This document shows, in pieces, positions 1-64,000 of a DNA stretch of 64,000 nucleotides. The stretch is from an uncultured Actinomyces sp. Its GTDB lineage: Bacteria > Actinomycetota > Actinomycetes > S36-B12. The DNA is taken from the NCBI GenBank assembly GCA_964537955.1, contig CAZICY010000004.1, positions 9,316 through 73,315 of the forward strand. The letters run 5' to 3'. Each line of letters begins with the position of its first letter. The stretch's first letter is position 1. The notes beneath the pieces are model-generated. The model did no database searches, was not told the DNA's origin, and saw only the letters and a list, made by a program, of their open reading frames with translations. Position numbers and translations under genes: made by a program.

Positions 1-698
1 ACGGCCGCGAGCAGATCGCGGACCCACGTGGCCGAGGCGCCCGAGCAGCCCTGGTGCTCAGCGACAGTGCGCGCGGACATCACGGCGGCGGCGACAGTGG
101 GAGCAGCCAGCTCCAGTCCACGGCGCTTCGAGGCGTCCTGGAGCTCTCGGTAGGCGTGCGCGATGCCTGTGCGCACGGTCCCCAGTCGGCGCGGCGGAGT
201 CGTGAGGAGGTTGACGAGGATCGTGACGAGGCCGCCGATGACGAAGTAGCCCATGTCGAGCAGGGCGATGCCGACGACCACCTCGGCGCCGGCATAGAAG
301 GCGAAGAGCACGAGGGCGAGCACGCCGATGAGGCCCCCGCGCGGGCCTAGCGCTCCCGCGTAGCCGCAGGCGAATGCCAGCAGAATCGCGATCACGACAT
401 GGATCACCCGGAAGTCGCTCACCAGTCCGCCGAGCAGCACCCCGACGCTGACCCAGAGCGTGGCCCAGAGCATCCCGCGCAACCGCACGGCTCGGGAGTC
501 GGGACTGTCTGCGATCGCGACGAAAAGCAGGCCGATCGACACGGACATGGCGGCGTCCAGGCGCCCGACGGCCAGGCCGATAAGGAGGGCGATCGCGATG
601 AGGCTGCCCGTCCTCAGGCCCGGGATCCATTGGACCTGCGAGCGCTGGAGCCTCAGGCACGCGCGGAGGGCCTCCTGTGCGACCCTCCCTTGATCCAT
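1..698 (-). CDS. FUSC-family (aromatic acid exporter/YccS-like) integral membrane protein, partial; C-terminus lies beyond the window start
   Basis: Hand translation from ATG (complement 696-698) gives MDQGRVAQEALRACLRLQRSQVQWIPGLRTGSLIAIALLIGLAVGRLDAAMSVSIGLLFVAIADSP.... It has multiple hydrophobic helices and stays open to position 1. It is absent from the ORF track because no stop lies in the window. Confidence 0.5.
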   Translation of the reverse strand, partial: MDQGRVAQEALRACLRLQRSQVQWIPGLRTGSLIAIALLIGLAVGRLDAAMSVSIGLLFVAIADSPDSRAVRLRGMLWATLWVSVGVLLGGLVSDFRVIHVVIAILLAFACGYAGALGPRGGLIGVLALVLFAFYAGAEVVVGIALLDMGYFVIGGLVTILVNLLTTPPRRLGTVRTGIAHAYRELQDASKRRGLELAAPTVAAAVMSARTVAEHQGCSGASATWVRDLLAA

Positions 699-790
699 GC
701 CCGGAGTATGCCCGTCGGTGCTAGCGTCCGCCCTAACTCCACCGAACGGTGGCCACGTGTCTCGGGCACGTTCACACGAAGGGGTCCCCT

Positions 791-1093
791 ATGAGCCGCT
801 CCCGTATCGCCACCATTGCGACAGCAGCAGTTGCCGCTGCACTGCTCACTCTCACCGCGTGCGGCGGTGGCGGGGGATCATCGACCGACAACTCCGCGCT
901 CGTCGACGAGATCATGGCTGAGATCGGCGACGAAGGCATGCCTGAGGGCGCCAAGGACTGCATCAAGCAGGGCCTCAGCGGCTACAGCACCGAGGAGCTC
1001 ACCGCCCTGCGCGACGGCGAGACCGACGCGGATGTGCCCGTCGAATTGCAGGAGAAGGTCATCGCCATGATGACCAGCTGCGTCACGGAGTAG
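791..1093 (+). CDS. Small lipoprotein, unknown function
   Basis: Internal ATG at 791 is preceded by GAAGGGG. Signal MSRSRIATIATAAVAAALLTLTAC carries a lipobox (LTAC) followed by a Gly-rich linker. Confidence 0.6.
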   Translation: MSRSRIATIATAAVAAALLTLTACGGGGGSSTDNSALVDEIMAEIGDEGMPEGAKDCIKQGLSGYSTEELTALRDGETDADVPVELQEKVIAMMTSCVTE

Positions 1094-1124
1094 TCGCCCC
1101 GCACTGCGTGAAGGCCCGCTGGAT

Positions 1125-2027
1125 CTAGTCGATCCGGTGGGCCTTCAGCGTGTAGGTGAGCGGCAGGCGCTCCGGCCGCTCGAGCAGGCGCCACTCGCCG
1201 TCATCGCCCTCGGCCATCTTGCCGGGCAGCGCCTCCCAGGGACAGCTGTCGTGCTCGACCAGCAGGTCCAAGGCCATGCCGGTGTCGAGCACGGCCATCA
1301 CGGTCTCGCCGATGCCATGGTTCCACGAGTGCGACACGTCCGCTCGGAAGGTCGTGTCGACGGGCAGGTAGCTGCCGTCATGCTCGTCGGTGATGGGAGC
1401 GGCAACCTCGAAGTAGGGGTAGCCCGCGACGAGCTCATCGTCGATGGACTCGTCCATCGCCCAGAGCATCGGGTGCCCCTCACGGATGAAGAGGAACCCG
1501 CCGGGGCGCAGCAGGTCATGCACGACCTGGGCCCAGCGGCGCACGTCGGGCAGCCAGCACAGGGCCCCGATCCCGGTGAAGACGAAGTCGAAGCGCTCAC
1601 GCCCCAGCGCCTCGACCGCGGCATAGACGTCGGACTGCACGAAGTCGACGGCCGCCCCCGCCGCCTCCGCGAGAGCGCGCGCCTGTGCGAGTGACTCGCC
1701 GGAGAAGTCCAGGCCTGTCATCCGTGCACCGCGACGTGCCAGCGACACCGTGTCGGTGCCGATGTGGCACTGCAGGTGCGCACCTTCGAGCCCGCTGACC
1801 TCGCCGAGGAGCGGGATGTCGAAGCGCACGATGTCGCTGAGGTACGCCGGGTCGTCGTGGAAGTGACGCACTCGATAGCCGTCGGCACGCGCGTGCGCGG
1901 GGGCTCGCTCGTCCCAGGCGGCGAGATTGTCGCGGTAGTAGCGGCCGTCGATGACCCCTGACCCCGTCGTCGCCTTGGCCTTCGTCCCCTTGGCTCGAGA
2001 GCGGGGCGACTTGCCTGTCGTGGCCAT
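1125..2027 (-). CDS. Class I SAM-dependent methyltransferase
   Basis: 300-aa ORF with a methyltransferase-like core (ARMTGLDFSGESLAQARALAEAAGAAVDFVQSDVY ... FDFVFTGIGALCWLPD). Confidence 0.65.
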   Translation of the reverse strand: MATTGKSPRSRAKGTKAKATTGSGVIDGRYYRDNLAAWDERAPAHARADGYRVRHFHDDPAYLSDIVRFDIPLLGEVSGLEGAHLQCHIGTDTVSLARRGARMTGLDFSGESLAQARALAEAAGAAVDFVQSDVYAAVEALGRERFDFVFTGIGALCWLPDVRRWAQVVHDLLRPGGFLFIREGHPMLWAMDESIDDELVAGYPYFEVAAPITDEHDGSYLPVDTTFRADVSHSWNHGIGETVMAVLDTGMALDLLVEHDSCPWEALPGKMAEGDDGEWRLLERPERLPLTYTLKAHRID

Positions 2028-2100
2028 GTCGCCACCCTAGGACGCGACCGCGATGGCGTGGCAGGCCAGGCGGCGCTCGGCGCGGGCATAGGCTCGACAA

Positions 2101-3213
2101 GTGAGCGCTGCCGCCCCTGAGCCCGTCATCGAGGCCGCGCGCCAGGGCGGCTGGAAGTCCTGGCTGCCCAAGATCATCCTCACGGTCCTCGGCATTGCGC
2201 TGGCCTACTTCATCTTCGACTACATGGCCAACAACTTCGGGGGCTTCGAGCAGGGCGTGAAGGCTGCCTTCTCCATGCCTCTCGTGTGGACCGCTGCTGC
2301 CATCGTCGCTGCGATCGTCGCGATCGGCGTCTATCCGCTCACCGCGCCCGCGGCAATCCCCAAGCTCGGCTACGTCCCTGCCTTCGTCGATCGCCAGGGC
2401 GGCTTCGCGATCTCCACCACGATCCCCTTCGGCGGCGGCCCCATCGCCGTCGCCACCCAGTACGCCATTCTCGCTCGCTACGGCGTGCAGCAGCGCCTCG
2501 CGGCCGCAGCAGTCGCGGCGGATGCCATCTGGACCTACCTCATGACCTTCGGCGCGCCCGGGGTCGCGCTCATCCTGCTGTGGGTCTTCGAGAGGCGGAC
2601 GCTCACCGGCAGTGAATGCGGTGCGATCCCGTGCGAGACGATCGACGCGATCATCATCATCGCCGGACTCATCTGCCTGATCTCGATGCTGGGCATCGCC
2701 GTCGTCCTGCGCAGCCGCTCCAACGCGCAGCGCGTGGGGGAGTTCGCCCAGGGCGCGATCGGCGGGATCTTCCGGCTCGTCAAGCGCACGCCCCCCAACG
2801 TGGTCGAGAGCGTGGTGGGATTCAACGACACCGCGTCCGAGATGGTCGGGACCCGCTGGGTGCCCATCACGATCACCAATATCCTCGCCCAGCTCACGCC
2901 GATGTTCGTCGTGCTCGCAGCACTGCGTGGCGTTGGGGCCGAGCAGGTCACGGTGCTCGAGGTGTTCGCCGCCTTTTCCGTGGCCCTGCTGCTCACCACC
3001 GTGCCGCTCGCGCCCGGGGGCGCGGGCACCGTCGACGCGGCCCTCATCGGCATGCTCGTCGCGTTCGGGGCGACCTTCGAGCAGGCCGTCGCTGCCGACG
3101 TGATCTGGCGGGCGTTCTGCTTCCTGCCCCAGATGGTGCTCGGCTGGATAGCCGTGGGCTACTTCGCGCTCCGCCAGCGCCTCGCACGACGCAAGGCGGC
3201 TGCGGCGAGCTAG
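2101..3213 (+). CDS. Polytopic membrane protein, flippase-like/UPF0104 (LPG-synthase TM-region-like)
   Basis: 370-aa GTG-start ORF with about 8 predicted TM helices and a basic C-terminus. The family assignment is by general resemblance only. Confidence 0.45.
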   Translation: MSAAAPEPVIEAARQGGWKSWLPKIILTVLGIALAYFIFDYMANNFGGFEQGVKAAFSMPLVWTAAAIVAAIVAIGVYPLTAPAAIPKLGYVPAFVDRQGGFAISTTIPFGGGPIAVATQYAILARYGVQQRLAAAAVAADAIWTYLMTFGAPGVALILLWVFERRTLTGSECGAIPCETIDAIIIIAGLICLISMLGIAVVLRSRSNAQRVGEFAQGAIGGIFRLVKRTPPNVVESVVGFNDTASEMVGTRWVPITITNILAQLTPMFVVLAALRGVGAEQVTVLEVFAAFSVALLLTTVPLAPGGAGTVDAALIGMLVAFGATFEQAVAADVIWRAFCFLPQMVLGWIAVGYFALRQRLARRKAAAAS

Positions 3214-3428
3214 TGGGCGTCGCCCGCGTGGGCCATTTCCCTGTCGAGCCCTCGGCCGTACATCAGCAGCGAGACGACGGTCCAGATCGCGTAGGCGATC
3301 AGGAGCGGGATGTAGGTCACGTAGTTCTGCGCGAGGAAGCTGAAGATGAGATACACCAGGGCGACGAGGACCCAGCCGGTGATGATGGCCGACACCAGAT
3401 GCGACTTGGCGACCTCATGCGTGCCCAT
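3210..3428 (-). CDS. Small two-TM membrane protein, unknown function
   Basis: 72-aa ORF (…LVSAIITGWVLVALVYLIFSFLAQNYVTYIPLLIAYAIWTVVSLLMYG…) with a clean hydrophobic pattern. It is convergent with the upstream gene and overlaps it by 4 nt. Confidence 0.5.
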   Translation of the reverse strand: MGTHEVAKSHLVSAIITGWVLVALVYLIFSFLAQNYVTYIPLLIAYAIWTVVSLLMYGRGLDREMAHAGDAH

Positions 3429-3506
3429 GGCGACTCCTTCCTCGACGACCCCTTCACCCTAGTGGGGGGGCCTGCGAGCGGGGTGGCACCCCGGGGAATG
3501 ACAGCA

Positions 3507-3554
3507 CGGGGCGGCCCGCCCGGGTCAGGACGGGGCGGCCCGCCCGGATCAGGG
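3507..3554. repeat. Tandem duplication of a 24-nt GC-rich hairpin unit
   Basis: cggggcggcccgcccgggtcagga / cggggcggcccgcccggatcaggg. Each unit contains the palindrome GGGCGG-CC-CGCCC. It lies in the divergent intergenic region between 3428 and 3617. Confidence 0.6.
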
Positions 3555-3616
3555 TCATCCGAACGGGGGATGCGCTCACCGCGCGACCCACCCCGCCGCG
3601 CCTCTACCTTCGGGGG

Positions 3617-4093
3617 ATGCGCTCACTCGCCGCCCTGGCCCTCGCGGGCACCGTCCTGCTCGTCACGGCGTGCTCAGCGGGCACGTCGGCGTCCGCCGAC
3701 GATCCCTCCGGCTTGCCTGCGGCCAGCAGCACCGCCGCGGCAGCACCCGAGTCGGCAGCACCCGAGTCAGCGGCACCCGAGTCGGCAGCACCGGAGTCGG
3801 CAGCGCCGGCGGCGCCACAGAAGCCCAGTGCCGCGGACATGGAGACCGATCGGCTCGCCGATGCGGTCCTGGAGCAGCTCAAGATCGAGTGGCCCGACAC
3901 CCTGAGCGATCAGCTCATCACGATCGCGCTGAGCCCGCTCATGCGCCAACTCGCCTCGACCGCGGACGTCACCACCCGCGTCGCCTCGAAGGGCCCCAAG
4001 GTGACCCTCACTCTCTCCGGTGAGGACAGCACGTGCGTCATCACCGTCACCGACGCGCCGCGCGCGCGAGGCGTGGTCTGCAAGGCAGCCTGA
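3617..4093 (+). CDS. Lipoprotein with (APESA)4 tandem repeat linker
   Basis: Signal MRSLAALALAGTVLLVTAC (lipobox), followed by a low-complexity linker and a globular C-terminal part. Confidence 0.65.
   Translation: MRSLAALALAGTVLLVTACSAGTSASADDPSGLPAASSTAAAAPESAAPESAAPESAAPESAAPAAPQKPSAADMETDRLADAVLEQLKIEWPDTLSDQLITIALSPLMRQLASTADVTTRVASKGPKVTLTLSGEDSTCVITVTDAPRARGVVCKAA
3740..3799 (+). repeat. 4 x 15-nt in-frame tandem repeat (gcagcacccgagtcg)
   Basis: Four consecutive near-identical 15-mers encode APESA. They lie inside the lipoprotein CDS. Confidence 0.9.
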
Positions 4094-4096
4094 CGC

Positions 4097-4675
4097 TCAC
4101 TCCTGCACGCTGTAGCGGTGCAGCAGCACCGCCCGGACCGCTTCATCGAGCCGCGCTCCGGTGAGGGGCGGCCCGCCGTCGAGCACCTCGCCCATGAGCA
4201 GCAGGGACACGATCTCGCCGGTCTCACCGTGCTCGGGCGGCGCGTAGCCGGGGACATCGAGCAGCGCGAGACCGCATCTTTCGTAGAAGGCAATGCGCCG
4301 GCGATCGTCCTGCGCGTGTGCGCCCATGGGCTTCTCGACATCGAGCAGGAGTACGCCGATGCCATCGGCGCGCAGGGCCTCGCGCAGGTGCGCGACCAGC
4401 TGGCTGCCGAGGCCGCCGTCACGGCGGGATGGGTCTACGGCGAGGTAGCGGACGAACGCCATCGCTGTCTCGCCCAATCGCCGGATGAGCACGATGCCCA
4501 CGACTGTCGCGTCTCCTCGGGTGAGCACCATGAAGCGCTCGTCGGGGCGGTGCGCGACGAGAGCAGTCCAGGGTGCGCGCAGGCTCGGCGGGAACGACGC
4601 CTCGTAGATCGTGCGCGCGACTGCATCGTCGGGAGCGGAGTAGTCGCGCAGGATCGTGTCGGTCACGGCAGCCAT
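4097..4675 (-). CDS. GNAT-family N-acetyltransferase
   Basis: 192-aa ORF with a typical acetyl-CoA-binding segment (YLAVDPSRRDGGLGSQLVAHLREAL). Confidence 0.7.
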   Translation of the reverse strand: MAAVTDTILRDYSAPDDAVARTIYEASFPPSLRAPWTALVAHRPDERFMVLTRGDATVVGIVLIRRLGETAMAFVRYLAVDPSRRDGGLGSQLVAHLREALRADGIGVLLLDVEKPMGAHAQDDRRRIAFYERCGLALLDVPGYAPPEHGETGEIVSLLLMGEVLDGGPPLTGARLDEAVRAVLLHRYSVQE

Positions 4676-6198
4676 GCTCCCGCCTCGGCGTCCCAGGTGC
4701 GCCCGGCGACGAGCTCGGGCTTGGCGACGCGCTCCGAGGGAGTGCGCGGCAGGTCGGCGCGGGCCTCCCAGTAGCGGGGCACCTTGAAGCGCGCGATGCG
4801 CTCGGTGCAGAAGGGGCCCAACTCTGCGGCTGCCTGCTCGGCATCGCGGTCGTCGGTGAGCACGAGGTAGGCCTTGACCTCCTCCCCGCGGATCTCGTCG
4901 GGCACTCCCACGACCGCAGCCATGCGCACGGCCGGGTGCGAGAGCAGCGTGTCCTCGACTTCGCGGGCGGCGATGTTCTCGCCGGCGCGGCGCACGACCT
5001 CCTTGAGCCGGCCGACCAGGGTGATCACCCCGGCCTCGTCGCGGCGGGCGAGATCCCCGGTGTGCAGCCAGCCGCCGCGAAACACCTCAGCCGTCGCCTC
5101 GGGCTCGTCGTCGTAGCCCGACATCATCCCCGGCCCGCGCAGGACGAGCTCGCCGATCGCGTCCGCGGGCAGGTCGGCGCCGTCGGTGTCGACAATGCGC
5201 GCCTCGCGGCCGGGCTTGGCCACTCCGATCGCACCCGAGCCGACGAGGGAGTCGTGCTCGAGGTCGGTGACGTGGATGTCACCGCCGGTCTCGGTCATGC
5301 CGAACACTTCGAACCACGGTGTGCCCCAGCGTTCCTCGAGTTCCGCGTGGCGCGCAGGCGGGATCGCCGAGCACTGGATGACGCGCACGCGATGATCTCG
5401 ATCGCGCGGGTCCGGGGCCGTGGTGAGCATGAGCACCGGCATGGACGCCAGGCAGTAGAAGTAGGTGACGCCGTGCTCGCGCACGCGGTCCCAGAAGCTC
5501 GACGGGTGGAATCCGTCGAGCACGACGAGCGAGGCTCCGCTCACCAGCGATGCAGCGAGGTTCCACTGCGGGTCCATGTAGGACATCGCCTGCGCCGTGA
5601 GCATCCGATCGTCGGGCGTGAGGCGCGGGAATCCGTCGACGAGGCTGGTAGCCAGATGCAGCCAGTAGCGGTGGGAGAGAAGGCATCCCTTCGGGTGACC
5701 CGTGGTGCCCGAAGTGAACTGCACGTTGACGACGTCATCCGGGTCGTGCACATCGGGCAGGGGCGCGTCGTCATCGGCATCCTCGGCGAAGGCGGCCACG
5801 TCGATGACGGGGACGTCCACGGGTGCGATGCCCGCGACGAGCTCCGGTGTCGTGACCAGCACGATCGCGCGCGACTTGGCGAGGATCCAGCCGGCATCGT
5901 CTCGGCGCAGCCTGGTGTTGAGCGGCACGCAGGCCGCTCCGAGGCGCGCGAGCGCGAGCCAGGTGAGCGCAGCCTCAGGCCTATTGCGCAGGAGCACGGC
6001 CACGCGGTCGCCCGCTCGCACCCCGCGCGCCCGAAGGTGGCGTGCGATCCGGTCGGTCCCCTCGGCGACCTGCGCGAAGGTGAGGCGCGCAGACTCCTCC
6101 GGCCCATCGCGCAGGTCGAAGACCCAGGCCGTTGCGTCAGGCCACAGATCAGCAGCACGGCGCACGGCCTCGGGCAGGGTGTGCGGGGCATCGTGCAC
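4663..6198 (-). CDS. AMP-dependent synthetase/ligase (acyl-CoA synthetase family)
   Basis: 511 aa with the AMP-binding motif FTSGTTGHPKG, plus GWLHTGDLARRDEAG and the C-terminal lysine region FKVPRYW. Confidence 0.85.
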   Translation of the reverse strand: MHDAPHTLPEAVRRAADLWPDATAWVFDLRDGPEESARLTFAQVAEGTDRIARHLRARGVRAGDRVAVLLRNRPEAALTWLALARLGAACVPLNTRLRRDDAGWILAKSRAIVLVTTPELVAGIAPVDVPVIDVAAFAEDADDDAPLPDVHDPDDVVNVQFTSGTTGHPKGCLLSHRYWLHLATSLVDGFPRLTPDDRMLTAQAMSYMDPQWNLAASLVSGASLVVLDGFHPSSFWDRVREHGVTYFYCLASMPVLMLTTAPDPRDRDHRVRVIQCSAIPPARHAELEERWGTPWFEVFGMTETGGDIHVTDLEHDSLVGSGAIGVAKPGREARIVDTDGADLPADAIGELVLRGPGMMSGYDDEPEATAEVFRGGWLHTGDLARRDEAGVITLVGRLKEVVRRAGENIAAREVEDTLLSHPAVRMAAVVGVPDEIRGEEVKAYLVLTDDRDAEQAAAELGPFCTERIARFKVPRYWEARADLPRTPSERVAKPELVAGRTWDAEAGAWLP

Positions 6199-6199
6199 G

Positions 6200-7714
6200 T
6201 CAGTACCTCAGCGGACAGACGACATCGCGCCGCGGGATCTTGAGGTTGACGAGGTAGCGGGTGATGGGGCGATCGACGCAGGAGGTGGTGCGGCCGTAGA
6301 CGATGTGGTGCGTCCCGCCGTACTGCACCGTCCGCGCGCCTGCGAAGGCGCGCGACATCTCCACGGCGGCTGTCCAGGGCGTGCGGTTGTCGGCGAAAGC
6401 ATTGGCGATCAGCGGCGCTGTCGTGAGCGTGATCGGCGCGAGGATCTGCGGAATCGGCCGGCCGAAGCGGGGGAGTCCGGCGCACTGCGCGCCCTCGCGG
6501 AGCACTGCCTGGCCGACGTGCACCCCGCCCGCTGCGGCTCCCTCGCGTGCGATTTCCGCGAGCCTGGCGGCCGTGGGCCGGTCGGGCATGTCTGAGCAGT
6601 TGACGTAGGTCCACTGCGGGCCGAACCACCCCTTGGACACAGGCCCATCGGAGGGCGTGAGCATGCGGGCTGCGGCGTCGACGGACTGCTGACGCTCGCG
6701 CGCGTCACGCGCGCGCAGGCCCGCGTCGACGCGATCGAGCAGGGCTGCGACGGAGCTCCACGTGGACTGGTAGGAAGCCCAGCTGATGATGTCCTTGCCC
6801 ACGGTCCAGCGCGTGATGCGGCTGCCGTCGCTGGAGCGCAGGGTGCGCGTCTGCAGGGACGACATGACCCGGTCGTACTTTGCGCGGTACGCCGGTCCGA
6901 GCGCGCTGAGCATCGTGTCGATAGCCAGGGGGTCGTCCCAGGTGTGCTCCCGGGCCCACAACTCGATCGTGGACAGCGGCGAGATGACACCGTCCAGCAG
7001 GAGGGCGCGCACGCGATCGGGGAAGTACTGGGCGTAGGCGCGACCGACCGTGGACCCGTAGCTCATGCCCCAGAAGGTGAGGTTCTCCTCGCCGAGTGCA
7101 GCGCGCAGCGCGTCCAGGTCGCGCACGAGCTGCCATGTGCCGACGTACGGCGCATGCCGACGGTTGGCGTCGAAGCAGCCCGCCGCGGCCTCGCCGTTGA
7201 CACGCAGGTACTTATCGGCCCAGGCATCCCAGTCGACCGGGCCGGTCTTGGGGGGAGCGATGTCCTTGACGCTGCACCCGGAGATGCTCGGCTCCGAGCC
7301 GCCCACACCGCGCGGATCCCAGGCCACGATGTCGAATCGGTCCCGCACCCGCTGGGGGAGCATGCCCTGCACCCACGTGATGTTCGAGACCGCTGCCGAC
7401 CCGGGGCCGCCCGGGTTGAAGGTGAGGACGCCGATGCGCTCCGACGGCTTCTCCGCGGGGATTCGCGCCACCGAGATGCGGTAGGTGCCGTCCACTCGCC
7501 GGTCGCCCCAGTCGCGCGGCACGGTGAGAGTGGCGCAGCGCGCCTTGCTGGGCATGGAGGATCCGCAGGCGCGCCAGTCGAGCGAGGCGCGGGGTGCGGG
7601 CTCGGAGCGAACCGGTGGTGAGTCGGGCAAGCCTGGGGCAGCAGTCGCCGGCGCCGTGCCGATGAACGGCACGCACACGGCCAGGCTGGCGAAGACGATC
7701 CCGGCCCTGCGCAC
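6200..7714 (-). CDS. Secreted alpha/beta hydrolase, Streptomyces tripeptidyl-aminopeptidase (Tap)-like
   Basis: GTG at complement 7712-7714 gives signal VRRAGIVFASLAVCVPFIGTAPATAAPG. The nucleophile elbow is FWGMSYGS. The 614-aa track ORF overlaps the next real gene, so I trimmed its N-terminal extension. Confidence 0.7.
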   Translation of the reverse strand: MRRAGIVFASLAVCVPFIGTAPATAAPGLPDSPPVRSEPAPRASLDWRACGSSMPSKARCATLTVPRDWGDRRVDGTYRISVARIPAEKPSERIGVLTFNPGGPGSAAVSNITWVQGMLPQRVRDRFDIVAWDPRGVGGSEPSISGCSVKDIAPPKTGPVDWDAWADKYLRVNGEAAAGCFDANRRHAPYVGTWQLVRDLDALRAALGEENLTFWGMSYGSTVGRAYAQYFPDRVRALLLDGVISPLSTIELWAREHTWDDPLAIDTMLSALGPAYRAKYDRVMSSLQTRTLRSSDGSRITRWTVGKDIISWASYQSTWSSVAALLDRVDAGLRARDARERQQSVDAAARMLTPSDGPVSKGWFGPQWTYVNCSDMPDRPTAARLAEIAREGAAAGGVHVGQAVLREGAQCAGLPRFGRPIPQILAPITLTTAPLIANAFADNRTPWTAAVEMSRAFAGARTVQYGGTHHIVYGRTTSCVDRPITRYLVNLKIPRRDVVCPLRY

Positions 7715-7736
7715 ACCGTCATGGTAGGCGCTGCGT

Positions 7737-8075
7737 CTAGTCGAAGAGCTCCTCGAGGAAGCTCTTGCGCTTCTTGTAGGGCTTCTTGCCCCGGTAGTCG
7801 TCGTACCCCCGGTCGTAGCGCTGGTCGTAGCCCTGGTCATACGCCGGCGGCATGGCGTAGCCCGGCTGCGAGGGAGGTGCGGCCGGCGGGGCTGCAGGTG
7901 CCTGGGGTGGGGCGGCCACACGGTCGGCCCAGGAGTTCTCGCCATCGATGAGGCGCTCGAGCTCGCCTCGGTCGAGGAAGATGCCGCGACACTCGGTGCA
8001 CTGGTCGACGTGGACGCCACTGCGCTCGTAGGTGCGCATGTCACCGTGGCATTTGGGGCAGGTGAGTGTGCTCAT
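7737..8075 (-). CDS. TFIIB-type zinc-ribbon domain protein with Pro/Tyr-rich tail
   Basis: CPKCHGDM…DQCTECRGIFLDRGELERL is the typical zf-TFIIB/DUF-type CxxC…CxxC ribbon. Confidence 0.7.
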   Translation of the reverse strand: MSTLTCPKCHGDMRTYERSGVHVDQCTECRGIFLDRGELERLIDGENSWADRVAAPPQAPAAPPAAPPSQPGYAMPPAYDQGYDQRYDRGYDDYRGKKPYKKRKSFLEELFD

Positions 8076-8123
8076 CGCTCCACTGTGCCCGGGGGTCCTG
8101 ACGCTGGCAAATCGGGCCGCGCC

Positions 8124-8543
8124 CTAGAGCAGGCGGTCGATGGTGCTTGCGAGTGCCGGCTCGGGTTGGGCGCCGACGACACGATCCACCGGCGTGCCGT
8201 CACGTAGGAAGACGAGGGTGGGGATGGAGCTCGCGTCGTATGTGCGCGCGACCTGGGGGTTATCGTCGACGTTGACCTTGACGACCTTCAACCTGCCGGC
8301 ATAGCGCTCCGCGAGTCGCTCGAGCACGGGGGCCACCATTCGACACGGTCCGCACCAGGGTGCCCACAGGTCGACCAGGACGAGTTCGCCTGTCTTCGTC
8401 ACCTGCGCGAAGTCCGCATCCGTCGCGTCGGCAATCCAGGGCAGGTCGCGCTTGCACGAAGCACACCGCGGGCGCCCTGATGCGGCGGCAGGGACGCGGT
8501 TCTTCGTCTGGCACGAGGGGCAGGCGGTGATGCGACCGGGCAT
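8124..8543 (-). CDS. trxC: Thioredoxin 2-type thioredoxin (N-terminal zinc finger + WCGPC active site)
   Basis: CPSCQTKNR…CASCKRDL is followed by the WAPWCGPCRMVAP redox motif. Confidence 0.8.
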   Translation of the reverse strand: MPGRITACPSCQTKNRVPAAASGRPRCASCKRDLPWIADATDADFAQVTKTGELVLVDLWAPWCGPCRMVAPVLERLAERYAGRLKVVKVNVDDNPQVARTYDASSIPTLVFLRDGTPVDRVVGAQPEPALASTIDRLL

Positions 8544-8595
8544 GACTCAAGGGTACGCCGGGCACGCTCCTTGACACCCGGCCTAGCGTTGAGTC

Positions 8596-8853
8596 ATGAC
8601 AGATGACAGCGCTCGTCAGCAGGCGATCCATCGACTCCATCAGCGCCGCGGCTTCCTCAACTACGTCATCGGGGCCGTGGTCATCTCGCTCTTCATGGTG
8701 CTCATCTGGTTCCTCAGCGGTCAGGGCTACTTCTGGCCGGTCTGGGTGATGGGCGGCTTCCTCATCGGCGCGATTTTCTACGGCGTCAACAACATGATGA
8801 ACAAGCCGCTCACGGAGGATCAGATCCAGCGGGAGATGCAGAAGGGCTCGTAG
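8596..8853 (+). CDS. 2TM-domain small membrane protein
   Basis: 85 aa. HQRRGFLNYVIGAVVISLFMVLIW…WPVWVMGGFLIGAIFYG matches the 2TM-domain pattern. Confidence 0.6.
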   Translation: MTDDSARQQAIHRLHQRRGFLNYVIGAVVISLFMVLIWFLSGQGYFWPVWVMGGFLIGAIFYGVNNMMNKPLTEDQIQREMQKGS

Positions 8854-8879
8854 GAGCAAAAGGCGCTAGCCTGCGCGCC

Positions 8880-9857
8880 ATGAGGCCGCTCGTCATTGCC
8901 CACCGGGGCGCAAGTGCCTACCTGCCCGAAGGCACCCTGCCTGCCAAGGCGCTCGCCGTGGGGATGGGCGCTGACTACGTCGAGCACGACGTCGTCATGA
9001 CCCGTGATGACCACCTGCTCATCAACCACGATCTGTGGCTCGACAATGTGAGCGACGTCGCGGAGCGCTTCCCCGGCCGGCAGCGTCCCGACGGGCACTT
9101 CTACGTCATCGACTTCGACCTCGACGAGATCCTGACCCTCTCCGTCACCGAGCGCTTCACCGTCGTCGACGGCCGAGATGTGGCGGTCTTCCCCCACCGC
9201 TTCCCGGTCTGGCAGTCGAGTTTCCACTTCCACACCTTCGAATCCGAACTGGAGTTCCTTCAGGGCCTGCGCCACAGCTCGGGCCGCGATGTCGGGATCT
9301 TCACCGAGCTGAAGTCACCGTGGTTCCACGAGCAGGAGGGCAAGGATCTCGCAGGGGCGGTCTACGCCGTGCTCCACCGCTTCGGCTACCGCACCCGGGA
9401 GGACCGCTGCCGCGTGATGAGCTTCGACGCCCACGCGCTCCAGCGCATTCGCACCGAGGTGGGTCCGGCAGCGGGGGTCGACGTACCCCTCACCCAACTC
9501 ATCGGCCACACAGAGGATCACGAGACCTACGAGCGCAAGCCGGATGGGACGTGGGCGAACTACGACTACGACTGGATGCTCGAGGCGGATGCCATGGAGC
9601 GAATCGGCGAGTGGGCTGACGGCATCGGTCCCGATGTGCGCATGCTGCTGCAGCACGGCACGCCGATGGCAGCGAGCGACCTCGCGGCCCGCGCGCATGC
9701 GGCCGGCCTCTACGTCACGCCGTGGACGGTCCGCGCGGATGATTTGCCCCGCTGCGCGCCCAGCCTCGACGCTCTCGTGCGGCTCCTGGTGGATGAGTGC
9801 CACGTGGACGGGATCATCACCGACTTCCCCGACCTGGTGATCAAGGCTCTGGCCTAG
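8880..9857 (+). CDS. Glycerophosphodiester phosphodiesterase
   Basis: N-terminal VIAHRGASAYLPEGTL and EHDVVMTRDDHLLINHD are GDPD catalytic motifs. Confidence 0.8.
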   Translation: MRPLVIAHRGASAYLPEGTLPAKALAVGMGADYVEHDVVMTRDDHLLINHDLWLDNVSDVAERFPGRQRPDGHFYVIDFDLDEILTLSVTERFTVVDGRDVAVFPHRFPVWQSSFHFHTFESELEFLQGLRHSSGRDVGIFTELKSPWFHEQEGKDLAGAVYAVLHRFGYRTREDRCRVMSFDAHALQRIRTEVGPAAGVDVPLTQLIGHTEDHETYERKPDGTWANYDYDWMLEADAMERIGEWADGIGPDVRMLLQHGTPMAASDLAARAHAAGLYVTPWTVRADDLPRCAPSLDALVRLLVDECHVDGIITDFPDLVIKALA

Positions 9858-9947
9858 CGCGACTGCCCCGCAGGCGAGGCCTTCGCTGCCCGTTCCCCGC
9901 ACCCCCGGCCGGACGCCGGATTTGCGAAGGTCGGCGACCTTCCCTAA

Positions 9948-10066
9948 CGTGGAGGGCAGTCAAGGGGAGTACCTCCGCGCGGAGACCTCGTCAATACGTC
10001 ACCCCCATGGGTGACCGGGGCTTCGGCCGTGAGCAATCACGGTGATGGGAGACCGAGACGTCTGTC
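9948..10066 (+). promoter_or_regulatory. yybP-ykoY (Mn2+) riboswitch-like leader
   Basis: Contains the conserved blocks AAGGGGAGUA (9962-9971), GUCAAUACGUCACC…GGUGAC and GGGAGACC (10047-10054), in the order and spacing recalled for yybP-ykoY elements. It lies upstream of an operon containing a TerC/Alx-family gene, the classical target. Confidence 0.6.
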
Positions 10067-10088
10067 TGACGTTCTCGAGGAGTGCTCC

Positions 10089-10526
10089 ATGTCGTTCCCA
10101 CCTGGTCGCCGTAGGCGTGCCCTGGCTCTGCTGGGCTCCGCAGCCCTGGCCGGGGTCATGCTCACCGGCTGCGGCGCCGTCAACGAAGCCGTCTCCCAGG
10201 GCCAGCAGGCCCTCGACGGAGCGAGCCAGGCCGTGGACGCGGCCGAGGGTCTCATCGGAGCGGGTGCCCAGTTGGGCGCAGCCTGCGCGGCCGCCCAGGT
10301 CGCCTGGGTGCCTGGGATCAGCTCGGCCGACGCCTACGCCGCAATCGACGAGGCAACCCGCATCGTCGACGAAGCGCTCGCCGCGACGCCCGGCCTGCCC
10401 GGGGCCGCGGAGATCGATCAGGCGCTCACCACGGCGCGTGAGTCCCTCGGATCCGACCAAACCGAGTTCGGTGTCGCGCGCCAGACCCTCCAGACCGCGT
10501 GCGCTCTCGTGAGCATGGGGAGCTGA
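10089..10526 (+). CDS. Lipoprotein, unknown function (Ala-rich, helical)
   Basis: Internal ATG at 10089 follows GAGGAG. Signal MSFPPGRRRRALALLGSAALAGVMLTGC has a lipobox. The stop is 1 nt before the terC start. Confidence 0.6.
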   Translation: MSFPPGRRRRALALLGSAALAGVMLTGCGAVNEAVSQGQQALDGASQAVDAAEGLIGAGAQLGAACAAAQVAWVPGISSADAYAAIDEATRIVDEALAATPGLPGAAEIDQALTTARESLGSDQTEFGVARQTLQTACALVSMGS

Positions 10527-10527
10527 C

Positions 10528-11511
10528 ATGGACGTCGCACTCTGGGTCTGGGGCGCCCTACTTGCGGGCATCCTCGCGATGCTCGCGGTCGATCTCTTCA
10601 TGCACCGTGACGCCCACGTCATCGGCGTCAAGGAAGCCGCCGTCTGGTCGCTCATCTGGGTCGCCGTCGCCGTGGGCGTCGGCGGCCTCATCTGGTGGGC
10701 CTACGGCACCGAATTCGGCCTGCAGTACTTCGCCGGCTACATCATCGAGAAGTCCCTGGCGATCGACAACGTCTTCGTCTGGGCGATGATCTTCAGCTAT
10801 TTCGCAGTGCCACGGCAGTATCAGCACCGGGTGCTCTTCTATGGCGTTCTGGGAGCCCTCGTCTTCCGCGCGATCTTCATTGCCGCCGGCTCGGTCCTGA
10901 TCGCCAGCTTCGCGTGGATCCTCTACATCTTCGGTGCCTTCCTGATCCTCACGGGCATCAAGATGCTGATGCAGCGCAATGAGCACATCGATCCGGGGAA
11001 GTCCAAGACGCTCAAGCTCTTCCGCCGCTTCGTGCCGACCACGGAGGAGTACGACGGGCAGAAGTTCCTCACCCGCCGCAACGGCGTGCTCATGGCGACC
11101 CCGCTCCTCGCGGTGCTCGTGCTCGTCGAGGTCACCGACATCATCTTCGCCGTCGACTCGATCCCGGCGATCTTCGCCGTCACGCAGGAGCCGTTCCTCG
11201 TCTTCGCCAGCAACGCCCTCGCCATCCTGGGCCTGCGCGCGATGTACTTCCTGCTCGCCGACCTCATGCACCGCTTTATCTATCTGAAGCTCGGGCTCTC
11301 GCTCGTGCTCGTGTGGGTGGGCGTCAAGATGATCGTGAGCCACGCGGTCTTCAAGATCCCCACAGCCATCAGCCTGGGCATCGTCATTTCCATCATCGCC
11401 ATCTCCATCGCCGCCAGCCTGTGGGTGAGCCGCGGCAAGGAATCACACAGCGATTCCGCATCCGACCCCGAAACCGACACCGATGAACGAAAGGAAACGA
11501 GCACACCATGA
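10528..11511 (+). CDS. TerC/Alx-family integral membrane protein (putative Mn2+/redox-linked exporter)
   Basis: 327 aa. YFAGYIIEKSLAIDNVFVW and DSIPAIFAVTQEPFLVFASNALAILGLRAMYF are the duplicated TerC signature. Confidence 0.85.
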   Translation: MDVALWVWGALLAGILAMLAVDLFMHRDAHVIGVKEAAVWSLIWVAVAVGVGGLIWWAYGTEFGLQYFAGYIIEKSLAIDNVFVWAMIFSYFAVPRQYQHRVLFYGVLGALVFRAIFIAAGSVLIASFAWILYIFGAFLILTGIKMLMQRNEHIDPGKSKTLKLFRRFVPTTEEYDGQKFLTRRNGVLMATPLLAVLVLVEVTDIIFAVDSIPAIFAVTQEPFLVFASNALAILGLRAMYFLLADLMHRFIYLKLGLSLVLVWVGVKMIVSHAVFKIPTAISLGIVISIIAISIAASLWVSRGKESHSDSASDPETDTDERKETSTP

Positions 11512-11888
11512 GGAAGACGACCGTGAAGAAGGCCACCGCTGCGGTGGCGGCTGTAGGTCTCGTTGGTGCGCTGGGCCTGAGCCTGGCCGCCCCTGCCTCT
11601 GCGGCGAAGGGCGTCAGAGTCGAGTGCTCTCAAGGCTCCGCTCTCGCGCTGCAGCTCACGCGCGAGGGTCGGCAGCTGGAGGCCGACGTCGAGATCTACG
11701 CCGGTCCCCGTGAGAGGTGGACCATCACCGTGTCTCAGAACGGCCGCGTCGCGCACACGGTCAACAAGACGACCAACCGCGAAGGGGAACTCGACTTCTG
11801 GCGCTACCTCCCGGGGCGCAGCGGCACCGTCGACGTGCGGGCCACTTCGCCGAGCGGCGAGACCTGCAGTGCCCGACTGCGCGCCTAG
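11508..11888 (+). CDS. Secreted protein, unknown function
   Basis: ATGA overlap with terC. Sec signal MRKTTVKKATAAVAAVGLVGALGLSLAAPASA. Two Cys residues. Confidence 0.55.
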   Translation: MRKTTVKKATAAVAAVGLVGALGLSLAAPASAAKGVRVECSQGSALALQLTREGRQLEADVEIYAGPRERWTITVSQNGRVAHTVNKTTNREGELDFWRYLPGRSGTVDVRATSPSGETCSARLRA

Positions 11889-11972
11889 CAGACTGATGCA
11901 CCGAGCAGTCTGGTCCGCATAGCCTCATTCGCACTCATTGCCGACACCGAATCACCAGCGAAGGGATCCACC

Positions 11973-12185
11973 ATGAAGGACAGCAAGCCATGGCTGCGCG
12001 GCGCACGACTCGGCGCGGCCGCGATCCTGGGGCTCGGCCTGGTACTGCCAGCAGTCACGGCATGCTCCTCGTCATCCGGTGACGAGACCGAGCAGGTCGA
12101 GGAGGAGTCCGGCGACGAAGAGTCCGGTGACGAGGATTCCGGTGACCTCGAGGAGACCGACCCGGAGCCCGACATCGAGGAGTAA
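11973..12185 (+). CDS. Small highly acidic lipoprotein
   Basis: Signal …LGLGLVLPAVTAC (lipobox), then an E/D/S-rich tail (EEESGDEESGDEDSGD). Confidence 0.5.
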   Translation: MKDSKPWLRGARLGAAAILGLGLVLPAVTACSSSSGDETEQVEEESGDEESGDEDSGDLEETDPEPDIEE

Positions 12186-12249
12186 CGCGAGGTCCTTCCT
12201 TGCCGTCCGCATGATCGCGGCTTAAGGGACCCTTGTACGTGTGCTGTGC

Positions 12250-12279
12250 GCTAGGCATCCACTGATGTGGATGCCTAGC
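12250..12279 (+). terminator. Perfect 13-bp-stem hairpin (GCTAGGCATCCAC-tgat-GTGGATGCCTAGC)
   Basis: Perfect inverted repeat with a 4-nt loop, 65 nt downstream of the acidic lipoprotein stop. It has no U-tract, which is common for actinobacterial terminators. Confidence 0.5.
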
Positions 12280-12298
12280 GTCGCGTCCGGGGGTTGTC

Positions 12299-13012
12299 AT
12301 GGACGCGCGCACGATTGCGACATCGCTGGCCTTCGTCGCAGCGCTGGCCGCCGGAGCCGCTCTGGGATGGATTCACGGCTCGTCGCCAGCCCAGGTCATG
12401 TCGGCGCGGGTCACGACTGCGGCGCCCGGCGCGACCACCGTTGCGATGGCTGCGCTCGAGCCGGCCGGATCGGGTGCTGGCGACGCGTCTGCCAGCACCG
12501 CCCCGCCGACCTACGCGCCGTACGACGCAGAGGTCTTCGCCATCGGCGACTCCGTGCTCGCGGGTGCCGCGGCGTGCCTGGAGGCGCGCGGAATCAAGGT
12601 CAACGCGGAGCAGTCCCGTCAGGTCTCCGCAGCGCTTGAGATCCTGGGCAAGAGGGCAGGCTCCCTGCCACCCCGCGTCATCGTGCACCTGGGCACCAAC
12701 GGCGGTGCTACTCCCGCGGAACTCGACGCGATCATGGAGGTCCTGGGACCTGAGCGGCTGGTGCTGTGGTCGACGATCCAGTTGCCCGACGACCCATCCC
12801 GCTATACCTACGAGCGCTCCACGAACGACGCGATCGCGGCGCTCGCCGTTCGCTACCCCAACGTGCGCGTCTTCGACTGGGAGTCCATGACCCTCCAGCA
12901 GCCGGAGTGGCTGTACGTCGAGGGCATCCACATGACACCGCAGGGGTGTGAGGGATACGCGGGACTGGTGGAGCCGCAGGTGCGTGCCCCGAGTCCTCAC
13001 GGCAACGCCTGA
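12299..13012 (+). CDS. SGNH/GDSL-type hydrolase-fold protein with N-terminal membrane anchor/signal
   Basis: FAIGDSVLAGAA (block I Ser) and a C-terminal …GIHMTPQG (block V-like His). N-terminal hydrophobic segment. Confidence 0.55.
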   Translation: MDARTIATSLAFVAALAAGAALGWIHGSSPAQVMSARVTTAAPGATTVAMAALEPAGSGAGDASASTAPPTYAPYDAEVFAIGDSVLAGAAACLEARGIKVNAEQSRQVSAALEILGKRAGSLPPRVIVHLGTNGGATPAELDAIMEVLGPERLVLWSTIQLPDDPSRYTYERSTNDAIAALAVRYPNVRVFDWESMTLQQPEWLYVEGIHMTPQGCEGYAGLVEPQVRAPSPHGNA

Positions 13013-13031
13013 GGAGTGGCAGGATGCGGGC

Positions 13032-13250
<219 letters not shown>

Positions 13251-13253
13251 GGC

Positions 13254-14843
13254 CTAGCGCTTGGTGTCGGCCAGCACCTGCTGGCTGGCGAAGCGCCCCG
13301 GCGCGCCGATCACGCAGCCGCCGGGGTGCGTGCCGGATCCGCACTGGTAGTAGCCGCGGATCGGGGTGCGGTAGTCGCTGTATCCCGGGGCGGGGCGGAA
13401 GAAGTACATCTGGTGCGGGAAGAACTCCCCGGCGTAGATGTTGCCCTCGGACAGCCCGGTCTTGGCCTCGATGATGTCGGGCGACACGACCTCGCGTTGG
13501 AGCACGAGGTCATTGAAGTTGGGGAAGAAGCGCTGCATCGTCGCCTGCACGCGATCGGCCATGTTCTCCCGCTGGGCGTCCCACGTGCTGTCCTTGAGCT
13601 GGTACGGCGTGTACATCACGTAGCACGACATCACGTGCTTGCCGGGGGGTGCCATGTCCGGGTCGATGAAGGACTGGATCGACGCGTCGATGTAGGGATG
13701 CTCGCTGTACCAGCCGTACTTCGCGGCGTCGTAGGCCCGCTCCATGTACTCCACCGTCGGGGCGACGTTGATGAAGCCCCCGAACTGGTCGGTGCGGTCC
13801 CCGAGCGCGGGGTAGTAGGGGGCGCCGTCGAGGGCGAAGTTGACCTTGGAAGTGATGCCCTGGAAGCGGAAGCGCTGGATCGTTTCGACGAGGTCGGCCG
13901 GCAGCTCGCGCGGGTCCGCGAGCTGGAGGAAGGTGCGGCGCGGGTCGAGTGAGCTCACCACCACGGGGGCGCGGAACTCCGTGCCGTCGTCAAGCGCCAC
14001 GCCGCGCACCTCGCCGCCCTCGGTGATGAGACTCGAGACGTGCGAGTCGAGGCGGATCTCCGCGCCGTACGCCGTCGCCGCGCGCGCGAGGACCTGAGTG
14101 AAGCCGCCGTTGCCGCCCTTGTGGAAGGACCACTCGCCTGTGAAGCCGTCATGCTCGCCCATGGACAGGTAGAGCCAGTTGATGCCTGATCCGGGGGACA
14201 TGGGTCCGAGCTTGATGCCGACGCACGCGGCCGAGCAGATGGTCGCCTTGATGATGTCGGACTCGAGGTAGTCGTCGACGAAGTCGGCGATGCTGCCGGT
14301 GAGCAGGCGCACCGTGTCGTGGATCAACTTCTTGTCGGCGGTGCCGAGATGCTTGACCAGCCACGCCATGCGCTCGGTGTCAGCAGGATCATCGCTGAAG
14401 AGGTTGGGCGGGATGCTGTCGAAGAGCGGTCGGATGAACTGCTTGACGCGGGCTGTGTCGTGCAGGAATCGCTCCATGCCGTCGACGTCGGCCTTCGAGT
14501 GCCGGGCGATCTCCGCACGATTGACCGCGGCATCGGGACCCGTGAGGAAGTAGTCGCCGTTGTCCATCGGGGCGAAATGCGAGCGCATGTAGAGCGGCAT
14601 GAAGCCGAAGCGCACCAGATCGAGCTCGGCGATGATCTCCGGCCGCAGCAGGCTCAGGGCATAGGAGAACGTCGTGAAGCTGAAGCCGGGGCGGAGCTCC
14701 TCCGTGATCGCGGCTCCCCCGACGAGGTGGCGCTGCTCCAGCACGAGGACGCGCTTGCCGGCCTGGGCGAGGTAGGCGGCGTTGGTGAGGCCGTTGTGAC
14801 CGCCACCGATGACGATCGCGTCGTAGGCATGGGCGTCAGACAT
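13254..14843 (-). CDS. NAD(P)/FAD-dependent oxidoreductase, phytoene-desaturase (CrtI)/amine-oxidase superfamily
   Basis: 529 aa. N-terminal YDAIVIGGGHNGLTNAAYLAQAGKRVLVLEQRHLVGG dinucleotide fold and C-terminal GSGTHPGGCVIGAPG. Confidence 0.75.
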   Translation of the reverse strand: MSDAHAYDAIVIGGGHNGLTNAAYLAQAGKRVLVLEQRHLVGGAAITEELRPGFSFTTFSYALSLLRPEIIAELDLVRFGFMPLYMRSHFAPMDNGDYFLTGPDAAVNRAEIARHSKADVDGMERFLHDTARVKQFIRPLFDSIPPNLFSDDPADTERMAWLVKHLGTADKKLIHDTVRLLTGSIADFVDDYLESDIIKATICSAACVGIKLGPMSPGSGINWLYLSMGEHDGFTGEWSFHKGGNGGFTQVLARAATAYGAEIRLDSHVSSLITEGGEVRGVALDDGTEFRAPVVVSSLDPRRTFLQLADPRELPADLVETIQRFRFQGITSKVNFALDGAPYYPALGDRTDQFGGFINVAPTVEYMERAYDAAKYGWYSEHPYIDASIQSFIDPDMAPPGKHVMSCYVMYTPYQLKDSTWDAQRENMADRVQATMQRFFPNFNDLVLQREVVSPDIIEAKTGLSEGNIYAGEFFPHQMYFFRPAPGYSDYRTPIRGYYQCGSGTHPGGCVIGAPGRFASQQVLADTKR

Positions 14844-14844
14844 G

Positions 14845-16044
14845 TCAGGCCGTCTTCCTCTCGGGGTTGTAGAACGGCAGCGTCGTCACGGTGGCTCGGA
14901 CGTTGATGTACTCATGGTTGACCGTCTGCTCGATGAAGACCTCGGTGCCGGGCTCGGCGTACTTGGGCTTGACGCGTGCGATGCCGATGTGGCGCTGCAG
15001 CACGGGGGAGTACATAAAGCTCGTCGCGTAGCCGATGCGCTTGTCCTTGTCGTTGTAGATCATCGTCGCCCAGGGCACGGGGATCTCGTCGGGCTCGGCG
15101 AGGAGTCCGTTGCTCGTGAAGAGGTCGAAGTAGTCCTGCCATGACACCGTGATGCCGACCGTGCGCCAGCGCGACGTCCCCTGCATGCGCTCGCGGATGA
15201 TCGCGTCGCGCCCGATGAAGGGGCGGGTGGGATCGTCGATGCCCTTGAGCAGCCAGCCGAGACCGAGCTCGTCCGGGGTGAATCGCTCCGCCGCGGTGAA
15301 GGCGTAGCGGCTCGAGCTGAACTCGACATTGATGAGCGGCAGTCCCGCCTCGATGCGGGTCATGCCGAGCGCCTCGTCGCCGTAGGGGCGCAGGCCGTGG
15401 GGGCGGCCGGCCTCCATGAGCGCGTCGAAGACCCGGAGCGCGTCGGCTGCCGGGATGAGCAGCTCGTAGCCCAGGTCACCGCTGAAGCCGGTGCGGCTCA
15501 CGGTCACGGGGGTGTCGGCGACCTTGGTCTCGGCGAATGCGAAGTAGCGCAGGTCCGAGATGTCCGGGGTGAGCGACTCGAGGATCGCACGCGAGCGCGG
15601 CCCCTGGATGGCGAGGGACGCGTAGTCCTCGCTGCAGTCGACGACCTCGACGTCGAAGGGGCGGGCGAGCTGGCGGAGGTAGCCGAGGTTGGGCTCGGCC
15701 GCGGTGAGCAGGAACTCGTCGGAGGAGTATCGGAAGACGACACCGTCCTCCATGACGTATCCGGCGTCATCGCACCAGATCGTGTACTGCGCGCGGCCGG
15801 GCTTGAGGGTGCGGATATCGCGCGCGAAGGCGTAGGAGAGGAACTTCTCCGCGTCGCGGCCGCGGATCCAGTACTTGTGCAGCGGGGACGTGTCGAAGAC
15901 TCCCGCGGCGTTGCGGACGCCGAAGTACTCGTGCTTGGTGGACAGGTCGTAGCGCATCGCGGAGAGGTAGCCCGCCCAATTGCCCCAGGCCTGCGTCTGG
16001 CTCAGCTCGGCCAGCCGCGCATGGAAGGGCGTGTGCTTGAGCAT
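14845..16044 (-). CDS. Aminomethyltransferase-family (GcvT-like) folate-binding protein
   Basis: Start re-derived to ATG at complement 16042-16044 (MLKHTPFHARL…), with an AGGAGG-like RBS. VRNAAGVFDTSPLHKYWIRGRDAEKFL is the GcvT N-terminal signature. The stop is 1 nt from the next gene. Confidence 0.75.
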   Translation of the reverse strand: MLKHTPFHARLAELSQTQAWGNWAGYLSAMRYDLSTKHEYFGVRNAAGVFDTSPLHKYWIRGRDAEKFLSYAFARDIRTLKPGRAQYTIWCDDAGYVMEDGVVFRYSSDEFLLTAAEPNLGYLRQLARPFDVEVVDCSEDYASLAIQGPRSRAILESLTPDISDLRYFAFAETKVADTPVTVSRTGFSGDLGYELLIPAADALRVFDALMEAGRPHGLRPYGDEALGMTRIEAGLPLINVEFSSSRYAFTAAERFTPDELGLGWLLKGIDDPTRPFIGRDAIIRERMQGTSRWRTVGITVSWQDYFDLFTSNGLLAEPDEIPVPWATMIYNDKDKRIGYATSFMYSPVLQRHIGIARVKPKYAEPGTEVFIEQTVNHEYINVRATVTTLPFYNPERKTA

Positions 16045-16066
16045 GGGTCCTCCTGGCAGGGGAAGG

Positions 16067-16097
16067 GTGCTGGGCGGCGGGGGGCGCCGCCCAGCAC
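16067..16097. other. Perfect 13-bp-arm GC hairpin (GTGCTGGGCGGCG-ggggg-CGCCGCCCAGCAC)
   Basis: Seen directly. It lies in the divergent gcvT-like/tetR intergenic region, within the 5' leader of the gcvT-like gene. Confidence 0.6.
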
Positions 16098-16112
16098 GGG
16101 GGCAGCCTAGAG

Positions 16113-16138
16113 CCCTATTGGACAAGCGCGCAATAGGG
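16113..16138. promoter_or_regulatory. Candidate TetR operator palindrome CCCTATTG-N10-CAATAGGG
   Basis: 8-bp perfect inverted arms, locally AT-richer, 15 nt upstream of the tetR start codon. Confidence 0.4.
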
Positions 16139-16152
16139 TCTAGCGTTCTCGT

Positions 16153-16782
16153 ATGGCCCGGATGAGTCCGCAGGAGCGCCGCGCCGCGATCGTCACGGCG
16201 ACGCGCGCGGTCATGGCGCGCCGCGGCATCGCCGGGACAACCGTCCGCGACGTTGCCGCTGAGCTGGGCACGTCGAGCGGCCTCATCCACCACTACTACG
16301 CGTCCATGGACGACCTGCTTGCCGAGGCCTTCGAGCAGGAAGCGCGCGCCGACCTCGGCGAGGTGCTCGCCGCCGTCGCGCAGGGCAGCGATCCGGTGGC
16401 CAGGCTCGCGCTGTTCTTCGACACCTACGACCGCGGGATGCGCGAGGGCACCGGCGACTTCGGCATGCAGATCTGGCTGGACGCCTGGGCGGAGGCGTCG
16501 CGACGGCCAGCACTGCGGCGTACCTCCCGAAGGCTCAACGAGGAGTGGCAGCGCGCGCTCGCGCAGATCATCCGCGACGGCGTCTCCAGCGGGCTGATGA
16601 CCTGCGAGGATCCGGACGCGAGCGCGTGGCGCATCCTGTCGCTGCTCGATGGGCTGGTCCTGCAGGTCGTGGCCCACGGCGACGTGCTGTCCCGCGAGCA
16701 GGCCGACGCGTGGTCACGCCTGAGTGCGGAGCGCGAATTGGGCATCCGCGGTGGCCTGCTGAGTCCTACCCTGGCCCGGTGA
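16153..16782 (+). CDS. TetR/AcrR-family transcriptional regulator
   Basis: N-terminal HTH: RRAAIVTATRAVMARRGIAGTTVRDVAAELGTSSGLIHHYY. Confidence 0.85.
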   Translation: MARMSPQERRAAIVTATRAVMARRGIAGTTVRDVAAELGTSSGLIHHYYASMDDLLAEAFEQEARADLGEVLAAVAQGSDPVARLALFFDTYDRGMREGTGDFGMQIWLDAWAEASRRPALRRTSRRLNEEWQRALAQIIRDGVSSGLMTCEDPDASAWRILSLLDGLVLQVVAHGDVLSREQADAWSRLSAERELGIRGGLLSPTLAR

Positions 16783-19454
16783 CCGACTCCGCCTCCCTGC
16801 CCGTCGACTCGGCCGAGCCGCCCCTGTCGGGCGCGCCTGCCCGCAAGCGCCGCCGCTGGCCCTGGGTCCTGGGGATCCTCGCGATCATCCTCGTGCTCAT
16901 CCTCGCCACGCTCTCGTCCTTCCTGCAGTGGACCGTCAAGCGCAGCTGGCCGCAGACCAGCGGCACCATCGCGGTGGCGGGCCTGGGCGCGCCGGTCGAG
17001 GTCGTGCGCGACGAGCTCGGAATCCCCACGATCTACGGCGACAGCCTCGCGGACCTGATGTTCGCGCAGGGCTACGTGCACGCCCAGGATCGCTTCTGGG
17101 AGATGGACGTGCGTCGCCACATCACCGCCGGGCGCCTTTCGGAGATGTTCGGCGAGAGCCAGGTGCCGACCGATGCCTTCCTGCGCACCCTGGGCTGGCG
17201 GCGCATCGCCGAGCAGGAGGTGCCGCTGCTGGGCGACACGTCGCGCCTGATGCTCGACTCCTACTCCGCGGGCGTCAACGCCTATCTCGAGGGCCGCGCC
17301 AAGTCGGACGTCAGCCTCGAGTACGCCGTGCTGGGGCTGACCAACCCCGGCTACCAGATCGAGCAGTGGACTCCGGCCGACTCGGTCGCTTGGCTCAAGG
17401 CTCTCGCCTGGGACCTGCGCGGCAACATGACCGACGAGATCTACCGCGTCGTCCTGGCGTCGGCGACCTCGGTGGAGCAGGCCGAGCAGGTCTTCCCGCC
17501 GTACCCCTATGACCGCAACCGTCCGATCGTCGAGGGCGGGAGCGTCACCGGCGAGGCTTACGAGCCCGCAGCGGTGGAGCCGACGGCTGCGGCGGCAGCG
17601 ATGCGCGTCGCGCCCGAGGAGGTGCCCGGTATCGCGGAGACGATGCAGGATGTGCTCGCGGCGTCCGCGCTGCTCGATCCCTGGCTCGCGCCCGCCGGCA
17701 AGGGCATCGGCTCCAACTCCTGGGCGGTCGACGGTCGCCACACGACGACGGGCAAGCCGATCCTCGCCAACGACCCGCACCTCGCGCCGAGCATGCCGAG
17801 CCTGTGGTACCAGGCCAACCTGCGCTGTCGCCCCGAGGCACCGGACTGCGCGGTCAACGTCGGTGGCTGGACCATGGCCGGCCTGCCCGGCGTCTTCATC
17901 GGCCACACCGATCGCTTCGCCTGGGGATTCACGAACACCGGCCCCGACGTCACCGATCTCGTCCTCACCAAGGTCGAGGGCGATGCCTACGAGTACGACG
18001 GCGAGCTCGTGCCGCTCGAGGTGCGCACCGAGCGCATCCAGGTGGCCGGCGGGAATCCGGTCGACATCACGATCCGCTCCACCGAGTCGGGTCCGATCAT
18101 CTCCGACGTCATCGAGGCCGGCGAGAACTACGCGACCATCGGCGCTGAGGCTCCCGTGCCTGCGCCGGGCTATGCGGATGCGGGCGATCCGGGCGCAGGA
18201 TCTGGCGCCGCGGGGAGCGACTACGCCGTCGCACTGCGGTGGACTGCGCTGGAGCCCGGCACGACCTTCGATGCCTTCGCGCTGCTCAACGACGCCGAGG
18301 ACTTCCAGGCCTTCCGCGAGGCGGCAGCGATCCTCGAAGTCCCCGCGCAGAACCTCCTCTATGCCGATGTGGACGGCAACATCGGCTACCAGATGCCCGG
18401 CCTGATCCCGGTGCGCAAGGGCTACGACGGCAAGTGGCCGGTGCCCGGCTGGTCCAGCGAGCTCGGCTGGGACGGCCACATCCCCTTCGAGGCGCTGCCG
18501 TGGGCATACAACCCGCCGGAGGGCTGGATCGTCACCGCCAACCAGGCCGTCATCGGCCCGGACTATCCCTACTTCATCACCGACGACTGGTCCTACGGCG
18601 CGCGTAGCCAGCGCATCGTCGACCTCATCACGTCGCAGATCGAGCAGGGCCGCGCCTTCACTGTGGCCGACATGCAGGCGCTGCAGATGGACAACTGGAG
18701 CGCGAACGCCGACTTCCTGGTGCCTCGCCTTGCCGAGATGCCGGTGCAGGAGGCGACGCGGGCCGCTATGGCACTGCTCGATGGTTGGGACTACCAGCAG
18801 GGGATCGATTCGGCGCCCGCGGCGTACTTCAATGCCTTCTGGCGCCAGCTGATCACGCGCATGTTCGACTCCAAGACGGGCACAAAGATCACGTCTGCTA
18901 GCGGGGATGACCAGTTCTTCGAGGTGATGCGCACGCTGTGGGACCGCCCGGACGATCCCTGGTGGGACGACCCGCTCACCGCGCAGACGGAGGGCCGTGA
19001 CGCCGTCGTCACCGCGAGCCTCGACGCGGCGTACCAGGACATGGTCGCGCTGCAGGGCGGCGATCCCGCCTCCTGGCGCTGGGGCGCGCTGCACAATCTC
19101 CTGCTCGAGCACGGCACGCTCGGGGCCTCGGGGATCGCACCGATCGAGGCGCTGTTCAATCGCGGGCCCATCGACACCGCGGGAGGCAGTGGCATCGTCA
19201 ACGCGACCGGGTGGACCCCGAGTGAGGGCTTCGAGGTGACCTGGGTGCCGAGCATGCGCCAGGTCGTCGATCTCGCGGACTTCGACAACTCCACCTGGGT
19301 CAACCTCACCGGCAATAGCGGCCACGCCTTCAATCCGAACTACGAGGATCAGGTGGACGCCTGGCAGTCGGGCGCGCAGTTCCCGTGGGCGTGGAGCGCG
19401 GAGGCGGTCGATCAGGTGCAGGAGGCGGCGCTCACGCTCACTCCGGCGGACTAG
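16779..19454 (+). CDS. Penicillin acylase-family Ntn-hydrolase (penicillin/AHL/cephalosporin acylase-like)
   Basis: GTG at 16779 overlaps the tetR stop (GTGA). It has an N-terminal TM anchor, FAQGYVHAQDRFWEMD, and the beta-chain nucleophile context GKGIGSNSWAV. Confidence 0.8.
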   Translation: MTDSASLPVDSAEPPLSGAPARKRRRWPWVLGILAIILVLILATLSSFLQWTVKRSWPQTSGTIAVAGLGAPVEVVRDELGIPTIYGDSLADLMFAQGYVHAQDRFWEMDVRRHITAGRLSEMFGESQVPTDAFLRTLGWRRIAEQEVPLLGDTSRLMLDSYSAGVNAYLEGRAKSDVSLEYAVLGLTNPGYQIEQWTPADSVAWLKALAWDLRGNMTDEIYRVVLASATSVEQAEQVFPPYPYDRNRPIVEGGSVTGEAYEPAAVEPTAAAAAMRVAPEEVPGIAETMQDVLAASALLDPWLAPAGKGIGSNSWAVDGRHTTTGKPILANDPHLAPSMPSLWYQANLRCRPEAPDCAVNVGGWTMAGLPGVFIGHTDRFAWGFTNTGPDVTDLVLTKVEGDAYEYDGELVPLEVRTERIQVAGGNPVDITIRSTESGPIISDVIEAGENYATIGAEAPVPAPGYADAGDPGAGSGAAGSDYAVALRWTALEPGTTFDAFALLNDAEDFQAFREAAAILEVPAQNLLYADVDGNIGYQMPGLIPVRKGYDGKWPVPGWSSELGWDGHIPFEALPWAYNPPEGWIVTANQAVIGPDYPYFITDDWSYGARSQRIVDLITSQIEQGRAFTVADMQALQMDNWSANADFLVPRLAEMPVQEATRAAMALLDGWDYQQGIDSAPAAYFNAFWRQLITRMFDSKTGTKITSASGDDQFFEVMRTLWDRPDDPWWDDPLTAQTEGRDAVVTASLDAAYQDMVALQGGDPASWRWGALHNLLLEHGTLGASGIAPIEALFNRGPIDTAGGSGIVNATGWTPSEGFEVTWVPSMRQVVDLADFDNSTWVNLTGNSGHAFNPNYEDQVDAWQSGAQFPWAWSAEAVDQVQEAALTLTPAD

Positions 19455-19469
19455 GCCTGGTGGTGCATC

Positions 19470-19531
19470 GCCGAGTGGGCAGTTGTGGAGGCGACACGCC
19501 GGGGAAACCATTCGACAACTGCCCACTCGGC
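19470..19531. terminator. 17-bp perfect inverted repeat (GCCGAGTGGGCAGTTGT…ACAACTGCCCACTCGGC), 28-nt loop
   Basis: Lies between convergent genes that end at 19454 (+) and 19537 (-). It could act as a bidirectional terminator or a protein-binding palindrome. Confidence 0.45.
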
Positions 19532-19536
19532 GAGGG

Positions 19537-19800
19537 TCAACGCTGTGCGGGGCGACGACGCATTCCCGCGGCGTAGAGGGCCAGCACGATCTCGCGACTC
19601 GTCACGACGAGGGCTCCCTCCTCGATCGCCACCGGGCGCGCCTCCTCGGGAATGTCGTAGTGGTCACCCTGGAAGGCACGACGCGGCACGCCGATCCACT
19701 CGGCAAAGGCATGCAGCTCGTCGAGGGAGTGATCGCTCACGAGGTGGCACCACAGGCGCCCGCGCCAGTGCCAGTGGGCTTCGTCGAGGAGCAGGGCCAC
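19537..19800 (-). CDS. DUF4031-family protein
   Basis: 87 aa. HWHWRGRLWCHLVSDHSLDELHAFAEWIGVPRRAFQGDHYDIP matches the DUF4031 pattern as I recall it. Confidence 0.6.
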   Translation of the reverse strand: MALLLDEAHWHWRGRLWCHLVSDHSLDELHAFAEWIGVPRRAFQGDHYDIPEEARPVAIEEGALVVTSREIVLALYAAGMRRRPAQR

Positions 19801-19809
19801 GGATTGAGG

Positions 19810-20559
19810 CTAGTCCGTCGCACCCACCCAGCACAGGGCCGCGAGGTAGGCGCGGACGCTGATGTTGACCCACAGCAGCAGCGTGAAGATGAGCACGATG
19901 CCCGCGGACACGTTGGGATTGATGAGGGCGCCGACATAGGTATAGAGCAGGAAGAAGTTGGCGCCCACCACGATGGCCGCGACGATCCCGGCCGCGACGA
20001 GCGAACGCGGCGGCAGATGGCCGAGGACCAGGCGCACCACGAGCAGCACGCCGGCCGCGACGATGAGCAGGCTCGCCAGCACCGCGAAGACCTTGCCGAG
20101 GTCGATGGCGGCGGGTGAGATGTCGCGGCCCAGCAGCGTGAGCCAGGCACGCTGCCGGATCGTCGTCGCGAGCGTGAGTAGCCAGGTGCTGAAGATCCCC
20201 ACGGCAAGCGCGATGCTCACGGCCACGGTGCGCACCGAGAGCAGGCGCACTGCACTCGCCTGCTCCCCGAGGAGCGCGCGGTGACTCCCCTGGCGCAGCG
20301 CGTGCCCGGTGGCCAGGGCCGAGACGACGAGAGTGAGTACGCCGATCACGCTCACGACAGACGCGCTTGTGCGCGAGAAGGCTCCCTGCGCAAGTGCCCC
20401 GAGGTCGACGTCGGCACCCACGCTGGCCGTGGGGATGAGGATCTCGTTGGTGCCCGCGATGAGATCGGTCACCCGCGTGAAGACATAGAGGAAGGCCACC
20501 ATGAGCATGACGGCGAGGAAGAGGCCCCTGCCGACGACGCGCAAGGCGGGATACTCCAT
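19810..20559 (-). CDS. YihY/BrkB-like polytopic membrane protein
   Basis: About 6 TM helices. The C-terminal …IVLIFTLLLWVNISVRAYLAALCW resembles the YihY family end. The start is uncertain: ATG 20559 is chosen, ATG 20613 is the alternative. The track N-terminus is Arg-rich junk. Confidence 0.45.
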   Translation of the reverse strand: MEYPALRVVGRGLFLAVMLMVAFLYVFTRVTDLIAGTNEILIPTASVGADVDLGALAQGAFSRTSASVVSVIGVLTLVVSALATGHALRQGSHRALLGEQASAVRLLSVRTVAVSIALAVGIFSTWLLTLATTIRQRAWLTLLGRDISPAAIDLGKVFAVLASLLIVAAGVLLVVRLVLGHLPPRSLVAAGIVAAIVVGANFFLLYTYVGALINPNVSAGIVLIFTLLLWVNISVRAYLAALCWVGATD

Positions 20560-20700
20560 GTCGAGTCCCCGGTAGCGCGACACCGTCGAGGTGAGCCACC
20601 CGGGACCGCGCATGCCCTGAGAGTAGGCGAGTCCGGTCCGGAACCGGGGTGCTCGACGCGAACCCCTGACGCAGCCCTCCCGGGCGCCTACCATCGAAAG

Positions 20701-21642
20701 ATGCGCCGATTCCCCCTCCTCGTCGCTCCCGCCGCCCTCGTCCTCGCCGCGTGCGGCGGAGGCGATACGACGACGACGTCCTCGGCCACGCCGGAGGCGA
20801 GCTCCGCTCCTGCGCAAACATCGTCCGCCGCGCCGTCGCCGACCGCGGAGGCATCAACATCCGCGCCTGCTCCGGTGGGCGCTCTGTTTGTCGATGTGGT
20901 GGATGAAGCGCTCACTCCCTACGCCGCCCTCATCGGCCAGCCCGCGCAGGCAGCTGACCTCGCATCGGGACTGCCGTTCTTCGACGGTGACGTGCCCCTG
21001 CCCAGCGGCACCATCGTGGGCGCGGCGCGCGAGGTCGAGACGTGGGGCGACACGCTGGACGCTGCCCAGCATCTGGGTATCGACGTTGCCCCCGACGACG
21101 CTGCCCTCGAGGACTACGGCGCGGCAGCACCTGCAGGCTGGGCGTACAACTCGATCTCCACGACCGATTCCAGCAGCACCCTGGTGATGACGCGCGACAG
21201 CGACGGCCTGCGGATCGTCTTCATGGCGTCCAAGGACCCCGATCCCGGGGTGCCCCCCGCGCAGTTCTCGCTCGAGGCCGATGCCTCGGAGATCCCGCAG
21301 CCCGCGTGGCTCGCCTCGCTGCCCGTGCCATCAGGCGGCGAGATCACCGCGGTGGGCGAGGGCATCGGCGAGGTAGAGGTCAACTACTTCCCCGCAGTCA
21401 ACGGCCTGGTCACGGCCACATGGCGCTTCCCCGGAGACCAGCTCGAGTCGCTCCAGGAGTACTACGCCGGGGGTGCGCTGGAGGAGGCTGGCTTCGCCCT
21501 CGTGGACCCCGACGCGATCCGCGTGGGCGCGTCGTACTTCGACGTGACCGCGGGCGACTGGACCGGGCAGGTCATCGTCGGGGAGGTCATCGACGGGGAG
21601 GATTCCTTCGCGAGCGTGCAGTGGTTCCTCACCCGCGCGTGA
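20701..21642 (+). CDS. Lipoprotein, unknown function
   Basis: Internal ATG at 20701. Signal MRRFPLLVAPAALVLAAC with a lipobox, then a Ser/Thr/Ala-rich linker and a globular domain. Confidence 0.6.
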   Translation: MRRFPLLVAPAALVLAACGGGDTTTTSSATPEASSAPAQTSSAAPSPTAEASTSAPAPVGALFVDVVDEALTPYAALIGQPAQAADLASGLPFFDGDVPLPSGTIVGAAREVETWGDTLDAAQHLGIDVAPDDAALEDYGAAAPAGWAYNSISTTDSSSTLVMTRDSDGLRIVFMASKDPDPGVPPAQFSLEADASEIPQPAWLASLPVPSGGEITAVGEGIGEVEVNYFPAVNGLVTATWRFPGDQLESLQEYYAGGALEEAGFALVDPDAIRVGASYFDVTAGDWTGQVIVGEVIDGEDSFASVQWFLTRA

Positions 21643-21660
21643 GTGCGGAATGATGCCGGG

Positions 21661-21945
21661 ATGAAGGAACTCAGCCCCCTGCGCCGCACCATCGGTCTCG
21701 TCCTCATCATGATCGGCGGGTTCTGGGCCGCCATCTCCCTCGGCTTCCTCGAGGAGAGCTTCATGACGGGCCAGCCCGTCTACACCGTGCTCGGTGCCCT
21801 CGTGGCTCTCGCGGGCGTCCTCGTCCTCGTCGTGCGCCCCAAGGAGCCCGGGCTGATCGAGGAGCCCGGGTCGACTGAGGAGCCCGTGCCAGCTGACAAC
21901 GACGCCGACCCGGACCCCGGCGCTGGAGCAGAACCCAAGCCCTAG
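21661..21945 (+). CDS. Small two-TM membrane protein with acidic/Pro-rich tail
   Basis: MKELSPLRRTIGLVLIMIGGFWAAISLGF… and …VYTVLGALVALAGVLVLVV. ATG 21661 is preferred over 21643. Confidence 0.45.
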   Translation: MKELSPLRRTIGLVLIMIGGFWAAISLGFLEESFMTGQPVYTVLGALVALAGVLVLVVRPKEPGLIEEPGSTEEPVPADNDADPDPGAGAEPKP

Positions 21946-22006
21946 AGTCGGGCGCGCGGCGCGCGCAGGGTGCGCGAGGGCGCTGCTGCGAAGTGAGGGG
22001 ATATCC

Positions 22007-22570
22007 ATGAGGAAGCTGATTGGAATCGCGGCCAGCGTCGCGTTGGCGGGGGCCTTCCTGGTCCCGACGGCGTCCGTCGCAACGGCTGCGGAGGCCAAGT
22101 CCATCGGCGTCACGGCGATTCGCGTCAACTACGACGTCACGAAGGCTCTCCTGGGCGCCAATGTCTACGTCAACGGCGAGGATCCCAGCGGGAGCACGAT
22201 CATCGCCCCGGGCAAGCTCGCCGTGGAGTTCCCTGTCTCGGGTGTGAAGAACGGCAAGGCCTCGCACCTGGGCGAGCTCTTCTTGTCGCATACGGGCGCC
22301 ATGGGCTGGCGCACGGTCGTGGTGAGCAACCTGACCGCCGACCTCGGCAAGGGCACGCTCAAGGGCCGCGTCTATTCGCTCGACAGCGACCTGGGCACCT
22401 ACACGATCTTCACGCTGACCAAGGTCAAGACCTCCGGGAGCACCTCGAGCTACACGGTGAAGCTCGCTCCGGGCGTGGCCAGCCTGCTCAATTCCGCGCT
22501 CGGCACGCATGTCTTCAGCGACGGCATGCGCATCGGCTCGGGCGCCACGACCGTCTTCCCCGAGCAGTAG
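22007..22570 (+). CDS. Secreted protein, unknown function
   Basis: Sec signal MRKLIGIAASVALAGAFLVPTASVATAAEA. Beta-rich composition. A GGGGATATCC-type RBS region lies upstream. Confidence 0.55.
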   Translation: MRKLIGIAASVALAGAFLVPTASVATAAEAKSIGVTAIRVNYDVTKALLGANVYVNGEDPSGSTIIAPGKLAVEFPVSGVKNGKASHLGELFLSHTGAMGWRTVVVSNLTADLGKGTLKGRVYSLDSDLGTYTIFTLTKVKTSGSTSSYTVKLAPGVASLLNSALGTHVFSDGMRIGSGATTVFPEQ

Positions 22571-22585
22571 ACGGCGACGTCACCC

Positions 22586-22987
22586 ATGGATTCCCTGCTC
22601 CTTGAGCTCTCCACGGGTGGACGACTCACGACCGACATCACCGCGGCCGCGGCGGATTTCTGCCGCGGCCGCGGTGACGGCCTGCTCCAGGTCTTCGTGC
22701 CCCATGCCACCGCGGGCGTCGCGATCTTCGAGACCGGAGCGGGATCCGAGGAGGACCTCGAGCTCACGCTCGAATCCCTGCTCCCGCGTGGAGCGGCGTA
22801 CCTGCACCGACACGGGTCACCGGGCCACGGTCGCGATCACGTGCTGCCCGCGCTGGTGGCGCCGAGCATCACCGTCCCGGTGCTCGACGGCCGGATGCAG
22901 TTGGGCACATGGCAGAGCGTCGTCCTGGTCGATCCCAACGCCGACAACCCCGATCGTCAGGTGCGACTGTCCTTCCTGGCGGGTTAG
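22586..22987 (+). CDS. YjbQ/UPF0047-family protein (secondary thiamine-phosphate synthase-like)
   Basis: 133 aa. …GLLQVFVPHATAGVAIFE…GHGRDHVLPALVAPSITVPVLDGRMQLGTWQSVVLVD is the YjbQ signature. Confidence 0.75.
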   Translation: MDSLLLELSTGGRLTTDITAAAADFCRGRGDGLLQVFVPHATAGVAIFETGAGSEEDLELTLESLLPRGAAYLHRHGSPGHGRDHVLPALVAPSITVPVLDGRMQLGTWQSVVLVDPNADNPDRQVRLSFLAG

Positions 22988-22993
22988 GGCCGG

Positions 22994-24388
22994 TCAGGGC
23001 TCGGCGCGCTCGAGGCGGAATCCGCTCGTGTCGCCGGGGAGCAGTGCTTGAGCGCTCACGCGAGTCCAGGTCGCGTCCGCCGGCCCTCCTGCGGGCGCCG
23101 ATGTCGTCACGGGGAGGAGTCGGAAGGGGAAGTCGTCGTTGACGATGGCGTAGCCCACCGCCTCCACGCCGGCAAAGCGGCCGTCGGCCTTCTCGGTGAA
23201 GGTGAACGTCGTCAGCAGCCCGTCTCCCGTGCGCGGATCTTTGCGCGATTGCGCAGAGAGCAGATTGCCGTGCCCGTAGGCGACCCACATGTCGCCGACC
23301 TTCGTCACCGGCTGGACGACGTGCGCGTGATGTCCGAGGACGAGGTCAACGAGTCCCGACTCGGCGAGCTCGTCGATCACGGTGCGCTGCTCAGCCGTGG
23401 GTGCGGCGATGCCCTCGACGCCGTGATGCAACGACACCACGACGAGTCGGGCGCCGGCCTCGCGGGCGCGCTGGGCGGCTGCCGTGATGACCCCCGGCTC
23501 GATGAGGTTGCAGCACCAGTCCTGCGGGCGGGGGATGCCGTTGAAGCCGTAGGTGTAGGAGAGCAGGGCGACCGGGACGCCTTGGACGTCGATCAAGGTG
23601 GTGCGCTCGGCGTCGGCCTTCGACGCAGCAGAGCCCGCGTGTGCCAGTCCTGCACCCTCGAGGGCCTGGAGGGTGCTCACGACCCCGTCGAAGCCGCGAT
23701 TGAGCATGTGATTGCTGGCGGTGGAGCACGCATCGAACCCGATCTCGGCGACCGCGTCCGCAATCTGCGGGGGGCCGTAGGGAGGGTCTGGCCATGCGCT
23801 CCACGGGCCCTCGCGTGAGCCGAGCGCGTACTCCATGTGGCAGACGGCGAGATCAGCCGACTCGATGAGGGGGCGAATGCCTTCGAGCTGCGGCCTGAAG
23901 TCAGGCGTGCCGCCGCCATCGCTGATCGCCTGGGCGATGATCTCCTTGTGCAGGAGGATGTCGCCGACACCGGCGATCGTGATCGTGCGTCGCTCGGACC
24001 TGGGCACGAAGACCGCAGGCACGGCCTGCGCATCGGTCATGTCGGCGACCGCATCGGCGATGTCGAATCCTGCCGGATCCTGGGCGGCGTCGGCTTCGAG
24101 CTTGCGCTCTCCGGCGGAATGGTCATCTTGCTGCGCGAGCGATGACGTGGGAGCCGACGGAGTGACCGTGGGCGTGCTCGCGGCCGCGGGGGCTGTCCCC
24201 CCGAGGTTGGGATACCAGCCCACGATGAGCCCGGTGAGCAGGCTGGCGACGCCGAGCGCGGCGAGGTCCCGGGGGCGCGGCAGGCGCCAGCCGGCGTGAG
24301 CGTGGCGACCAGGGCCCGTCGGCCGGGCCGGTGTGCCCGCCCCCCGGGCTGGTGAGCCCGCCCCCCGGGGCGCCGCGTGCCTACCCAT
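22994..24388 (-). CDS. CapA-family (PGA_cap) metallophosphatase-like protein with N-terminal membrane anchor
   Basis: Start re-derived to ATG 24388 (MGRHAAPR…). ITIAGVGDILLH…, SLHHGVEG and GHHAHVVQP are CapA/metallophosphoesterase motifs. Confidence 0.7.
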   Translation of the reverse strand: MGRHAAPRGAGSPARGAGTPARPTGPGRHAHAGWRLPRPRDLAALGVASLLTGLIVGWYPNLGGTAPAAASTPTVTPSAPTSSLAQQDDHSAGERKLEADAAQDPAGFDIADAVADMTDAQAVPAVFVPRSERRTITIAGVGDILLHKEIIAQAISDGGGTPDFRPQLEGIRPLIESADLAVCHMEYALGSREGPWSAWPDPPYGPPQIADAVAEIGFDACSTASNHMLNRGFDGVVSTLQALEGAGLAHAGSAASKADAERTTLIDVQGVPVALLSYTYGFNGIPRPQDWCCNLIEPGVITAAAQRAREAGARLVVVSLHHGVEGIAAPTAEQRTVIDELAESGLVDLVLGHHAHVVQPVTKVGDMWVAYGHGNLLSAQSRKDPRTGDGLLTTFTFTEKADGRFAGVEAVGYAIVNDDFPFRLLPVTTSAPAGGPADATWTRVSAQALLPGDTSGFRLERAEP

Positions 24389-24512
24389 GGCACATGAGTA
24401 TCGGCAGTCACTGGCGTCACATGTGGGAGCCACGCGGGTGGTGGGGATCGTGAGGTGGCCACGGCGTGGTCTTCGAGCCTCGCCCGGGCCCTGTGCCAGG
24501 GTCGTATCTCCC

Positions 24513-26183
24513 ATGACCGCACTCGCCCAGGCACCCCGGACGCCGTACCTGCGCGACTGGCAGATCCGCGCGCTCCAGCGCTACGTCGAGGCCCACGCCC
24601 GCGACTTCCTCGTCACGGCCACGCCCGGTTCGGGCAAGACGACGTTCGCGCTGACCCTCGCGGGGCGCCTGCTCGCGCAGCGGGTCGTGCATCGCGTGAT
24701 CGTGGTCGTGCCCACCGATCACCTGCGTGGCCAGTGGGCCGATGCTGCGTCAGGCCTCGGCCTGTGGCTGGATCCCGACCTGCCCAATGCGGTCGGTCCG
24801 GTGCGCGAGGGCACGCTCGGCTACGTCGCCACCTACGCCCAGGTGGCCGCCAAGCCGATCCTGCACCGCAACCGCGCCGAGGCACGACCGAGCCTGGTGA
24901 TCATGGACGAGGTGCACCATGCGGGCGATGGACTCACCTGGGGCGATGGCCTGCGCGAGGCCTTCGACACCGCGAAGCGCCGGCTGGCCCTGAGCGGCAC
25001 GCCTTTCCGCACCAAGGCGGACGAGCGGATCCCCTTCGTCTCCTACGAGGTGGACGGCGACGAGGTGCGGTCGATGGCGGACTTCTCCTATTCCTATGGG
25101 GATGCGCTCGCCGATGGCGTCGTGCGACCAGTCGTGTTCGCCGCCTACACCGGGGTCTCCCGGTGGATGAACGACGCGGGCGATGCCTACGCCGCGACGC
25201 TCGGCAGCGGCAGCAAGAAGGACGAGGACAAGGCGTGGCGCACCGCGCTGTCGCCCACCGGCAGATGGGTCCCCCATGTCATCGCCGCGGTGGATGAGAG
25301 GGTGCGCGCGCAGCGCGCTGCGGGAATCGAGGATGCAGCCGGCATCATCCTCGCCAACGACCAGGAGACCGCGCGCGCCTATGCCGCCGTCGCCGCCCGC
25401 GTCACCGGCGAGGAGCCCGCCGTCGTCCTCTCCGAGGACCCCGATGCCTCCGAGCGCCTCACTGCCTTCACCCACGGCCGCACGCGGCTCGTCGTCTGCG
25501 TGCGCATGATCAGCGAGGGTGTCGACATCCCTCGCGCGACGACGCTGGGTTATCTCTGCTCAGCGCGCACGCCGCTCTTCTTCGCGCAGGCCGTGGGTCG
25601 TGTGGTGCGTGCCCGAGGCGCCCAGGAGACGGCGTCGGTCTATCTCCCCGCCGTGCGCCCCCTGCTGGCGCTCGCCGCGGAGATGGAGTCGGCGCGCAAC
25701 GCGGTCGTGCGTGTGAGCGCACGCGACGACCATGACCTCGACCCCGATGTCGAGCGGATCCCGGGCGAGGGCTTCACCGCGCTCGATGCCGACGCGCAGT
25801 TCGCCCACGTGCTCACCGCCGGGCGTGCGATCACGGCCGAGTCGCTCGAAATGGATGAGGAGTCCGCCGACTACCTCGGCCTGCCGGGTCTGCTCAGCCC
25901 GGAGGACATGGCGACCGTGCTCGCCGCCCGGGATGCGAAGCTGAGGCGCCAGGTTGCCGCGGTCACCGACGACGTGCCCTTCACTCCCGCGACGTGGCGT
26001 GACACGCAGGAGGTCCGCAAGGACATCCATCGCATGGTGAGCGTGCTCGCTGCGCGCACGGGCAAGCCGCACGGCCAGATCCACGCCGAACTCCGCGAGG
26101 TGATCCCGGGGGCACCGACCGCGGTCGCGGACTACGACACGCTGGTGGCGCGCCACGACCACCTCATGACCCTCGTGGTCTGA
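24513..26183 (+). CDS. Superfamily-2 DEAD/DEAH-box (DEVH) helicase, ResIII-like
   Basis: Start re-derived to ATG 24513. Walker A TPGSGKT, motif II MDEVHH, motif III LSGTPFR, motif VI QAVGRVVR. Confidence 0.75.
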   Translation: MTALAQAPRTPYLRDWQIRALQRYVEAHARDFLVTATPGSGKTTFALTLAGRLLAQRVVHRVIVVVPTDHLRGQWADAASGLGLWLDPDLPNAVGPVREGTLGYVATYAQVAAKPILHRNRAEARPSLVIMDEVHHAGDGLTWGDGLREAFDTAKRRLALSGTPFRTKADERIPFVSYEVDGDEVRSMADFSYSYGDALADGVVRPVVFAAYTGVSRWMNDAGDAYAATLGSGSKKDEDKAWRTALSPTGRWVPHVIAAVDERVRAQRAAGIEDAAGIILANDQETARAYAAVAARVTGEEPAVVLSEDPDASERLTAFTHGRTRLVVCVRMISEGVDIPRATTLGYLCSARTPLFFAQAVGRVVRARGAQETASVYLPAVRPLLALAAEMESARNAVVRVSARDDHDLDPDVERIPGEGFTALDADAQFAHVLTAGRAITAESLEMDEESADYLGLPGLLSPEDMATVLAARDAKLRRQVAAVTDDVPFTPATWRDTQEVRKDIHRMVSVLAARTGKPHGQIHAELREVIPGAPTAVADYDTLVARHDHLMTLVV

Positions 26184-26189
26184 GCACGC

Positions 26190-26513
26190 CTAGGGACGGG
26201 GCATGTCGGCGACCTGCACGTCGAAGCCCACGTCCTCGCCGTCGACTGTCTCGACAGTGATCGTGACGTCGTAGGTGTTGCCCAGTGCGGGATCCCCGAT
26301 GACGCAGACGATGGATGCGCCCACCTCCGCAGTCAGGTCGGACGGACACTCAAGCGGGGGCATCTCCTCGAGCGGGATGCCCTGCGACTCGGCGAGGGCG
26401 GCAGTGGCCTTCTCCTCGACCTCTGTCGACGAGAGCGAGGGGGTGCCGACGCTGACGGTGCATGCCGTCAGCGTGGCGATGCAGCAGGCGAGGGTGAGCA
26501 TGGGCATCTTCAT
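26190..26513 (-). CDS. DUF4333-like lipoprotein
   Basis: Signal MKMPMLTLACCIATLTAC (lipobox). …LECPSDLTAEVGASIVCVIGD…YDVTITVETVDG resembles DUF4333. Confidence 0.6.
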   Translation of the reverse strand: MKMPMLTLACCIATLTACTVSVGTPSLSSTEVEEKATAALAESQGIPLEEMPPLECPSDLTAEVGASIVCVIGDPALGNTYDVTITVETVDGEDVGFDVQVADMPRP

Positions 26514-26616
26514 GCAGACACGGTAGGTAGCCCGACGTGAACCCAGCCCCTGTGCGCGGTCGCACTTCGGTCATCGCTCGGTCATAGCCGAGTGACTGGT
26601 GAGCGTGGTGCACCGC

Positions 26617-27837
26617 TCAGGGGCGTCCGTGCACCTCGTCGGCTGCGCGCAGCCCACTGCGCAGGGCCCCCTCCATCAGCCCGGAACGCTCGCCTGCCGT
26701 GTGCTCGCCTGCGATGTGCACGCGGCCCACGGGTGCGGCGATCAGCTCGTCGTCGCCGGGCTCGCTCGCAGCACCCAGTCCGGAGTAGGCGAACGTCGCC
26801 CAGGGATCGTCGTCCCACGTGCTGAGCAGGGTGTGCTCCGTAGCGAGGTCCAGTTCGGGACGCAGATCCTCGAGCGCCTGGAGCCACTCGTGGGGTCCTT
26901 CGGCGACGTCGAGCCCGGTGAGCGCGGGCGCCGAGCCCGAGAAGCAGTGCACGACGGGCTGCACTTCGCCGCTGACATCGGTGGCGGTCCAGCACCAGAA
27001 GCGGCGCGCCACGTCGAGCACTGCGCTCGCCGGCGCTGGTGAGGCGAGGGACACGTGCAGTTTGGCCGCGCGCCCGCGTGCCATGCGCGCCATGGCGTCG
27101 CGCTGCTTGCCGGATAGCCCCGGTTGCAGGTCGAATCGCTCGAGGAGGGGCAGCGGGATCGCCATGACGACGGCGTCGGCATCCAGGATCGACCCGAGCA
27201 CGTGAACCCGCACCCCATCCTCCGTGGCGTGCACCGCGGTCGCAGGTGCGCCGAGTCGCACGCGATCGCCGAGTGCTGCGGCGAGCGAGCGGGCGATGCG
27301 CTGGTTGCCCCCGCCGATGCGCGCGGTGGGCAGGGGCTGCACAGAGGTGACGGAGTCCAGGAGCACGTGGCAGGACAGTTGGTCCTCGGGAGCCGCCCAG
27401 CTGATGGCCGCGCGTGCGGCCAGCACCTGCGCGGCGGCGCTGCCCGGTGCGTGCTCGACGAGGAAGTCGCGCAGGCTCACGCGCCGATCCGTCGCCTCTG
27501 CTGCGGGCCGCAGGTCCTGCGCTACCGCCGCGACATCCTGCGCGCTGATGGGCTGCGAGGCCTGGCGTGGCTCGCGCACGTAGTAGGACATGCCCGAGGA
27601 AGCGACCGGCAGGTCGAAGCGCCGCGCCAGGTCGTGCATGACGTCGTAGCCGGAGAGCACGAACTCCGCACCGCACTCGACGACGGTCTCCGGCCGGCCG
27701 GGGATGAGCTCCTGCGACCACACGCGCCCGCCGACGCGGTCGCGGGCCTCGAGCACCGTGACGTCGTGGCCGAGCCCGACGAGTCGGTCCGCGCACGCCA
27801 GACCGGCGAAGCCGGCCCCGATCACGATGACGCGCAC
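26617..27837 (-). CDS. Flavin-containing amine oxidase (canonical domain order)
   Basis: GTG 27837 gives VRVIVIGAGFAGLACADRLVGLGHDVTVLEARDRVGGRVWS. The C-terminus TWDDDPWATFAYS…GRVHIAGEHTAGERSGLMEGALRSGLRAADEV is the canonical amine-oxidase C-terminal FAD segment. Confidence 0.8.
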   Translation of the reverse strand: MRVIVIGAGFAGLACADRLVGLGHDVTVLEARDRVGGRVWSQELIPGRPETVVECGAEFVLSGYDVMHDLARRFDLPVASSGMSYYVREPRQASQPISAQDVAAVAQDLRPAAEATDRRVSLRDFLVEHAPGSAAAQVLAARAAISWAAPEDQLSCHVLLDSVTSVQPLPTARIGGGNQRIARSLAAALGDRVRLGAPATAVHATEDGVRVHVLGSILDADAVVMAIPLPLLERFDLQPGLSGKQRDAMARMARGRAAKLHVSLASPAPASAVLDVARRFWCWTATDVSGEVQPVVHCFSGSAPALTGLDVAEGPHEWLQALEDLRPELDLATEHTLLSTWDDDPWATFAYSGLGAASEPGDDELIAAPVGRVHIAGEHTAGERSGLMEGALRSGLRAADEVHGRP

Positions 27838-27895
27838 CGTCCCAGTCTGGCGTAGCCGTGAAGCCACGGGGGTAGGGTCCGCCCGAGGAGGCATC

Positions 27896-28069
27896 ATGGA
27901 CGAGAAGACGAAGAAGGACGTCAAGGACGGCGGAGAGCATCTCCTCCACGGCGTGGAGGACGCTGCTGACGTGGTCGGTCACGGCGTGACCGGGGCCGTG
28001 AAGGGCGTCGCTGATGGGGTGGAGAGCGCGTCCGCCGAGACGAGGGTGCGCGAGGCGGACTCAGCGTAG
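27896..28069 (+). CDS. Small hydrophilic protein (57 aa), unknown function
   Basis: ATG 27896 is preceded by GAGGAGG. Its Gly/Val/Asp-rich, charged composition is consistent with a stress-protein-like polypeptide. No family was recognised. Confidence 0.4.
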   Translation: MDEKTKKDVKDGGEHLLHGVEDAADVVGHGVTGAVKGVADGVESASAETRVREADSA

Positions 28070-28097
28070 GCACCTGCTCACGCCTCGGACCCCGTGA

Positions 28098-28679
28098 TTA
28101 GGACGTGGTCACTACCCGTCGGACCACTCCGGAGCTGGAGACCGCGACGCTGATGGTGTCGGTGGTGTCCTGCCCCTTGCTGCGTGTGCGCGTCGTGGCC
28201 TGGAAGGCCCGCGCCGTCCCCGTGGGGATGCGCAGGGAGAGCACGACCGAGCCCTTTCCCTGGAGCACGGTCGTGAGGGTGCCACCCCCCGCGCACGCTC
28301 CGACGGTGGTGAATGCCCCTCCGGCGCTGCCTCCCGCGCAGTAGGCGAGGTCCACGCGGTTGGCTCCGTTGCCGTAGGGCCCCGTGTGGCTCAGCGTGAG
28401 GGTGGCGACATCGAGGTCGCCGATGTTCTGGAGGAAGAAGATCTGCCCCCACGAGTTGTCGGCGTTCAACGACACGGTGAGAGGCCCCGTGGTGTTGGTG
28501 GCCACCTGCTCGGGCAAGACGGCGGAGATCCGATACGTGGCCGTGAGGACCGACATCTGCAGGAAGTTCGATGACGTCGCCATGGTCGCGCCCCGGGCGC
28601 CGAGGGGGGCGGCGGCAACGGATGCCGCCACCGCCCCCACGACGATCGCTCGCAGGGAGTGAAGCCCGAAGCGCCCCAT
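28098..28679 (-). CDS. TasA/camelysin-like exported protein, copy 2
   Basis: Start re-derived to ATG 28679. N-terminal MGRFGLHSLRAIVVGAVAASVAAAPLGARGATMATSSNF. FFLQNIGDLDVATLTLS resembles the TasA 'F.N.G.l' block. It ends in …VVTTS. The start lies 14 nt downstream of the copy-1 stop. Confidence 0.55.
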   Translation of the reverse strand: MGRFGLHSLRAIVVGAVAASVAAAPLGARGATMATSSNFLQMSVLTATYRISAVLPEQVATNTTGPLTVSLNADNSWGQIFFLQNIGDLDVATLTLSHTGPYGNGANRVDLAYCAGGSAGGAFTTVGACAGGGTLTTVLQGKGSVVLSLRIPTGTARAFQATTRTRSKGQDTTDTISVAVSSSGVVRRVVTTS

Positions 28680-28693
28680 AGGACCGGGACTGC

Positions 28694-29365
28694 CTACGAC
28701 GTGGTGGTGGTCGTGCTGCGCATCGTCTCGCTCAGCGTCCACGTCAGGGCGGCGGTCTTGCCCTGCACGGTGTTGGCTGGCGGTACGCCGTTCACCGTCG
28801 TTTCGTTCGTGTCCGGGAGCGTGATGGCGAAGCGGAGATGGATCTCCTGGCCGGCAAGGATGTTGGCGCCCGCCGGCGTCGTCGGAACCACCGGGAGCGC
28901 GAGCGGGGTCGACTTGAGGGCAACTGCGGTCGAGGTGCCGAGGCTGGTCGACGTGCCCGCACAGGCACCCGATGCCGGCGTCCAGGCGACGCTGCACTGG
29001 GAAACCGTGACGCTGAGGCCCCTTGTCGCGTCCGTCGTGAGGACGCTGTTGACCGAATCCGAGAGAGACAGCCGCAGGTCCTGGGCATCGAGATTGCCGT
29101 TGTTGGTGTACTTCACGTAGCGGTAGACGGTGTCACCCGGCGCCATCTTGTCGATCGGCGTCGTGAAGCCATTGCCGTTGTCCGCCTGGATCAGGCTCAA
29201 TGTGCCAGCAGTAGTTGCCGTCGGCGTCGTATTGAAGCTTTCGGCCGAGAGTGTCGCGTAGACGGTCGTCACGATCAAGGTGAGTCCGCCGACTGCGGCG
29301 AAGGCCAGGACTGCCGCGCGCCCGAGTGCCGTTGCAGCTGGGCCCGGTGTGGAAATGATTGCCAT
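28694..29365 (-). CDS. TasA/camelysin (peptidase M73-like) exported protein, copy 1
   Basis: TAGTLSLIQADNG…IDKMAPGDTVYRYVKYTNNGNLDAQDL parallels B. subtilis TasA SGTLDLSAKE…LKPGDKLTKDFQFENNGSLA. The C-terminal QGKTAALTWTLSET parallels TasA QGNSIKLQFSFEAT. It has an N-terminal hydrophobic signal. Confidence 0.65.
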   Translation of the reverse strand: MAIISTPGPAATALGRAAVLAFAAVGGLTLIVTTVYATLSAESFNTTPTATTAGTLSLIQADNGNGFTTPIDKMAPGDTVYRYVKYTNNGNLDAQDLRLSLSDSVNSVLTTDATRGLSVTVSQCSVAWTPASGACAGTSTSLGTSTAVALKSTPLALPVVPTTPAGANILAGQEIHLRFAITLPDTNETTVNGVPPANTVQGKTAALTWTLSETMRSTTTTTS

Positions 29366-29374
29366 GCAGATCTC

Positions 29375-29971
29375 CTAAGCATCTGCGGACGAGATGTCCG
29401 CGAGGACGGGACTGGCTCCTTCGGGCCTCCCTTCGCCGGATAGGTGGGTGCCGACCTGTCGTCGGCCCAGCGCGAAGAGGGCGAGCGCCATGACGTTGGC
29501 GCCCACAAGGAGTGTCACCGCGAGCCGCTGGGCGTCGGCTGACGCGAGGTACGCGAGCGGCGAGCCGATCGCAGGGATGCGCCAGATCACGCGAGGCAAC
29601 TCGTGCGTGGCAGAGACCAGGACCGGGTCGGTGTCGAGCTGGGCGTTTGCGTCGCCCTTGGTGGTGAAGCGGTTGAGGCCGTTGAGGACCCTGGACTCGA
29701 CGACTCGATGAGCGACGGTCGCGCCTGCCGCCTCGACCACGATGACGTCGCCCACGCTGACGGTGCCCGCACTCGAGATCTTGGTCACGATGAGATCCCC
29801 CGCATCAATCGCGGGCGTCATGCTTCCTGTCAGGACGGTCGTAACGCCGATTCCCCATGACGCGCGCGCGACCGTGGGCATGAGGAGCAGCACGAGCGTT
29901 GCTACCGCCATGAGGATGAGCGGCCATCGTTGTCGCGCGGCTCTTGTCTCGGGCGCAGCCATGCCGGACAT
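29375..29971 (-). CDS. Signal peptidase I, archaeal/ER-type (S26B, SipW-like)
   Basis: VLTGSMTPAIDAGDLIVTK…VGDVIVV…TVAHRVV…FTTKGDANAQLDTDPV aligns block by block with B. subtilis SipW (SGSMEP…GSLILVK…GDVITF…VTHRIV…KTKGDNN). ATG 29971 is chosen; 29962 and 30046 are alternatives. Confidence 0.75.
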   Translation of the reverse strand: MSGMAAPETRAARQRWPLILMAVATLVLLLMPTVARASWGIGVTTVLTGSMTPAIDAGDLIVTKISSAGTVSVGDVIVVEAAGATVAHRVVESRVLNGLNRFTTKGDANAQLDTDPVLVSATHELPRVIWRIPAIGSPLAYLASADAQRLAVTLLVGANVMALALFALGRRQVGTHLSGEGRPEGASPVLADISSADA

Positions 29972-30254
29972 GCTAGGAATCGTTGCGACGAATTCACCCG
30001 TGAGAGAAGTCAACGAATGGGCTGTTGAACGCCGACGACCAGTCATGGTCAGTCGTTGTGACCGGGCACGGGCGGATGATTGCCCACGAGAGGCTTGGGG
30101 GAACCCGGTGGCCTGGGCCGGTTTCGAGTCGCCGAACTTCCGAGGGTGAGGACGAACCAGAGTGTCTTCAGGGTGCGTCCCCATCCTTTGGGGCTCATCG
30201 ATCCCGTGCGGGGGGCGCGGACCCGGATTTGTCAGCCGGGGAGACGCCTGCTAG

Positions 30255-30352
30255 TTTCCTCTCCAACATCAAGAGCGACTGAGAGACCTGGCTCGCTGAA
30301 GTCGCAGCAACCCCTCGGGGTGCTAATGCCAGGACCGATGTGGAGGAAACAT
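30255..30352 (+). promoter_or_regulatory. SAM riboswitch, SAM-I clan (S-box-like core; no obvious canonical P4)
   Basis: CUCCAACAUCAAGAG-CGACUGAGAGACCUGGCUCGCUGAAGUCGC-AGCAACC-CCCCUCGGGG-UGCUAAUGCCAGGACC-GAUGUGGAG. The P1 strands pair (one bulge). P2 has a k-turn-like UGAGAGA/UGAA. The AGCAACC junction is present. CCUGGC/GCCAGG have pseudoknot potential. Confidence 0.7.
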
Positions 30353-30529
30353 CATGAGGTCCATGCGCTCTGTTCCGCTCACGCGACGTCGGGTCGTCGA
30401 CCACATGCGCATGGACGGCTGCCTCTGTCCCTGGATGCCGGGCCTCTAGGCCCTCCCTGCACGACCCCTTCAGGGCTCCTCCCACGAGAGGAGGCCCTCC
30501 GCATCCACGCACGCCACGAGAGGCTTCCC

Positions 30530-31315
30530 ATGACTGCCCCCCTCCCGGCCACCCTGCCGGCCACGAGCCGCACGGCTCAACCCGCCACGGTCGACGTCAC
30601 GGACGTGAGCAAGGAGTTCACGACGTCCAGCGGGCGCATCCCCGTCCTGCGCGACGTCTCGCTGCACATCGCGCCCGGTGAGACCGTCGCCCTGCTCGGC
30701 CCGAGTGGCTGCGGCAAGTCGACCCTGCTGCGTCTCATCGCAGGACTCGACACGCCGACCACCGGATCCGTCACCGTGGACGGTCAACTCGTCTCGGGTG
30801 TCGACACGCGCTGCTCGATCGTGTTCCAGGAGCCGCGACTGCTTCCGTGGAAGACCGTGGGGTCCAACGTCCGCCTAGGAGCTCGCGGCGGTGCCCACCA
30901 GGACGAGGTCGATGCCTGGCTCGAACTCGTCGGCCTCGATGGGTTCGCGTCCTACCTGCCCAAGCAGATCTCGGGCGGCATGGCGCAGCGCACCGCCTTG
31001 GCCAGGGCCCTCATCGGCCACCCGGGCGTGCTGCTCCTCGACGAGCCCTTCGCGGCGCTCGACGCGCTCACCCGACTGCAGATGCAGGACCTGCTCGCCC
31101 AGGTCACCGAGGCGCTCGGCACGACGGCCTTGCTCGTCACGCACGATGTCGACGAGGCCCTCTATCTCGCCGATCGCGTCATCGTGCTCGGCCAGCGTGC
31201 GGAGGGCATCGTCGACGTCGTCGATGTGCCCTTCGGTCACCCCCGCGATCGCGGAGATGCCCGCCTTGCCCCTCTGCGCGCCTCCCTGCTCCGGAGGTTC
31301 GGCATCCACACCTGA
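30530..31315 (+). CDS. ABC transporter ATP-binding protein, NitT/TauT (sulfonate/nitrate/taurine) family
   Basis: Start re-derived to ATG 30530. Walker A GPSGCGKST, signature ISGGMAQRTALARAL, Walker B LLLDEPFAALD. Confidence 0.85.
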   Translation: MTAPLPATLPATSRTAQPATVDVTDVSKEFTTSSGRIPVLRDVSLHIAPGETVALLGPSGCGKSTLLRLIAGLDTPTTGSVTVDGQLVSGVDTRCSIVFQEPRLLPWKTVGSNVRLGARGGAHQDEVDAWLELVGLDGFASYLPKQISGGMAQRTALARALIGHPGVLLLDEPFAALDALTRLQMQDLLAQVTEALGTTALLVTHDVDEALYLADRVIVLGQRAEGIVDVVDVPFGHPRDRGDARLAPLRASLLRRFGIHT

Positions 31316-31366
31316 CCCTTCCCACCCCCTAGCCGTCCCACTTCCCCTATCGACTTTGGAGTTCAC

Positions 31367-32377
31367 ATGTCCCATGCACGTCGCCAACCCCGTCTCGTCG
31401 CGGCGCTCTCACTCGCTGCCATCGCAGGCCTGACGCTCGCCGCCTGCGCTTCGGGCGAGGGAGGGTCCGCAGAGGATTCCTCCACCCTGTCCTTGGACTA
31501 CGCCTACTACAACCCCCTGAGCCTCGTCGTGCGCGACCAGGGATGCGTCGAGGCGGCAGTCGCCGACCAGGGCACCACCGTGGAGTGGATCCTGTCGACC
31601 GGCAGCAACAAGGCCAACGAGAACCTCAACGCCGGCGTGCTCGACATCGGCTCCACGTCAGGAGCGGCCGCTCTCGCTGCACGGGCCAACGGCGGTGCCA
31701 TCAAGACGATTGGCGTCTTCTCGCAGCCCGACTGGGCAGCCATCGTCGTCCCTGCCGACTCGACCATCACCGACGTCGCGGGCCTCAAGGGAACCAAGGT
31801 CGCCGCCACGAAGGGCACCGATCCCTACTTCTTCCTCCTGCAGGCGCTCAATGAGGCAGGGCTGAGCCAGACCGACGTGGAGATCATCAACCTCCAGCAC
31901 GCTGATGGCCAGGCAGCTCTGGTGCGCGGAGACGTCCAGGCATGGGCCGGCCTCGACCCCATCACCGCGCAGGCGGAGGCCAACGACGGCGTGAAACTGA
32001 TCTACCGCAACATCGACTTCGCTTCGTACGGCGTGCTCAACGCCCGCGAGGCCTTCCTCGAGTCATCGCCGGAACTGGTCGAGACAGTCCTCGGCTGCTA
32101 CGAGCAGGCACGCGCCTGGATCAAGGCCAACCCCGACGAGGCAGCGGCGCTCCTCGCCAAGGAAGCATCCCTCGATCCGGAGGTCGCCCGCGTGGTGCTC
32201 ACCGAGCGCACGGTGACCGACATCTCGATCGTGCCCGCCGACGCGCAGCGTCAGGTGCTCGAGAGGATCCTGCCGATCCTCGTCGCCGAGGGCCAGGTCC
32301 GCTCCGAGGAAGAGGTGCGCGCGGCACTCGACAGCCTCTACGCACCCGAGATCGCCCAGAAGGTCGCCTCGTCATGA
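31367..32377 (+). CDS. ABC transporter substrate-binding lipoprotein, SsuA/NMT1-like
   Basis: Signal …LAAIAGLTLAAC (lipobox). Its size and position between the ATPase and permease genes fit the NitT/TauT family. Confidence 0.75.
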   Translation: MSHARRQPRLVAALSLAAIAGLTLAACASGEGGSAEDSSTLSLDYAYYNPLSLVVRDQGCVEAAVADQGTTVEWILSTGSNKANENLNAGVLDIGSTSGAAALAARANGGAIKTIGVFSQPDWAAIVVPADSTITDVAGLKGTKVAATKGTDPYFFLLQALNEAGLSQTDVEIINLQHADGQAALVRGDVQAWAGLDPITAQAEANDGVKLIYRNIDFASYGVLNAREAFLESSPELVETVLGCYEQARAWIKANPDEAAALLAKEASLDPEVARVVLTERTVTDISIVPADAQRQVLERILPILVAEGQVRSEEEVRAALDSLYAPEIAQKVASS

Positions 32378-33222
32378 CGACACACGCGCCGACGCCGCCC
32401 CGTGTCGAGCCCCGCAAGGGGCTCGACACGGACGAGGCGACTCCCTCGGGCTCGTCCCGGGAGAGTCGCCTCGCCTCGCGTCTCGGCAATGCCGCGCTCG
32501 GGCTCATCGTCCCGGCCGGGCTGCTCCTGCTGTGGATCACGCTCGCGGCGAACGGCTCCTTCTCGAGCAGCCAGCTCCCCTCCCCGGGAGAGGTTCTCGC
32601 GGGACTCGTCGAGCTCATCGAGCGCGGCACCTTCTGGACGCATGTCGCCATCACGATCCAGCGGGTCCTGCTCGGTTTCGCGGCGGGCGCGACGCTCGGC
32701 ATCATCGTCGGTTCGCTCGTGGGGCTTTCCCCGTGGGCGAGTCGTCTCTTCGCCCCGACCATCCATGCGATTCGCGCGGTGCCATCGCTGGCCTGGGTGC
32801 CCGTGCTCGTGCTGTGGCTCGGGATCTACGAGGGCCCCAAGGTGACGCTGGTGGCGATCGGTGCGTTCTTCCCCGTCTTCACGACCGTTGCCGCGGGCTT
32901 CCAGCACGCTGACCGCAGGCTCATCGAGGTGGGTCGCGCGTACGGCCTGCGCGGGTTCAAGCTCGCCACCCAGGTGATCCTGCCGTCGGCTGCGCCGACG
33001 ATCTTCTCCGGCCTCAGGCTCGGCCTCGCGCAGAGCTGGCTCTTCGTCGTCGCCGCCGAGCTCATCGCGAGCTCCAAGGGGCTCGGCTTCCTGCTCATCG
33101 ACTCTCAGAACACGCTGCGCACCGACATCCTCCTGCTATCGATCATCCTGCTTGCCCTTCTCGGCAAGACCACGGACTTCCTCCTATCCCTCATCGAACG
33201 GAGAGTGCTCCGATGGACCTGA
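32374..33222 (+). CDS. ABC transporter permease, SsuC/TauC-like
   Basis: ATGA overlap with the SBP gene. It has 6 TM helices and a BPD-transporter EAA-like loop (…ADRRLIEVGRAYGLRGFKLATQVILPSAAP). Confidence 0.8.
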   Translation: MTTHAPTPPRVEPRKGLDTDEATPSGSSRESRLASRLGNAALGLIVPAGLLLLWITLAANGSFSSSQLPSPGEVLAGLVELIERGTFWTHVAITIQRVLLGFAAGATLGIIVGSLVGLSPWASRLFAPTIHAIRAVPSLAWVPVLVLWLGIYEGPKVTLVAIGAFFPVFTTVAAGFQHADRRLIEVGRAYGLRGFKLATQVILPSAAPTIFSGLRLGLAQSWLFVVAAELIASSKGLGFLLIDSQNTLRTDILLLSIILLALLGKTTDFLLSLIERRVLRWT

Positions 33223-33247
33223 TCGCCTTCGGACGAAGGGCAGCGAC

Positions 33248-34543
33248 GTGAGCGACCGCGAGTGGGGCTTCCGCACGCGCGCCCTGCATGCGGGCGGTGC
33301 CCCCGACCCGACGACCGGCGCGCGTGCCGTGCCCATCTTCCAGACGACGAGCTTCGTCTTCGAGGACAGCGATGACGCGGCTGCGCTCTTCGCCCTCCAG
33401 AAGTACGGCAACATCTATTCGCGCATCGGCAATCCGACCGTGGCCGCCTTCGAGGAGCGCATCGCGTCCCTCGAGGGAGGGCTCGGCGCGGTGGCGACGG
33501 GCAGCGGCCAGGCCGCGGAGTTCCTCGTCTTCGCCGCCCTTGCCGGTGCAGGCGACCACATCGTGGCGTCCTCGTCGCTCTACGGCGGCACGGTGACCCA
33601 GCTCGCCGTCACCCTCCGTCGCTTCGGCGTGGAGACGACCTTCGTCTCCGGCGGGGATCCCGCGGACTTCGCCGCGGCGATCCGGGACAACACCAAGCTG
33701 GTCTTCGCCGAGGTGGTCGCCAACCCTTCCACCGATGTCGCCGACATCGCCGGGCTGGCTGACGTCGCACACGCGCATGGGGTCCCCCTCGTGGTGGATG
33801 CGACGACGGTCACCCCCTACCTCTGCCGCCCCATCGAGCATGGTGCCGACATCGTCGTCCACTCCGCGACGAAGTTCCTCGGAGGACACGGCACCGCACT
33901 CGGTGGCGTCATCGTGGACGCGGGTCGCTTCGACTGGGGAAGTGGTCGGTTCCCACACTTCACGGAGCCAGTCCCGACCTATGGCGACATCCGCTGGTGG
34001 GACAACTTCGGCGAGTACGCCTTCCTGACCAAGGTGCGCGTCGAGGATCTGCGCGACATCGGACCTGCCCTGTCGCCGTTCAATGCCTTCCTGCTCCTGC
34101 AAGGGGTCGAGACGCTCCCGCAGCGCATGCGCGAGCACGTCGCGAACGCTCGGCGCGTCGCCGAGTGGCTCGCGGAGGATCCCCGCGTGGCATGGGTGAG
34201 CTACTCCGGCCTGCCCGGGCATCGCGACCATGAGCGTGCCCGCACCTACACGCCCGAGGGTCCCGGCGCCGTCTTCTCCTTCGGCATCAAGGGAGGAGCC
34301 CCTGCCGCGGAGGCCTTCATCGGCAACGTCCGCCTGCTCAGTCACCTCGCCAACATCGGTGATGCCCGGAGCCTGGTGATCCATCCCGCCAGCACGACGC
34401 ACCGCCAACTCTCGCCGCAGCAGCTCGTGGAAGCAGGGGTGCCGGACGACCTCATCCGCCTGAGCATCGGGCTTGAGGACGTCGACGACATCCTGTGGGA
34501 CATCGACAGTGCGCTCACAGCGGCGACGGGAGTATCCCGATGA
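33248..34543 (+). CDS. metY: O-acetylhomoserine aminocarboxypropyltransferase (sulfhydrylase), PLP-dependent
   Basis: GTG 33248. FRTRALHAGGAPDPTTGARAVPIFQTTSFVF, YSRIGNPTVAAFEERIASLEGG and the PLP-lysine context VHSATKFLGGHG. Confidence 0.85.
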   Translation: MSDREWGFRTRALHAGGAPDPTTGARAVPIFQTTSFVFEDSDDAAALFALQKYGNIYSRIGNPTVAAFEERIASLEGGLGAVATGSGQAAEFLVFAALAGAGDHIVASSSLYGGTVTQLAVTLRRFGVETTFVSGGDPADFAAAIRDNTKLVFAEVVANPSTDVADIAGLADVAHAHGVPLVVDATTVTPYLCRPIEHGADIVVHSATKFLGGHGTALGGVIVDAGRFDWGSGRFPHFTEPVPTYGDIRWWDNFGEYAFLTKVRVEDLRDIGPALSPFNAFLLLQGVETLPQRMREHVANARRVAEWLAEDPRVAWVSYSGLPGHRDHERARTYTPEGPGAVFSFGIKGGAPAAEAFIGNVRLLSHLANIGDARSLVIHPASTTHRQLSPQQLVEAGVPDDLIRLSIGLEDVDDILWDIDSALTAATGVSR

Positions 34544-35031
34544 CCGGGTCGACCACCGCGTGGCAGCCTCCGTCCGCGCAGGAGCGCCTCGCACTCTTGC
34601 GACGGTCGCAGACCATCGCCATCGTCGGTGCCTCGGACAACCCGGCTCGCGCCAGCTTCTTCGTGGCGACGTACCTTCTGTCGAGCACCGACTTCACAGT
34701 GTGGTTCGTCAACCCGCGTGTCGAGACGATCTTGGGGCACCCGGTCTACTCCTCCCTCTCCGACCTGCCCGGCACACCGGACATCGTCGATGCCTTCAGG
34801 CGCCCGGACGACATGCCGACCGTCCTGGACGAGAGCCTGGAGGTAGGCGCAGGAGCACTGTGGATGCAGTTGGGCATCACGCACGAGGAGACCGCTCAGC
34901 GCGGCACCGAGGCGGGGATGGCCGTCGTCATGGACCGTTGCATCAAGATCGAGCACGCGCGCTTCCACCGAGGCCTGCACTACGCCGGCTTCAACACCGG
35001 AGTCATCTCGTCCCGTCGGCGACTACCGTGA
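34540..35031 (+). CDS. CoA-binding domain protein
   Basis: ATGA overlap with metY. TIAIVGASDNPARASFFVATYL…DIVDAFRRP…GAGALWMQLG is the CoA_binding_2 pattern. Confidence 0.7.
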   Translation: MTGSTTAWQPPSAQERLALLRRSQTIAIVGASDNPARASFFVATYLLSSTDFTVWFVNPRVETILGHPVYSSLSDLPGTPDIVDAFRRPDDMPTVLDESLEVGAGALWMQLGITHEETAQRGTEAGMAVVMDRCIKIEHARFHRGLHYAGFNTGVISSRRRLP

Positions 35032-35118
35032 TCGTGCGGCGCCTGACGATGTGCCGTCACATGGATCACGGATGAGTGTGCTCTGACCGGCCTCGGCGCC
35101 TGGAACCCGGCCCTTTTC

Positions 35119-35156
35119 GGTGGCCAGGGGCGGGGTCGAACCGCCGACCTTCCGAT
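35119..35156 (-). repeat. Orphan copy of the 3' 36 nt of tRNA-Phe (+2 nt flank); att-like direct repeat
   Basis: ggtggccaggggcggggtcgaaccgccgaccttccgat is identical over 38/38 nt to 38753-38790 and in the same orientation. The sequence diverges immediately after the T-arm/variable region, so this is not a complete tRNA. Confidence 0.9.
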
Positions 35157-35227
35157 GTGCAGTTCACTTCCTGACGCACCCACAATGCATCGGTTCCTGA
35201 TCCGGAAGGCACGTGGCCTTTCAGCTA

Positions 35228-35698
35228 CTAGTGGCGACGTTCCCAGGCTCCGGGCGACTCGAGCAGTCCGTTGATCGGGGTGGGGAGGTCGCCTGATGCG
35301 AGGTCCTCGAGAGATACGTGTTCGAGGACCTCGCGTATGGCAGCGCGCGTGGCGATCCATACCTCGCGAAGGTGCACGGAGTTGCCTGAGTAGTGCACTT
35401 CCTCCGGGGGTCCCCCGCGGACCGCGGCAAGCGGTCCGTCCAGCGCCCGGATCACGTCCGCGACGCTCACCTGGCTCGGCGGCTGGGCCAGGCGGAACCC
35501 GCCATCCGCTCCGCGCTGGCTGGCGACGATGCCGGCCTGCTTGAGTCCTCGCAGGATGTTCTCGAGGAATTTCGAGGGGATCTCCTGCTCGCGGGCGATC
35601 GTCTCGGACTTCACCAGCCGGTGTGGATCGTCGTCGTAGGCGGCGGTGAGTTCCATGAGTGCCTTCATGGCGTACTCCACTCGCGCCGAGATGTGCAT
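35228..35698 (-). CDS. Rrf2-family transcriptional regulator (CymR/IscR-like)
   Basis: MHISARVEYAMKALMELT…ETIAREQEIPSKFLENILRGLKQAGIVASQRGADGGFRLA is the Rrf2 wHTH. The alternative GTG start at 35767 would overlap the upstream stop. Confidence 0.8.
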   Translation of the reverse strand: MHISARVEYAMKALMELTAAYDDDPHRLVKSETIAREQEIPSKFLENILRGLKQAGIVASQRGADGGFRLAQPPSQVSVADVIRALDGPLAAVRGGPPEEVHYSGNSVHLREVWIATRAAIREVLEHVSLEDLASGDLPTPINGLLESPGAWERRH

Positions 35699-35763
35699 GG
35701 TGCCATTGAACCGCTGATGGATTCCCCGGTGCGAGGGGATCCGGCGATTCGGGTCGACGGGGG

Positions 35764-36609
35764 TCACGAGGAGGTGACCTCCAGGCCCCTTCGGCGACGC
35801 AGGGATCGGGCAAGCGAGGAGAAGAGCCCGTCGACGACCATGCCCAGGATGAGGATGACCAGCATCGTTGCGAGGAGAGTTGCCGACTGCGAGAACTGCC
35901 GGGCGAACTCGAGCTGGGCGCCGAGGGACGGCCGCTCGGCAATGATCACGAGGAGCTCACCGGCCATGAGGCTGCGCCACGCGAAGGCCCAGCCCTGGGT
36001 GAGCCCGGACACATAGGTGGGGAGCGCAGCGGGCAGCACGACGTCGCGGTAGAGGGACACGGGTCCGGCACCGAGCACCCGGCCCAGCCGGGTGAACGCG
36101 GGCGGCACGTTGTCGATGCCCGTGATGACGCCATTGGCGATGCTCGGAGCCGCGCCGAGAATGACGACGAAGAGGATCGCTTGCTCATTGAGTCCGAAGA
36201 CCAAAATCGCGAAGGGAAACCACGCGATCGACGGCATGGTCTGCAGGCCCGTGATGAGGCTGCCGACGGCGAGGCGCAGCGGCGTGATGCGTGCGACGAG
36301 GATCCCGATGATGGTGCCGATCACGAGCGCGAGGGAAAATCCCGTGATGGCACGGATGACCGTCGTGCCCATCGCCGACCAGAACCGCTCGGTCTGGATC
36401 ATCTCCCCGAGCTGGGCGAGCGTGGTCGCGGGCGAGGGGAAGACGTACTCGGGTCGCCAGCCGCTCCAGTAGACGATCTGCCACACGGCGAGCACGAGCA
36501 CGACGGCGAGCGCCTTGGGCCAGATCCATGCCCACACGCGTGCACCCGTGCCGGCACCGGGGCGCAGCTTGGGTGCCTGCTCCACGTTGGGGGTGAGGAC
36601 GGTGCTCAC
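35764..36609 (-). CDS. ABC transporter permease, SsuC/TauC-like (second copy)
   Basis: 281 aa, 6 TM helices, with a BPD-transporter loop. It overlaps the ATPase gene by 4 nt. Confidence 0.8.
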   Translation of the reverse strand: MSTVLTPNVEQAPKLRPGAGTGARVWAWIWPKALAVVLVLAVWQIVYWSGWRPEYVFPSPATTLAQLGEMIQTERFWSAMGTTVIRAITGFSLALVIGTIIGILVARITPLRLAVGSLITGLQTMPSIAWFPFAILVFGLNEQAILFVVILGAAPSIANGVITGIDNVPPAFTRLGRVLGAGPVSLYRDVVLPAALPTYVSGLTQGWAFAWRSLMAGELLVIIAERPSLGAQLEFARQFSQSATLLATMLVILILGMVVDGLFSSLARSLRRRRGLEVTSS

Positions 36610-37391
36610 GAGTCGGCTCCTTCGAGATGGCTTCGGCCTGCCTTGAGGCGCACCGTGAGGTCAGCGGCCCGCTCGGCGACCCCGGTGGAGTCCATGAGCC
36701 GGGGATGGGGGAGGTCGATCTGCGTCTCGTAGACGATGCGGCCGGGTCGCGAGCCCATGAGGATGACACGATCCCCGAGTCGCACCGCCTCGCGCATGTT
36801 GTGGGTGACGAAGACGACCGTGAGGCCCTGTTCCTGGACGACCGCTTCGATCTCGTCGTGGAGGTGATCGCGTGTCATCGCGTCGAGGGCTCCAAGTGGC
36901 TCGTCCATGAGGACGATGGACGTGTCCTGCGCGAGGCAGCGTGCGAGTGCCACGCGCTGCTTCATACCGCCGGAGAGCTCGTGTGGGCGCTTGTCCTCCC
37001 AGCCCTCGAGTCGCACCACACGCAGGAGCTCGCGAGCACGCTCGCGCCGCTCGGCTCGTGGCACTCCGTGGAGCTTGAGTGCCAGTTCGACATTCCGCTG
37101 AGCCGTGAGCCAGGGCAGGAGGGTCGCTTCCTGGAACATCAGTGCCGGCTTGTCGGCCGTCCAGATGGTGCCGGAGGTCGGTGCGTCGAGCCCGGCGAAG
37201 AGGTTGAGCAGGGTGGACTTGCCGCATCCGGATGCGCCTACGACCGTGACGAACTCCCCGGCCTTGATGTCGAGATCGACGCCGTCCAGCGCGACGGTCG
37301 CGTCCGCACCGCTGCCGAAGACCTTGCTGACGTCAGCGGCGCGGAGCGCGATTCCGTGCGTGGTGGGGGCGTCGACAGCCGCCGCGCTCAT
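36606..37391 (-). CDS. ABC transporter ATP-binding protein, NitT/TauT family (second copy)
   Basis: Walker A GASGCGKST, signature LSGGMKQRVALARCL, Walker B VLMDEPLGALD. Confidence 0.85.
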   Translation of the reverse strand: MSAAAVDAPTTHGIALRAADVSKVFGSGADATVALDGVDLDIKAGEFVTVVGASGCGKSTLLNLFAGLDAPTSGTIWTADKPALMFQEATLLPWLTAQRNVELALKLHGVPRAERRERARELLRVVRLEGWEDKRPHELSGGMKQRVALARCLAQDTSIVLMDEPLGALDAMTRDHLHDEIEAVVQEQGLTVVFVTHNMREAVRLGDRVILMGSRPGRIVYETQIDLPHPRLMDSTGVAERAADLTVRLKAGRSHLEGADS

Positions 37392-38473
37392 GCCTGCACG
37401 GCCGGCAGGCCGAGAGCCTTGAGCACCTCGTTGAGGATGGCCAGGTCGTAGAGATTGCCGGGGAGCCCACCGGCCGCCTCGAGGCCAGCCTGGTCGAGCA
37501 GGCCCACGGCGACGGCGTCCTCCGCGGACTTCACGAGGGTGCCCGTGAGGGGATCGATCGTGAAGGTCAGCTGGTCCCAGGCGCGGTCGAGGATCTCAGG
37601 CTTGGGAGAGCTGCCGGTGAGCGCGGCGAGTGCGAGAGAGAAGGACTCCTTTGCAGCGGCAGGGTCGGCCTCGATCGACTCGATGGCAGCCAGGTGCCCC
37701 TTGAGCAGCGCGGACACGGCCTCGGGGTGCTCGGCGATGAAGGCCGTGCGGCAGATGATGTGGGTGGTGACGAACTTGCCCTCGGGCCAGAGCGTCGCCT
37801 CATCGACGAGGATCTCCGCCCCTTGGGCGACGTACTCCGAGACCCACGGCTCCGGGACCCAGGCGCCGTCGATGTCGCCGGACGCGTAAGCGGCGAGGCC
37901 CTCGGCATTGGACTGCGGCTTGATGGAGACGTCACCGCCACCCTCGGGGGTCGTCTCGACACCCTTCTCCTTGAGCCAGTAGCGGAACGCCACGTCCTGG
38001 GTGTTGCCCAACTGCGGAGTGGCGAAGGACTTGCCCTTCATGGTCTCCACGTCGGTGATCCCGGGTCGCACGACGAGCGCTGCGCCGCCGGATGTCACAC
38101 CACTGACGACCCGGATCGCCTCGCCACCGGACTGGACGTAGGCGTTCACGGCGGGGTTGGGGCCGATGTAGGAGCAGTCGAGCGAGTCGGCGAAGAGCGC
38201 GGTCACCGCGTCGGGCCCGGCGTTGAAGACGGTCGGGGTGACGGTGAGGTCGACCTCCTTGAGCGCGTCCTTGAACAGGCCCTGCTGAGTGCCCACGAGG
38301 GCGGGGGCGTGGGTGAGGTTGGGGAAGTAGCCCAGGCGCAAGGTGGTGATGTCGGCGGGAGCGGCGCTCCCCGAGGCGGAGCCGGCGTCGTCGGCGGAGC
38401 CGGACGAGCAGGCGGCCAGGGCCAGGGTGGCGGCGGTGACGCCGAAGACGACGAGGGGACGCAGGTGGCGCAT
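37388..38473 (-). CDS. ABC transporter substrate-binding lipoprotein, NMT1/SsuA-like (second copy)
   Basis: Signal MRHLRPLVVFGVTAATLALAAC (lipobox). LRLGYFPNLTHAPALVG is typical of NMT1/SsuA binding proteins. Confidence 0.75.
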   Translation of the reverse strand: MRHLRPLVVFGVTAATLALAACSSGSADDAGSASGSAAPADITTLRLGYFPNLTHAPALVGTQQGLFKDALKEVDLTVTPTVFNAGPDAVTALFADSLDCSYIGPNPAVNAYVQSGGEAIRVVSGVTSGGAALVVRPGITDVETMKGKSFATPQLGNTQDVAFRYWLKEKGVETTPEGGGDVSIKPQSNAEGLAAYASGDIDGAWVPEPWVSEYVAQGAEILVDEATLWPEGKFVTTHIICRTAFIAEHPEAVSALLKGHLAAIESIEADPAAAKESFSLALAALTGSSPKPEILDRAWDQLTFTIDPLTGTLVKSAEDAVAVGLLDQAGLEAAGGLPGNLYDLAILNEVLKALGLPAVQA

Positions 38474-38510
38474 GAGGTGCCTTCCGTAGGGAGCAGGGCT
38501 TTCCCTACAA

Positions 38511-38541
38511 TGTCTATCAAGACACTAGGAATACCTGTCAA
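38511..38541 (-). promoter_or_regulatory. Candidate promoter (-35 TTGACA) overlapping palindrome TGTCT-N4-AGACA
   Basis: The minus strand reads TTGACAggtattcctagTGTCTtgatAGACAttg in the only AT-rich patch upstream of the SBP gene. It could be an operator for the co-encoded Rrf2 protein. Confidence 0.35.
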
Positions 38542-38630
38542 ATCCGTCCGATCGGCGTGTCGCGGAGGGTCACCGCGTGCCCATGAGAGACACAGATGGC
38601 CCACGGAAGCCGCTACATCGTTCGCCCTCG

Positions 38631-38679
38631 GACGCTGAACGCCGGTACTTGGCTAGCCCACTGACGCTGAACGCTGGTA
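38631..38679. repeat. Two 17-nt direct repeats gacgctgaacgc(c/t)ggta, 32 nt apart (start to start)
   Basis: 38631-38647 and 38663-38679 match at 16/17 positions. They lie in the non-coding stretch between the ABC operon and tRNA-Phe. Confidence 0.8.
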
Positions 38680-38754
38680 GCGCGGATCTCATCGAGCCCA
38701 GCCCCACGGCGAGAAATGGCCGGAAACACGGGGGACTTGGGGATTCCTGGAGGG

Positions 38755-38828
38755 TGGCCAGGGGCGGGGTCGAACCGCCGACCTTCCGATTTTCAGTCGG
38801 ACGCTCGTACCAACTGAGCTACCTGGCC
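38755..38828 (-). tRNA. tRNA-Phe (GAA)
   Basis: Reverse complement: GGCCAGGTAGCTCAGTTGGTACGAGCGTCCGACTGAAAATCGGAAGGTCGGCGGTTCGACCCCGCCCCTGGCCA. Cloverleaf arms pair, and the anticodon loop CTGAAAA gives GAA. Confidence 0.95.
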
Positions 38829-38867
38829 GTGCGGGCCGCAAGGCGGCCCTGGCCGCTTGTGGCGGCC

Positions 38868-38944
38868 TGGCGACCCCGACGGGACTCGAACCCGCGACCT
38901 CCGCCGTGACAGGGCGGCGCGCTAACCAACTGCGCTACGGGGCC
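38868..38944 (-). tRNA. tRNA-Asp (GTC), CCA encoded
   Basis: Reverse complement: GGCCCCGTAGCGCAGTTGGTTAGCGCGCCGCCCTGTCACGGCGGAGGTCGCGGGTTCGAGTCCCGTCGGGGTCGCCA. The anticodon loop is CTGTCAC. Confidence 0.95.
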
Positions 38945-38962
38945 TCGGTGGTGCTGAGACCG

Positions 38963-39035
38963 TGTCCCCAACGGGATTCGAACCCGCGCTGCCGCCTTGA
39001 AAGGGCGGAGTCCTAGGCCGCTAGACGATGGGGAC
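38963..39035 (-). tRNA. tRNA-Glu (TTC)
   Basis: Reverse complement: GTCCCCATCGTCTAGCGGCCTAGGACTCCGCCCTTTCAAGGCGGCAGCGCGGGTTCGAATCCCGTTGGGGACA. The anticodon loop is CTTTCAA. Confidence 0.95.
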
Positions 39036-39428
39036 CATCGCCGCCGAACCGACGTCGGAGACTGGGAAAGCATAGGGGAGCCGGGGGGCCGGTTTCCACG
39101 GGGGTGGTGGGCTGGCCCGTGCGCGCAGAAGGGGCCATCCCATGACGGGATGACCCCTCCTCACGCGTTGCTGGGCCGGGCTCGATGCCGACCCCTACAT
39201 GTCGCCCGGGTGTGCCGCCTTCCACGCACAGGGGCCTGGTCGATGCACCTCCTGAAGGAGGGCCTCGGTGATGGGAGTGATCATGAATCCTCCTCTCACG
39301 TGCGCGGGGAACCCGCTCCTTCAGTGTGCGCTCGTGGAAGCGGACGAGTCAAGGATCGCCGACGACGAATTTGAGGAATGCCGTCGGTCAGCCGTGGACT
39401 CCTCCCGCGTGACCGGTCACCATGAGGC

Positions 39429-41393
39429 GTGCGCACCTACGGCCGCGTGGCCGCGACCCTCGCCGCCGTGCTGGCCCTTGTGGTCATGGGCGCTGCGGCG
39501 CCCGCAGGCACCGCGTCTGAGGAGTCAGCGCAACAGAGATCGTCCCTGCGCGTGGGCAGCGTCGACCTACGCCCGTGCGACGTGATGCGCGATGCCTACT
39601 GCGGTCGCATCGCGCGCGCGTGGGATCCGTCAGGGCGCGTGCCCGGCACTCTCACGGTCGGCTTCGCATGGATCCCCGCATCATCGGGCCGATCGATCGG
39701 CACGCTCGTCCCCCACGAGGGCGGCCCGGGCTACAGCACGACAGGCTCGGGCGAGTGGTTCGCCGAGATGTACGGCGATCTGATGACCGATCACGACATG
39801 CTCCTCGTGGACGCCCGCGGCATGGGGCGCACGGCGGTCATCGCCTGCGCCGCGCTCGACCAGGGCACGATGCCCTTTGTCCGCGCCGTCGGTGCGTGCG
39901 CGCGCTCGCTCGGTGACCGCGCGTACTCCTATGGCACCGAGGCATCCGCCGACGACCTGGCTGCCGTGCTCGACGCCCTCGAGATCGACAGGGTCGACAT
40001 GTACGGCGACTCCTACGGGACGTTCTTCGGCCAGGTCTTTGCCGGACGCCACCCCGATCGCCTGCGCACCCTCATCCTCGACGGTGCCTACCCGACCTAT
40101 GGCGAGTCCGCGTGGTACCCGACTCAGGGGCCGGCCCTGAGACGAGCACTCACCGCCCTCTGTGCGCGCAGTGCGCTCTGCGCGGCCGAACCCGGCATGC
40201 CGGTGCCGCTGCTGGAGCAGCTGCTCGAGCGCCTTCGCGCGAAGCCGATGCAGGTGCGCGCCCCCGGCGGCGACGGTCGCTGGCACCGGGTGATGCTTGA
40301 TCCGGAGGCTGTGGCCGCGGTCGCCTACAACGCCACCTATGTCTCCCCGACGTATCGTGAGTTCACCGCGGCGGTGCGCGCCGCACTCGAGGGGGACGCA
40401 CGACCGCTGGGCCGCCTCTTCGCTGAGTACTGGTGGACCGGCGACACGTCCAGCAACCCGCGCGAGTACAGCACCGGCGCGGAGGCCGCGGTCTCCTGCC
40501 ACGACTACCCGCAGCTCTTCGACCTGCGCCGATCCCGCGAGGCCCGGCAGCGGCAGTATCACGATGCGTTCGCGCGCAAGCAGGCTTCTCAGCCCGACCT
40601 CTACGGCCCCTTCACCATCCGCGAGTACAAGCGCTCGGGCTGGACCTCCTTCGGCATGTGCCTGGAGTGGCCCAAGCCTCCGGTCGGCGCGGATTTCGGG
40701 CCGCCCCGTCCGCCGGATGGTGGGTATCCGGCCGTGCCCACCCTCGTCCTCTCCGGCGAACTCGACACGATCACGACGGCGGCCGAGGGAGACATGGTCG
40801 CGGCCCGATTCCCGCGGTCCCGTCACATCGTGGTCGCCAACGGCCTGCACGTCGTCGGTGGTGCCGGGCCTGACACGTGCGGACCGCGGCTCGTGCGCCA
40901 CGTGGTGCGCACCGGTGGGCTCGACATCCCGAACTCTCTGGCCCAGTGTGCGGACACTGCTCCCATCATTCGTGCGGTCGGTACCTACCCGCGTGAGCTC
41001 GCCGCCGTCGAGTTCCCGGCCGGCGTCACGGACGACACCGTCGCGCGCCTGGCGGTGACGGCCGCTAACACTGCCGCGGACCTCATCGACCGGTGGTGGC
41101 AGGGCTACTCCGACACCGGCTACGGCCTGCGCGGGGGCGAGTGGCGTTACACGGGAGAGCGGCGCGTGCGCTTCGTGCTCGAGGGCGTGCGGCTCGTGCG
41201 CGATCTGCCGGTGAGCGGCACCTTCACGTGGGATCGCACGAGCGGAGCGGTATCGGTCGACCTGAGACTTCCCATCAGCAGTGGTGTCCGCGCGGTGACG
41301 GGATCGTGGAACGCCGACGCCATGGGTGCCCTGGCCACGCTCACGGTCACGGGTGCACTGGGACCGGCGACGATCGTCGTGCCGGCGCCCTAG
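39429..41393 (+). CDS. Secreted alpha/beta hydrolase, tripeptidyl-aminopeptidase (Tap)-like, second copy
   Basis: GTG start. Signal MRTYGRVAATLAAVLALVVMGAAAPAGTASE, HEGGPGYS oxyanion region, nucleophile elbow MYGDSYGT, and a long C-terminal extension. Confidence 0.7.
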   Translation: MRTYGRVAATLAAVLALVVMGAAAPAGTASEESAQQRSSLRVGSVDLRPCDVMRDAYCGRIARAWDPSGRVPGTLTVGFAWIPASSGRSIGTLVPHEGGPGYSTTGSGEWFAEMYGDLMTDHDMLLVDARGMGRTAVIACAALDQGTMPFVRAVGACARSLGDRAYSYGTEASADDLAAVLDALEIDRVDMYGDSYGTFFGQVFAGRHPDRLRTLILDGAYPTYGESAWYPTQGPALRRALTALCARSALCAAEPGMPVPLLEQLLERLRAKPMQVRAPGGDGRWHRVMLDPEAVAAVAYNATYVSPTYREFTAAVRAALEGDARPLGRLFAEYWWTGDTSSNPREYSTGAEAAVSCHDYPQLFDLRRSREARQRQYHDAFARKQASQPDLYGPFTIREYKRSGWTSFGMCLEWPKPPVGADFGPPRPPDGGYPAVPTLVLSGELDTITTAAEGDMVAARFPRSRHIVVANGLHVVGGAGPDTCGPRLVRHVVRTGGLDIPNSLAQCADTAPIIRAVGTYPRELAAVEFPAGVTDDTVARLAVTAANTAADLIDRWWQGYSDTGYGLRGGEWRYTGERRVRFVLEGVRLVRDLPVSGTFTWDRTSGAVSVDLRLPISSGVRAVTGSWNADAMGALATLTVTGALGPATIVVPAP

Positions 41394-41445
41394 GCGGGGC
41401 AGCACCGTGCCTTCCGCGAGCGTCTCCCTGTGGCAGGGTGCCGCT

Positions 41446-42813
41446 ATGGATCGTCGGCACTTCCTCGGTGCATCGGGACTCGCCGCCGCCGCATTCCTCG
41501 CCGGGCCCGGGGACGCGCTCGCGCTCGGTCGCCGACGCGTGCCCGAGCCAGTGTCCGCTCTCGTCACGCGCTGGGACACGGATCCGTGGTCGCGCGGGTC
41601 CTACTCCGCCCTTCCCGCCGGCACGTCACCCTCGGTGCGCCGCACCCTCGCCGACGCGATCCTCGGGGGGCGTATCGCGCTGGCCGGCGAGTATGCGAGC
41701 AAGGCCTACCCGGCGACGACGACCGGCGCCTACCTTTCCGGGCGGCACGCAGCCGGGCGCCTGCTCGATCGCGTCAACGCACGGACGGCGATCGTCGTCG
41801 GCGCGGGCCTGGCAGGCGCGGCGGCGGCCCATGACCTTCGCGCGGCCGGCGTCGAGGTCACGGTCGTCGAGGCGCGCGATCGCGTCGGAGGACGCATCTG
41901 GAGCAATGAGCAATGGGGCGTGCCGGTCGAGCTGGGCGCCGCGTGGATCCACGGCACGCGCGGCAACCCGATCGTGCCGCTCGCCCGCGCCGCGGGACTC
42001 GGGCTCGTGCCCACGGACTACGACGACGCCGTCGCGCGCGACACGCTCACCGGCCTGCCATCTGCGAAGGCAGAGGCGCGATGGACGCGCCTGGATGGCC
42101 TGCTCGAGCAGCTGGGCGAGGCATGGCCGCCGAGATCGCTCAGCGTTGCGGACTGGCTCGCACGCCAGGACTGGACGACCGGTCGCATCGATGCGTGGGC
42201 CACGCAGGTCGAAGTCACGCAGGAGTACGGGCTCGACCCGGGCCGACTCGGCGTCCGCGCCACGGAGGAAGGTGCGGCGTACCGCGGCGGCGACGTCCTC
42301 GTCGCGGACGGCTACGTGACGATCGTCGACGACCTGCTCGAGGGCATCGACGTGCGACGCGGCGTGGCGGCCAGGTCCGCTGCCGTGAGTGGAAGGCGCG
42401 TGGACGTCGCACTCGCCTCGGGCGAGCGTCTCTCCGCGGACATCGCGGTGATCGCCGTGCCGCTCGCACTCGTGCGCGCCGGCCTGCCGAAGCTGCCCGA
42501 CATGGGCCGCGGCGTGCGCACCGCCCTGCGCGGGCTCGTCACGGGAGTCTTCGAGAAGGTCGTGCTCCGCTACGACGAGCAGTGGTGGGGTGACCACCGC
42601 GTCTACGGGATCGTGGGCGGCGGCGCCCCGGGCGCTCCCGCAGGGTCCGCGGCCGCCCTGCGCTGGACCGAGTTCTACTCGCTCTCCGACGTGCTCGGCT
42701 TCCCCGCCCTCGCGGGTTTCAGTGGCGGATCGAGCGCTCGGTCACGGCCTGCCTCGGATGCCGGCTGTGCGACGGAAGCACAGCGCGCCCTCACCGCGGC
42801 CTTCGCCGGCTGA
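41446..42813 (+). CDS. Tat-signal flavin amine oxidase with apparently circularly permuted domain order
   Basis: ATG 41446 gives MDRRHFLGASGLAAAAFLAGPG (twin-Arg motif). Next comes RWDTDPWSRGSYS…GRIALAGEYAS…TTGAYLSGRHAAGRLL, normally the C-terminal segment. Then TAIVVGAGLAGAAAAHDLRAAGVEVTVVEARDRVGGRIWS, normally the N-terminal Rossmann motif. The protein ends just where the first segment would normally begin. Confidence 0.7.
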   Translation: MDRRHFLGASGLAAAAFLAGPGDALALGRRRVPEPVSALVTRWDTDPWSRGSYSALPAGTSPSVRRTLADAILGGRIALAGEYASKAYPATTTGAYLSGRHAAGRLLDRVNARTAIVVGAGLAGAAAAHDLRAAGVEVTVVEARDRVGGRIWSNEQWGVPVELGAAWIHGTRGNPIVPLARAAGLGLVPTDYDDAVARDTLTGLPSAKAEARWTRLDGLLEQLGEAWPPRSLSVADWLARQDWTTGRIDAWATQVEVTQEYGLDPGRLGVRATEEGAAYRGGDVLVADGYVTIVDDLLEGIDVRRGVAARSAAVSGRRVDVALASGERLSADIAVIAVPLALVRAGLPKLPDMGRGVRTALRGLVTGVFEKVVLRYDEQWWGDHRVYGIVGGGAPGAPAGSAAALRWTEFYSLSDVLGFPALAGFSGGSSARSRPASDAGCATEAQRALTAAFAG

Positions 42814-42836
42814 CGCCCTGCCGCCACAATGGTCAC

Positions 42837-43187
42837 GTGATCGAGGTCTCGCCCGCCGAGTTCGAGGAGCTCGTGGCCGAGGCCCTCGAGGCGGTGCCCG
42901 TCGAGCTCGCGCGCCTCATCGACAATGTCGTCTTCGTCATCGAGGCTGACGGGCCACCCGACGACCCCGACCTGCTCGGGCTCTACGAGGGCATCGCCCT
43001 CACGGAGCGGGATGCGACGTACGCCGGAGCCCTCCCCGATCGCATCACGATCTACCGCAACCCGACGCTGCGGATCTGCGACACCTATGAGGACGTCGTC
43101 GAAGAGGTCACCATCACCGTCGTGCACGAGATCGCCCACCACTTCGGCATCGATGACGAGCGCTTGCACGAGCTCGGCTACGACTGA
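42837..43187 (+). CDS. Zincin-like metallopeptidase family protein (DUF1025/Zincin_1)
   Basis: 116 aa, GTG start. It has the VVHEIAHHFG HExxH motif near the C-terminus, as is typical for this small family. Confidence 0.7.
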   Translation: MIEVSPAEFEELVAEALEAVPVELARLIDNVVFVIEADGPPDDPDLLGLYEGIALTERDATYAGALPDRITIYRNPTLRICDTYEDVVEEVTITVVHEIAHHFGIDDERLHELGYD

Positions 43188-43193
43188 GCGGCA

Positions 43194-43841
43194 CTACCTC
43201 GGCTTGACGGTGCCGTCCATGTAGACGGTGAGGATCTGCAGGCCACCCTGGCCGTCGTCGTAGTTGACGTACCAGCGCAGCTTGCCGAAGTCCGAAGCGG
43301 ACGTCGTGGCCTGCATGAGGTTCATTGCCGCGAGCGGCACGTCGGTGGGAAACCTGTCCGAGTTCTCCTCGCGGTAGTCCTCAGCCAGCTGGAGCGCGCG
43401 GTTGGCCCCGATGCGCAGTTTCTTGTCCACGCCGGTGCTGCCACCCCATCCCTCGTTGGACGTGATGACGCCGGTCTGGCACATGCCGTCGTACTTGATG
43501 AGCAGCGACATCCCTCGGTCGGCGCCACGGGCGGTGACGAGGTTGACGTTGAAGGCCACCTGATTGGCGGTCAGCGTGACCGCCTTGAGTGGATCCGTGT
43601 CGGCGGGGTCCCCCTCGAGGTCCACCTCCATCATCTTGGAGTCCTTCAGCTTCGCGCCCTTGCCGTAGTACTGCTCCGCAAGCTGGGGGATGTCGAGTTT
43701 GCGAAAGTCCTTCTGTGCCTTGGCCATGAGGGGACGGACGTTGCCTGACCACCCGCACAGGTCGTCAGCCGCCTGCGCGGAGACCGGGGCTGCCAAGAGC
43801 CCCGCGGACAGGGCCAACACCGCGACTGCGGACTTCCACAT
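43194..43841 (-). CDS. Secreted protein, unknown family (paralog A)
   Basis: Signal MWKSAVAVLALSAGLLAAPVSAQA. It shares the blocks CGW.G.V.PLM.KA, MEVDL, GSTG, MNLMQATT…DFGKLRWYVNY…LQIL.VYM.G.V.P with the adjacent gene. Confidence 0.6.
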   Translation of the reverse strand: MWKSAVAVLALSAGLLAAPVSAQAADDLCGWSGNVRPLMAKAQKDFRKLDIPQLAEQYYGKGAKLKDSKMMEVDLEGDPADTDPLKAVTLTANQVAFNVNLVTARGADRGMSLLIKYDGMCQTGVITSNEGWGGSTGVDKKLRIGANRALQLAEDYREENSDRFPTDVPLAAMNLMQATTSASDFGKLRWYVNYDDGQGGLQILTVYMDGTVKPR

Positions 43842-43857
43842 GGCGCCTCCTCATGAC

Positions 43858-43888
43858 GATGCCCCCGTGCGCTGAGCATGGGGGCATC
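43858..43888 (-). terminator. 9-bp-stem hairpin GATGCCCCC-N13-GGGGGCATC between the two paralogs
   Basis: Perfect inverted repeat located 23 nt downstream of the paralog-B stop codon on the minus strand. Confidence 0.45.
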
Positions 43889-43910
43889 GACGGGGTAAAT
43901 CAAGTACTGA

Positions 43911-44567
43911 CTACATGGGGGAGACCTTGCCGTTCATGTAGACAGCGAGGATCTGCAGCTCGCCCGGCGCTGGTGAGTAGTTGACGTACCAGCGCAGCTT
44001 GCCGAAGTCCGGCGGAGCGGTAGTCGCCTGCATGAGGTTCATCATGACCAGCGGCGCATCGAGCGGGAAGTCCGCCGAGTGCTTCTTGCGGTAGGCCTGA
44101 GCCAACTTAAGCGCCTCATTGGCGTTCACCGTGAGGGCCTGGTCGGTGCCCGTGCTGCCGACCCAGGCATCCTGGACGACGACCGTCGTCTTGTAGCACA
44201 GGCCATAGAAGCGCACCTGCGCACTGATCACGGACTCCTTGCCCCCGGACTTCACCATGATGTTGTAGGCAACCCGGTTGTTGCGCAGCGTGAGGGCCTT
44301 CGTGGGCTTCGTCTCTTCGCCCTTCTGCGCGAGGAGATCCACCTCCATGCGCTTGTACGACTTGATCTTGACGTTGTCGCCCATGCGGGCCTTGATCCGC
44401 TCGGTCACCTGCTCCGAGCGCACGCGACGATCGGCCTTCTGCATGAGCGGAATGACGTCTCCGGTCCAGCCGCAGGCGGCGCCCTGGTCGGCCTGCGCCG
44501 CGCTCACGGGCGACACGATGATGCCGGCAGCGAGGGCCAGCGCGGCGCCAATCGATACGAGTCTCAT
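43911..44567 (-). CDS. Secreted protein, unknown family (paralog B)
   Basis: Start re-derived to ATG 44567 (MRLVSIGAALALAAGIIVSPVSAAQA). It shares conserved blocks with 43194-43841. Confidence 0.6.
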   Translation of the reverse strand: MRLVSIGAALALAAGIIVSPVSAAQADQGAACGWTGDVIPLMQKADRRVRSEQVTERIKARMGDNVKIKSYKRMEVDLLAQKGEETKPTKALTLRNNRVAYNIMVKSGGKESVISAQVRFYGLCYKTTVVVQDAWVGSTGTDQALTVNANEALKLAQAYRKKHSADFPLDAPLVMMNLMQATTAPPDFGKLRWYVNYSPAPGELQILAVYMNGKVSPM

Positions 44568-44631
44568 GGGATCCCTTCCTCGGGGTGTTGGCCGCCATTG
44601 TGCACGCGGGGGCGCCCCGGGGGAAGGGAGT

Positions 44632-45654
44632 TCAGTTCCGCGGCGCGGCGGCTCGGCGCAGCCGGTCAGCGACGGCCTCGCCGACGCCCTCCGCGTCGGG
44701 GTCGGGGGGTACCGCGATGACGAAGGCGATCCCTGCGGCGTCGGCTCTGCGCAGGGCGTCGTAGAGGCCGCGCGCGTAGTCCTCGACCGCGAGCGGCTCA
44801 AGCAGGCGCACAGTGCCCTCGGGCGAAGTGATGCCTGCCGAGGCGATGACTCCGATGCTGCCCGCCCGCGTGCCACTCACGACGGCAGCGTCGACGTATG
44901 CGGCAAGGGCTTCGCCATCGGGGGCCAGCGCGAGGCGAGCCGCGGGGGCGTAGTGGGACGGGAGAGCGCCGGGCACGCGGATGCCGGATGCCCTGGCGTC
45001 CAGCGCCTCCAGGCCGGTGATGCGCTCGATGTCAGCGACCCCGATGCCGCCGGGGCGCAGCACCCGCGGCTGTGGGCCGGTGCAGTCGACGATCGTCGAC
45101 TCGACGCCGACGGTGCATGCGCCCCCGTCGATCGCCACGTCGGAGTCGGCAAGGAGGTCGCCCAGGTCGGCGAGCGCATGCGCGAGCGCCGTCGGACTCA
45201 CGTGACCGAAGCGGTTGGCGCTGGGCGCGGCGACGCCATGGGGCGCCCCCGTGGGGTCCGCCGCGTCCATGGCACGCAGCACCTCGAGCGCGAGTGGGTG
45301 CCCAGGCACGCGCAGTGCCACCGTGTCCTGGCGTCCCGTCACATCGTCCGTGGCCCGCGCCGAGCGGGGGAGCACGAGCGTGAGGGGCCCGGGCCAGAAC
45401 GCATCGGCGAGTTGGCGCGCGTAGTCGGGGACCTCGCGCACCCACGATCCGGGAGCGTCGGGATCGAGCCGCGGATCCGCGACGTGGACGATCACCGGAT
45501 GCAGTGACGGGCGGCCTTTCACGGCATAGATGCGCGCCACCGCGGCGGGATCATCCGCGCGACCGGCGAGGCCGTAGACGGTCTCGGTCGGCAGCACGGC
45601 GAGCGCGCCCTCCAGGAGCGCTGCTGCGGCGGCGCCGGGATCGGCCTGGATCAC
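44632..45654 (-). CDS. L-threonylcarbamoyladenylate synthase (Sua5/YwlC/TsaC family, long form)
   Basis: LPTETVYGLAGRADDPAAVARIYAVKGRPSLHPVIVHV and GPLTLVLP motifs, plus a C-terminal Sua5 domain. GTG start overlaps the upstream stop. Confidence 0.8.
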   Translation of the reverse strand: MIQADPGAAAAALLEGALAVLPTETVYGLAGRADDPAAVARIYAVKGRPSLHPVIVHVADPRLDPDAPGSWVREVPDYARQLADAFWPGPLTLVLPRSARATDDVTGRQDTVALRVPGHPLALEVLRAMDAADPTGAPHGVAAPSANRFGHVSPTALAHALADLGDLLADSDVAIDGGACTVGVESTIVDCTGPQPRVLRPGGIGVADIERITGLEALDARASGIRVPGALPSHYAPAARLALAPDGEALAAYVDAAVVSGTRAGSIGVIASAGITSPEGTVRLLEPLAVEDYARGLYDALRRADAAGIAFVIAVPPDPDAEGVGEAVADRLRRAAAPRN

Positions 45655-47069
45655 GTCGCGGCACCTGCCCGCACGTGACGCATCTGATGGCCGCCGCTGC
45701 CGAAGGCCTCCGGCGGTGGCGTCGCGCCCTGCGCGACGAGGTCGAGCACTCGCAGGTTGAAATCGCAGTCCGGGATCGCATCGGGGTCATCGGCGCGCAG
45801 GACCTCGGGGATCGCGAGGTAGGCCTCGCGGGCTGCGAGGTAGCGCTGCCGCGACGCGTCGTACGAACCGAGCCTGCCGAGGAGAGCGGCGGCCTCGTGC
45901 GCACACTCGGCGGCGCGCTCAGCGAGCCCGGCCTCGGCGTAGGCGGACCCGGCGGTATCGAGGAGAGAGAGGGCTTCGACCGCCTCATGGGCATCGCCGC
46001 CGCGCAGGCGCACGATCGCCTCGCCGTGTCGTGCGTCCGCCGCGCGGACCGGATCGGGCAGCCGCTCCGCGACGCGGACGGCGGCGTCGAAGGAGTCGAT
46101 CGCGGCCGGCGAGTCGCCGAGCAGGTCGTACGCCGTGCCCCGCGTGGCGAGCAGGTCCGCCTCGGTGGCCCGGTCGTCGAGGGCCCGCGCGGACGCGAGC
46201 GCCTCATCGAGCACCTCGACGGCCTGCCGCGCGCGATCGCGCTCGGCCAGGCGCCACGCGAGTCCCGGCGCGGCCGCGATGGCAGCGCGATGGTCCTCGA
46301 GCGAACGGAAGCCATCGAAGGCCGCGCGCAAGGTGGCATCTGCCTCGTCGTCCAGGCCCTGTGCGGCGAGCGCCGCACCGAGAACCTGTCGCGCGCGCGC
46401 AGTGAGCGCAGGGTCCTCGTCGGAATCTCGGATGACGGTGAGCGCCTCGCGGATCGCCTCGTCATACCTGCCCTCGTCCACCAGGTGCGCGGCACGCTCG
46501 TAGCGTGCGGCGCGGCGGTCCTCCTCGGCAAGTCCGGGATCGCGCAGCGTGCGGTCGAGTGCGCCCAGGGCCTCGGCACCGGCCCCGTCCGCACGCGAGA
46601 CCTCGTCGGCGAGCGCGTCGAGCTGCTTGCGCATGCCGCGACGGGTGAAGCCCTTCGTCCAGGGCCGCGCCTCGTCGATCGCCACGCGCGCGTCGCTCCA
46701 GCGCCCCAGGCGCGTGAGGGCGGTGGCCCGCCCGATGCGGGCCCAGGCTTCGAGGGAGTCGATGTCGCCGAGTTCCTCACCAGCGGGCGGCAGGGACAGC
46801 GACGTCATGCGCAGCAGGCGCTGGCGATCGTGCTCGCCGTCATCCCTGAGCATGGCGGCGTAGTCGAGTGCGGCGTCGAGGTCGGCGAGAGCCTCGTCGG
46901 CCCTGCCCAGGGCGATGAGCGCGTGCGCCGCGCGCGTGCGCTGCAGCGCCACCGAATAGGACTGCCCCTGCGCCCGGGCTGTCTCCTGGCGAGCGCGCGC
47001 GTCGGCGAGGAAGGCCTCTGCCTGGTCGCGCATGGCCGACTCATCTGCCATTCGTCCACTATGGCGCAC
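45651..47069 (-). CDS. Tetratricopeptide-repeat (TPR)-like Ala/Asp/Arg-rich protein
   Basis: 472 aa of recurring helical hairpin repeats (…ALG R.DEAL.DLD.AL…). The alternative start is ATG 47051. Confidence 0.5.
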   Translation of the reverse strand: MRHSGRMADESAMRDQAEAFLADARARQETARAQGQSYSVALQRTRAAHALIALGRADEALADLDAALDYAAMLRDDGEHDRQRLLRMTSLSLPPAGEELGDIDSLEAWARIGRATALTRLGRWSDARVAIDEARPWTKGFTRRGMRKQLDALADEVSRADGAGAEALGALDRTLRDPGLAEEDRRAARYERAAHLVDEGRYDEAIREALTVIRDSDEDPALTARARQVLGAALAAQGLDDEADATLRAAFDGFRSLEDHRAAIAAAPGLAWRLAERDRARQAVEVLDEALASARALDDRATEADLLATRGTAYDLLGDSPAAIDSFDAAVRVAERLPDPVRAADARHGEAIVRLRGGDAHEAVEALSLLDTAGSAYAEAGLAERAAECAHEAAALLGRLGSYDASRQRYLAAREAYLAIPEVLRADDPDAIPDCDFNLRVLDLVAQGATPPPEAFGSGGHQMRHVRAGAAT

Positions 47070-47251
47070 GTCACATCAGCGGCCGGGCAGGGGTGTCCTC
47101 CTGCGGATCCCCAGGGGATTCCGTGGCCCACGTCACTCTCTCGTCACGTCGATGTCACGGCCGTGTCGCGCTCATGGAGCATGGTGGAAGGGATCTCACC
47201 GGATCGCCTGAGAAGTTGACGGACCGCCCACAAGGCGGTCGAGGAGGAATC

Positions 47252-47392
47252 ATGAAGACGCTGATGTCGTGGCTGAAGCCCAAGCCGAGCAAGCCGGCCA
47301 GCATCCGACGCACCTGGGATCGCGAGCGCTCGCGCGCCATGTCGCCGTCGCACCGCGACGAGATCGACGCGATCTTCTCGCGCTACCTGTAG
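47252..47392 (+). CDS. Small basic protein (46 aa), unknown function
   Basis: ATG 47252 lies 5 nt after a strong GAGGAGG RBS. Sequence: MKTLMSWLKPKPSKPASIRRTWDRERSRAMSPSHRDEIDAIFSRYL. Confidence 0.45.
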   Translation: MKTLMSWLKPKPSKPASIRRTWDRERSRAMSPSHRDEIDAIFSRYL

Positions 47393-47575
47393 CCCCGGGG
47401 ACCTTCACGAGCGCGGCCTCACGTGAGGTCGCCGACCGGGCACCGAAGTGTCAGGATCGTGTAAGGACCATGGGGGAGCGGCCTCCTCGGGGAACATCCG
47501 AGCCCCGGGGGGCGTCACCATAGTCACAGGCCAGGCCCCGGGCACCTCGCCGGGCCGGCGACGAGGAGGACACAG

Positions 47576-49066
47576 GTGAACGACGAGACGACGGGCCGCG
47601 ACCTCTACTCGGAGGCCTACGGCAAGCACGATCCCTACGCACCCCAGCCGGGCCACGGCAGCGATCCCTACGTCGCGCCGACAACGAGCGACACGCCCGT
47701 GAATGACACGCGCGCCTACCCCACCTCGGATCCCTACGCCGCGCCGAGTTCGCCCTACGCGCCCCAGCCGGGTTACGCGAGCGATCCCTACGCGCCCCAG
47801 GCGGGCTACGCGAGTGATCCCTACGCGGCGTACCGCACGCCGGGCTACGCGAGTGATCCCTACGCGGCCCAGCCGGGCTACGCGAGTGATCCCTACGCCT
47901 CCCAGCCGGGCTACGGGAGTGATCCCTACGCCGCGTACGCCGCGACAGCCACCACGGCACCCCCGGTCACCGCACCCGCCCCCCGCACCAGCAAGCAGGG
48001 ACGGGTTGTGGCGCTGGCCTCGGTCGGCCTCGCGCTCACCGCTCTGGTCGCCGGCACGGTCGGCGGCGCCGTGGGATTCACCGTGGCGCGCATGACCCAG
48101 CCCGAGCCCGTGGCCGCAGTCGCCGTCGCGCCGATCGGCGCCACCGGCGACGCCATCAGCCCGCCGGCGGGCGGCAGTATCGCGGCGGTCGCCGCGTCCT
48201 TGCAACCCTCTGTCGTCCAGATCAACGTCGACGGCGGCGGCGGCGCCGGCACGGGTTCCGGATTCATCATCCGCGAGGACGGCTACATCCTCACCAATAA
48301 CCACGTCACCGCCAATGGCAGCGACATCACCGTCACCTTCAGCGACGGTCGGATCGTCGACGCGACCCTCGTCGGTGCCAACCCCGGCTACGACCTCGCG
48401 GTGCTCAAGGTCGACGAGACCGGGCTGCCAGCCGTCACGCTGGGCTCCTCGAGCGCACTCGAGGTGGGCGACTCCGCCATTGCCATCGGCTCGCCCCTCG
48501 GCCTGCAGGGCACCGTCACCGCCGGCATCGTGAGCGCGCTCAACCGTCCCGTCACCGCGGGCGGCGAAGGCGAGATGTCCTTCATCAACGCCATCCAGAC
48601 GGACGCGGCCATCAACCCCGGCAACTCCGGCGGCCCGCTCGTCGACGGCAACGGCGCGGTCATCGGCGTCAACTCGGCCATCGCCGCGCTCGGTGGCAGC
48701 CTCGGCGGCCAGGTCGGCAACATCGGCCTCGGCTTCGCCATCCCCATCGACACCGCCGCGCGCATCGCCTCGGAGATCATCGCGACCGGCAGCTCGTCGA
48801 CACCGATCATCGGCGTGCAGCTCGACATGCAGTACGCCGGACCCGGTGCCCGGATCGCCGGCATCACCGACAACGGCCCGGCGTCGTCCGCGGGACTGCG
48901 CGAAGGCGACGTCATCACCGCGCTCAACGGCACGCCCGTTGTCGATGCCACCGACCTCATCGTGGACGTGCGCTCGCTCGCCCCGGGCGAGCAGGTGACG
49001 CTCACGGTCGACAGTGGCGGTTCCGAGCGTGAGGTCACGCTCGTGCTCGGCGCGCAGAACGACTGA
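47576..49066 (+). CDS. HtrA/DegP-family S1C serine protease with PDZ domain and repeat-rich N-terminal tail
   Basis: GTG start. A TM helix VVALASVGLALTALVAGTVGG. Catalytic blocks TNNHV (His), DLAVLKV (Asp) and GNSGGPLV (Ser). C-terminal PDZ (GARIAGITDNGPASSAGLREGDVITALNG). Confidence 0.85.
   Translation: MNDETTGRDLYSEAYGKHDPYAPQPGHGSDPYVAPTTSDTPVNDTRAYPTSDPYAAPSSPYAPQPGYASDPYAPQAGYASDPYAAYRTPGYASDPYAAQPGYASDPYASQPGYGSDPYAAYAATATTAPPVTAPAPRTSKQGRVVALASVGLALTALVAGTVGGAVGFTVARMTQPEPVAAVAVAPIGATGDAISPPAGGSIAAVAASLQPSVVQINVDGGGGAGTGSGFIIREDGYILTNNHVTANGSDITVTFSDGRIVDATLVGANPGYDLAVLKVDETGLPAVTLGSSSALEVGDSAIAIGSPLGLQGTVTAGIVSALNRPVTAGGEGEMSFINAIQTDAAINPGNSGGPLVDGNGAVIGVNSAIAALGGSLGGQVGNIGLGFAIPIDTAARIASEIIATGSSSTPIIGVQLDMQYAGPGARIAGITDNGPASSAGLREGDVITALNGTPVVDATDLIVDVRSLAPGEQVTLTVDSGGSEREVTLVLGAQND
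47630..47940 (+). repeat. In-frame degenerate tandem repeats encoding (Q)PGYASDPYA(A/P)
   Basis: Recurring gggctacgcgagtgatccctacgc units lie inside the htrA-like CDS, upstream of its TM helix. Confidence 0.8.
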
Positions 49067-49068
49067 CG

Positions 49069-50571
49069 TCAGACGACGGCGACCGCTCCGCCGCGGCGCA
49101 GGTCCGCGGCGGCCGTGACCCGGCCATCCGGATCCCGGGCCACAGCATGGACGCCGCCGAAGAACAGATCGGCCGAGGGCCACTCCCGCAGCGGGGAGTG
49201 GCCCTTCGCCATCCATGCCACGAGGTCCGCGGGGAACCCCGGCTCCACGTCGATGATGTCCTCGCTCGCGTGCAGGCGCGGCGCGGCGATCGCACTCGCG
49301 AGGTCGTCGCCGGCGTCGAGGGTGCGCAGCAGCACCTGCGTCAGTGCGGAGCGAATGCGCTCGCTGCCGCCCGTGCCGAGCGCGAGCAGCGACCCGTCCT
49401 CGCGGGCGACGAGGGTCGGCGCCATCATCGAGCTGAGTCGATCGCCCGGTAACAGTGAGTGGAAGCCGCCCGGATGCAGGTCGGCCTCGCCGAGCATGTT
49501 GTTGAGTGCGACCCCGGCCGCCACGGTCCCCGATCCGGAGCCATTCGACAGCGACAGGGCCGCGACGGATCCCTGCGCATCGAGCACCGACAGGTGAGTC
49601 GTGCCGCGGGGGACCTGCGCCCCCGAGCGGTGACGCTGGGTGGCCCGACGCAGGGCCTCGGGGAGATCGCGCCAGGCGTCACCCGATGCGGGCACCAGGC
49701 CCAGGCACTCCAGCACGATCGCGCCACCGAAGGCAGGTGGGGGATTGGTCCAGATCCACGCGTCACCGCGTCGCGCGCGCACCGGCGCGCGGTGCGCCAC
49801 GGCGTACGAGCCCAGGTCCTCGATCGTGACGAGCCCGCCGTGCACGCCGATCTCGCGCGCCACGGGTTCGGCGAAGGCCACCCGGGGATCCTCGCCCGCG
49901 GCAAGCAGGTCGAGCATGTCGGCGTACGCCGGATTGCGGAAGGGCTTGCCCTCCAGTGGTGGTGCGAAGAGCGCGGCACTGGCGGGGGTGAGTTGCAGGA
50001 TGGGGCCGATGACGCGGATGAAGTCGACCTGCACCGCGTCCAGCATCACCCCGTCGTGCGCAGCCAGGCGGGCGGGCGCGACGACCTCGGCCAGGGGGAG
50101 TCGGCCCCCCGCCGCGTGCAGGTCGAGCAGCCCGGCGAGAGTGCCGGGCACTGCGACGCTCGACCAGCCGACGTGGAACTCCTGCTGCGTCCCGGAGCCG
50201 AAGGTCACCGAGAGATTCGTCATCGGCTCGGGCTGCGCGGCTGGGTGACCATGACCGGGCATGTCGACGAAGAAGTCGGTGACGCGCGGTGCCTCGCCGG
50301 GGGCGGCGGCCAGGCAGAATCCCCCTCCGCCCAGGCTGGCCAGCGTGGGCTCGGCGACGGTGGCCGCGAAGGCCCCCGCCACGACCGCGTCGATTGCGGA
50401 TCCGCCGATGCGGAGCATCTGCGCTGCGGCGTCACGGGTGAGTGCGGAGCCCGCAGCGACCGCCCCGCTGCCGGGCGGACCCGATGCCGCCACCGCAATC
50501 TCCCCGGTCACGCCCCGCACGCTATCCCGCGTCCAGCCCGGCGGGTCGGCGAAGCCGCCCCTGTCGGGCAT
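49069..50571 (-). CDS. ggt: Gamma-glutamyltransferase family protein
   Basis: GGSAIDAVVAGAFA…, autoprocessing/nucleophile context PRGTTHLSVLD, and GGSERI near the C-terminus. The start is uncertain: ATG 50571 is chosen, GTG 50520/50511 are alternatives. Confidence 0.75.
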   Translation of the reverse strand: MPDRGGFADPPGWTRDSVRGVTGEIAVAASGPPGSGAVAAGSALTRDAAAQMLRIGGSAIDAVVAGAFAATVAEPTLASLGGGGFCLAAAPGEAPRVTDFFVDMPGHGHPAAQPEPMTNLSVTFGSGTQQEFHVGWSSVAVPGTLAGLLDLHAAGGRLPLAEVVAPARLAAHDGVMLDAVQVDFIRVIGPILQLTPASAALFAPPLEGKPFRNPAYADMLDLLAAGEDPRVAFAEPVAREIGVHGGLVTIEDLGSYAVAHRAPVRARRGDAWIWTNPPPAFGGAIVLECLGLVPASGDAWRDLPEALRRATQRHRSGAQVPRGTTHLSVLDAQGSVAALSLSNGSGSGTVAAGVALNNMLGEADLHPGGFHSLLPGDRLSSMMAPTLVAREDGSLLALGTGGSERIRSALTQVLLRTLDAGDDLASAIAAPRLHASEDIIDVEPGFPADLVAWMAKGHSPLREWPSADLFFGGVHAVARDPDGRVTAAADLRRGGAVAVV

Positions 50572-50582
50572 AGCCTGACGGC

Positions 50583-51731
50583 GTGGTGGACTTCCTCGCG
50601 TCGGCGGGCCCGAGCCTCGGTGTCGAGGTCGAGCTCGCACTCGTCGACGCCGAGTCCGGTGACCTGGTGTGCGTGGCGCCCGAACTGCTCGCGCGCGTCG
50701 GCACCGATCACCCGGATGCCGAGCATCCCAAGATCAAGAAGGAGCTCTACCAGTGCACCGTCGAGGTGATCACGGGCGTGTGCGCGACGGTCGCGCAGGC
50801 CCGGGCGGACCTCGCTGAGTCGATGCGCGAGGTCGAGCGCGCCGCTGAGCAGTCCGGCGCGGCGATCATCGGCGCCGGCCTGCACCCCTACACCCCCTGG
50901 CACCAGCTCAGCCTGTCCGAGGGCGAGCGCTACCAGCGTCTGGTCGACACCATCGGCTGGCCTGCGCGGCGCCTGACCACTCACGGCGTGCACGTCCACG
51001 TCGGCGTCCGCTCCGGCGACAAGGCGATCGCGACGGTCAACGCGCTCACGGGCTACCTGCCCGTCTTCCTCGCCCTGTCCGCGGCGAGCCCGTACTGGAA
51101 CGGGCGCGACACAGGTCTTGCCTCCACGCGCACGAAGATCTTCGAGTCGATGCCGACCACGGGCCTGCCTCCGCACCTGCGGGACTGGGTTGAGTTCAAC
51201 GTCTTCCTCGACACGCTCATCGAGGCCGGGGCGATCGAGACGGTACGCGAGGTGTGGTGGGACATTCGGCCGCATCCTGGCTACGGCACCGTCGAGCTGC
51301 GGATGTGCGATGCCATGCCCACCCTGTGGGAGATCGCCGCGCTCGCGGCCCTCGCGCAGGCACTTGTGACGGACTTCGACCGCATGATCGACCGCGGTGA
51401 GACGCCTGAGGTGCCGCGGGAGTGGGTGCGGCGGGAGAACAAGTGGCGCGCAGCGCGCTGGGGCATCGAGGCCGACCTCGTCATCGACGAGTCGGGCCGC
51501 ACCCGCCCGCTGCGCGACATCGTCGACGACATCGTCGAGCGACTGCTGCCCGTCGCCACGGAACTCGGCTGCGCGGCCGAGCTCGCGGACCTGCGCCGCA
51601 TCGCCGCGGAAGGCCCGAGCTACGTCCGCCAGCGCAGGATTGTCGCCGAGGGCGGTGACCTGCCCGGGGTCGTGCGCGCGCTGCGAGCGGAACTCGCGGA
51701 CTCGATCGCGGAGGAGGTCGCCGGGTCGTGA
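50583..51731 (+). CDS. Carboxylate-amine ligase, YbdK/GCS2 family (glutamate-cysteine ligase 2-like)
   Basis: LGVEVELALVD…ELYQCTVEVITGVC…GLHPY…HVHVGV…WWDIRPHP..GTVELRMCD are GCS2 signature blocks. Confidence 0.8.
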   Translation: MVDFLASAGPSLGVEVELALVDAESGDLVCVAPELLARVGTDHPDAEHPKIKKELYQCTVEVITGVCATVAQARADLAESMREVERAAEQSGAAIIGAGLHPYTPWHQLSLSEGERYQRLVDTIGWPARRLTTHGVHVHVGVRSGDKAIATVNALTGYLPVFLALSAASPYWNGRDTGLASTRTKIFESMPTTGLPPHLRDWVEFNVFLDTLIEAGAIETVREVWWDIRPHPGYGTVELRMCDAMPTLWEIAALAALAQALVTDFDRMIDRGETPEVPREWVRRENKWRAARWGIEADLVIDESGRTRPLRDIVDDIVERLLPVATELGCAAELADLRRIAAEGPSYVRQRRIVAEGGDLPGVVRALRAELADSIAEEVAGS

Positions 51732-52939
51732 CCGCCGCCATCACGTCCCTCACGACGGCGAGGGAGCACGAGCTCGTCGCCTTCCGCCGCCGCCTCCACG
51801 CCAACCCCGAGCCTTCCTACGCCGAGCACGCGACCACGCAGGCCATCGCCGAGCGCCTTCAGGTCGCGGGTCTGCGTCCTCAGGTGCTCGAGATCGGCAC
51901 GGGCCTGGTCTGCGACGTGCCGGGCAACGCGCCAGGGCCCCTCGTCGTGCTGCGCGCCGACATCGACGCGCTGGCCATGCCCGATGGCACGACGACGGAG
52001 TACCGCTCGCGCCGCGAGGGTGTCGCGCACGCCTGCGGCCATGACGCGCATACCTCGATCGTGCTCGGTGCCGGACTCGTGCTGCGCGCGCTGACCGAGA
52101 TCGAATCCGTGCCGGGCACCGTGCGCCTGGTCTTCGAGCCCGGCGAGGAGTCGATCCCCGGCGGAGCGGTCGAGATCGTGCGGGAAGGCTGGATCACAGG
52201 AGCGGCGTACGTGCTCGGCCTGCACTGCGACCCCAAGATCGACCTCGGCCAGATCGGCCTGCGCACCGGTGCGCTCACCGCAGCCTCCGACACGGTCGAG
52301 ATCGTCGTCAGCGGCCCGGGCGGGCACACGGCGCGACCGCAGCTCACCGTCGACCTCGTGCAGGTCATGGCGGAGCTCGCCGCGGGGCTTCCGCGCGAGG
52401 TGCGCCGACGCCTCGGAGCGCCCGATGGCCCGCCCGGCAACGGCGACGACGAGGTGGTGGTCGTCTTCGGCGCCGTGCACGCCGGCGACGCGGCCAATGT
52501 CATCCCAGCGCACGGCACGCTGCGCTGCTCGGTGCGCTGCGCCGATCGCGCTGCCTGGGATCGTGCCGAGACGGTGGTGCGCGAGGTGGTCGCCGAGCTC
52601 CTCGATGGCTCGGGTGCGACCTGCACGGTCGACTACCGCCGCGGCACGCCGCCGGTCGTCAATGACGCGGCAGCCATCGAGGTGCTGGACACTGCCGCAC
52701 GCGCGGTCGTCGGCGATGTCGGTGTCCTGGAGGCACCGCGCTCGATGGGCGCGGACACCTTCGCGTGGTTCGGCGAGCACGCTCCATCGGCGTACGCGCG
52801 GCTCGGCACCCACTCCGGCGACCGACCCAGGCGCGACCTGCACGCCTCGACCTTCGACATCGACGAGCGTGCCATCGCCATCGGGACGCGTTTCCTCGCC
52901 GAGGCGGCCCTCATCGCGCTGCTGCGCCACCCTGCCTGA
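51728..52939 (+). CDS. M20D-family amidohydrolase (N-acyl-amino-acid amidohydrolase/hippuricase-like)
   Basis: GTGA overlap with the upstream gene. LHANPEPSYAEHATT, RADIDALAM, HACGHDAH and EPGEE metal-binding blocks. Confidence 0.8.
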   Translation: MTAAITSLTTAREHELVAFRRRLHANPEPSYAEHATTQAIAERLQVAGLRPQVLEIGTGLVCDVPGNAPGPLVVLRADIDALAMPDGTTTEYRSRREGVAHACGHDAHTSIVLGAGLVLRALTEIESVPGTVRLVFEPGEESIPGGAVEIVREGWITGAAYVLGLHCDPKIDLGQIGLRTGALTAASDTVEIVVSGPGGHTARPQLTVDLVQVMAELAAGLPREVRRRLGAPDGPPGNGDDEVVVVFGAVHAGDAANVIPAHGTLRCSVRCADRAAWDRAETVVREVVAELLDGSGATCTVDYRRGTPPVVNDAAAIEVLDTAARAVVGDVGVLEAPRSMGADTFAWFGEHAPSAYARLGTHSGDRPRRDLHASTFDIDERAIAIGTRFLAEAALIALLRHPA

Positions 52940-53002
52940 CCCCGTCTCCTCTGTGGCACCCCCGGGGATGCACGACGGCAGGGTCCGGGGCAGGCTGTTG
53001 GG

Positions 53003-53899
53003 GTGAACCCGATCGACTCCGCCGCCGAGCTCATCGCCGGCGGATTCCGGCGCCTGGTCTCGGGTGACCCCGAGGGTCAGCCGGAGTGGGTGCGCGAGCT
53101 CGAGCACGGCTCGGACACGGGCTACTTCGGCCCCGGGTCCGCGGCGTGGGCCGTCCACGGTTCCCTGCCGACTCTTGTGGGCGGCATCCGGGCACTCCTC
53201 GTGCAGGCGCTGCACCCCGCGGCCCTCGCGGGCGTGCAGCAGCACTCGCGCTACGAGGAGGACGCCCTCGGTCGCCTCGCCGGCACGACCCAGTGGCTCA
53301 CCGTCGTGACCTTCGGCGACACGACGCAGGCCGACCGCGAGTGCGCGCGTGTGCGTGGACTCCATCGCCGGGTGCGAGGGTTCTACGAGTCCCAGGGCAT
53401 CGAGAAGCCCTATGCCGCGAGCGATCCTGAGCTGCTGCGCTGGGTCCACGTGGCCTTCACCGACTCCTTCCTCGCTACCCATCGCGTCTGGGGAGGCCCC
53501 ATTCCTGGCGGCGAAGACGCCTACGTGCGCGAGTGGGCGAAGGCAGGTGACCTCGTCGGCGTCGTCGATCCGCCGCGCTCCGTCGCGGAGCTCGACGCCC
53601 AGATGGCGGGGTTCGCGCCCGTGCTCACGCGATCGGAGGCGAGCGAGCGCACCGTGCGATTCATCCGGCAGGCTCCACTCCCGCTGCCCGCGCGGCCGCC
53701 CTATGGCGTGCTCTTCGCGGGTGCCGTCGCGACCCTTCCCGCGCAGCAGCGCCGCCTGCTCGGTCTGCCGCCCGTGCCGCTGGCGGTCGCGCGACCAGCC
53801 GTCGGGGCGCTGCTCGGTGCGATGGGGGCGATCCTCGGCCGGCAGTCACCGTCGCAGCGCAACGCGCGCCGTCGCGCCGCGCGCCTGGATGTCGCCTGA
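53003..53899 (+). CDS. MpaB/DUF2236-family oxygenase-like protein
   Basis: GPGSAAWAVHGS…GGIRALLVQALHPAALAGVQQHS…ARVRGLHRRVRG matches the DUF2236 pattern. Confidence 0.65.
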   Translation: MNPIDSAAELIAGGFRRLVSGDPEGQPEWVRELEHGSDTGYFGPGSAAWAVHGSLPTLVGGIRALLVQALHPAALAGVQQHSRYEEDALGRLAGTTQWLTVVTFGDTTQADRECARVRGLHRRVRGFYESQGIEKPYAASDPELLRWVHVAFTDSFLATHRVWGGPIPGGEDAYVREWAKAGDLVGVVDPPRSVAELDAQMAGFAPVLTRSEASERTVRFIRQAPLPLPARPPYGVLFAGAVATLPAQQRRLLGLPPVPLAVARPAVGALLGAMGAILGRQSPSQRNARRRAARLDVA

Positions 53900-53912
53900 C
53901 GCCGCAGCGGGC

Positions 53913-54329
53913 TCAAGGAGCGTCGGGTACGTCGCGAGCGTTCTTCTGGGCCTGGTTGATCACGGTGGCACCGCTCACGAGTGCCTTGCGCCATGGCGGC
54001 ACCCCATCGATCTCGATCTCGAGGGAGAAGGACAGGAATGTCCGGATGAGGACGATGAGTCCCAGGACGACGACGTTGTCGAGGGTGGGGGCGACGGCGA
54101 CGGTGCGGATGAGGTCGCCTGCGACGAGGATCTCGAGGCTGAGCAGCAGCACGCCGCCGAAGGTCTGGCGCATGAGCTTGTACGCCGCGGAGCCGCTGCG
54201 ACTGCGGATCCACAAGCGCAGGGAGACGAAGCCGGCAAAGAACAGGCCGATCATGAGGACTGCCGCCGCGATGACCTCGAACGTCTGGGCCACGACCAGC
54301 ATCGCCTGGGTGTAGGTCTCCTCGTTCAC
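53913..54329 (-). CDS. DUF1622-family membrane protein
   Basis: 138 aa. …FGGVLLLSLEILVAGDLIRTVAV.PTLDNVVVLGLIVLIRTFLSFSLEIEIDG is the DUF1622 signature as I recall it. Confidence 0.65.
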   Translation of the reverse strand: MNEETYTQAMLVVAQTFEVIAAAVLMIGLFFAGFVSLRLWIRSRSGSAAYKLMRQTFGGVLLLSLEILVAGDLIRTVAVAPTLDNVVVLGLIVLIRTFLSFSLEIEIDGVPPWRKALVSGATVINQAQKNARDVPDAP

Positions 54330-54342
54330 GATGCCGCCCCGG

Positions 54343-55791
54343 TCACGACGACATTCCTATCAGCGCCCTGATCTCGTCGAGGGTGCCTTCGACCAGTTCA
54401 TGGGGATCGGGCACGAGCGAGGCGTCCGTGGCGAAGCCCACCGTCACCGTGCCGGCGTAGGAGAAGACCGTGCAGGTCATCGGCTGGTCACCTGAGGACG
54501 GAGCGAAGCCGATCACCTGGCGCACGCCCACACCGGCGAAGGTGAGTGGGGCGCGTGGGCCGGGGACGTTGGTGAGCACGCCCACGGCCTTGTTGGCGAA
54601 GAAGTCCGTGAGCGCGGTGCTCACCGGGCGCGGCGCGGCGGAGATCCCCCGCTGCACGCCGAAGGTGATGATCGGCTCCTCTGAGCGCTTGATCCGGTCC
54701 ATGCGCGCGCGGGTGCGCTGGAGCCGCTCGACGGGGTCACCGGGATCGAGGGGCAGCACGGCCATGACGAGCGCAAAGAAGTTGCCCAGGTCCTCCGGGA
54801 GGTTCTCGGCGATGGGCACGAGGTTGACCGGCACCATCCACTCGATCTCGGCGACGTCCTCCACCCCGCGTGCGTGGAGATAGCGACGCAGGCCGCCGGC
54901 GACGGCCGTGAGCAGGACGTCGTTGACGCTCGCGCCATGGTGGCGTCCGACCTCCTTGACCGCGTCGAGTGGGATCCCGGGGGACCATGCAACGGCCTTG
55001 TGCAGGCCGGGCGTTCCGCTCCACACCGTGCGCACGGTGGTGCCGCGCAGCGCGAGCTTGGCGACCGACGCCGTGGTGTTGGCGAACCTGTTGTCCAGGC
55101 CCATGGCCTCGAAGGCATCGACGAGCCGGCCGGGGCTGCGCAGGACCTCCGCCCAGATCTCCGCGCCGGTGCCCAGGGCGCGACGGGTGTCCCGGGTGAG
55201 GGTGTTCGCGCCGCGCGCGACAGCGCGCGCGGCGTCGGCGATGGCCTCTCCGGTCGCCGTCACGATGCTCGCCGCCATGCCCGCGGGTCCGCCGGTCGGC
55301 CTGCTCCGCGCCACCATGGCCACCACGCGCGGGTCGGTCGTGTCGCACAGGCTGAGCATCACCTGGGTGAGTCGCACGCCGTCGGCGATCGCATGGTGGA
55401 AGCGGCAGACGAGCGCTGATCCGACGCCACCGCCATCGAGCGACACCCGCTCGACGAGGGCGATGTCCCACAGCGGCCGGTCGCGGTCCAGCGGTCGCGC
55501 CCTCTGCTCCGACACGTACTGCTCCAACTCGGCCATGCCGGCGGGCTCGGGCAGCTGCACGCGCCTGATGTGGCGCTCAAGGTGGAAGTGCGCATCGGCC
55601 TGCCACACCCATCCGCCCTCGCTCAGGAGCGCGCGGGAGCGGAAGACGGGGAAGCGCTCGATCACGCGCTCGGTGATCGCCTGGATGAGCGCATCCCACT
55701 CCGGCTCGGCGTCGAAGAGCATCACGCCGTCGATGACCATGAGGTTGTTGGGCCGATCCATGGTGAGCCACAGCGCGTCCTGTGCGCTCAT
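54343..55791 (-). CDS. Wax ester synthase/diacylglycerol acyltransferase (WS/DGAT)
   Basis: Start re-derived to ATG 55791 (MSAQDALWLTMDRPNNLMVI). Active-site HHAIADG. NDVLLTAVAGGLRRYL. The C-terminal SNVPGP is degenerated to TNVPGP. Confidence 0.8.
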   Translation of the reverse strand: MSAQDALWLTMDRPNNLMVIDGVMLFDAEPEWDALIQAITERVIERFPVFRSRALLSEGGWVWQADAHFHLERHIRRVQLPEPAGMAELEQYVSEQRARPLDRDRPLWDIALVERVSLDGGGVGSALVCRFHHAIADGVRLTQVMLSLCDTTDPRVVAMVARSRPTGGPAGMAASIVTATGEAIADAARAVARGANTLTRDTRRALGTGAEIWAEVLRSPGRLVDAFEAMGLDNRFANTTASVAKLALRGTTVRTVWSGTPGLHKAVAWSPGIPLDAVKEVGRHHGASVNDVLLTAVAGGLRRYLHARGVEDVAEIEWMVPVNLVPIAENLPEDLGNFFALVMAVLPLDPGDPVERLQRTRARMDRIKRSEEPIITFGVQRGISAAPRPVSTALTDFFANKAVGVLTNVPGPRAPLTFAGVGVRQVIGFAPSSGDQPMTCTVFSYAGTVTVGFATDASLVPDPHELVEGTLDEIRALIGMSS

Positions 55792-55917
55792 GGGTCGCTG
55801 GTCGTCCGGCACGGCTCGCCTCTCTGACCGGGGTGTCCCGGCCCCGGGCCGGCGGAGCCGCCCCTGTCGGGTCACCACGGTACGCCGACTCCGCGGTCCC
55901 GGTGACAGGATGCCCGC

Positions 55918-57942
55918 ATGAGCGAGCCGGTGTTCGTGCCCTCGGGGTCGCCCACCCGCATGGCCGCCTTCGCCGCTGCGGCGAGCGGCAGGGCCGGCCG
56001 GGACCTGACGGCGTACGACGACCTGCACGCCTGGTCCGTCGCTGAACCCGACGCCTTCTGGTCGCTGGTGTGGGATCACTTCGGCGTCGTCGGCGAGCGA
56101 GGCGAAGTGGCGGCGGAGCCCGCGGCACTCCCGGACGCGAGGTTCTTCCCCGGCGCGAGCCTCAACATCGTCGACACCTACCTGCGACCGGTGCCCGAGC
56201 GGGACGCTGAAGGGCTGCCGATCGTGGTGCAGACCGCTGAGGTGGGCGAGTCGATCCGCGTCGTCGCATCGCTCACGCGGGAGGAGTTGCTCGAGCGCGT
56301 GTCCGCGACCGCGGCCGCCCTCCGAGCCCGCGGCGTCACGCCGGGGGACCAGGTCGCGCTTGTGCTTCCGGTCGGCATCGAGGCCCTCGTCGTTACCCTC
56401 GCGGGCCTCGCGGTGGGCGCGGTGGTGTCGAGTGCGGCGCCGGAGTTCGGCGTGCCCGCGATCGTGGACCGCTTCGGCCAGCTCGACCCTGTGGTCCTCG
56501 TGGGCACCACGTCCTATCGCTGGGCGGGCAAGCGCCATGATCGCCGCGACCACCTGGTCGAGCTCGTGCGCGAGCTGCCGAGCGTGCGTGCGGTGCTCGT
56601 CGTCCCCGGGGCCGACGACCTCACCAGCCCGATCGATCCGGATGTCGTCGACGTGGCGGGGATCGCGGCCCGCTGCGTGGCCGGGAGTGACCGACTGCTC
56701 CAGGTGGACCTGCTCACCGACGCGGAGCGGCGCCATCGCGGAGCAGCCCTGAAGGCGGAGGTGCTGCCCTTCGATCACCCGGCCTACGTGCTCTTCTCCT
56801 CCGGCACGACGGGCAAGCCCAAGTGCCTCGTGCACCGCGCAGGAGGCGTGCTCGTCAAGCACCTGGTCGAGGCGGCCCTGCACGGCGACTTCGGCCCGGG
56901 TGATCGCGTCGGCTTTTACACCACCACCGGCTGGATGATGTGGAATTGGGCGGTGTCAGTCCTCGCGACCGGCGCGACGCTCGTGCTCCACGACGGCGCC
57001 CCGGCGTACCCCACGAGCGACGCGCTCTTCTCACTCGCTGACGTTGCCGACCTCACCCACCTCGGCCTGGGTGCGCGCCTGCTCGATGCCATGCGCTCCG
57101 ACGGGCGCGCTCTGCGCGAGGGACGGGATCTCACGCGTCTGCGCATGGTGCTCGTGACCGGCTCCCCGCTCACCGAGCCCACTGCGCGCTGGCTCGTCGA
57201 CGAGCTCGGCGAGGCAGTGATGCCGCAGCCCATCTCGGGCGGCACTGACCTCGTCGGCTGCTTCCTCTCGGCCTCGCCGACCCTGCCGGTGTTGCCCGGC
57301 GAGATCACCCGACCCGCCCTGGGCATGGACGTCGTGGTCTACGACGACGACGGCAGCCCTACGACCGACGGCACCCCGGGCGAGCTCGTCTGCCGCAATT
57401 CCTTCCCCACCGTGCCGCTGGGCATCTGGGGCGATGACGACGGATCCCGCCTGCACGACACCTACTTCGCGCGCTTCCCCGGCGTGTGGACGCACGGCGA
57501 CCTGACCTCGCGCACGGACAACGGCGGCTTCATCATCCACGGGCGGTCCGACGCGACTCTCAACGTCGCGGGCGTGCGCATCGGCACGGGCGAGATCTAC
57601 GCCGCACTCGAGCACGTGTCGGACGTCGTCGATGCCCTCGCCTTCGCTCAGTCCTGGGACGGCGACACGCGCATGGTGCTCCTGGTCGTCCTCGCGCCCG
57701 GCACCGCGCTGGACGACGACCTGCGCGACCGCATCCGCAGCACCCTGCGCGAGCGCGGCTCCCCGCGGCATGTGCCCGCCGTGATCGCCCAGGTGGCCGA
57801 GCTGCCGCGCACCCTCACGGGCAAGCTCGCGGAGATCGCCGTGGCAGACACCGTCAACGGCCGGCCGGTGCGCAATCGCGACGCCCTCGCGAATCCCGAG
57901 TCGCTCGATTCCATCGCCGCGCTGGGGGAACTGCGGGCCTGA
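55918..57942 (+). CDS. Acetoacetate-CoA ligase (acetoacetyl-CoA synthetase)
   Basis: 674 aa. N-terminal …LHAWSVAEPDAFWSLVWDHFGV, AMP motif FSSGTTGKPKC, WTHGD and GRSDATLNVAGVRIGTGEIY. Confidence 0.8.
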   Translation: MSEPVFVPSGSPTRMAAFAAAASGRAGRDLTAYDDLHAWSVAEPDAFWSLVWDHFGVVGERGEVAAEPAALPDARFFPGASLNIVDTYLRPVPERDAEGLPIVVQTAEVGESIRVVASLTREELLERVSATAAALRARGVTPGDQVALVLPVGIEALVVTLAGLAVGAVVSSAAPEFGVPAIVDRFGQLDPVVLVGTTSYRWAGKRHDRRDHLVELVRELPSVRAVLVVPGADDLTSPIDPDVVDVAGIAARCVAGSDRLLQVDLLTDAERRHRGAALKAEVLPFDHPAYVLFSSGTTGKPKCLVHRAGGVLVKHLVEAALHGDFGPGDRVGFYTTTGWMMWNWAVSVLATGATLVLHDGAPAYPTSDALFSLADVADLTHLGLGARLLDAMRSDGRALREGRDLTRLRMVLVTGSPLTEPTARWLVDELGEAVMPQPISGGTDLVGCFLSASPTLPVLPGEITRPALGMDVVVYDDDGSPTTDGTPGELVCRNSFPTVPLGIWGDDDGSRLHDTYFARFPGVWTHGDLTSRTDNGGFIIHGRSDATLNVAGVRIGTGEIYAALEHVSDVVDALAFAQSWDGDTRMVLLVVLAPGTALDDDLRDRIRSTLRERGSPRHVPAVIAQVAELPRTLTGKLAEIAVADTVNGRPVRNRDALANPESLDSIAALGELRA

Positions 57943-57997
57943 GCGTTCCGCTGCGCGGACTGGCAGGGTCGGCGTATCCCGGGCCGGTCGGCAGGAT

Positions 57998-58654
57998 GTG
58001 CCCATGGAAGCAGCGCAGGCACTCCTCCTCGACGTCGGCGTCGTGCTCTTCAAGTCCGCCTGGGAGATCGCCGACGACTACGAGCGCCTGCGCGGCCTGC
58101 CCGCTGGCACGGTCGTGGGCCGTGGTCCGCTCGAGTGGACAGCCCCCGACGAGACCTGGGAGCGCTACCGACGCGGTGAGATCACCGAGCGGGAGTACTG
58201 GCTCACCTTCGCCGACACTGCGGTGGCCAACGGCGCGCCGCTCGACGGCCACCCGCATCTCATGCGCGCGATGTTCCAGCAGCCCGGAGTGGAGCCCGTG
58301 CGTCCCGAAGCCCTCGCCCTAGTCGAGGAGTGCAAGGTCGCGGGTCGCAAGCTCGGCATTCTCACCAATGAGCTCATGGACTTCCAGGGCCGGGAGTGGG
58401 TGGAGTCACAGGGGTGGTTCCCGGACTTCCCCGTGCTCGTCGACTCGTCCGAACTCGGCATCCGCAAGCCCGACCCGCGCCCCTACCTCCTCTCCGCCGA
58501 GCTGCTCGGGCTGCCGCCCGAGGCGATCGTCTTCATCGACGACAACCCCGCCTACGTCGCGGGAGGCAGCGCCGTCGGGATGCGCAGCATCCTCCTCGAC
58601 GTCCTCGACCCGGCCGCGGCCTTCGACGAGGCCAGGAGAGAACTCGGCCTATAG
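57998..58654 (+). CDS. HAD-superfamily hydrolase
   Basis: LLLDVGVVLF (motif I, degenerate DxG), ILTNE (motif II) and FIDDNPAYV (motif IV-like). The start is GTG 57998 or ATG 58004. Confidence 0.6.
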   Translation: MPMEAAQALLLDVGVVLFKSAWEIADDYERLRGLPAGTVVGRGPLEWTAPDETWERYRRGEITEREYWLTFADTAVANGAPLDGHPHLMRAMFQQPGVEPVRPEALALVEECKVAGRKLGILTNELMDFQGREWVESQGWFPDFPVLVDSSELGIRKPDPRPYLLSAELLGLPPEAIVFIDDNPAYVAGGSAVGMRSILLDVLDPAAAFDEARRELGL

Positions 58655-58737
58655 TCCCCGGCGCCCGTCGGTGGCATGTGCCACGATGTCCTGGCACCGC
58701 CACGGGGGAGGTGCTCGTTCAGGATTCGGGGGAATCC

Positions 58738-59265
58738 ATGTCCATCGGGGGGACCGACGCTCGCGTGCTCGTGCTCGGGGGCGCTCCAGGCGACGACATT
58801 GCCGGGCTCATGGGAGTCCTCGGCGGCGCGGGATACCGCGTGGACGTGCGCGACCACTCCGACGCCACGGGCCGGCTCCCCATCGAGGCCATGGACTACG
58901 ACATCGTCGTGCTCAGCCCGCGTGCCCTCGCCCCCCAGCCCGCTCCGGCTGCCGAGCTCGGCGATGTCGTAGTCGGCCGGCTGCGCATCGATTCGCGACG
59001 GCGGCTGGTCATGGTCGACGAAGCGCCCGTGCGCATGTCCGCGCGCGAGTTCACCCTGCTCCACCACCTGGCCGCACACCCGGGCGTCGTCTTCAGCCGG
59101 GAGGCGCTGCTGCGGGCGGTGTGGGGGTCGACTTGGCGCACCGAGGGCTCCGTGACGGAGTACATCCGCCGCCTGCGCATGATCCTCGCGCCCACCGGTC
59201 TCGGCGAGTGCATCGTCACCCGCAAGGGCTTCGGCTACTCCTTCGACCCTGACGCAGCGGGCTGA
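58738..59265 (+). CDS. OmpR/PhoB-type winged-helix regulator with truncated, non-phosphorylatable receiver remnant
   Basis: Start re-derived to ATG 58738. The C-terminal …RMSAREFTLLHHLAAHPGVVFSREALLRAVWG…VTEYIRRLRMIL…IVTRKGFGYSF is Trans_reg_C. The N-terminal ~75 aa cover only beta1-beta3 of a receiver, with Ser where the acceptor Asp would be (DIVVLSP). Confidence 0.65.
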   Translation: MSIGGTDARVLVLGGAPGDDIAGLMGVLGGAGYRVDVRDHSDATGRLPIEAMDYDIVVLSPRALAPQPAPAAELGDVVVGRLRIDSRRRLVMVDEAPVRMSAREFTLLHHLAAHPGVVFSREALLRAVWGSTWRTEGSVTEYIRRLRMILAPTGLGECIVTRKGFGYSFDPDAAG

Positions 59266-60579
59266 CTACCTGCGGCGCGCGGCGAAGCCGAGGTAGGCCA
59301 GCCCCGCCAGCCCCACCGCGGTGGCCACGCCCGCGACCGTGCGCTGCTTGCGCACCGTCGGCTCGATCTCGGCGTAGGGGATCGTGCTGAAGCTCACCAT
59401 CTCGTAGCGGGTCTTGTAGCGATCGCCCAGCGCGCGGTGCAGCAGCAGCTCGGTGCTGTGCAGGGCGCGGTAGGACAGTGAGTTCACGGAGTCGCGCATC
59501 TCGATGAAGTTGTGCAGCGCGAGGTCGGCGATCGCGTCGCCCTGGGGCTTGCGGATCCGCGCGTAGGCATCGAGGGCGGGCTCCCAGCTGCCGGCGTGCA
59601 GCTCCAACTGCGCGACGAGCTCGATGCAGTCCTCGAACCCGGCGTTGGCTCCCTGGCCGTAGAAGGGGCAGATGGCGTGGGCGGCATCGCCGACGAGGGC
59701 TACGCGGCCGGCGTTCCACGGCGAGCACCGAACGGTGAGGAGCGCGCCCACCGGATTGAGGCGGTAGTCCTCTTCGAGGCCCGGCATGAGTTCGGAGGCG
59801 TCGGGGTAGTTGTCGTCGAAGTAGCGGCGGGCCTGCTCAGGGGTGGAGATCTCCTCGAAGGAGCCCGGTCCCGACCGCGGCCAGAAGAGCGTAGCGGTGA
59901 AGGACTTGTCGAGGTTGGGCAGGGCGATCATCATCGAGGCGCCGCGCGGCCAGATGTGCAGGGCGCCCGGGTCCAGGGCGTAGTCGCCGTCGACCGGCGG
60001 GATCGTGAGCTCCTTGTAGCTGTGGCTGAGGTAGTCCTGCGAGAAGTCGAAACCCACGCGGCCCTGCATCGCCCGCCGCACGACACTGAAGGCCCCGTCC
60101 GCGCCGATGATGGCCTGAGCCGTGATGTCGACCGATCCCTCCGGGGAGGCGAAGGACATCGTGCGGGCATCGAGGTCGAGCGCGGTGAGCCGGTGCTCGA
60201 AGTGCAGGCTGACTCCGGGCAGCTTCTCCGCGGCGTCGAGGAGCACGGCGTTGAGCTCGCCTCGGCTGATCGAGTTGATCCCGCGCTCGCCGTCGGCGCT
60301 GTAGGGCTGGAACTCCTCCTCGCCTGTCACGGTGTGGATCATGCGGCCGCGCATGAGCAGTCCGCGCGCGAGGACGTCGTCCTCGAGCCCGACCTGCTGG
60401 AGGGCGGTGAGCCCGCGCGTGGAGATGGCGAGGTTGATGCTCCGGCCCCGCTCGGCTCCCGCCTGGCGCGGGTCGGGGCGCCGCTCGTAGACGGCCACGT
60501 CGTAGCCGCGCTGGCCCAGCATGGTGGCCAGCAGGGCGCCGGTGAGCCCGGCCCCGACGATCGCGACGCGCTCGGTCAT
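59266..60579 (-). CDS. kmo: Kynurenine 3-monooxygenase (FAD-dependent)
   Basis: VAIVGAGLTGALLATMLGQRGYDVAVYERRPDPR…GRSINLAISTRG…, LVGDAAHAICPFYGQGANAGFEDC, and a C-terminal TM helix. Confidence 0.8.
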   Translation of the reverse strand: MTERVAIVGAGLTGALLATMLGQRGYDVAVYERRPDPRQAGAERGRSINLAISTRGLTALQQVGLEDDVLARGLLMRGRMIHTVTGEEEFQPYSADGERGINSISRGELNAVLLDAAEKLPGVSLHFEHRLTALDLDARTMSFASPEGSVDITAQAIIGADGAFSVVRRAMQGRVGFDFSQDYLSHSYKELTIPPVDGDYALDPGALHIWPRGASMMIALPNLDKSFTATLFWPRSGPGSFEEISTPEQARRYFDDNYPDASELMPGLEEDYRLNPVGALLTVRCSPWNAGRVALVGDAAHAICPFYGQGANAGFEDCIELVAQLELHAGSWEPALDAYARIRKPQGDAIADLALHNFIEMRDSVNSLSYRALHSTELLLHRALGDRYKTRYEMVSFSTIPYAEIEPTVRKQRTVAGVATAVGLAGLAYLGFAARRR

Positions 60580-61607
60580 GACGATGCCTCCCGCAGTGGC
60601 GTGGTGGTGAGATCGAGGAACGACTCGGCGTTGCCGCCGAGGATGAGGGCGCGTTCATCCTCGCTGAGGAAGTCCGCTCCGCGCACGACCGCGCCCGCGG
60701 GTCGCTCGCCGAGCGGGTAGGGGTAGTCCGAGCCCATCATCACGTGGTCGGCCCCCATGGTGTCGACGAGCAGACGCAGCGCTCGGGGGTCGAAGACGAC
60801 CGAGTCCACGGAGAAGCGGCCCAGGTACGCCGACGGGGGCAGTGTCGAGACGCCGACGACATCGGGGCGCTGGTGCCAGGCGTTCTCCAGGCGGCCGAGC
60901 CAGTAGGGGAAGGAGCCGCCTCCGTGCGCGAAGCAGATGCGCAGCGATGGATCGATCCGGTCGAAGGCACCCCCGAGGATCATCGCCAGGATCGACAGGT
61001 GCGTCTCGGCCGGCATTCCGACGAGCCACTGCGCCATCCAGCGGCTCGTGCGCGCGCTCGCGCCCATGTCCCAGGGGTGCACGAACACGGGCACGCCCAG
61101 TGCGGCGCAGTGCTGCAGGAACTCGACCGTGCCCGGGTCGTCGATATCGCGATCGCCCACGTGGTTGCCGATCTCCACGCCCCGGTGGCCCGCAGCGACG
61201 GCCCGCTCGAGCTCGGTGCAGGCGGCATCGACGTCCTGCAGGGGGACCTGGCAGAAGGGCACCAGGCGCTCGGGCAGACGCCCGCAGATATCGAGCGTCA
61301 GGTCGTTGAAGATGCGGGCGACGGCCGTCGCCTCTGCGGCCGGACGCTCGTAGGAGAAGAAGACGGGGGTGGGTGAGACGACCTGGATATCGACGCCATC
61401 GGCGTCCATGTCGGCGGCGCGGACCTCGGGGTCCCAGCACTGGTCGGTGATGCGCCGGAACTCGGCATCGCCGAGCATGATCATCGCGTCGCGCTCGCCC
61501 TCCAGGCGCAGGCTCGGCCACGGCCCGGGCGCACCGGTCGCCTCGGTAAGGTCCGGCCAGCCGCGCGGGACGTCGTGGGAGTGGACGTCGATGACGGGCA
61601 AGGTCAC
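60576..61607 (-). CDS. 2-amino-3-carboxymuconate-6-semialdehyde decarboxylase-like amidohydrolase (ACMSD)
   Basis: GTG 61607 overlaps the upstream stop. VIDVHSHDVP (HxH metal site), VFVHPWDM, CFAHGGGSFPY and GSDYPYPLGE. Confidence 0.75.
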   Translation of the reverse strand: MTLPVIDVHSHDVPRGWPDLTEATGAPGPWPSLRLEGERDAMIMLGDAEFRRITDQCWDPEVRAADMDADGVDIQVVSPTPVFFSYERPAAEATAVARIFNDLTLDICGRLPERLVPFCQVPLQDVDAACTELERAVAAGHRGVEIGNHVGDRDIDDPGTVEFLQHCAALGVPVFVHPWDMGASARTSRWMAQWLVGMPAETHLSILAMILGGAFDRIDPSLRICFAHGGGSFPYWLGRLENAWHQRPDVVGVSTLPPSAYLGRFSVDSVVFDPRALRLLVDTMGADHVMMGSDYPYPLGERPAGAVVRGADFLSEDERALILGGNAESFLDLTTTPLREASS

Positions 61608-62128
61608 CCCTTGCCGGGATGCAGGTGCCCGCACGAGCCGCAGGTGCGCGCCGACTCGTCGGCGTAGAAGGCCTCGAAGATCGGCGGGAGGTCGGCGGTG
61701 ATGTCGCGCACCTGGAGTTCGACCTCGTGCACCCGCGCGCCGCACTCGGGGCAATACCACTGGAACTTCTCCAGGGTGCCTTCCGCGCGTGGACGCTCGA
61801 AGACCAAGCCGATCGACCCCTCCTCGGGGCGCTGGGGGGAGTGGGGCATGTTGCGCGGCAGCACCCACATCTCGCCCTCGCGGATGTCCACGCGAGCCGG
61901 GCCCTCGGGCGTCATCAGGTTGACGTGCATGTTGCCGCGCACCTGATAGAAGACCTCCTCGTAGGGGTCGACGTGGAAGTCCGTGCGTTGGTTGGGGCCG
62001 CCGACCACCATCACGATGAAGTCCTCGTGACCGGGGAACATCTCCTTGTTCGCCACGGGCGGCTTCAGGCTCGGGCCGTGCTCATCGACCCAGGCATTGA
62101 AGTTGAGGGTCTTGGTCACGTCGGACAT
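61604..62128 (-). CDS. nbaC: 3-hydroxyanthranilate 3,4-dioxygenase
   Basis: Start ATG 62128. RTDFHVDPYEEVFYQVRGNM…GEMWVLPRNMPHSPQR cupin metal site, plus the C-terminal rubredoxin-like CPECG…CGSCG. Confidence 0.85.
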   Translation of the reverse strand: MSDVTKTLNFNAWVDEHGPSLKPPVANKEMFPGHEDFIVMVVGGPNQRTDFHVDPYEEVFYQVRGNMHVNLMTPEGPARVDIREGEMWVLPRNMPHSPQRPEEGSIGLVFERPRAEGTLEKFQWYCPECGARVHEVELQVRDITADLPPIFEAFYADESARTCGSCGHLHPGKG

Positions 62129-62130
62129 GG

Positions 62131-62610
62131 TCACTCCTCTCCTGACGGGACGGCAGAGCGCACGGCCACTGCCTGGATCTCGATGAGCAGATGGGGATGG
62201 GGAAGCTCGCGGACTGCCACGGTGGTGCGAGTCGGGCCCGTGTGGTCGAAGTACTCCGCATACACCTCGTTGTATCCCGCGAAGTCGTCCATGTCGACGA
62301 GGTAGCTCGTCACCTGCACGAGGTCGCCGAGGTCGCAGTCGACTGAGCGGAGGATGTCGCGGATGTTGTCGATGACGGCACGCGTCTGCTCGCGGATGTC
62401 CAAGCGCACCCTGCCATCGGCGTGCACCTGGACGCCGGCGAAGGTGTCGTCGGCTCGTCTGCTGCTCGTGCCCGACACCCACACGAGATCGCCCACGACC
62501 TTGACGTGGGGGTAGGCCCCGCGGGGCGTGGCCTTGCCGGGCACGACACGCGACAGCCCGGCAGGGGCAGGACCTCCGCCTGGCCGGGTCTTGCTCGCGT
62601 CGCCGGACAT
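62131..62610 (-). CDS. RidA/YjgF-family deaminase (candidate 2-aminomuconate deaminase)
   Basis: Start ATG 62610. …[47 protein letters not shown]…[12 protein letters not shown]…IEIQAVA is the RidA pattern. Confidence 0.7.
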
Positions 62611-62694
62611 GACCGCATTGTCTGCCCCCGGGGCCATGCTCGGCAATTGCCCATCCGGCGCCGGGCCATGCCCCAGCGGACATAGCCTGGGGGC

Positions 62695-63651
62695 ATGGAC
62701 CAGGTCGCCTCGCCCGAGCGGCTCCTCGACGGCCGCCTCAAGCTGCGCCACCTCGTGCTCGCCACCACGATCGCCGACGCCGGCAGCCTCGCCCGGGCCG
62801 CCGAGCAGCTGCGCATCACGCAGCCCGTGGTGACGCGCGGCCTGCAGGACCTCGAGTCCGTGCTCGGCGTACCGCTCTTCGAGCGCTCCGCACAGGGGGT
62901 GTCTCCGACCGTCTACGGCACGGCGTTCATCGAGCACGCGCGCGGCGTGATCGCGCAGATCCGTCAGGCGGGCCGCGCACTCGGCGATCTTGCGGCCGCC
63001 GACGCGGGCACGGTCACCGTCGGCACCCATCTCGCCGGATCCAATGTCCTGCTGCCGCTCGCCATCGCGCGACTCAAGGCGGCGCACCCGGGCGTGACCG
63101 TCATCGTGCGCGAGTCCACGCCCGATCGGCTGCAGTCACTGCTCCTGGTCGGCGATGTCGACCTCACCGTGGGCCGGCTCACGCCCGCGGATCCGCGGAT
63201 CGACCAGGTGCGGCTCTACGTCGAGCCCATCGTCCTCGTCGTGCGCGCCGATCACCCCGTGCTCGCGGGACGCGTGCCCACCTTCGCGGCCCTCGCGACG
63301 CTGCCCTGGATCGTCCCCGTGGCAGGCACCGCGCTGCGCCGCGAGATGGAGCAGCTCTTCAGCACACAGGGGCTGCCGTGGCCGAGCAACCGCGTCGAGT
63401 GCACCAGCGCACTCACCCTGCGCCGCCTCATCCTCGACGGCGACTGCGTGGCCGCCCTGCCCGAGCTGGTCGCGCTCCACGATGACGACCTCGCCGTGGT
63501 CACCCCGTCAGACGTCGACCTGGCGCGCCTCACCCGTCCCGTCGGCGTGAGCACCGTGCGCGATCGCTGGATGCCGCCGGCGGTGGAGACATTTCTCGAC
63601 GACCTCTCGGTGGTCGCCACGGAGATCCGCGAGCGCGAGCCCGTCTCCTGA
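62695..63651 (+). CDS. LysR-family transcriptional regulator
   Basis: N-terminal [52 protein letters not shown]. It is divergent from the kynurenine-branch operon. Confidence 0.85.
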
Positions 63652-63658
63652 CGCTGCC

Positions 63659-64000
63659 TCACTGCAGCAGTGCGCGAGTGAGGGCATCGCGCCTGAGCGC
63701 CGATACAGGCGAGGTGGGGTCCAGGATCTCGTAGTGGGTGTCGCCGGGGATGACGGTGAGTTCGGCGTCGATGCCGTGCGCGCGCAGATGGGCGAGGTAG
63801 GCCTCGCTCTGCGACAGGGGCACGTCGATGTCCTCGGTGCCGTGCAGGAGGAGACGACGCGATCCCGGATCCGGGGCGAGCGCGCCCGGATCCGTCACGG
63901 CGTACCTCTCCGGGACGTCCTCCGGACGCCCGCCCATGAAGGTGTCGATCGCGCCGTCGCCGAGCTTCTCGGCGCTGCCGATTGCCAGGCAGGCGACGGG
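63659..64000 (-). CDS. Alpha/beta hydrolase (esterase/peptidase S9-like), partial; N-terminus lies beyond the window end
   Basis: The frame stays open to position 64000 (checked by hand). C-terminal LLLHGTEDIDVP…GDTHYE carries the catalytic Asp/His region typical of this fold. Confidence 0.55.
   Translation of the reverse strand, partial: PVACLAIGSAEKLGDGAIDTFMGGRPEDVPERYAVTDPGALAPDPGSRRLLLHGTEDIDVPLSQSEAYLAHLRAHGIDAELTVIPGDTHYEILDPTSPVSALRRDALTRALLQ

Follow-up and report, generated by a model that had tools for sequence, protein, structure and literature searches.

The window analysed here is the whole stretch of 64,000 nucleotides, and the locus under study is a trio of co-directional genes on its minus strand (Table 1), encoding in order of reading a SipW-like signal peptidase, a TasA-family protein (designated as T1) and a second, strongly diverged protein (designated as T2). 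The three ORFs were found as the original prediction had described them, with gaps of exactly 9 nt between peptidase and T1 (29366-29374) and 14 nt between T1 and T2 (28680-28693). Because of these short gaps and the convergent orientation of the gene downstream, the trio has the structure of an operon, and co-transcription of the peptidase, T1 and T2 genes would be expected. They are real genes, since dozens of genomes have conserved the three together. All of the sequence blocks reported earlier (GSMTP, GDLIVTK, VAHRVV, TKGDAN, AGTLSL, MAPGDTVYRYVKYTNNGNLD, QGKTAALTWTLSET and FFLQNIGDLDVATLTLS) were recovered in the translations, and the translations of T1 and T2 both end in ...TTS, as had been stated.

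The intergenic region upstream of the peptidase gene is the expected site of the operon promoter and runs into a SAM riboswitch. Neither a sigma-70-like promoter nor an intrinsic terminator was found by a consensus scan of 27600-30600. The neighbouring ORFs scanned against Pfam (22994 to about 33200) were those of an amine oxidase, a 57-aa protein, a SAM-riboswitch-led ABC transporter, a DUF4333 protein, a helicase and a PGA_cap protein. Neither a sortase nor a TapA-like gene was present among the ORFs of this region, for which the earlier statement on the lack of TapA and of sortase/LPXTG is correct, and the locus itself contained no homologue of TapA or CapP, no anchor and no regulator.

Table 1. 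Positions in the window of the genes, predicted functional sites and upstream elements of the trio.
Feature	Position	Strand	Basis
T2, divergent TasA-superfamily paralogue, predicted minor subunit, 193 aa	28098..28679	-	hhalign to T1 family, synteny
T2 conserved C-terminal tail RRVVTTS	28101..28121	-	family consensus R-x-x-x-T-T-N-S
T2 predicted signal peptide, residues 1-34	28578..28679	-	conservation of A34 and N38
T1, TasA-family protein, predicted major fibre subunit, 223 aa	28694..29365	-	PF12389, AlphaFold2 model, family profile
T1 conserved C-terminal tail RSTTTTTS	28697..28720	-	family consensus R-x-A-T-T-T-N-S at the carboxyl end
T1 mature N-terminal segment, about residues 42-60, ESFNTTPTATTAGTLSLIQ, predicted donor strand	29186..29242	-	role inferred
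T1 predicted signal peptide, residues 1-41	29243..29365	-	analogy to TasA processing, conservation of L39, A41 and N45
SipW-like ER/archaeal-type (S26B) signal peptidase I, 198 aa	29375..29971	-	TIGR02228, SEC11A/SEC11C match, linkage
Asp107 codon (GAC), TKGDAN motif	29651..29653	-	aligned with SEC11A TKGDNN
His88 codon (CAT), AHRVV motif, predicted general base	29708..29710	-	aligned with SEC11A HRV
Ser50 codon (AGC), GSM motif, predicted nucleophile	29822..29824	-	aligned with Ser of SEC11A GSMEPA
Divergent intergenic region, expected site of operon promoter	29972..30262	.	inferred from position only
SAM riboswitch	30263-30344	opposite to trio	

The peptidase ORF is open up to 30184, and the starts at 29971 and 29962 are equally plausible; the exact 198-aa sequence was absent from the protein collection searched, and a different start is therefore probable in public gene calls. 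Hydrophobic segments cover about residues 16-34, N-terminally, and about residues 150-168, close to the C-terminus. The protein was scored above the cutoff of TIGR02228 (archaeal/ER-type signal peptidase I; 66.6 bits, cutoff 51.85) and below that of TIGR02227 (bacterial P-type; 21.3 bits, cutoff 47), and human SEC11A and SEC11C were its best matches among PDB sequences (E 2e-6). P-type signal peptidases carry a Lys where S26B enzymes have a His. With the GSM and HRV motifs aligned to those of SEC11A/C, the enzyme is of the S26B Ser/His type and not P-type, as originally proposed. For the Bacillus SipW equivalog NF046067 (NCBIfam), 49.7 bits were obtained against a cutoff of 190, and on its sequence the peptidase is a distant relative of Bacillus SipW and not an orthologue. 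It is predicted to process the adjacent T1 and T2, on the basis of its linkage to them (67 of the 78 loci described below) and of the conserved residues at -3 and -1 of their putative cleavage sites.

T1 was matched to Pfam PF12389 (TasA/camelysin) with E 1.5e-8 and 35.1 bits (gathering threshold 22.5), the match spanning 176 of 196 profile positions. Its AlphaFold2 model had a mean pLDDT of 69, with 80-94 in the core, and the best match to the model among 350,542 PDB chains was the TasA fibre 8aur_A (8AUR; E 2.2e-7, TM 0.52), whereas the TasA monomer 5of1_A (E 8e-3) was placed far behind this fibre conformation. Further down the list, other donor-strand fibres were found, namely CS20, the ABP structure 7ueg and CanA. 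The search of PDB sequences with the T1 family profile gave TasA first, with GTLxL, PGD and NNGxL aligned; the search with T1 as a single sequence gave no meaningful matches. On peptidase type, T1 profile and T1 structure, the results thus fell on the side of the original prediction, in which copy 1 had been described as TasA-like. In the NCBIfam scan, nothing was scored for T1 except a sub-threshold match to the TasA equivalog NF046066 (14.5 bits, cutoff 450), and nothing above cutoff was obtained for the T1 orthologues of distant loci, two of which gave sub-threshold TasA matches. As far as these scores allow it to be placed, T1 is a distant member of the TasA family and not an orthologue of B. 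subtilis TasA.

By analogy with TasA, cleavage of T1 is predicted at L-S-A41 / E42, with V-Y-A37 / T38 as an alternative; L39 and A41 were invariant and N45 was nearly invariant in 29 homologues. Within the putative mature N-terminal segment, TAGTLSL was co-linear in the profile alignment with the TasA residues preceding PGD...NNGSL; the donor strand of TasA itself is formed by residues 28-38 (PMC9674648). In the AlphaFold2 monomer, residues 24-78 of T1 were without regular secondary structure and pLDDT was below 50 up to residue 59, as would be expected if this segment needs a partner.

Both downstream proteins had been expected to match TasA/M73 profiles, which was borne out directly for T1, but for T2 only by way of its homology to T1. 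No Pfam match was obtained for T2 and 70 positional orthologues, including none to PF12389 at E <= 0.1; in NCBIfam scans, no relevant family was scored for T2, and its orthologues of distant loci gave nothing above cutoff, with unrelated weak matches in two. T2 is covered by no named family and is currently 'hypothetical' in databases. Pairwise BLASTP of T1 against T2 gave no match, and hhalign with a shallow T2 alignment against T1 gave a probability of 1.5%, which is not significant. With diverse alignments, the T2 and T1 families were aligned by hhalign at 95.8% (E 7e-9) and 98.1% (E 9e-14, 157 columns, end to end), so that the relationship is visible only at the profile level. The homologous region takes in the Ala at -1, the Asn at +4, the N-x-G-x-L motif, the two Cys and the tail at the C-terminus, T1 and T2 being otherwise about 20% identical, and an iterative HMM search of 2929 ORFs returned the T1 and T2 ORFs only. 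At this level of comparison, T2 is a remote paralogue of T1 and enters the TasA superfamily only through T1. The 'TasA-like block' claimed for copy 2 is retained as homology to T1 by hhalign, but was undetected by Pfam and by pairwise BLAST against copy 1.

The T2 model had a mean pLDDT of 63 and was matched by Foldseek only to generic jelly-roll and beta-sandwich proteins of the PDB, TasA being absent from the top 50 matches. Against PDB sequences, no meaningful match was obtained with the single T2 sequence and no direct TasA match with the T2 family profile. Cleavage of T2 is predicted at T-M-A34 / T35; in close homologues no variation was seen at A34 or N38, and hhalign paired these residues with A41 and N45 of T1, respectively. 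An assignment of T2 as TapA was rejected, since no TapA/YqxM match was found in Pfam or NCBIfam and T2 is homologous to T1 instead. The whole-library profile search with T2 returned only 22 representative clusters. One long multi-repeat match, P0099 (also P0106), was rejected as an unrelated repeat protein; P0096 gave a match similar to P0099.

Three features are kept in both families, namely the Ala(-1)/Asn(+4) pattern of the predicted cleavage site, the Cys pair, and a C-terminal ...TTNS tail that was aligned end to end by hhalign. Within a single loop, 10-15 residues separate the two Cys, and the tail ends in TNS in 40 of 81 T1 sequences, with most of the others ending in T-G/T/S-S. LPXTG was found in none of the 81 T1 sequences and, as one chance match, among 71 T2 sequences. 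A sortase-assembled pilus was rejected, there being no LPXTG signal and no sortase in the locus or among the conserved neighbours.

Synteny was determined across many actinobacterial orders, with 78 related loci compared. T2 is the gene immediately behind T1 in 72 of them, the six exceptions running out of contig, and the 67 loci mentioned above have the peptidase gene (S) directly before or after the T1-T2 pair. The gene order was S-T1-T2 in 33 loci and T1-T2-S in 30, plus variants; most of the loci outside the 67 are cut by contig ends. Beyond clade-specific genes, no further conserved neighbour (anchor, regulator or chaperone) was found across the 78 loci. The closest loci belong to MAGs labelled as Nanopelagicales, Actinomycetales or 'uncultured Actinomyces'. 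The carriers include the culturable genera Arthrobacter, Pseudarthrobacter, Amycolatopsis, Lentzea, Kineococcus and Tessaracoccus as well as abundant uncultured freshwater lineages, many of them planktonic and without described fibres. The trio is a module conserved across Actinomycetota in many orders.

The closest parallels of the trio are, in our best reading, sipW-bsaA-bsaB of C. perfringens and sipW-tasA/calY of B. cereus. The C. perfringens operon sipW-bsaA-bsaB-bsaC (PMC11580942) has its genes in the order of the trio, with a SipW-type peptidase, a major TasA-like subunit and a divergent TasA-like second one, lacks TapA, and has LPXTG in neither subunit. It differs in the vWA protein (BsaC) and the adjacent sortase, both missing from the trio, and in the intermolecular Asn-Lys isopeptide by which BsaA is locked through an N-E-K triad that is incomplete here, whereas the Cys pair and the TTNS tail are features of the actinobacterial proteins. 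The B. cereus system sipW-tasA ... calY (PMC13082335) also has two SipW-linked TasA paralogues, independent of sortase and without TapA, and its TasA and CalY are reported to co-assemble into heterofilaments; it requires, however, the chaperone-like CapP, without counterpart here, and PF12389 recognises both of its paralogues, whereas T2 has diverged beyond the reach of Pfam.

B. subtilis tapA-sipW-tasA (PMC9674648, PMC10151520) resembles the trio in the S26B peptidase dedicated to a TasA-fold subunit, in the co-linearity with T1 of the Asn near the new N-terminus, GTLxL, PGD and NNGxL, and in a minor partner encoded in the operon. The gene order is different, the partner is TapA there and a TasA paralogue here, and the Cys pair and TTNS tail are not evident in the aligned part of B. 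subtilis TasA. Archaeal fibres of the TasA superfamily (AbpA bundling pili, AbpX, Tafi and CanA cannulae; PMC9245690; bioRxiv 10.64898/2026.01.04.697558; 10.1101/2024.12.30.630787) are built from jelly-roll subunits with an N-terminal donor strand, as predicted here for T1; the genes of AbpX, TafE and TasA are often beside a TIGR02228-type signal peptidase, as in the trio, and minor or tip subunits are encoded nearby. Their structures match T1 much more weakly than 8aur_A does (7ueg, E 0.03; CanA, E 0.04-0.1), AbpX is calcium-dependent and very acidic, and larger loci that include accessory and tip components are reported for most AbpX homologues and for Tafi.

We consider it probable (about 0.6) that the trio is an operon for a sortase-independent, TasA-type extracellular fibre, SipW-processed and assembled by donor strands from a major and a minor subunit. 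T1 and T2 would be exported via Sec with long, atypical signal peptides, and the co-encoded membrane peptidase would cut them after Ala41 and Ala34, respectively, with Ser50, His88 and Asp107 as its S26B residues. Each cut would bare an N-terminal segment in which the conserved Asn at +4 precedes a GT-x-x-L strand, and insertion of this segment into the beta-sandwich of the adjoining subunit, as in TasA, would give a non-covalent donor-strand-exchanged polymer. T1 would be the major subunit. T2 would be the minor one, which may either supply the first donor strand or an end cap (a TapA-like role with a TasA-like fold) or co-polymerise with T1 as CalY does with TasA. The two conserved Cys are probably joined in an extracellular disulfide, and the shared TTNS tail probably makes an inter-subunit contact. 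Precedents are the donor-strand exchange of TasA and the donor strand of TapA (PMC9674648), the TasA/CalY heterofilaments (PMC13082335) and sipW-bsaA-bsaB (PMC11580942).

T1 and T2 could instead be secreted or surface beta-sandwich monomers or small oligomers, such as adhesins, coat proteins or antimicrobial proteins, with SipW only processing them and no long fibre being formed. TasA is indeed stable as a soluble self-complemented monomer (PMC9674648), C. perfringens BsaB forms no long oligomers (PMC11580942), generic jelly rolls are what the T2 model looks like, and many hosts are planktonic. Against this, the experimentally studied members of the TasA superfamily cited here all have a polymerising major subunit, T1 is structurally closest to the fibre and not to the monomer of TasA, and conservation of the N-terminal segment extends to both families, and on balance we regard a non-fibre role as unlikely.

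It was also considered whether the trio was acquired recently, as an accessory island. The GC content of the locus is 67.3%, 2.3 points under the window mean of 69.6%, so the dip noted by eye in the original prediction is real; an accessory, compositionally distinct locus is unsupported, as the difference is less than one SD (2.8 points for 500-nt sub-windows) and 17% of sub-windows as long as the locus are equal or lower in GC. GC3 was 0.81-0.90 in the trio, overlapping the 0.84-0.87 of the neighbours, with the peptidase gene slightly lower at 0.81. A dip as trivial as this gives no indication of recent transfer. The flanking genes are common only to the closest relative (L002) and the position of sipW flips between lineages, which would suit an island, but a scan of eight flanking ORFs gave no mobile-element gene, about 9 kb separate the locus from the nearest tRNA genes, and the closer matches listed come mostly from similarly labelled lineages (a match list, not a phylogeny). 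Recent acquisition is considered improbable.

A bolder form of the fibre reading, to which we likewise attach a low probability, is that the T1/T2 pair is a separate branch within the TasA superfamily that assembles by a logic of its own, with an obligate two-subunit fibre in which the C-terminal tail and the Cys loop serve as a second lock or attachment. If so, this second step might be a contact between subunits, a covalent link, a site of glycosylation or a tag for anchoring; it would be a C-terminal step without known counterpart in Bacillus, Clostridium or archaea, and surface fibres would occur even in streamlined planktonic freshwater Actinomycetota. Fainter still is the prospect of a covalently locked fibre, either by a BsaA-like isopeptide after donor-strand exchange (PMC11580942), by intermolecular disulfides or by reaction of the C-terminal tail. 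The near-invariant N45 in the presumed donor strand, the invariant E188 and Cys pair and the strikingly conserved extreme C-terminus would fit it. However, no Lys column of T1 is conserved in the 29 homologues (K73, K84 and K203 vary), so that the N-E-K triad is incomplete in T1 and absent as such from both proteins, and the spacing of the two Cys in one loop fits an intramolecular disulfide better. That T1 is a camelysin-type (M73) metalloprotease with T2 as partner or substrate, as the Pfam family name Peptidase_M73 would suggest, is hardly credible: CalY is regarded as having probably been misidentified under the M73 label (PMC11580942), HExxH was found in 0 of 82 T1 and 0 of 74 T2 sequences, and His, at less than 1.1 per sequence on average, is not conserved.

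Operons of sipW with two TasA paralogues were already known in Bacillus cereus and Clostridium perfringens, and the trio leaves the general picture of how TasA-type systems work unchanged. Among the protein scaffolds of Gram-positive biofilms, TasA-type fibres are understood best, and to our knowledge, experiments on them have been confined to Bacillota and a few archaea. In the literature searched, some searches being swamped by taxon names, no work on the function of TasA or SipW in Actinomycetota was found, only notes on their distribution (PMC9245690; bioRxiv 10.64898/2026.01.04.697558). The description of the trio as functionally uncharacterised in high-GC Gram-positives is in line with this, but its novelty was overstated, as a close homologue of T1 is named 'TasA family protein' by NCBI. 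The trio offers a small, concrete gene set in which donor-strand fibres can be tested for in actinobacteria, the T2 family is a second subunit family left as 'hypothetical' by current databases, and the Cys pair and the TTNS C-terminus are two conserved features open to mutation.

The minus-strand layout of three genes claimed in the original prediction was reproduced by the ORF coordinates, with stop-to-start gaps of exactly 9 and 14 nt, and every peptide block quoted there was found in the trio. The start of T2, the second putative exported protein, at 28679 was backed by homologues. Long ORFs that overlap on either strand and in several reading frames, as at many places in 24000-34000 (e.g. 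28098-28997, the T2 frame extended to 299 aa), were rejected as genes and regarded as by-products of the GC content of ~70%.

Coordinates of the trio and of neighbouring features
Feature	Position	Strand	Remarks
SipW-like peptidase	29375-29971	-	198 aa; ORF open as far as 30184; plausible starts ATG 29971 or 29962
T1 (TasA-like protein)	28694-29365	-	223 aa ORF
T2 (second putative exported protein)	28098-28679	-	193 aa ORF
C-terminal tail of T1	28697-28720		family consensus R-x-A-T-T-T-N-S
C-terminal tail of T2	28101-28121		family consensus R-x-A-T-T-T-N-S
SAM riboswitch RF00162	30263-30344	+	55.8 bits (gathering score 44.4); divergent from sipW-like gene
ORF downstream of riboswitch	33152-34543		resembles O-acetylhomoserine sulfhydrylase (by eye only)
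PGA_cap protein	22994-24514	-	506 aa, E 1e-55; CapA-like, poly-gamma-glutamate capsule synthesis family; ~4 kb from trio
tRNA genes	38755-39035	-	three in tandem

T1 was matched to almost the whole of the Pfam profile PF12389 (Peptidase_M73, TasA/camelysin) with an E value of 1.5e-8 and 35.1 bits against a gathering threshold of 22.5. A homologue with ~91% identity across 86% of the query is named 'TasA family protein' by NCBI, and others carry the JGI name 'spore coat-associated protein N'. The AlphaFold2 model of T1, built from 29 homologues, had a confident core (pLDDT 80-94) and no regular secondary structure in residues 24-78 (pLDDT <50 as far as residue 59). Among 350,542 PDB chains, the TasA fibre 8aur_A was the best structural match (E 2.2e-7, TM 0.52), with monomeric TasA 5of1, the archaeal bundling pilus 7ueg, CanA and chaperone-usher pilins ranked lower. 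TasA also came first when the T1 family profile was compared with PDB sequences, and the alignment paired GTLxL, PGD, NNGxL and the C-terminal QG..S..L strand. The predicted TasA-like nature of this first copy was borne out by both profile and structural model. A metalloprotease function, as the Pfam name implies, was rejected, since HExxH was absent and His very scarce in 82 T1 family members; this label of Peptidase_M73 is already regarded as a misidentification (PMC11580942).

The peptidase scored 66.6 bits against TIGR02228 (archaeal/ER-type signal peptidase I, cutoff 51.85) and just 21.3 bits against the bacterial-type signal peptidase model (cutoff 47), in agreement with the S26B type originally proposed. 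Its only solved relatives by sequence were human SEC11A and SEC11C (E 2e-6), on whose conserved motifs Ser50 (GSM), His88 (AHRV) and Asp107 (TKGD) fell in the alignment, and one hydrophobic segment was read from the sequence at either end. Because of this score, alignment and segments, the enzyme is classed by sequence as a SipW-like S26B peptidase of the Ser/His type. Orthology with Bacillus SipW was rejected on the basis of 49.7 bits against an equivalog cutoff of 190.

T2 had no match in Pfam or NCBIfam and no similarity to T1 detected by BLAST; its homologues were all annotated 'hypothetical', and a search of 1.8 billion representative proteins found just 22 clusters. Of the long multi-repeat hits of this search, P0099 was the one checked, and it was set aside as an unrelated repeat protein. 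By alignment-alignment comparison, the T1 alignment was matched by diverse T2 relatives with 95.8% probability (E 7e-9) and by 71 positional T2 orthologues with 98.1% (E 9e-14); the latter match covered 157 columns and extended from signal peptide to final residue. When an iterative HMM seeded with T2 was run over 2929 ORFs, it converged on the T1 and T2 genes and no others. The aligned features were the predicted -1 Ala, the Asn four residues on, the N-x-G-x-L motif, the Cys pair (C..W....G.C.G) and the C-terminal tail. Judged from these profiles, T2 is a remote paralogue of T1, and the TasA-likeness predicted for the second copy stands at this level and fails at that of Pfam, NCBIfam and BLAST. 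Because PF12389 was reached by 0 of the 71 T2 sequences and the T2 model (mean pLDDT 63, weaker than that of T1) found only generic jelly-roll/beta-sandwich proteins, T2 is placed in the TasA superfamily by transitive, profile-level evidence only, as an unnamed family.

A survey in which one genome per species was scanned returned 78 loci, from Arthrobacter, Pseudarthrobacter, Lentzea, Amycolatopsis, Actinokineospora, Saccharothrix, Umezawaea, Prauserella, Kineococcus and Tessaracoccus, among other named genera, and from MAGs labelled Nanopelagicales, Planktophila, Microbacteriaceae, Frankiales, Mycobacteriales and Propionibacteriales. T2 lay immediately after T1 in 72 loci, and in the remaining 6 the contig ended within ~200 nt of T1. 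The peptidase gene was immediately upstream of T1-T2 in 33 loci and immediately downstream of T2 in 30. The full trio was present in 67/78, contig ends interrupting most of the others. A few loci had T1 or T2 in an additional copy, or matched the peptidase twice. No other gene family was conserved around the trio beyond single clades in the 78 loci. These three genes form a module that is complete in itself and spread across the phylum.

Several loci departed from this arrangement. T1 was duplicated in tandem (T1-T1-T2) in L041, L053, L066 and L073, the second copy being longer (~295 aa) in the last two. No SipW-like gene was found by tblastn at L041 and L074, where T1 and T2 are present with >5 kb of flank on each side; their peptidase gene may lie at another site or have diverged too far. 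The T1 of L071 (6001-6587) seems to be divided between two overlapping ORFs (5947-6441 and 6339-6587), likely by a frameshift or an assembly error in the MAG. A small gene directly 3' of T2, kept only in Arthrobacter/Pseudarthrobacter (L013, L020, L023, L032, L057 and L060), resembled by eye an Hpt-type phosphotransfer domain (e.g. L013 7194-7649).

In the signal region, L39 and A41 of T1 were invariant and N45 nearly so, and A34 and N38 of T2 were invariant among close homologues. By analogy with mature TasA, which starts AFN and has its donor strand at residues 28-38 (PMC9674648), cleavage is likely at LSA41/E42 in T1 and TMA34/T35 in T2. A Cys pair 10-15 residues apart was invariant in both families. 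R-x-A-T-T-T-N-S was found at the extreme C-terminus of both, though they are elsewhere only ~20% identical; the last three residues are TNS in 40/81 T1 and 24/71 T2 sequences and TTS in the window copies. In the TasA fibre, the C-terminal residues 239-261 take on an ordered conformation and contribute an interface between subunits (PMC9674648); a comparable role is one possibility for the shared tail. No conserved Lys was found in T1, so that the Asn-Glu-Lys isopeptide triad, a feature of C. perfringens BsaA (PMC11580942), is incomplete in T1. Neither T1 nor T2 carries an LPXTG sortase signal.

Family assignments, the T1 fold, T1-T2 homology and linkage were shown by the analysis, and the operon product is probably (about 0.6) a fibre assembled by donor-strand exchange after SipW-type processing and independently of sortase, in which T1 would be the major and T2 a minor subunit. 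The trio would be co-transcribed, T1 and T2 would be exported by Sec and processed by the SipW-like peptidase at the predicted sites, and T1 would polymerise by donor-strand exchange. T2 may donate the initial strand or act as an end cap, as proposed for TapA (PMC9674648, PMC10151520), or may co-polymerise with T1, as CalY does with TasA (PMC13082335). The Cys pair would form a disulfide, and the C-terminal tail may also have a role. Secretion of T1 and T2 without the formation of long polymers, the main rival to such a fibre, is considered unlikely.

The closest analogue in gene order is C. perfringens sipW-bsaA-bsaB(-bsaC), that with two paralogues is B. cereus sipW-tasA/calY, and B. subtilis tapA-sipW-tasA is the reference for mechanism. 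PF12389 members had already been recorded in Actinobacteriota by a distribution survey (PMC9245690), and Actinomycetota sequences fall in the central TasA cluster (2026 preprint, 10.64898/2026.01.04.697558); no functional study of TasA/SipW in Actinomycetota was found in a literature search of incomplete coverage. The trio is a new putative example of an already known kind of system. The original prediction was essentially right in observation and interpretation. What the analysis modestly adds is that T2 is recognised as a hidden TasA paralogue, that T1 and T2 are invariably paired throughout the phylum, and that the Cys pair and C-terminal tail are conserved features common to both families.

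The suggestion of an accessory locus was not supported. The GC content was 67.3% for the trio vs 69.6% for the window, a gap of <1 SD of 500-nt windows; a GC content this low was found in 17% of windows of equal length, and GC3 of the trio (0.81-0.90) overlapped that of its neighbours (0.84-0.87). GC and GC3 gave no positive evidence of recent transfer. The flanking genes were common only to the window and its closest relative. No further cap genes were seen near the PGA_cap protein. Downstream of the trio lie a convergent gene for a 57-aa protein and then an amine oxidase, and upstream a divergent 290-nt intergenic region reaches the SAM riboswitch, which heads an ABC-transporter (ATPase, NMT1-type binding protein and permease) and sulfur-metabolism cluster.

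What the first reader, a model, noticed from the sequence alone, without database searches (positions are those of the whole stretch)
35119..38790. Perfect 38-bp direct repeat of the tRNA-Phe 3' end brackets a 3.6-kb integrase-less Rrf2 + ABC transporter cassette
ggtggccaggggcggggtcgaaccgccgaccttccgat occurs twice in the same orientation. One copy (38753-38790) is the genuine 3' part of tRNA-Phe. The other (35119-35156) is an orphan fragment just downstream of the metY/CoA-binding operon. This is the classic attL/attR footprint of site-specific integration into a tRNA 3' end. However, the enclosed DNA carries only an Rrf2 regulator and a NitT/TauT-type ABC transporter, with no integrase, excisionase or phage genes in any frame. 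So the cassette may be a decayed or mobilisable-in-trans islet. The same tRNA-Phe site may be a hotspot in relatives. The cargo duplicates the function of the riboswitch-controlled transporter immediately to the left, giving two paralogous sulfur-compound uptake systems with different regulatory logic side by side.
Basis: partly seen in the sequence, partly recalled or inferred. Interest (0 to 1): 0.65.

Follow-up and report, generated by a model that had tools for sequence, protein, structure and literature searches.

The report
Old integrase-less islets at tRNA-Phe
The repeat is real and is the scar of integrase-driven insertion into a tRNA-Phe gene, but it belongs to an old, decayed two-part array of sulfur-uptake operons at an insertion hot spot, which is an ordinary kind of structure and not a freshly mobile cassette.

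Summary
The 38-bp sequence occurs exactly twice, at 35119-35156 and 38753-38790. The second copy is the 3' part of tRNA-Phe. The four genes between the copies are an Rrf2 regulator and an SsuABC-like transporter, with no recombinase.

- **Real attachment sequence.** In three IMG/VR contigs the same fragment, without a full tRNA, lies 45-90 bp from a tyrosine integrase gene. In all 10 displaced copies found, identity starts at the anticodon loop and ends at the tRNA 3' end.
A decayed copy (33/44) lies at 30107-30150. The SAM-riboswitch/metY operon is therefore bracketed too. The window carries a tandem array: tRNA-Phe | cassette | fragment | metY operon | decayed fragment.
- **An active hot spot.** Relatives carry fragments at other positions, with unrelated DNA at the same fragment.
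- **No sign of recent mobility.** No empty site was found. GC and codon usage are native. The cassette-plus-fragment arrangement is shared by lineages 10-12% diverged. One relative holds the cassette and the metY operon in a single 14.8-kb fragment-bounded block.

Whether the cassette arrived as cargo or was resident and became bracketed is unresolved. The fragment is far better conserved than both of its flanks, and this is unexplained.

The parts
38753..38828 (-). tRNA-Phe(GAA) gene. Its 3' 38 nt (38753-38790) are the proximal copy of the repeat (attL-type junction).
   Evidence: ARAGORN; Rfam RF00005, 70.6 bits; exact repeat.
38868..39035 (-). tRNA-Asp and tRNA-Glu genes, upstream partners of tRNA-Phe in a three-tRNA cluster (context).
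38566..38752 (-). 187-bp stretch between the tRNA-Phe 3' end and the conserved cassette. Its first ~30 nt resemble the sequence after tRNA-Phe ends in relatives. The rest is variable.
   Evidence: Homology of all relatives to the window starts at 38562-38571. Flank comparison.
38474..38565 (-). Conserved 5' control region of the cassette, with a TTGACA box and the inverted repeat TGTCT-N4-AGACA (candidate Rrf2 operator; inference).
   Evidence: Alignment of 8 relatives from 5 different genomic contexts.
37388..38473 (-). Substrate-binding lipoprotein of the NitT/TauT (SsuA-like) family.
   Evidence: Pfam NMT1_2, 2e-34. NCBIfam SsuA_fam, 161.6 bits against a cut-off of 163.5.
36606..37391 (-). 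ABC ATPase (SsuB/SaoA-like).
   Evidence: Pfam ABC_tran; NCBIfam.
35764..36609 (-). ABC permease (SsuC/SaoP-like).
   Evidence: Pfam BPD_transp_1; NCBIfam.
35228..35698 (-). Rrf2-family regulator with no cysteine. CymR is its best named relative. The ORF is open up to 35767.
   Evidence: Pfam Rrf2, 2e-34. TIGR00738, 116 bits; CymR model, 90 bits, below its cut-off. Translation.
35157..35227 (-). 71-bp spacer between the Rrf2 stop codon and the orphan. It is shared with L081, L089 and L123. Its last 6 nt are a degenerate anticodon loop (CTGcAc).
35119..35156 (-). Orphan tRNA-Phe 3' fragment (fragment 2, attR-type junction), a 38/38 copy.
30151..35118 (+). Second bracketed segment. It contains a SAM riboswitch (30263-30344), an ssu-like ABC ATPase (~30500-31315), a binding protein (31367-32377), a permease (~32400-33222), metY O-acetylhomoserine sulfhydrylase (33152-34543) and a CoA-binding protein (34540-35031).
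   Evidence: Rfam RF00162, 55.8 bits; Pfam; NCBIfam. Bracketed by fragments 2 and 3.
30107..30150 (-). Decayed third tRNA-Phe 3' fragment (fragment 3): 33/44 identical, or 30/37 from TCGGA to GGCCACC. It is intergenic and positionally equivalent to fragment A of relative L124.
   Evidence: L124 fragment A. Intergenic status.

Best explanation
The 38-bp repeat is the displaced 3' part of tRNA-Phe, running from the anticodon loop to the 3' end. It was left when a tyrosine-integrase element recombined with the tRNA gene. The window holds a tandem array of two integrase-less segments downstream of tRNA-Phe. Segment 1 is a self-contained Rrf2 (CymR-like) plus SsuABC-like sulfonate-type uptake operon, closed by a perfect fragment. 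Segment 2 is the SAM-riboswitch ssu-like ABC + metY + CoA-binding operon, closed by a decayed fragment. Both segments are old and have native-like composition. By structure they are CIME-like remnants: att sites kept, recombination genes lost. No evidence shows that either is mobile today. The tRNA-Phe site itself is still a live insertion hot spot in this uncultured high-GC actinobacterial lineage.

Shown: the fragments, their boundaries, their link to integrases elsewhere, the array, the polymorphism in relatives, and the absence of an integrase.

Inferred: that integrase events made these particular junctions, and the order of those events.
For: - **Repeat and tRNA.** Confirmed.
- **Same fragment next to integrases.** The identical fragment (CTGAAAATCGG...GGCCA), not part of a full tRNA, lies 45-90 bp from tyrosine integrase genes in three IMG/VR contigs. 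Those integrases are 25-32% identical to actinobacteriophage tyrosine integrases.
- **Shared boundaries.** In the alignment of 13 copies, identity starts at the anticodon loop and ends at GGCCACC, and the flanks are unrelated. This is the anticodon-centred att class listed in Islander (PMC4383910).
- **Third fragment.** The decayed copy at 30107-30150 is far beyond chance.
- **Relative L124.** Fragments with 42/44 and 39/44 identity bracket a 14.8-kb block that holds both the cassette and the metY operon in the same order and orientation as the window.
- **Hot spot.**
  - L090 has a 970-bp gene-poor islet between two tRNA-Phe 3' ends upstream of the cassette.
  - L121 and L122 have perfect 45-nt orphans upstream of the cassette.
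  - L122 and L124 are 94% identical from the fragment inward and unrelated on its tRNA side.
- **Age.**
  - L081 and L089 (88-90% nucleotide identity) share the cassette, spacer and orphan.
  - L126 shares the orphan-to-CoA-binding junction.
- **Native composition.**
- **No recombinase.** None in the cassette. No tyrosine-recombinase box II motif in any frame of the 64-kb window. No recombinase domain in any of the 24 window ORFs put through Pfam.
Against: - No empty site and no circular junction was seen, so integration of this cassette was not observed directly.
- Relatives L088, L090, L082/L092 and L124 carry the cassette without the distal spacer and fragment. The cassette may therefore have sat next to tRNA-Phe before fragment 2 arose, which the simple cargo model does not predict.
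- L123 has the spacer but no fragment.
- The metY operon is a widely conserved operon in Actinomycetota and is not linked to tRNA-Phe elsewhere. That is unusual for island cargo.
- All relatives are short metagenome contigs. For L090 and L123 it cannot be proved that the tRNA end at the contig start is the real gene.
Confidence: 0.72

Rival explanations
1. The cassette is resident DNA that became bracketed and was never cargo. It already lay beside tRNA-Phe. Fragment 2 was introduced later on its far side, either by an element integrating into a secondary (pseudo-att) site after the Rrf2 gene or by recombination within the array. That element has since decayed or been replaced.
For: - Outgroup relatives have the cassette near tRNA-Phe fragments but lack the spacer and fragment 2 (L090, L124).
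- L124 has the cassette and the metY operon in one block with no fragment between them.
- L123 has the spacer ending about 5 nt before the point where the fragment starts in the window. This looks like an unoccupied or differently resolved site.
- The DNA beyond fragment 2 differs between the window and L081/L089 exactly from the fragment's outer end.
- The cassette has native composition.
Against: - It needs non-canonical secondary-site integration at an intergenic spot.
- No second junction of such an element is recognisable.
- The DNA beyond the fragment in the window is a conserved core-like operon, not element-like DNA.
- L123's downstream DNA is not found in the window.
Confidence: 0.3
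2. The cassette is a still-functional cis-mobilisable element. An integrase supplied in trans by a related element excises and reintegrates it through the two 38-bp repeats.
For: - The repeats are perfect, and both flanks are much less conserved. Mismatches are 0/38 in the fragment against 15/74 in the spacer between the window and L081 (P about 0.001), and 1/32 against about 16/87 on the other side in L126.
- The same cassette-plus-orphan sits next to different distal DNA in the window and in L081/L089.
- Integrase elements with this att sequence exist.
- The CIME concept and tandem accretion are documented (PMC5704250).
Against: - No empty site, no circle junction, and no integrase in 64 kb.
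- The anticodon-loop part of the orphan, the likely crossover region, has 2 mismatches in the window and 2 different ones in L081/L089. This should block strand exchange (inference from tyrosine-recombinase biology).
- The arrangement is old and the composition native.
- The cassette is absent from IMG/VR contigs.
Confidence: 0.12
3. The orphan comes from a local duplication of the tRNA-Phe gene. It would be a pseudo-tRNA whose 5' half decayed, with no integrase involved.
For: In L081 and L089 the spacer contains GAGCGTCCG. This 9-mer is identical to tRNA positions 22-30 and lies in roughly the right register (about 2% of shuffles reach this score).
Against: - The 5'-half similarity is not significant in the window (51% of shuffles reach it) or in L090.
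- All 10 orphans, at four or more different positions, start at the same anticodon-loop boundary as the integrase-adjacent fragments.
- Unrelated DNA abuts the same fragment in close relatives.
Confidence: 0.05

Closest known systems
Genomic islands integrated in tRNA genes, as mapped by Islander (regenerated tDNA plus displaced 3' fragment; anticodon-centred att class; tandem arrays). PMC4383910; Williams 2002, PMC100330, cited there.
   Same: An intact tRNA gene plus a directly repeated 3' fragment marks the far end. The identity block runs from the anticodon loop to the 3' end. Several fragments lie in series downstream of one tRNA gene.
   Different: Neither segment has an integrase gene, so Islander's own filter would reject both. 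The segments are very small (3.6 and 5 kb). They consist only of housekeeping-type sulfur uptake and assimilation operons with native composition.
CIMEs (cis-mobilizable elements) and tandem accretion, described for ICESt1/ICESt3 of Streptococcus thermophilus and others (review PMC5704250; Pavlovic 2004 and Bellanger 2011, cited there).
   Same: [quoted passage not shown] It lies in tandem with other att-bounded segments at one target gene. Newer elements are inserted at the same site in relatives.
   Different: Descent from an ICE or IME is not shown. No related intact element was seen in this lineage's contigs. The crossover-region part of the orphan is mutated. Mobilisation is untested.
Temperate actinobacteriophage tyrosine-integrase systems that target the 3' ends of tRNA genes. 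This point rests on the author's own knowledge, apart from the integrase similarity.
   Same: The IMG/VR contigs that carry this exact fragment encode tyrosine integrases 25-32% identical to those of Microbacterium, Arthrobacter, Mycobacterium and Gordonia phages. The integrase gene lies immediately beside the att fragment.
   Different: The window has no phage gene. No phage in the INPHARED collection carries this fragment.
Ssu/Tau-type sulfonate ABC importers and CymR-type (cluster-less) Rrf2 regulators of sulfur metabolism.
   Same: The binding protein, permease and ATPase score best with SsuA/SsuC/SsuB and Sao models. The Rrf2 protein has no cysteine and scores best with CymR. L124 adds TauD and a third such transporter beside it.
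   Different: All equivalog scores are below the curated cut-offs. Substrate and effector are unknown.

Membership tests
tRNA-integrated genomic island (Islander criteria) | Intact target tRNA gene plus a displaced fragment of the same gene in direct orientation on the same replicon. | tested here: met
tRNA-integrated genomic island (Islander criteria) | The fragment boundary lies at a canonical sublocation, either the anticodon loop or the T-stem. | tested here: met
   Identity begins in the anticodon loop in all 13 aligned copies. The class is listed in PMC4383910.
tRNA-integrated genomic island (Islander criteria) | An integrase gene lies inside the island. | tested here: not met
   The four genes are Rrf2 and ABC components. 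No box II motif occurs in six frames of the window.
tRNA-integrated genomic island (Islander criteria) | Presence/absence polymorphism exactly at the repeats. | tested here: inconclusive
   No empty site was found for the cassette. Replacement polymorphism at fragment edges was seen for neighbouring DNA.
CIME (cis-mobilizable element) | Flanked by attL and attR sites of an integrase system. | tested here: met
   The repeats are identical to fragments that lie next to integrase genes in IMG/VR contigs. Caveat: the loop part of the orphan has 2 mismatches.
CIME (cis-mobilizable element) | Lacks its own integration and transfer genes. | tested here: met
CIME (cis-mobilizable element) | Derived by decay from an ICE or IME. 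| tested here: inconclusive
   No related intact element carrying the cassette was found. Relatives show extra genes beside the cassette (DUF3800, MarR + 227 aa) but no mobility genes.
CIME (cis-mobilizable element) | Excised or mobilised in cis by a related element's integrase. | not testable with these tools
   Needs an experiment or read-level data.
Prophage remnant | Residual phage structural, replication or lysis genes. | tested here: not met
   Pfam results for all four genes. The cassette is absent from IMG/VR.
Aliphatic sulfonate ABC transporter (SsuABC) | Binding protein reaches the SsuA_fam (TIGR01728) cut-off. | tested here: inconclusive
   161.6 bits against a cut-off of 163.5. The riboswitch-linked paralog scores 210.3 bits.
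CymR (cysteine metabolism regulator) | Reaches the NF047409 equivalog cut-off. | tested here: not met
   90.5 bits against a cut-off of 195. The Rrf2 superfamily model is met: 116 bits against 73.

The most novel reading that the evidence does not exclude
The orphan tRNA-Phe fragments may be kept intact because they act as live landing and exchange sites. Under this reading, whole sulfur-assimilation operons (the Rrf2-ssu cassette, the riboswitch-metY operon, and the TauD module of L124) behave as integrase-less modules. Integrases supplied in trans would shuffle, swap or lose them within a tRNA-anchored array, a kind of operon-scale, integron-like system for core metabolism in uncultured actinobacteria.
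Probability: 0.1. Interest if true: 0.65.

Novelty: new member of a known kind. Interest (0 to 1): 0.35.

Why it matters
Displaced tRNA fragments can outlive the elements that made them. They can end up bracketing ordinary, native-looking metabolic operons, so that an attL/attR footprint with no integrase is not evidence of recent transfer. The locus also gives a concrete and testable case of an orphan att fragment that is conserved far better than both of its flanks. The possible causes are gene conversion from the tRNA gene, repeated integrase traffic, or selection. For annotation, it marks tRNA-Phe as an insertion hot spot in this lineage. It also identifies a compact, self-contained Rrf2-controlled sulfonate-type uptake module beside a riboswitch-controlled paralog.

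Tried and rejected
- **Reference genomes.** A scan of 185,579 species genomes with the CoA-binding protein returned 80 loci. The closest was only 82% identical. None had tRNA-Phe or the cassette nearby, so the scan gave no empty-site test.
- **Exact look-up of the window's binding protein.** Not on record.
- **JGI metagenome scan with Rrf2.** It gave only two close, short contigs, and neither had an orphan.
- **Orphan as a full pseudo-tRNA.** The 5'-half similarity is not significant in the window and is marginal in L081/L089, so this reading was rejected as the main explanation.
- **Decayed fragments at other junctions.** I tested L124 between the CoA-binding and carbonic-anhydrase genes, L124 TauD/Rrf2, L090, L088, L123, L081 before DUF4333, and window 38566-38752 and 26514-26640. 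None was found.
- **L123's tail as TauD or anything in the window or L124.** No match.
- **Integrases.** The box II motif scan returned only arginine-rich off-frame noise. Neighbouring ORFs are not recombinases.
- **Terminator or structured-RNA role for the orphan region.** The consensus scan found nothing there, and the fold z-score was -1.55.
- **Cassette in IMG/VR.** None.
- **Fragment in INPHARED phages.** No near match. The only distant matches were phage-borne full tRNA-Phe genes of Roseobacter phages.
- **Synteny of distant relatives around the metY operon.** Not conserved, so uninformative.
- **Failed scripts.** Two script calls returned no answer and were rerun.

Full report
**1. The observation**

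The 38-mer occurs exactly twice, at 35119-35156 and 38753-38790, in the same orientation. No further match exists with up to 3 mismatches, and none appeared in 100 shuffles. ARAGORN and Rfam both place tRNA-Phe(GAA) on the - strand at 38753-38828, next to tRNA-Asp and tRNA-Glu. The right-hand copy is therefore the 3' part of the gene, from the last base of the anticodon loop to the 3' end. The left-hand copy is an orphan 87 bp beyond the stop codon of the CoA-binding gene.

The DNA between the copies is filled by four - strand genes:
- a SsuA/NMT1-type binding lipoprotein
- an ABC ATPase
- a permease
- an Rrf2 regulator

None is a recombinase or a phage gene. The Rrf2 protein has no cysteine and scores best with CymR, below that model's cut-off.

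**2. Is the fragment an attachment sequence?**

An exact search of IMG/VR found the fragment in three viral contigs. In none is it part of a full tRNA. In each it lies 45-90 bp from a gene of about 480 codons with Phage_integrase domains. Those integrases are 25-32% identical to tyrosine integrases of Microbacterium, Arthrobacter, Mycobacterium and Gordonia phages.

I aligned 13 copies: the gene, the window's orphans, seven orphans from relatives and the three viral copies. Identity starts at the anticodon loop (CTGAAAA) and stops at GGCCACC, and the flanks on both sides are unrelated. This matches the principle used by Islander, in which a regenerated tRNA gene and its displaced fragment mark an island's ends, and it matches Islander's anticodon-centred att class (PMC4383910). 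The att reading of the repeat is therefore well supported.

**3. A third fragment and a tandem array**

A mismatch-tolerant scan found a third copy in the same orientation at 30107-30150. It is 33/44 identical overall, or 30/37 from TCGGA to GGCCACC. The next-best site in the window has 18 mismatches, 200 simulated windows never did better than 15, and 0 of 1000 shuffles reached its local-alignment score.

The copy is intergenic. The S26-like ORF next to it most likely starts at 29911, judged from its L090 homolog. The fragment lies 113 bp from the SAM riboswitch.

The window therefore reads, in tRNA sense:

tRNA-Phe | 187 bp | cassette | 71-bp spacer | fragment 2 (perfect) | CoA-binding, metY, ssu-like ABC, SAM riboswitch | fragment 3 (decayed) | S26-like gene.

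The riboswitch-metY operon is bracketed just as the cassette is.

**4. Relatives**

The organism is an uncultured high-GC actinobacterium. The nearest species genome is only 82% identical in the CoA-binding protein. None of the 80 genome loci links the widely conserved metY operon to tRNA-Phe or to the cassette. Closer relatives came from metagenome contigs found through the binding protein and the CoA-binding protein.

| Relative | Nucleotide identity to the window's cassette | Context, in tRNA sense |
|---|---|---|
| L081 / L089 | 89.7% / 88.0% | tRNA-Phe, cassette, same spacer, perfect orphan, then 3.7 kb of other genes, rejoining the window at DUF4333 (26467). Homology to the window stops exactly at the orphan's outer end. 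|
| L123 | 89.7% | Cassette and spacer, then no fragment. Homology ends about 5 nt before the fragment position. |
| L088 | 89.0% | Cassette with no fragment and unrelated neighbours. |
| L082 / L083 / L092 | 82.5-83.4% | Cassette with no fragment and unrelated neighbours. |
| L090 | 85.4% | tRNA-Phe 3' end, a 970-bp gene-poor islet, a 43/44 fragment, the cassette, then directly the S26-like gene. |
| L121 / L122 | 87.2% / 86.7% | Perfect 45-nt orphans upstream of the cassette, separated from it by DUF3800 (L121) or by MarR + a 227-aa gene (L122). |
| L124 (110-kb contig) | 85.5% | Fragment B (42/44), 227 aa, MarR, cassette, TauD, a third ssu/tau-like ABC system, AhpC, beta-carbonic anhydrase, the metY operon, fragment A (39/44). 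No fragment lies between the cassette and the metY operon. |
| L126-L128 | not applicable (99% CoA-binding protein) | Logan contigs that run from the metY operon into fragment 2 or stop beside it. |

L122 and L124 are 94% identical from fragment B inward and unrelated on its tRNA side.

**5. What this means**

The tRNA-Phe att site has been used repeatedly in this lineage. Fragments occur at four or more positions and at different stages of decay (0, 2, 2, 5 and 11 differences in 44). Different DNA abuts the same fragment in close relatives. That is a hot spot with tandem accretion and decay, as described for CIMEs and related arrays (PMC5704250).

Several points argue against recent acquisition of the window's cassette:
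- Its GC is 0.676, the 16th percentile of 3.6-kb windows. GC3 is 0.82-0.91, and its genes rank 13th to 33rd of 40 window genes by codon-usage distance from the other genes. All of this is native-like.
- Between the window and L124, the cassette and the metY operon are about equally diverged, at 85.5% and 83.8%.
- The cassette-plus-orphan junction is shared by lineages 10-12% apart.
- No empty site was seen.

The two transporters are ancient paralogs: 41% identity for the ATPases, 30% for the permeases and 27% for the binding proteins. The cassette is a sharply delimited unit. Its conserved 5' region (38474-38565, with TTGACA and TGTCT-N4-AGACA) and its end at the Rrf2 stop codon are the homology limits in five different contexts.

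**6. What stays open**

*Cargo or bracketed resident?* The canonical model says everything between the gene and a displaced fragment came in with an element. Several observations complicate this:
- Outgroup relatives have the cassette near tRNA-Phe without fragment 2.
- L124 has the cassette and the metY operon in one block.
- L123 has the spacer without the fragment.

Because att polarity fixes order and orientation, independent integrations could also give the same layout. I cannot decide between these with short contigs.

*Why is fragment 2 so well conserved?* The counts are as follows:

| Comparison | Mismatches in fragment | Mismatches in flank |
|---|---|---|
| Window vs L081 | 0/38 | 15/74 (Rrf2 stop codon + spacer); P about 0.001 that all fall outside the fragment |
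| Window vs L126 | 1/32 | about 16/87 (stretch toward the CoA-binding gene) |

The anticodon-loop part of the orphan has two substitutions in the window and two different ones in L081/L089. Gene conversion from the tRNA gene 3.6 kb away, repeated integrase traffic, independent origins or selection could each explain this.

If crossover is in the loop, as the fragment class suggests, the loop mismatches argue against present-day excision of the cassette. This is an inference.

**7. Verdict**

The repeat is real and is an integrase-type scar at a tRNA-Phe hot spot. The structure is a two-layer, old, integrase-less array that also includes the metY operon. Mobility of the cassette, whether recent or in trans, is not supported by any data obtained here. 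This is a new example of a well-known kind of structure, with one modestly interesting unexplained feature: the maintained orphan.

Noticed in passing
window 30263-30344 (+), and the operon to 35031: A SAM riboswitch (RF00162, 55.8 bits) heads an ssu-like ABC + metY + CoA-binding operon. The same gene order recurs in more than 50 genome loci from many Actinomycetota genera.
   Followed up: partly
window 29375-30184 (-): The first 91 codons of this ORF are probably spurious. Homology to the L090 gene start puts the true start of the S26-like peptidase gene at about 29911, which leaves fragment 3 intergenic.
   Followed up: yes
window 35228-35698 (-): The Rrf2 regulator has no cysteine, so it cannot bind an Fe-S cluster through the usual three Cys residues. 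CymR is its best named relative, at 90 bits, below that model's cut-off.
   Followed up: partly
window 38474-38565: The ~95-bp upstream region of the cassette has TTGACA and the inverted repeat TGTCT-N4-AGACA. It is conserved in all 8 relatives whatever the surrounding DNA, and is a candidate promoter plus Rrf2 operator.
   Followed up: partly
L124 10735-15743: In a relative, a 5.3-kb module lies between the metY operon and the cassette. It holds a beta-carbonic anhydrase, AhpC, a third ssu/tau-like ABC system and TauD. Together these make a 14.8-kb sulfur cluster bounded by two tRNA-Phe fragments.
   Followed up: partly
L090 31-1000 (same in L091): A 970-bp gene-poor, lower-GC islet lies between two tRNA-Phe 3' ends. 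It looks like the last remnant of another element.
   Followed up: partly
L083 743-1686: A MazE/PemK toxin-antitoxin pair and a PAS-domain gene lie directly upstream of the cassette in one relative. This is typical island content.
   Followed up: no
window 43000-44500 and 8000-16000: These stretches have lower GC (0.63-0.67) than the window mean of 0.70. The first holds ORFs without Pfam hits (43194-43841, 43911-44876).
   Followed up: no
L009 14008-15426: A homolog (42-48% amino-acid identity) of the window's alpha/beta hydrolase (39429-41393) lies 3.5 kb from the CoA-binding gene in a distant MAG. It is in the opposite orientation and has no tRNAs nearby. This may be a paralog or a trace of old linkage.
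   Followed up: no
window 38750-38756; L089 50-56: The tRNA-Phe gene encodes ...GGCCACC(C) in the window and ...GGCCACA in L089, so the CCA end is not fully encoded. The base after the discriminator-C is where copies of the fragment first differ.
   Followed up: no
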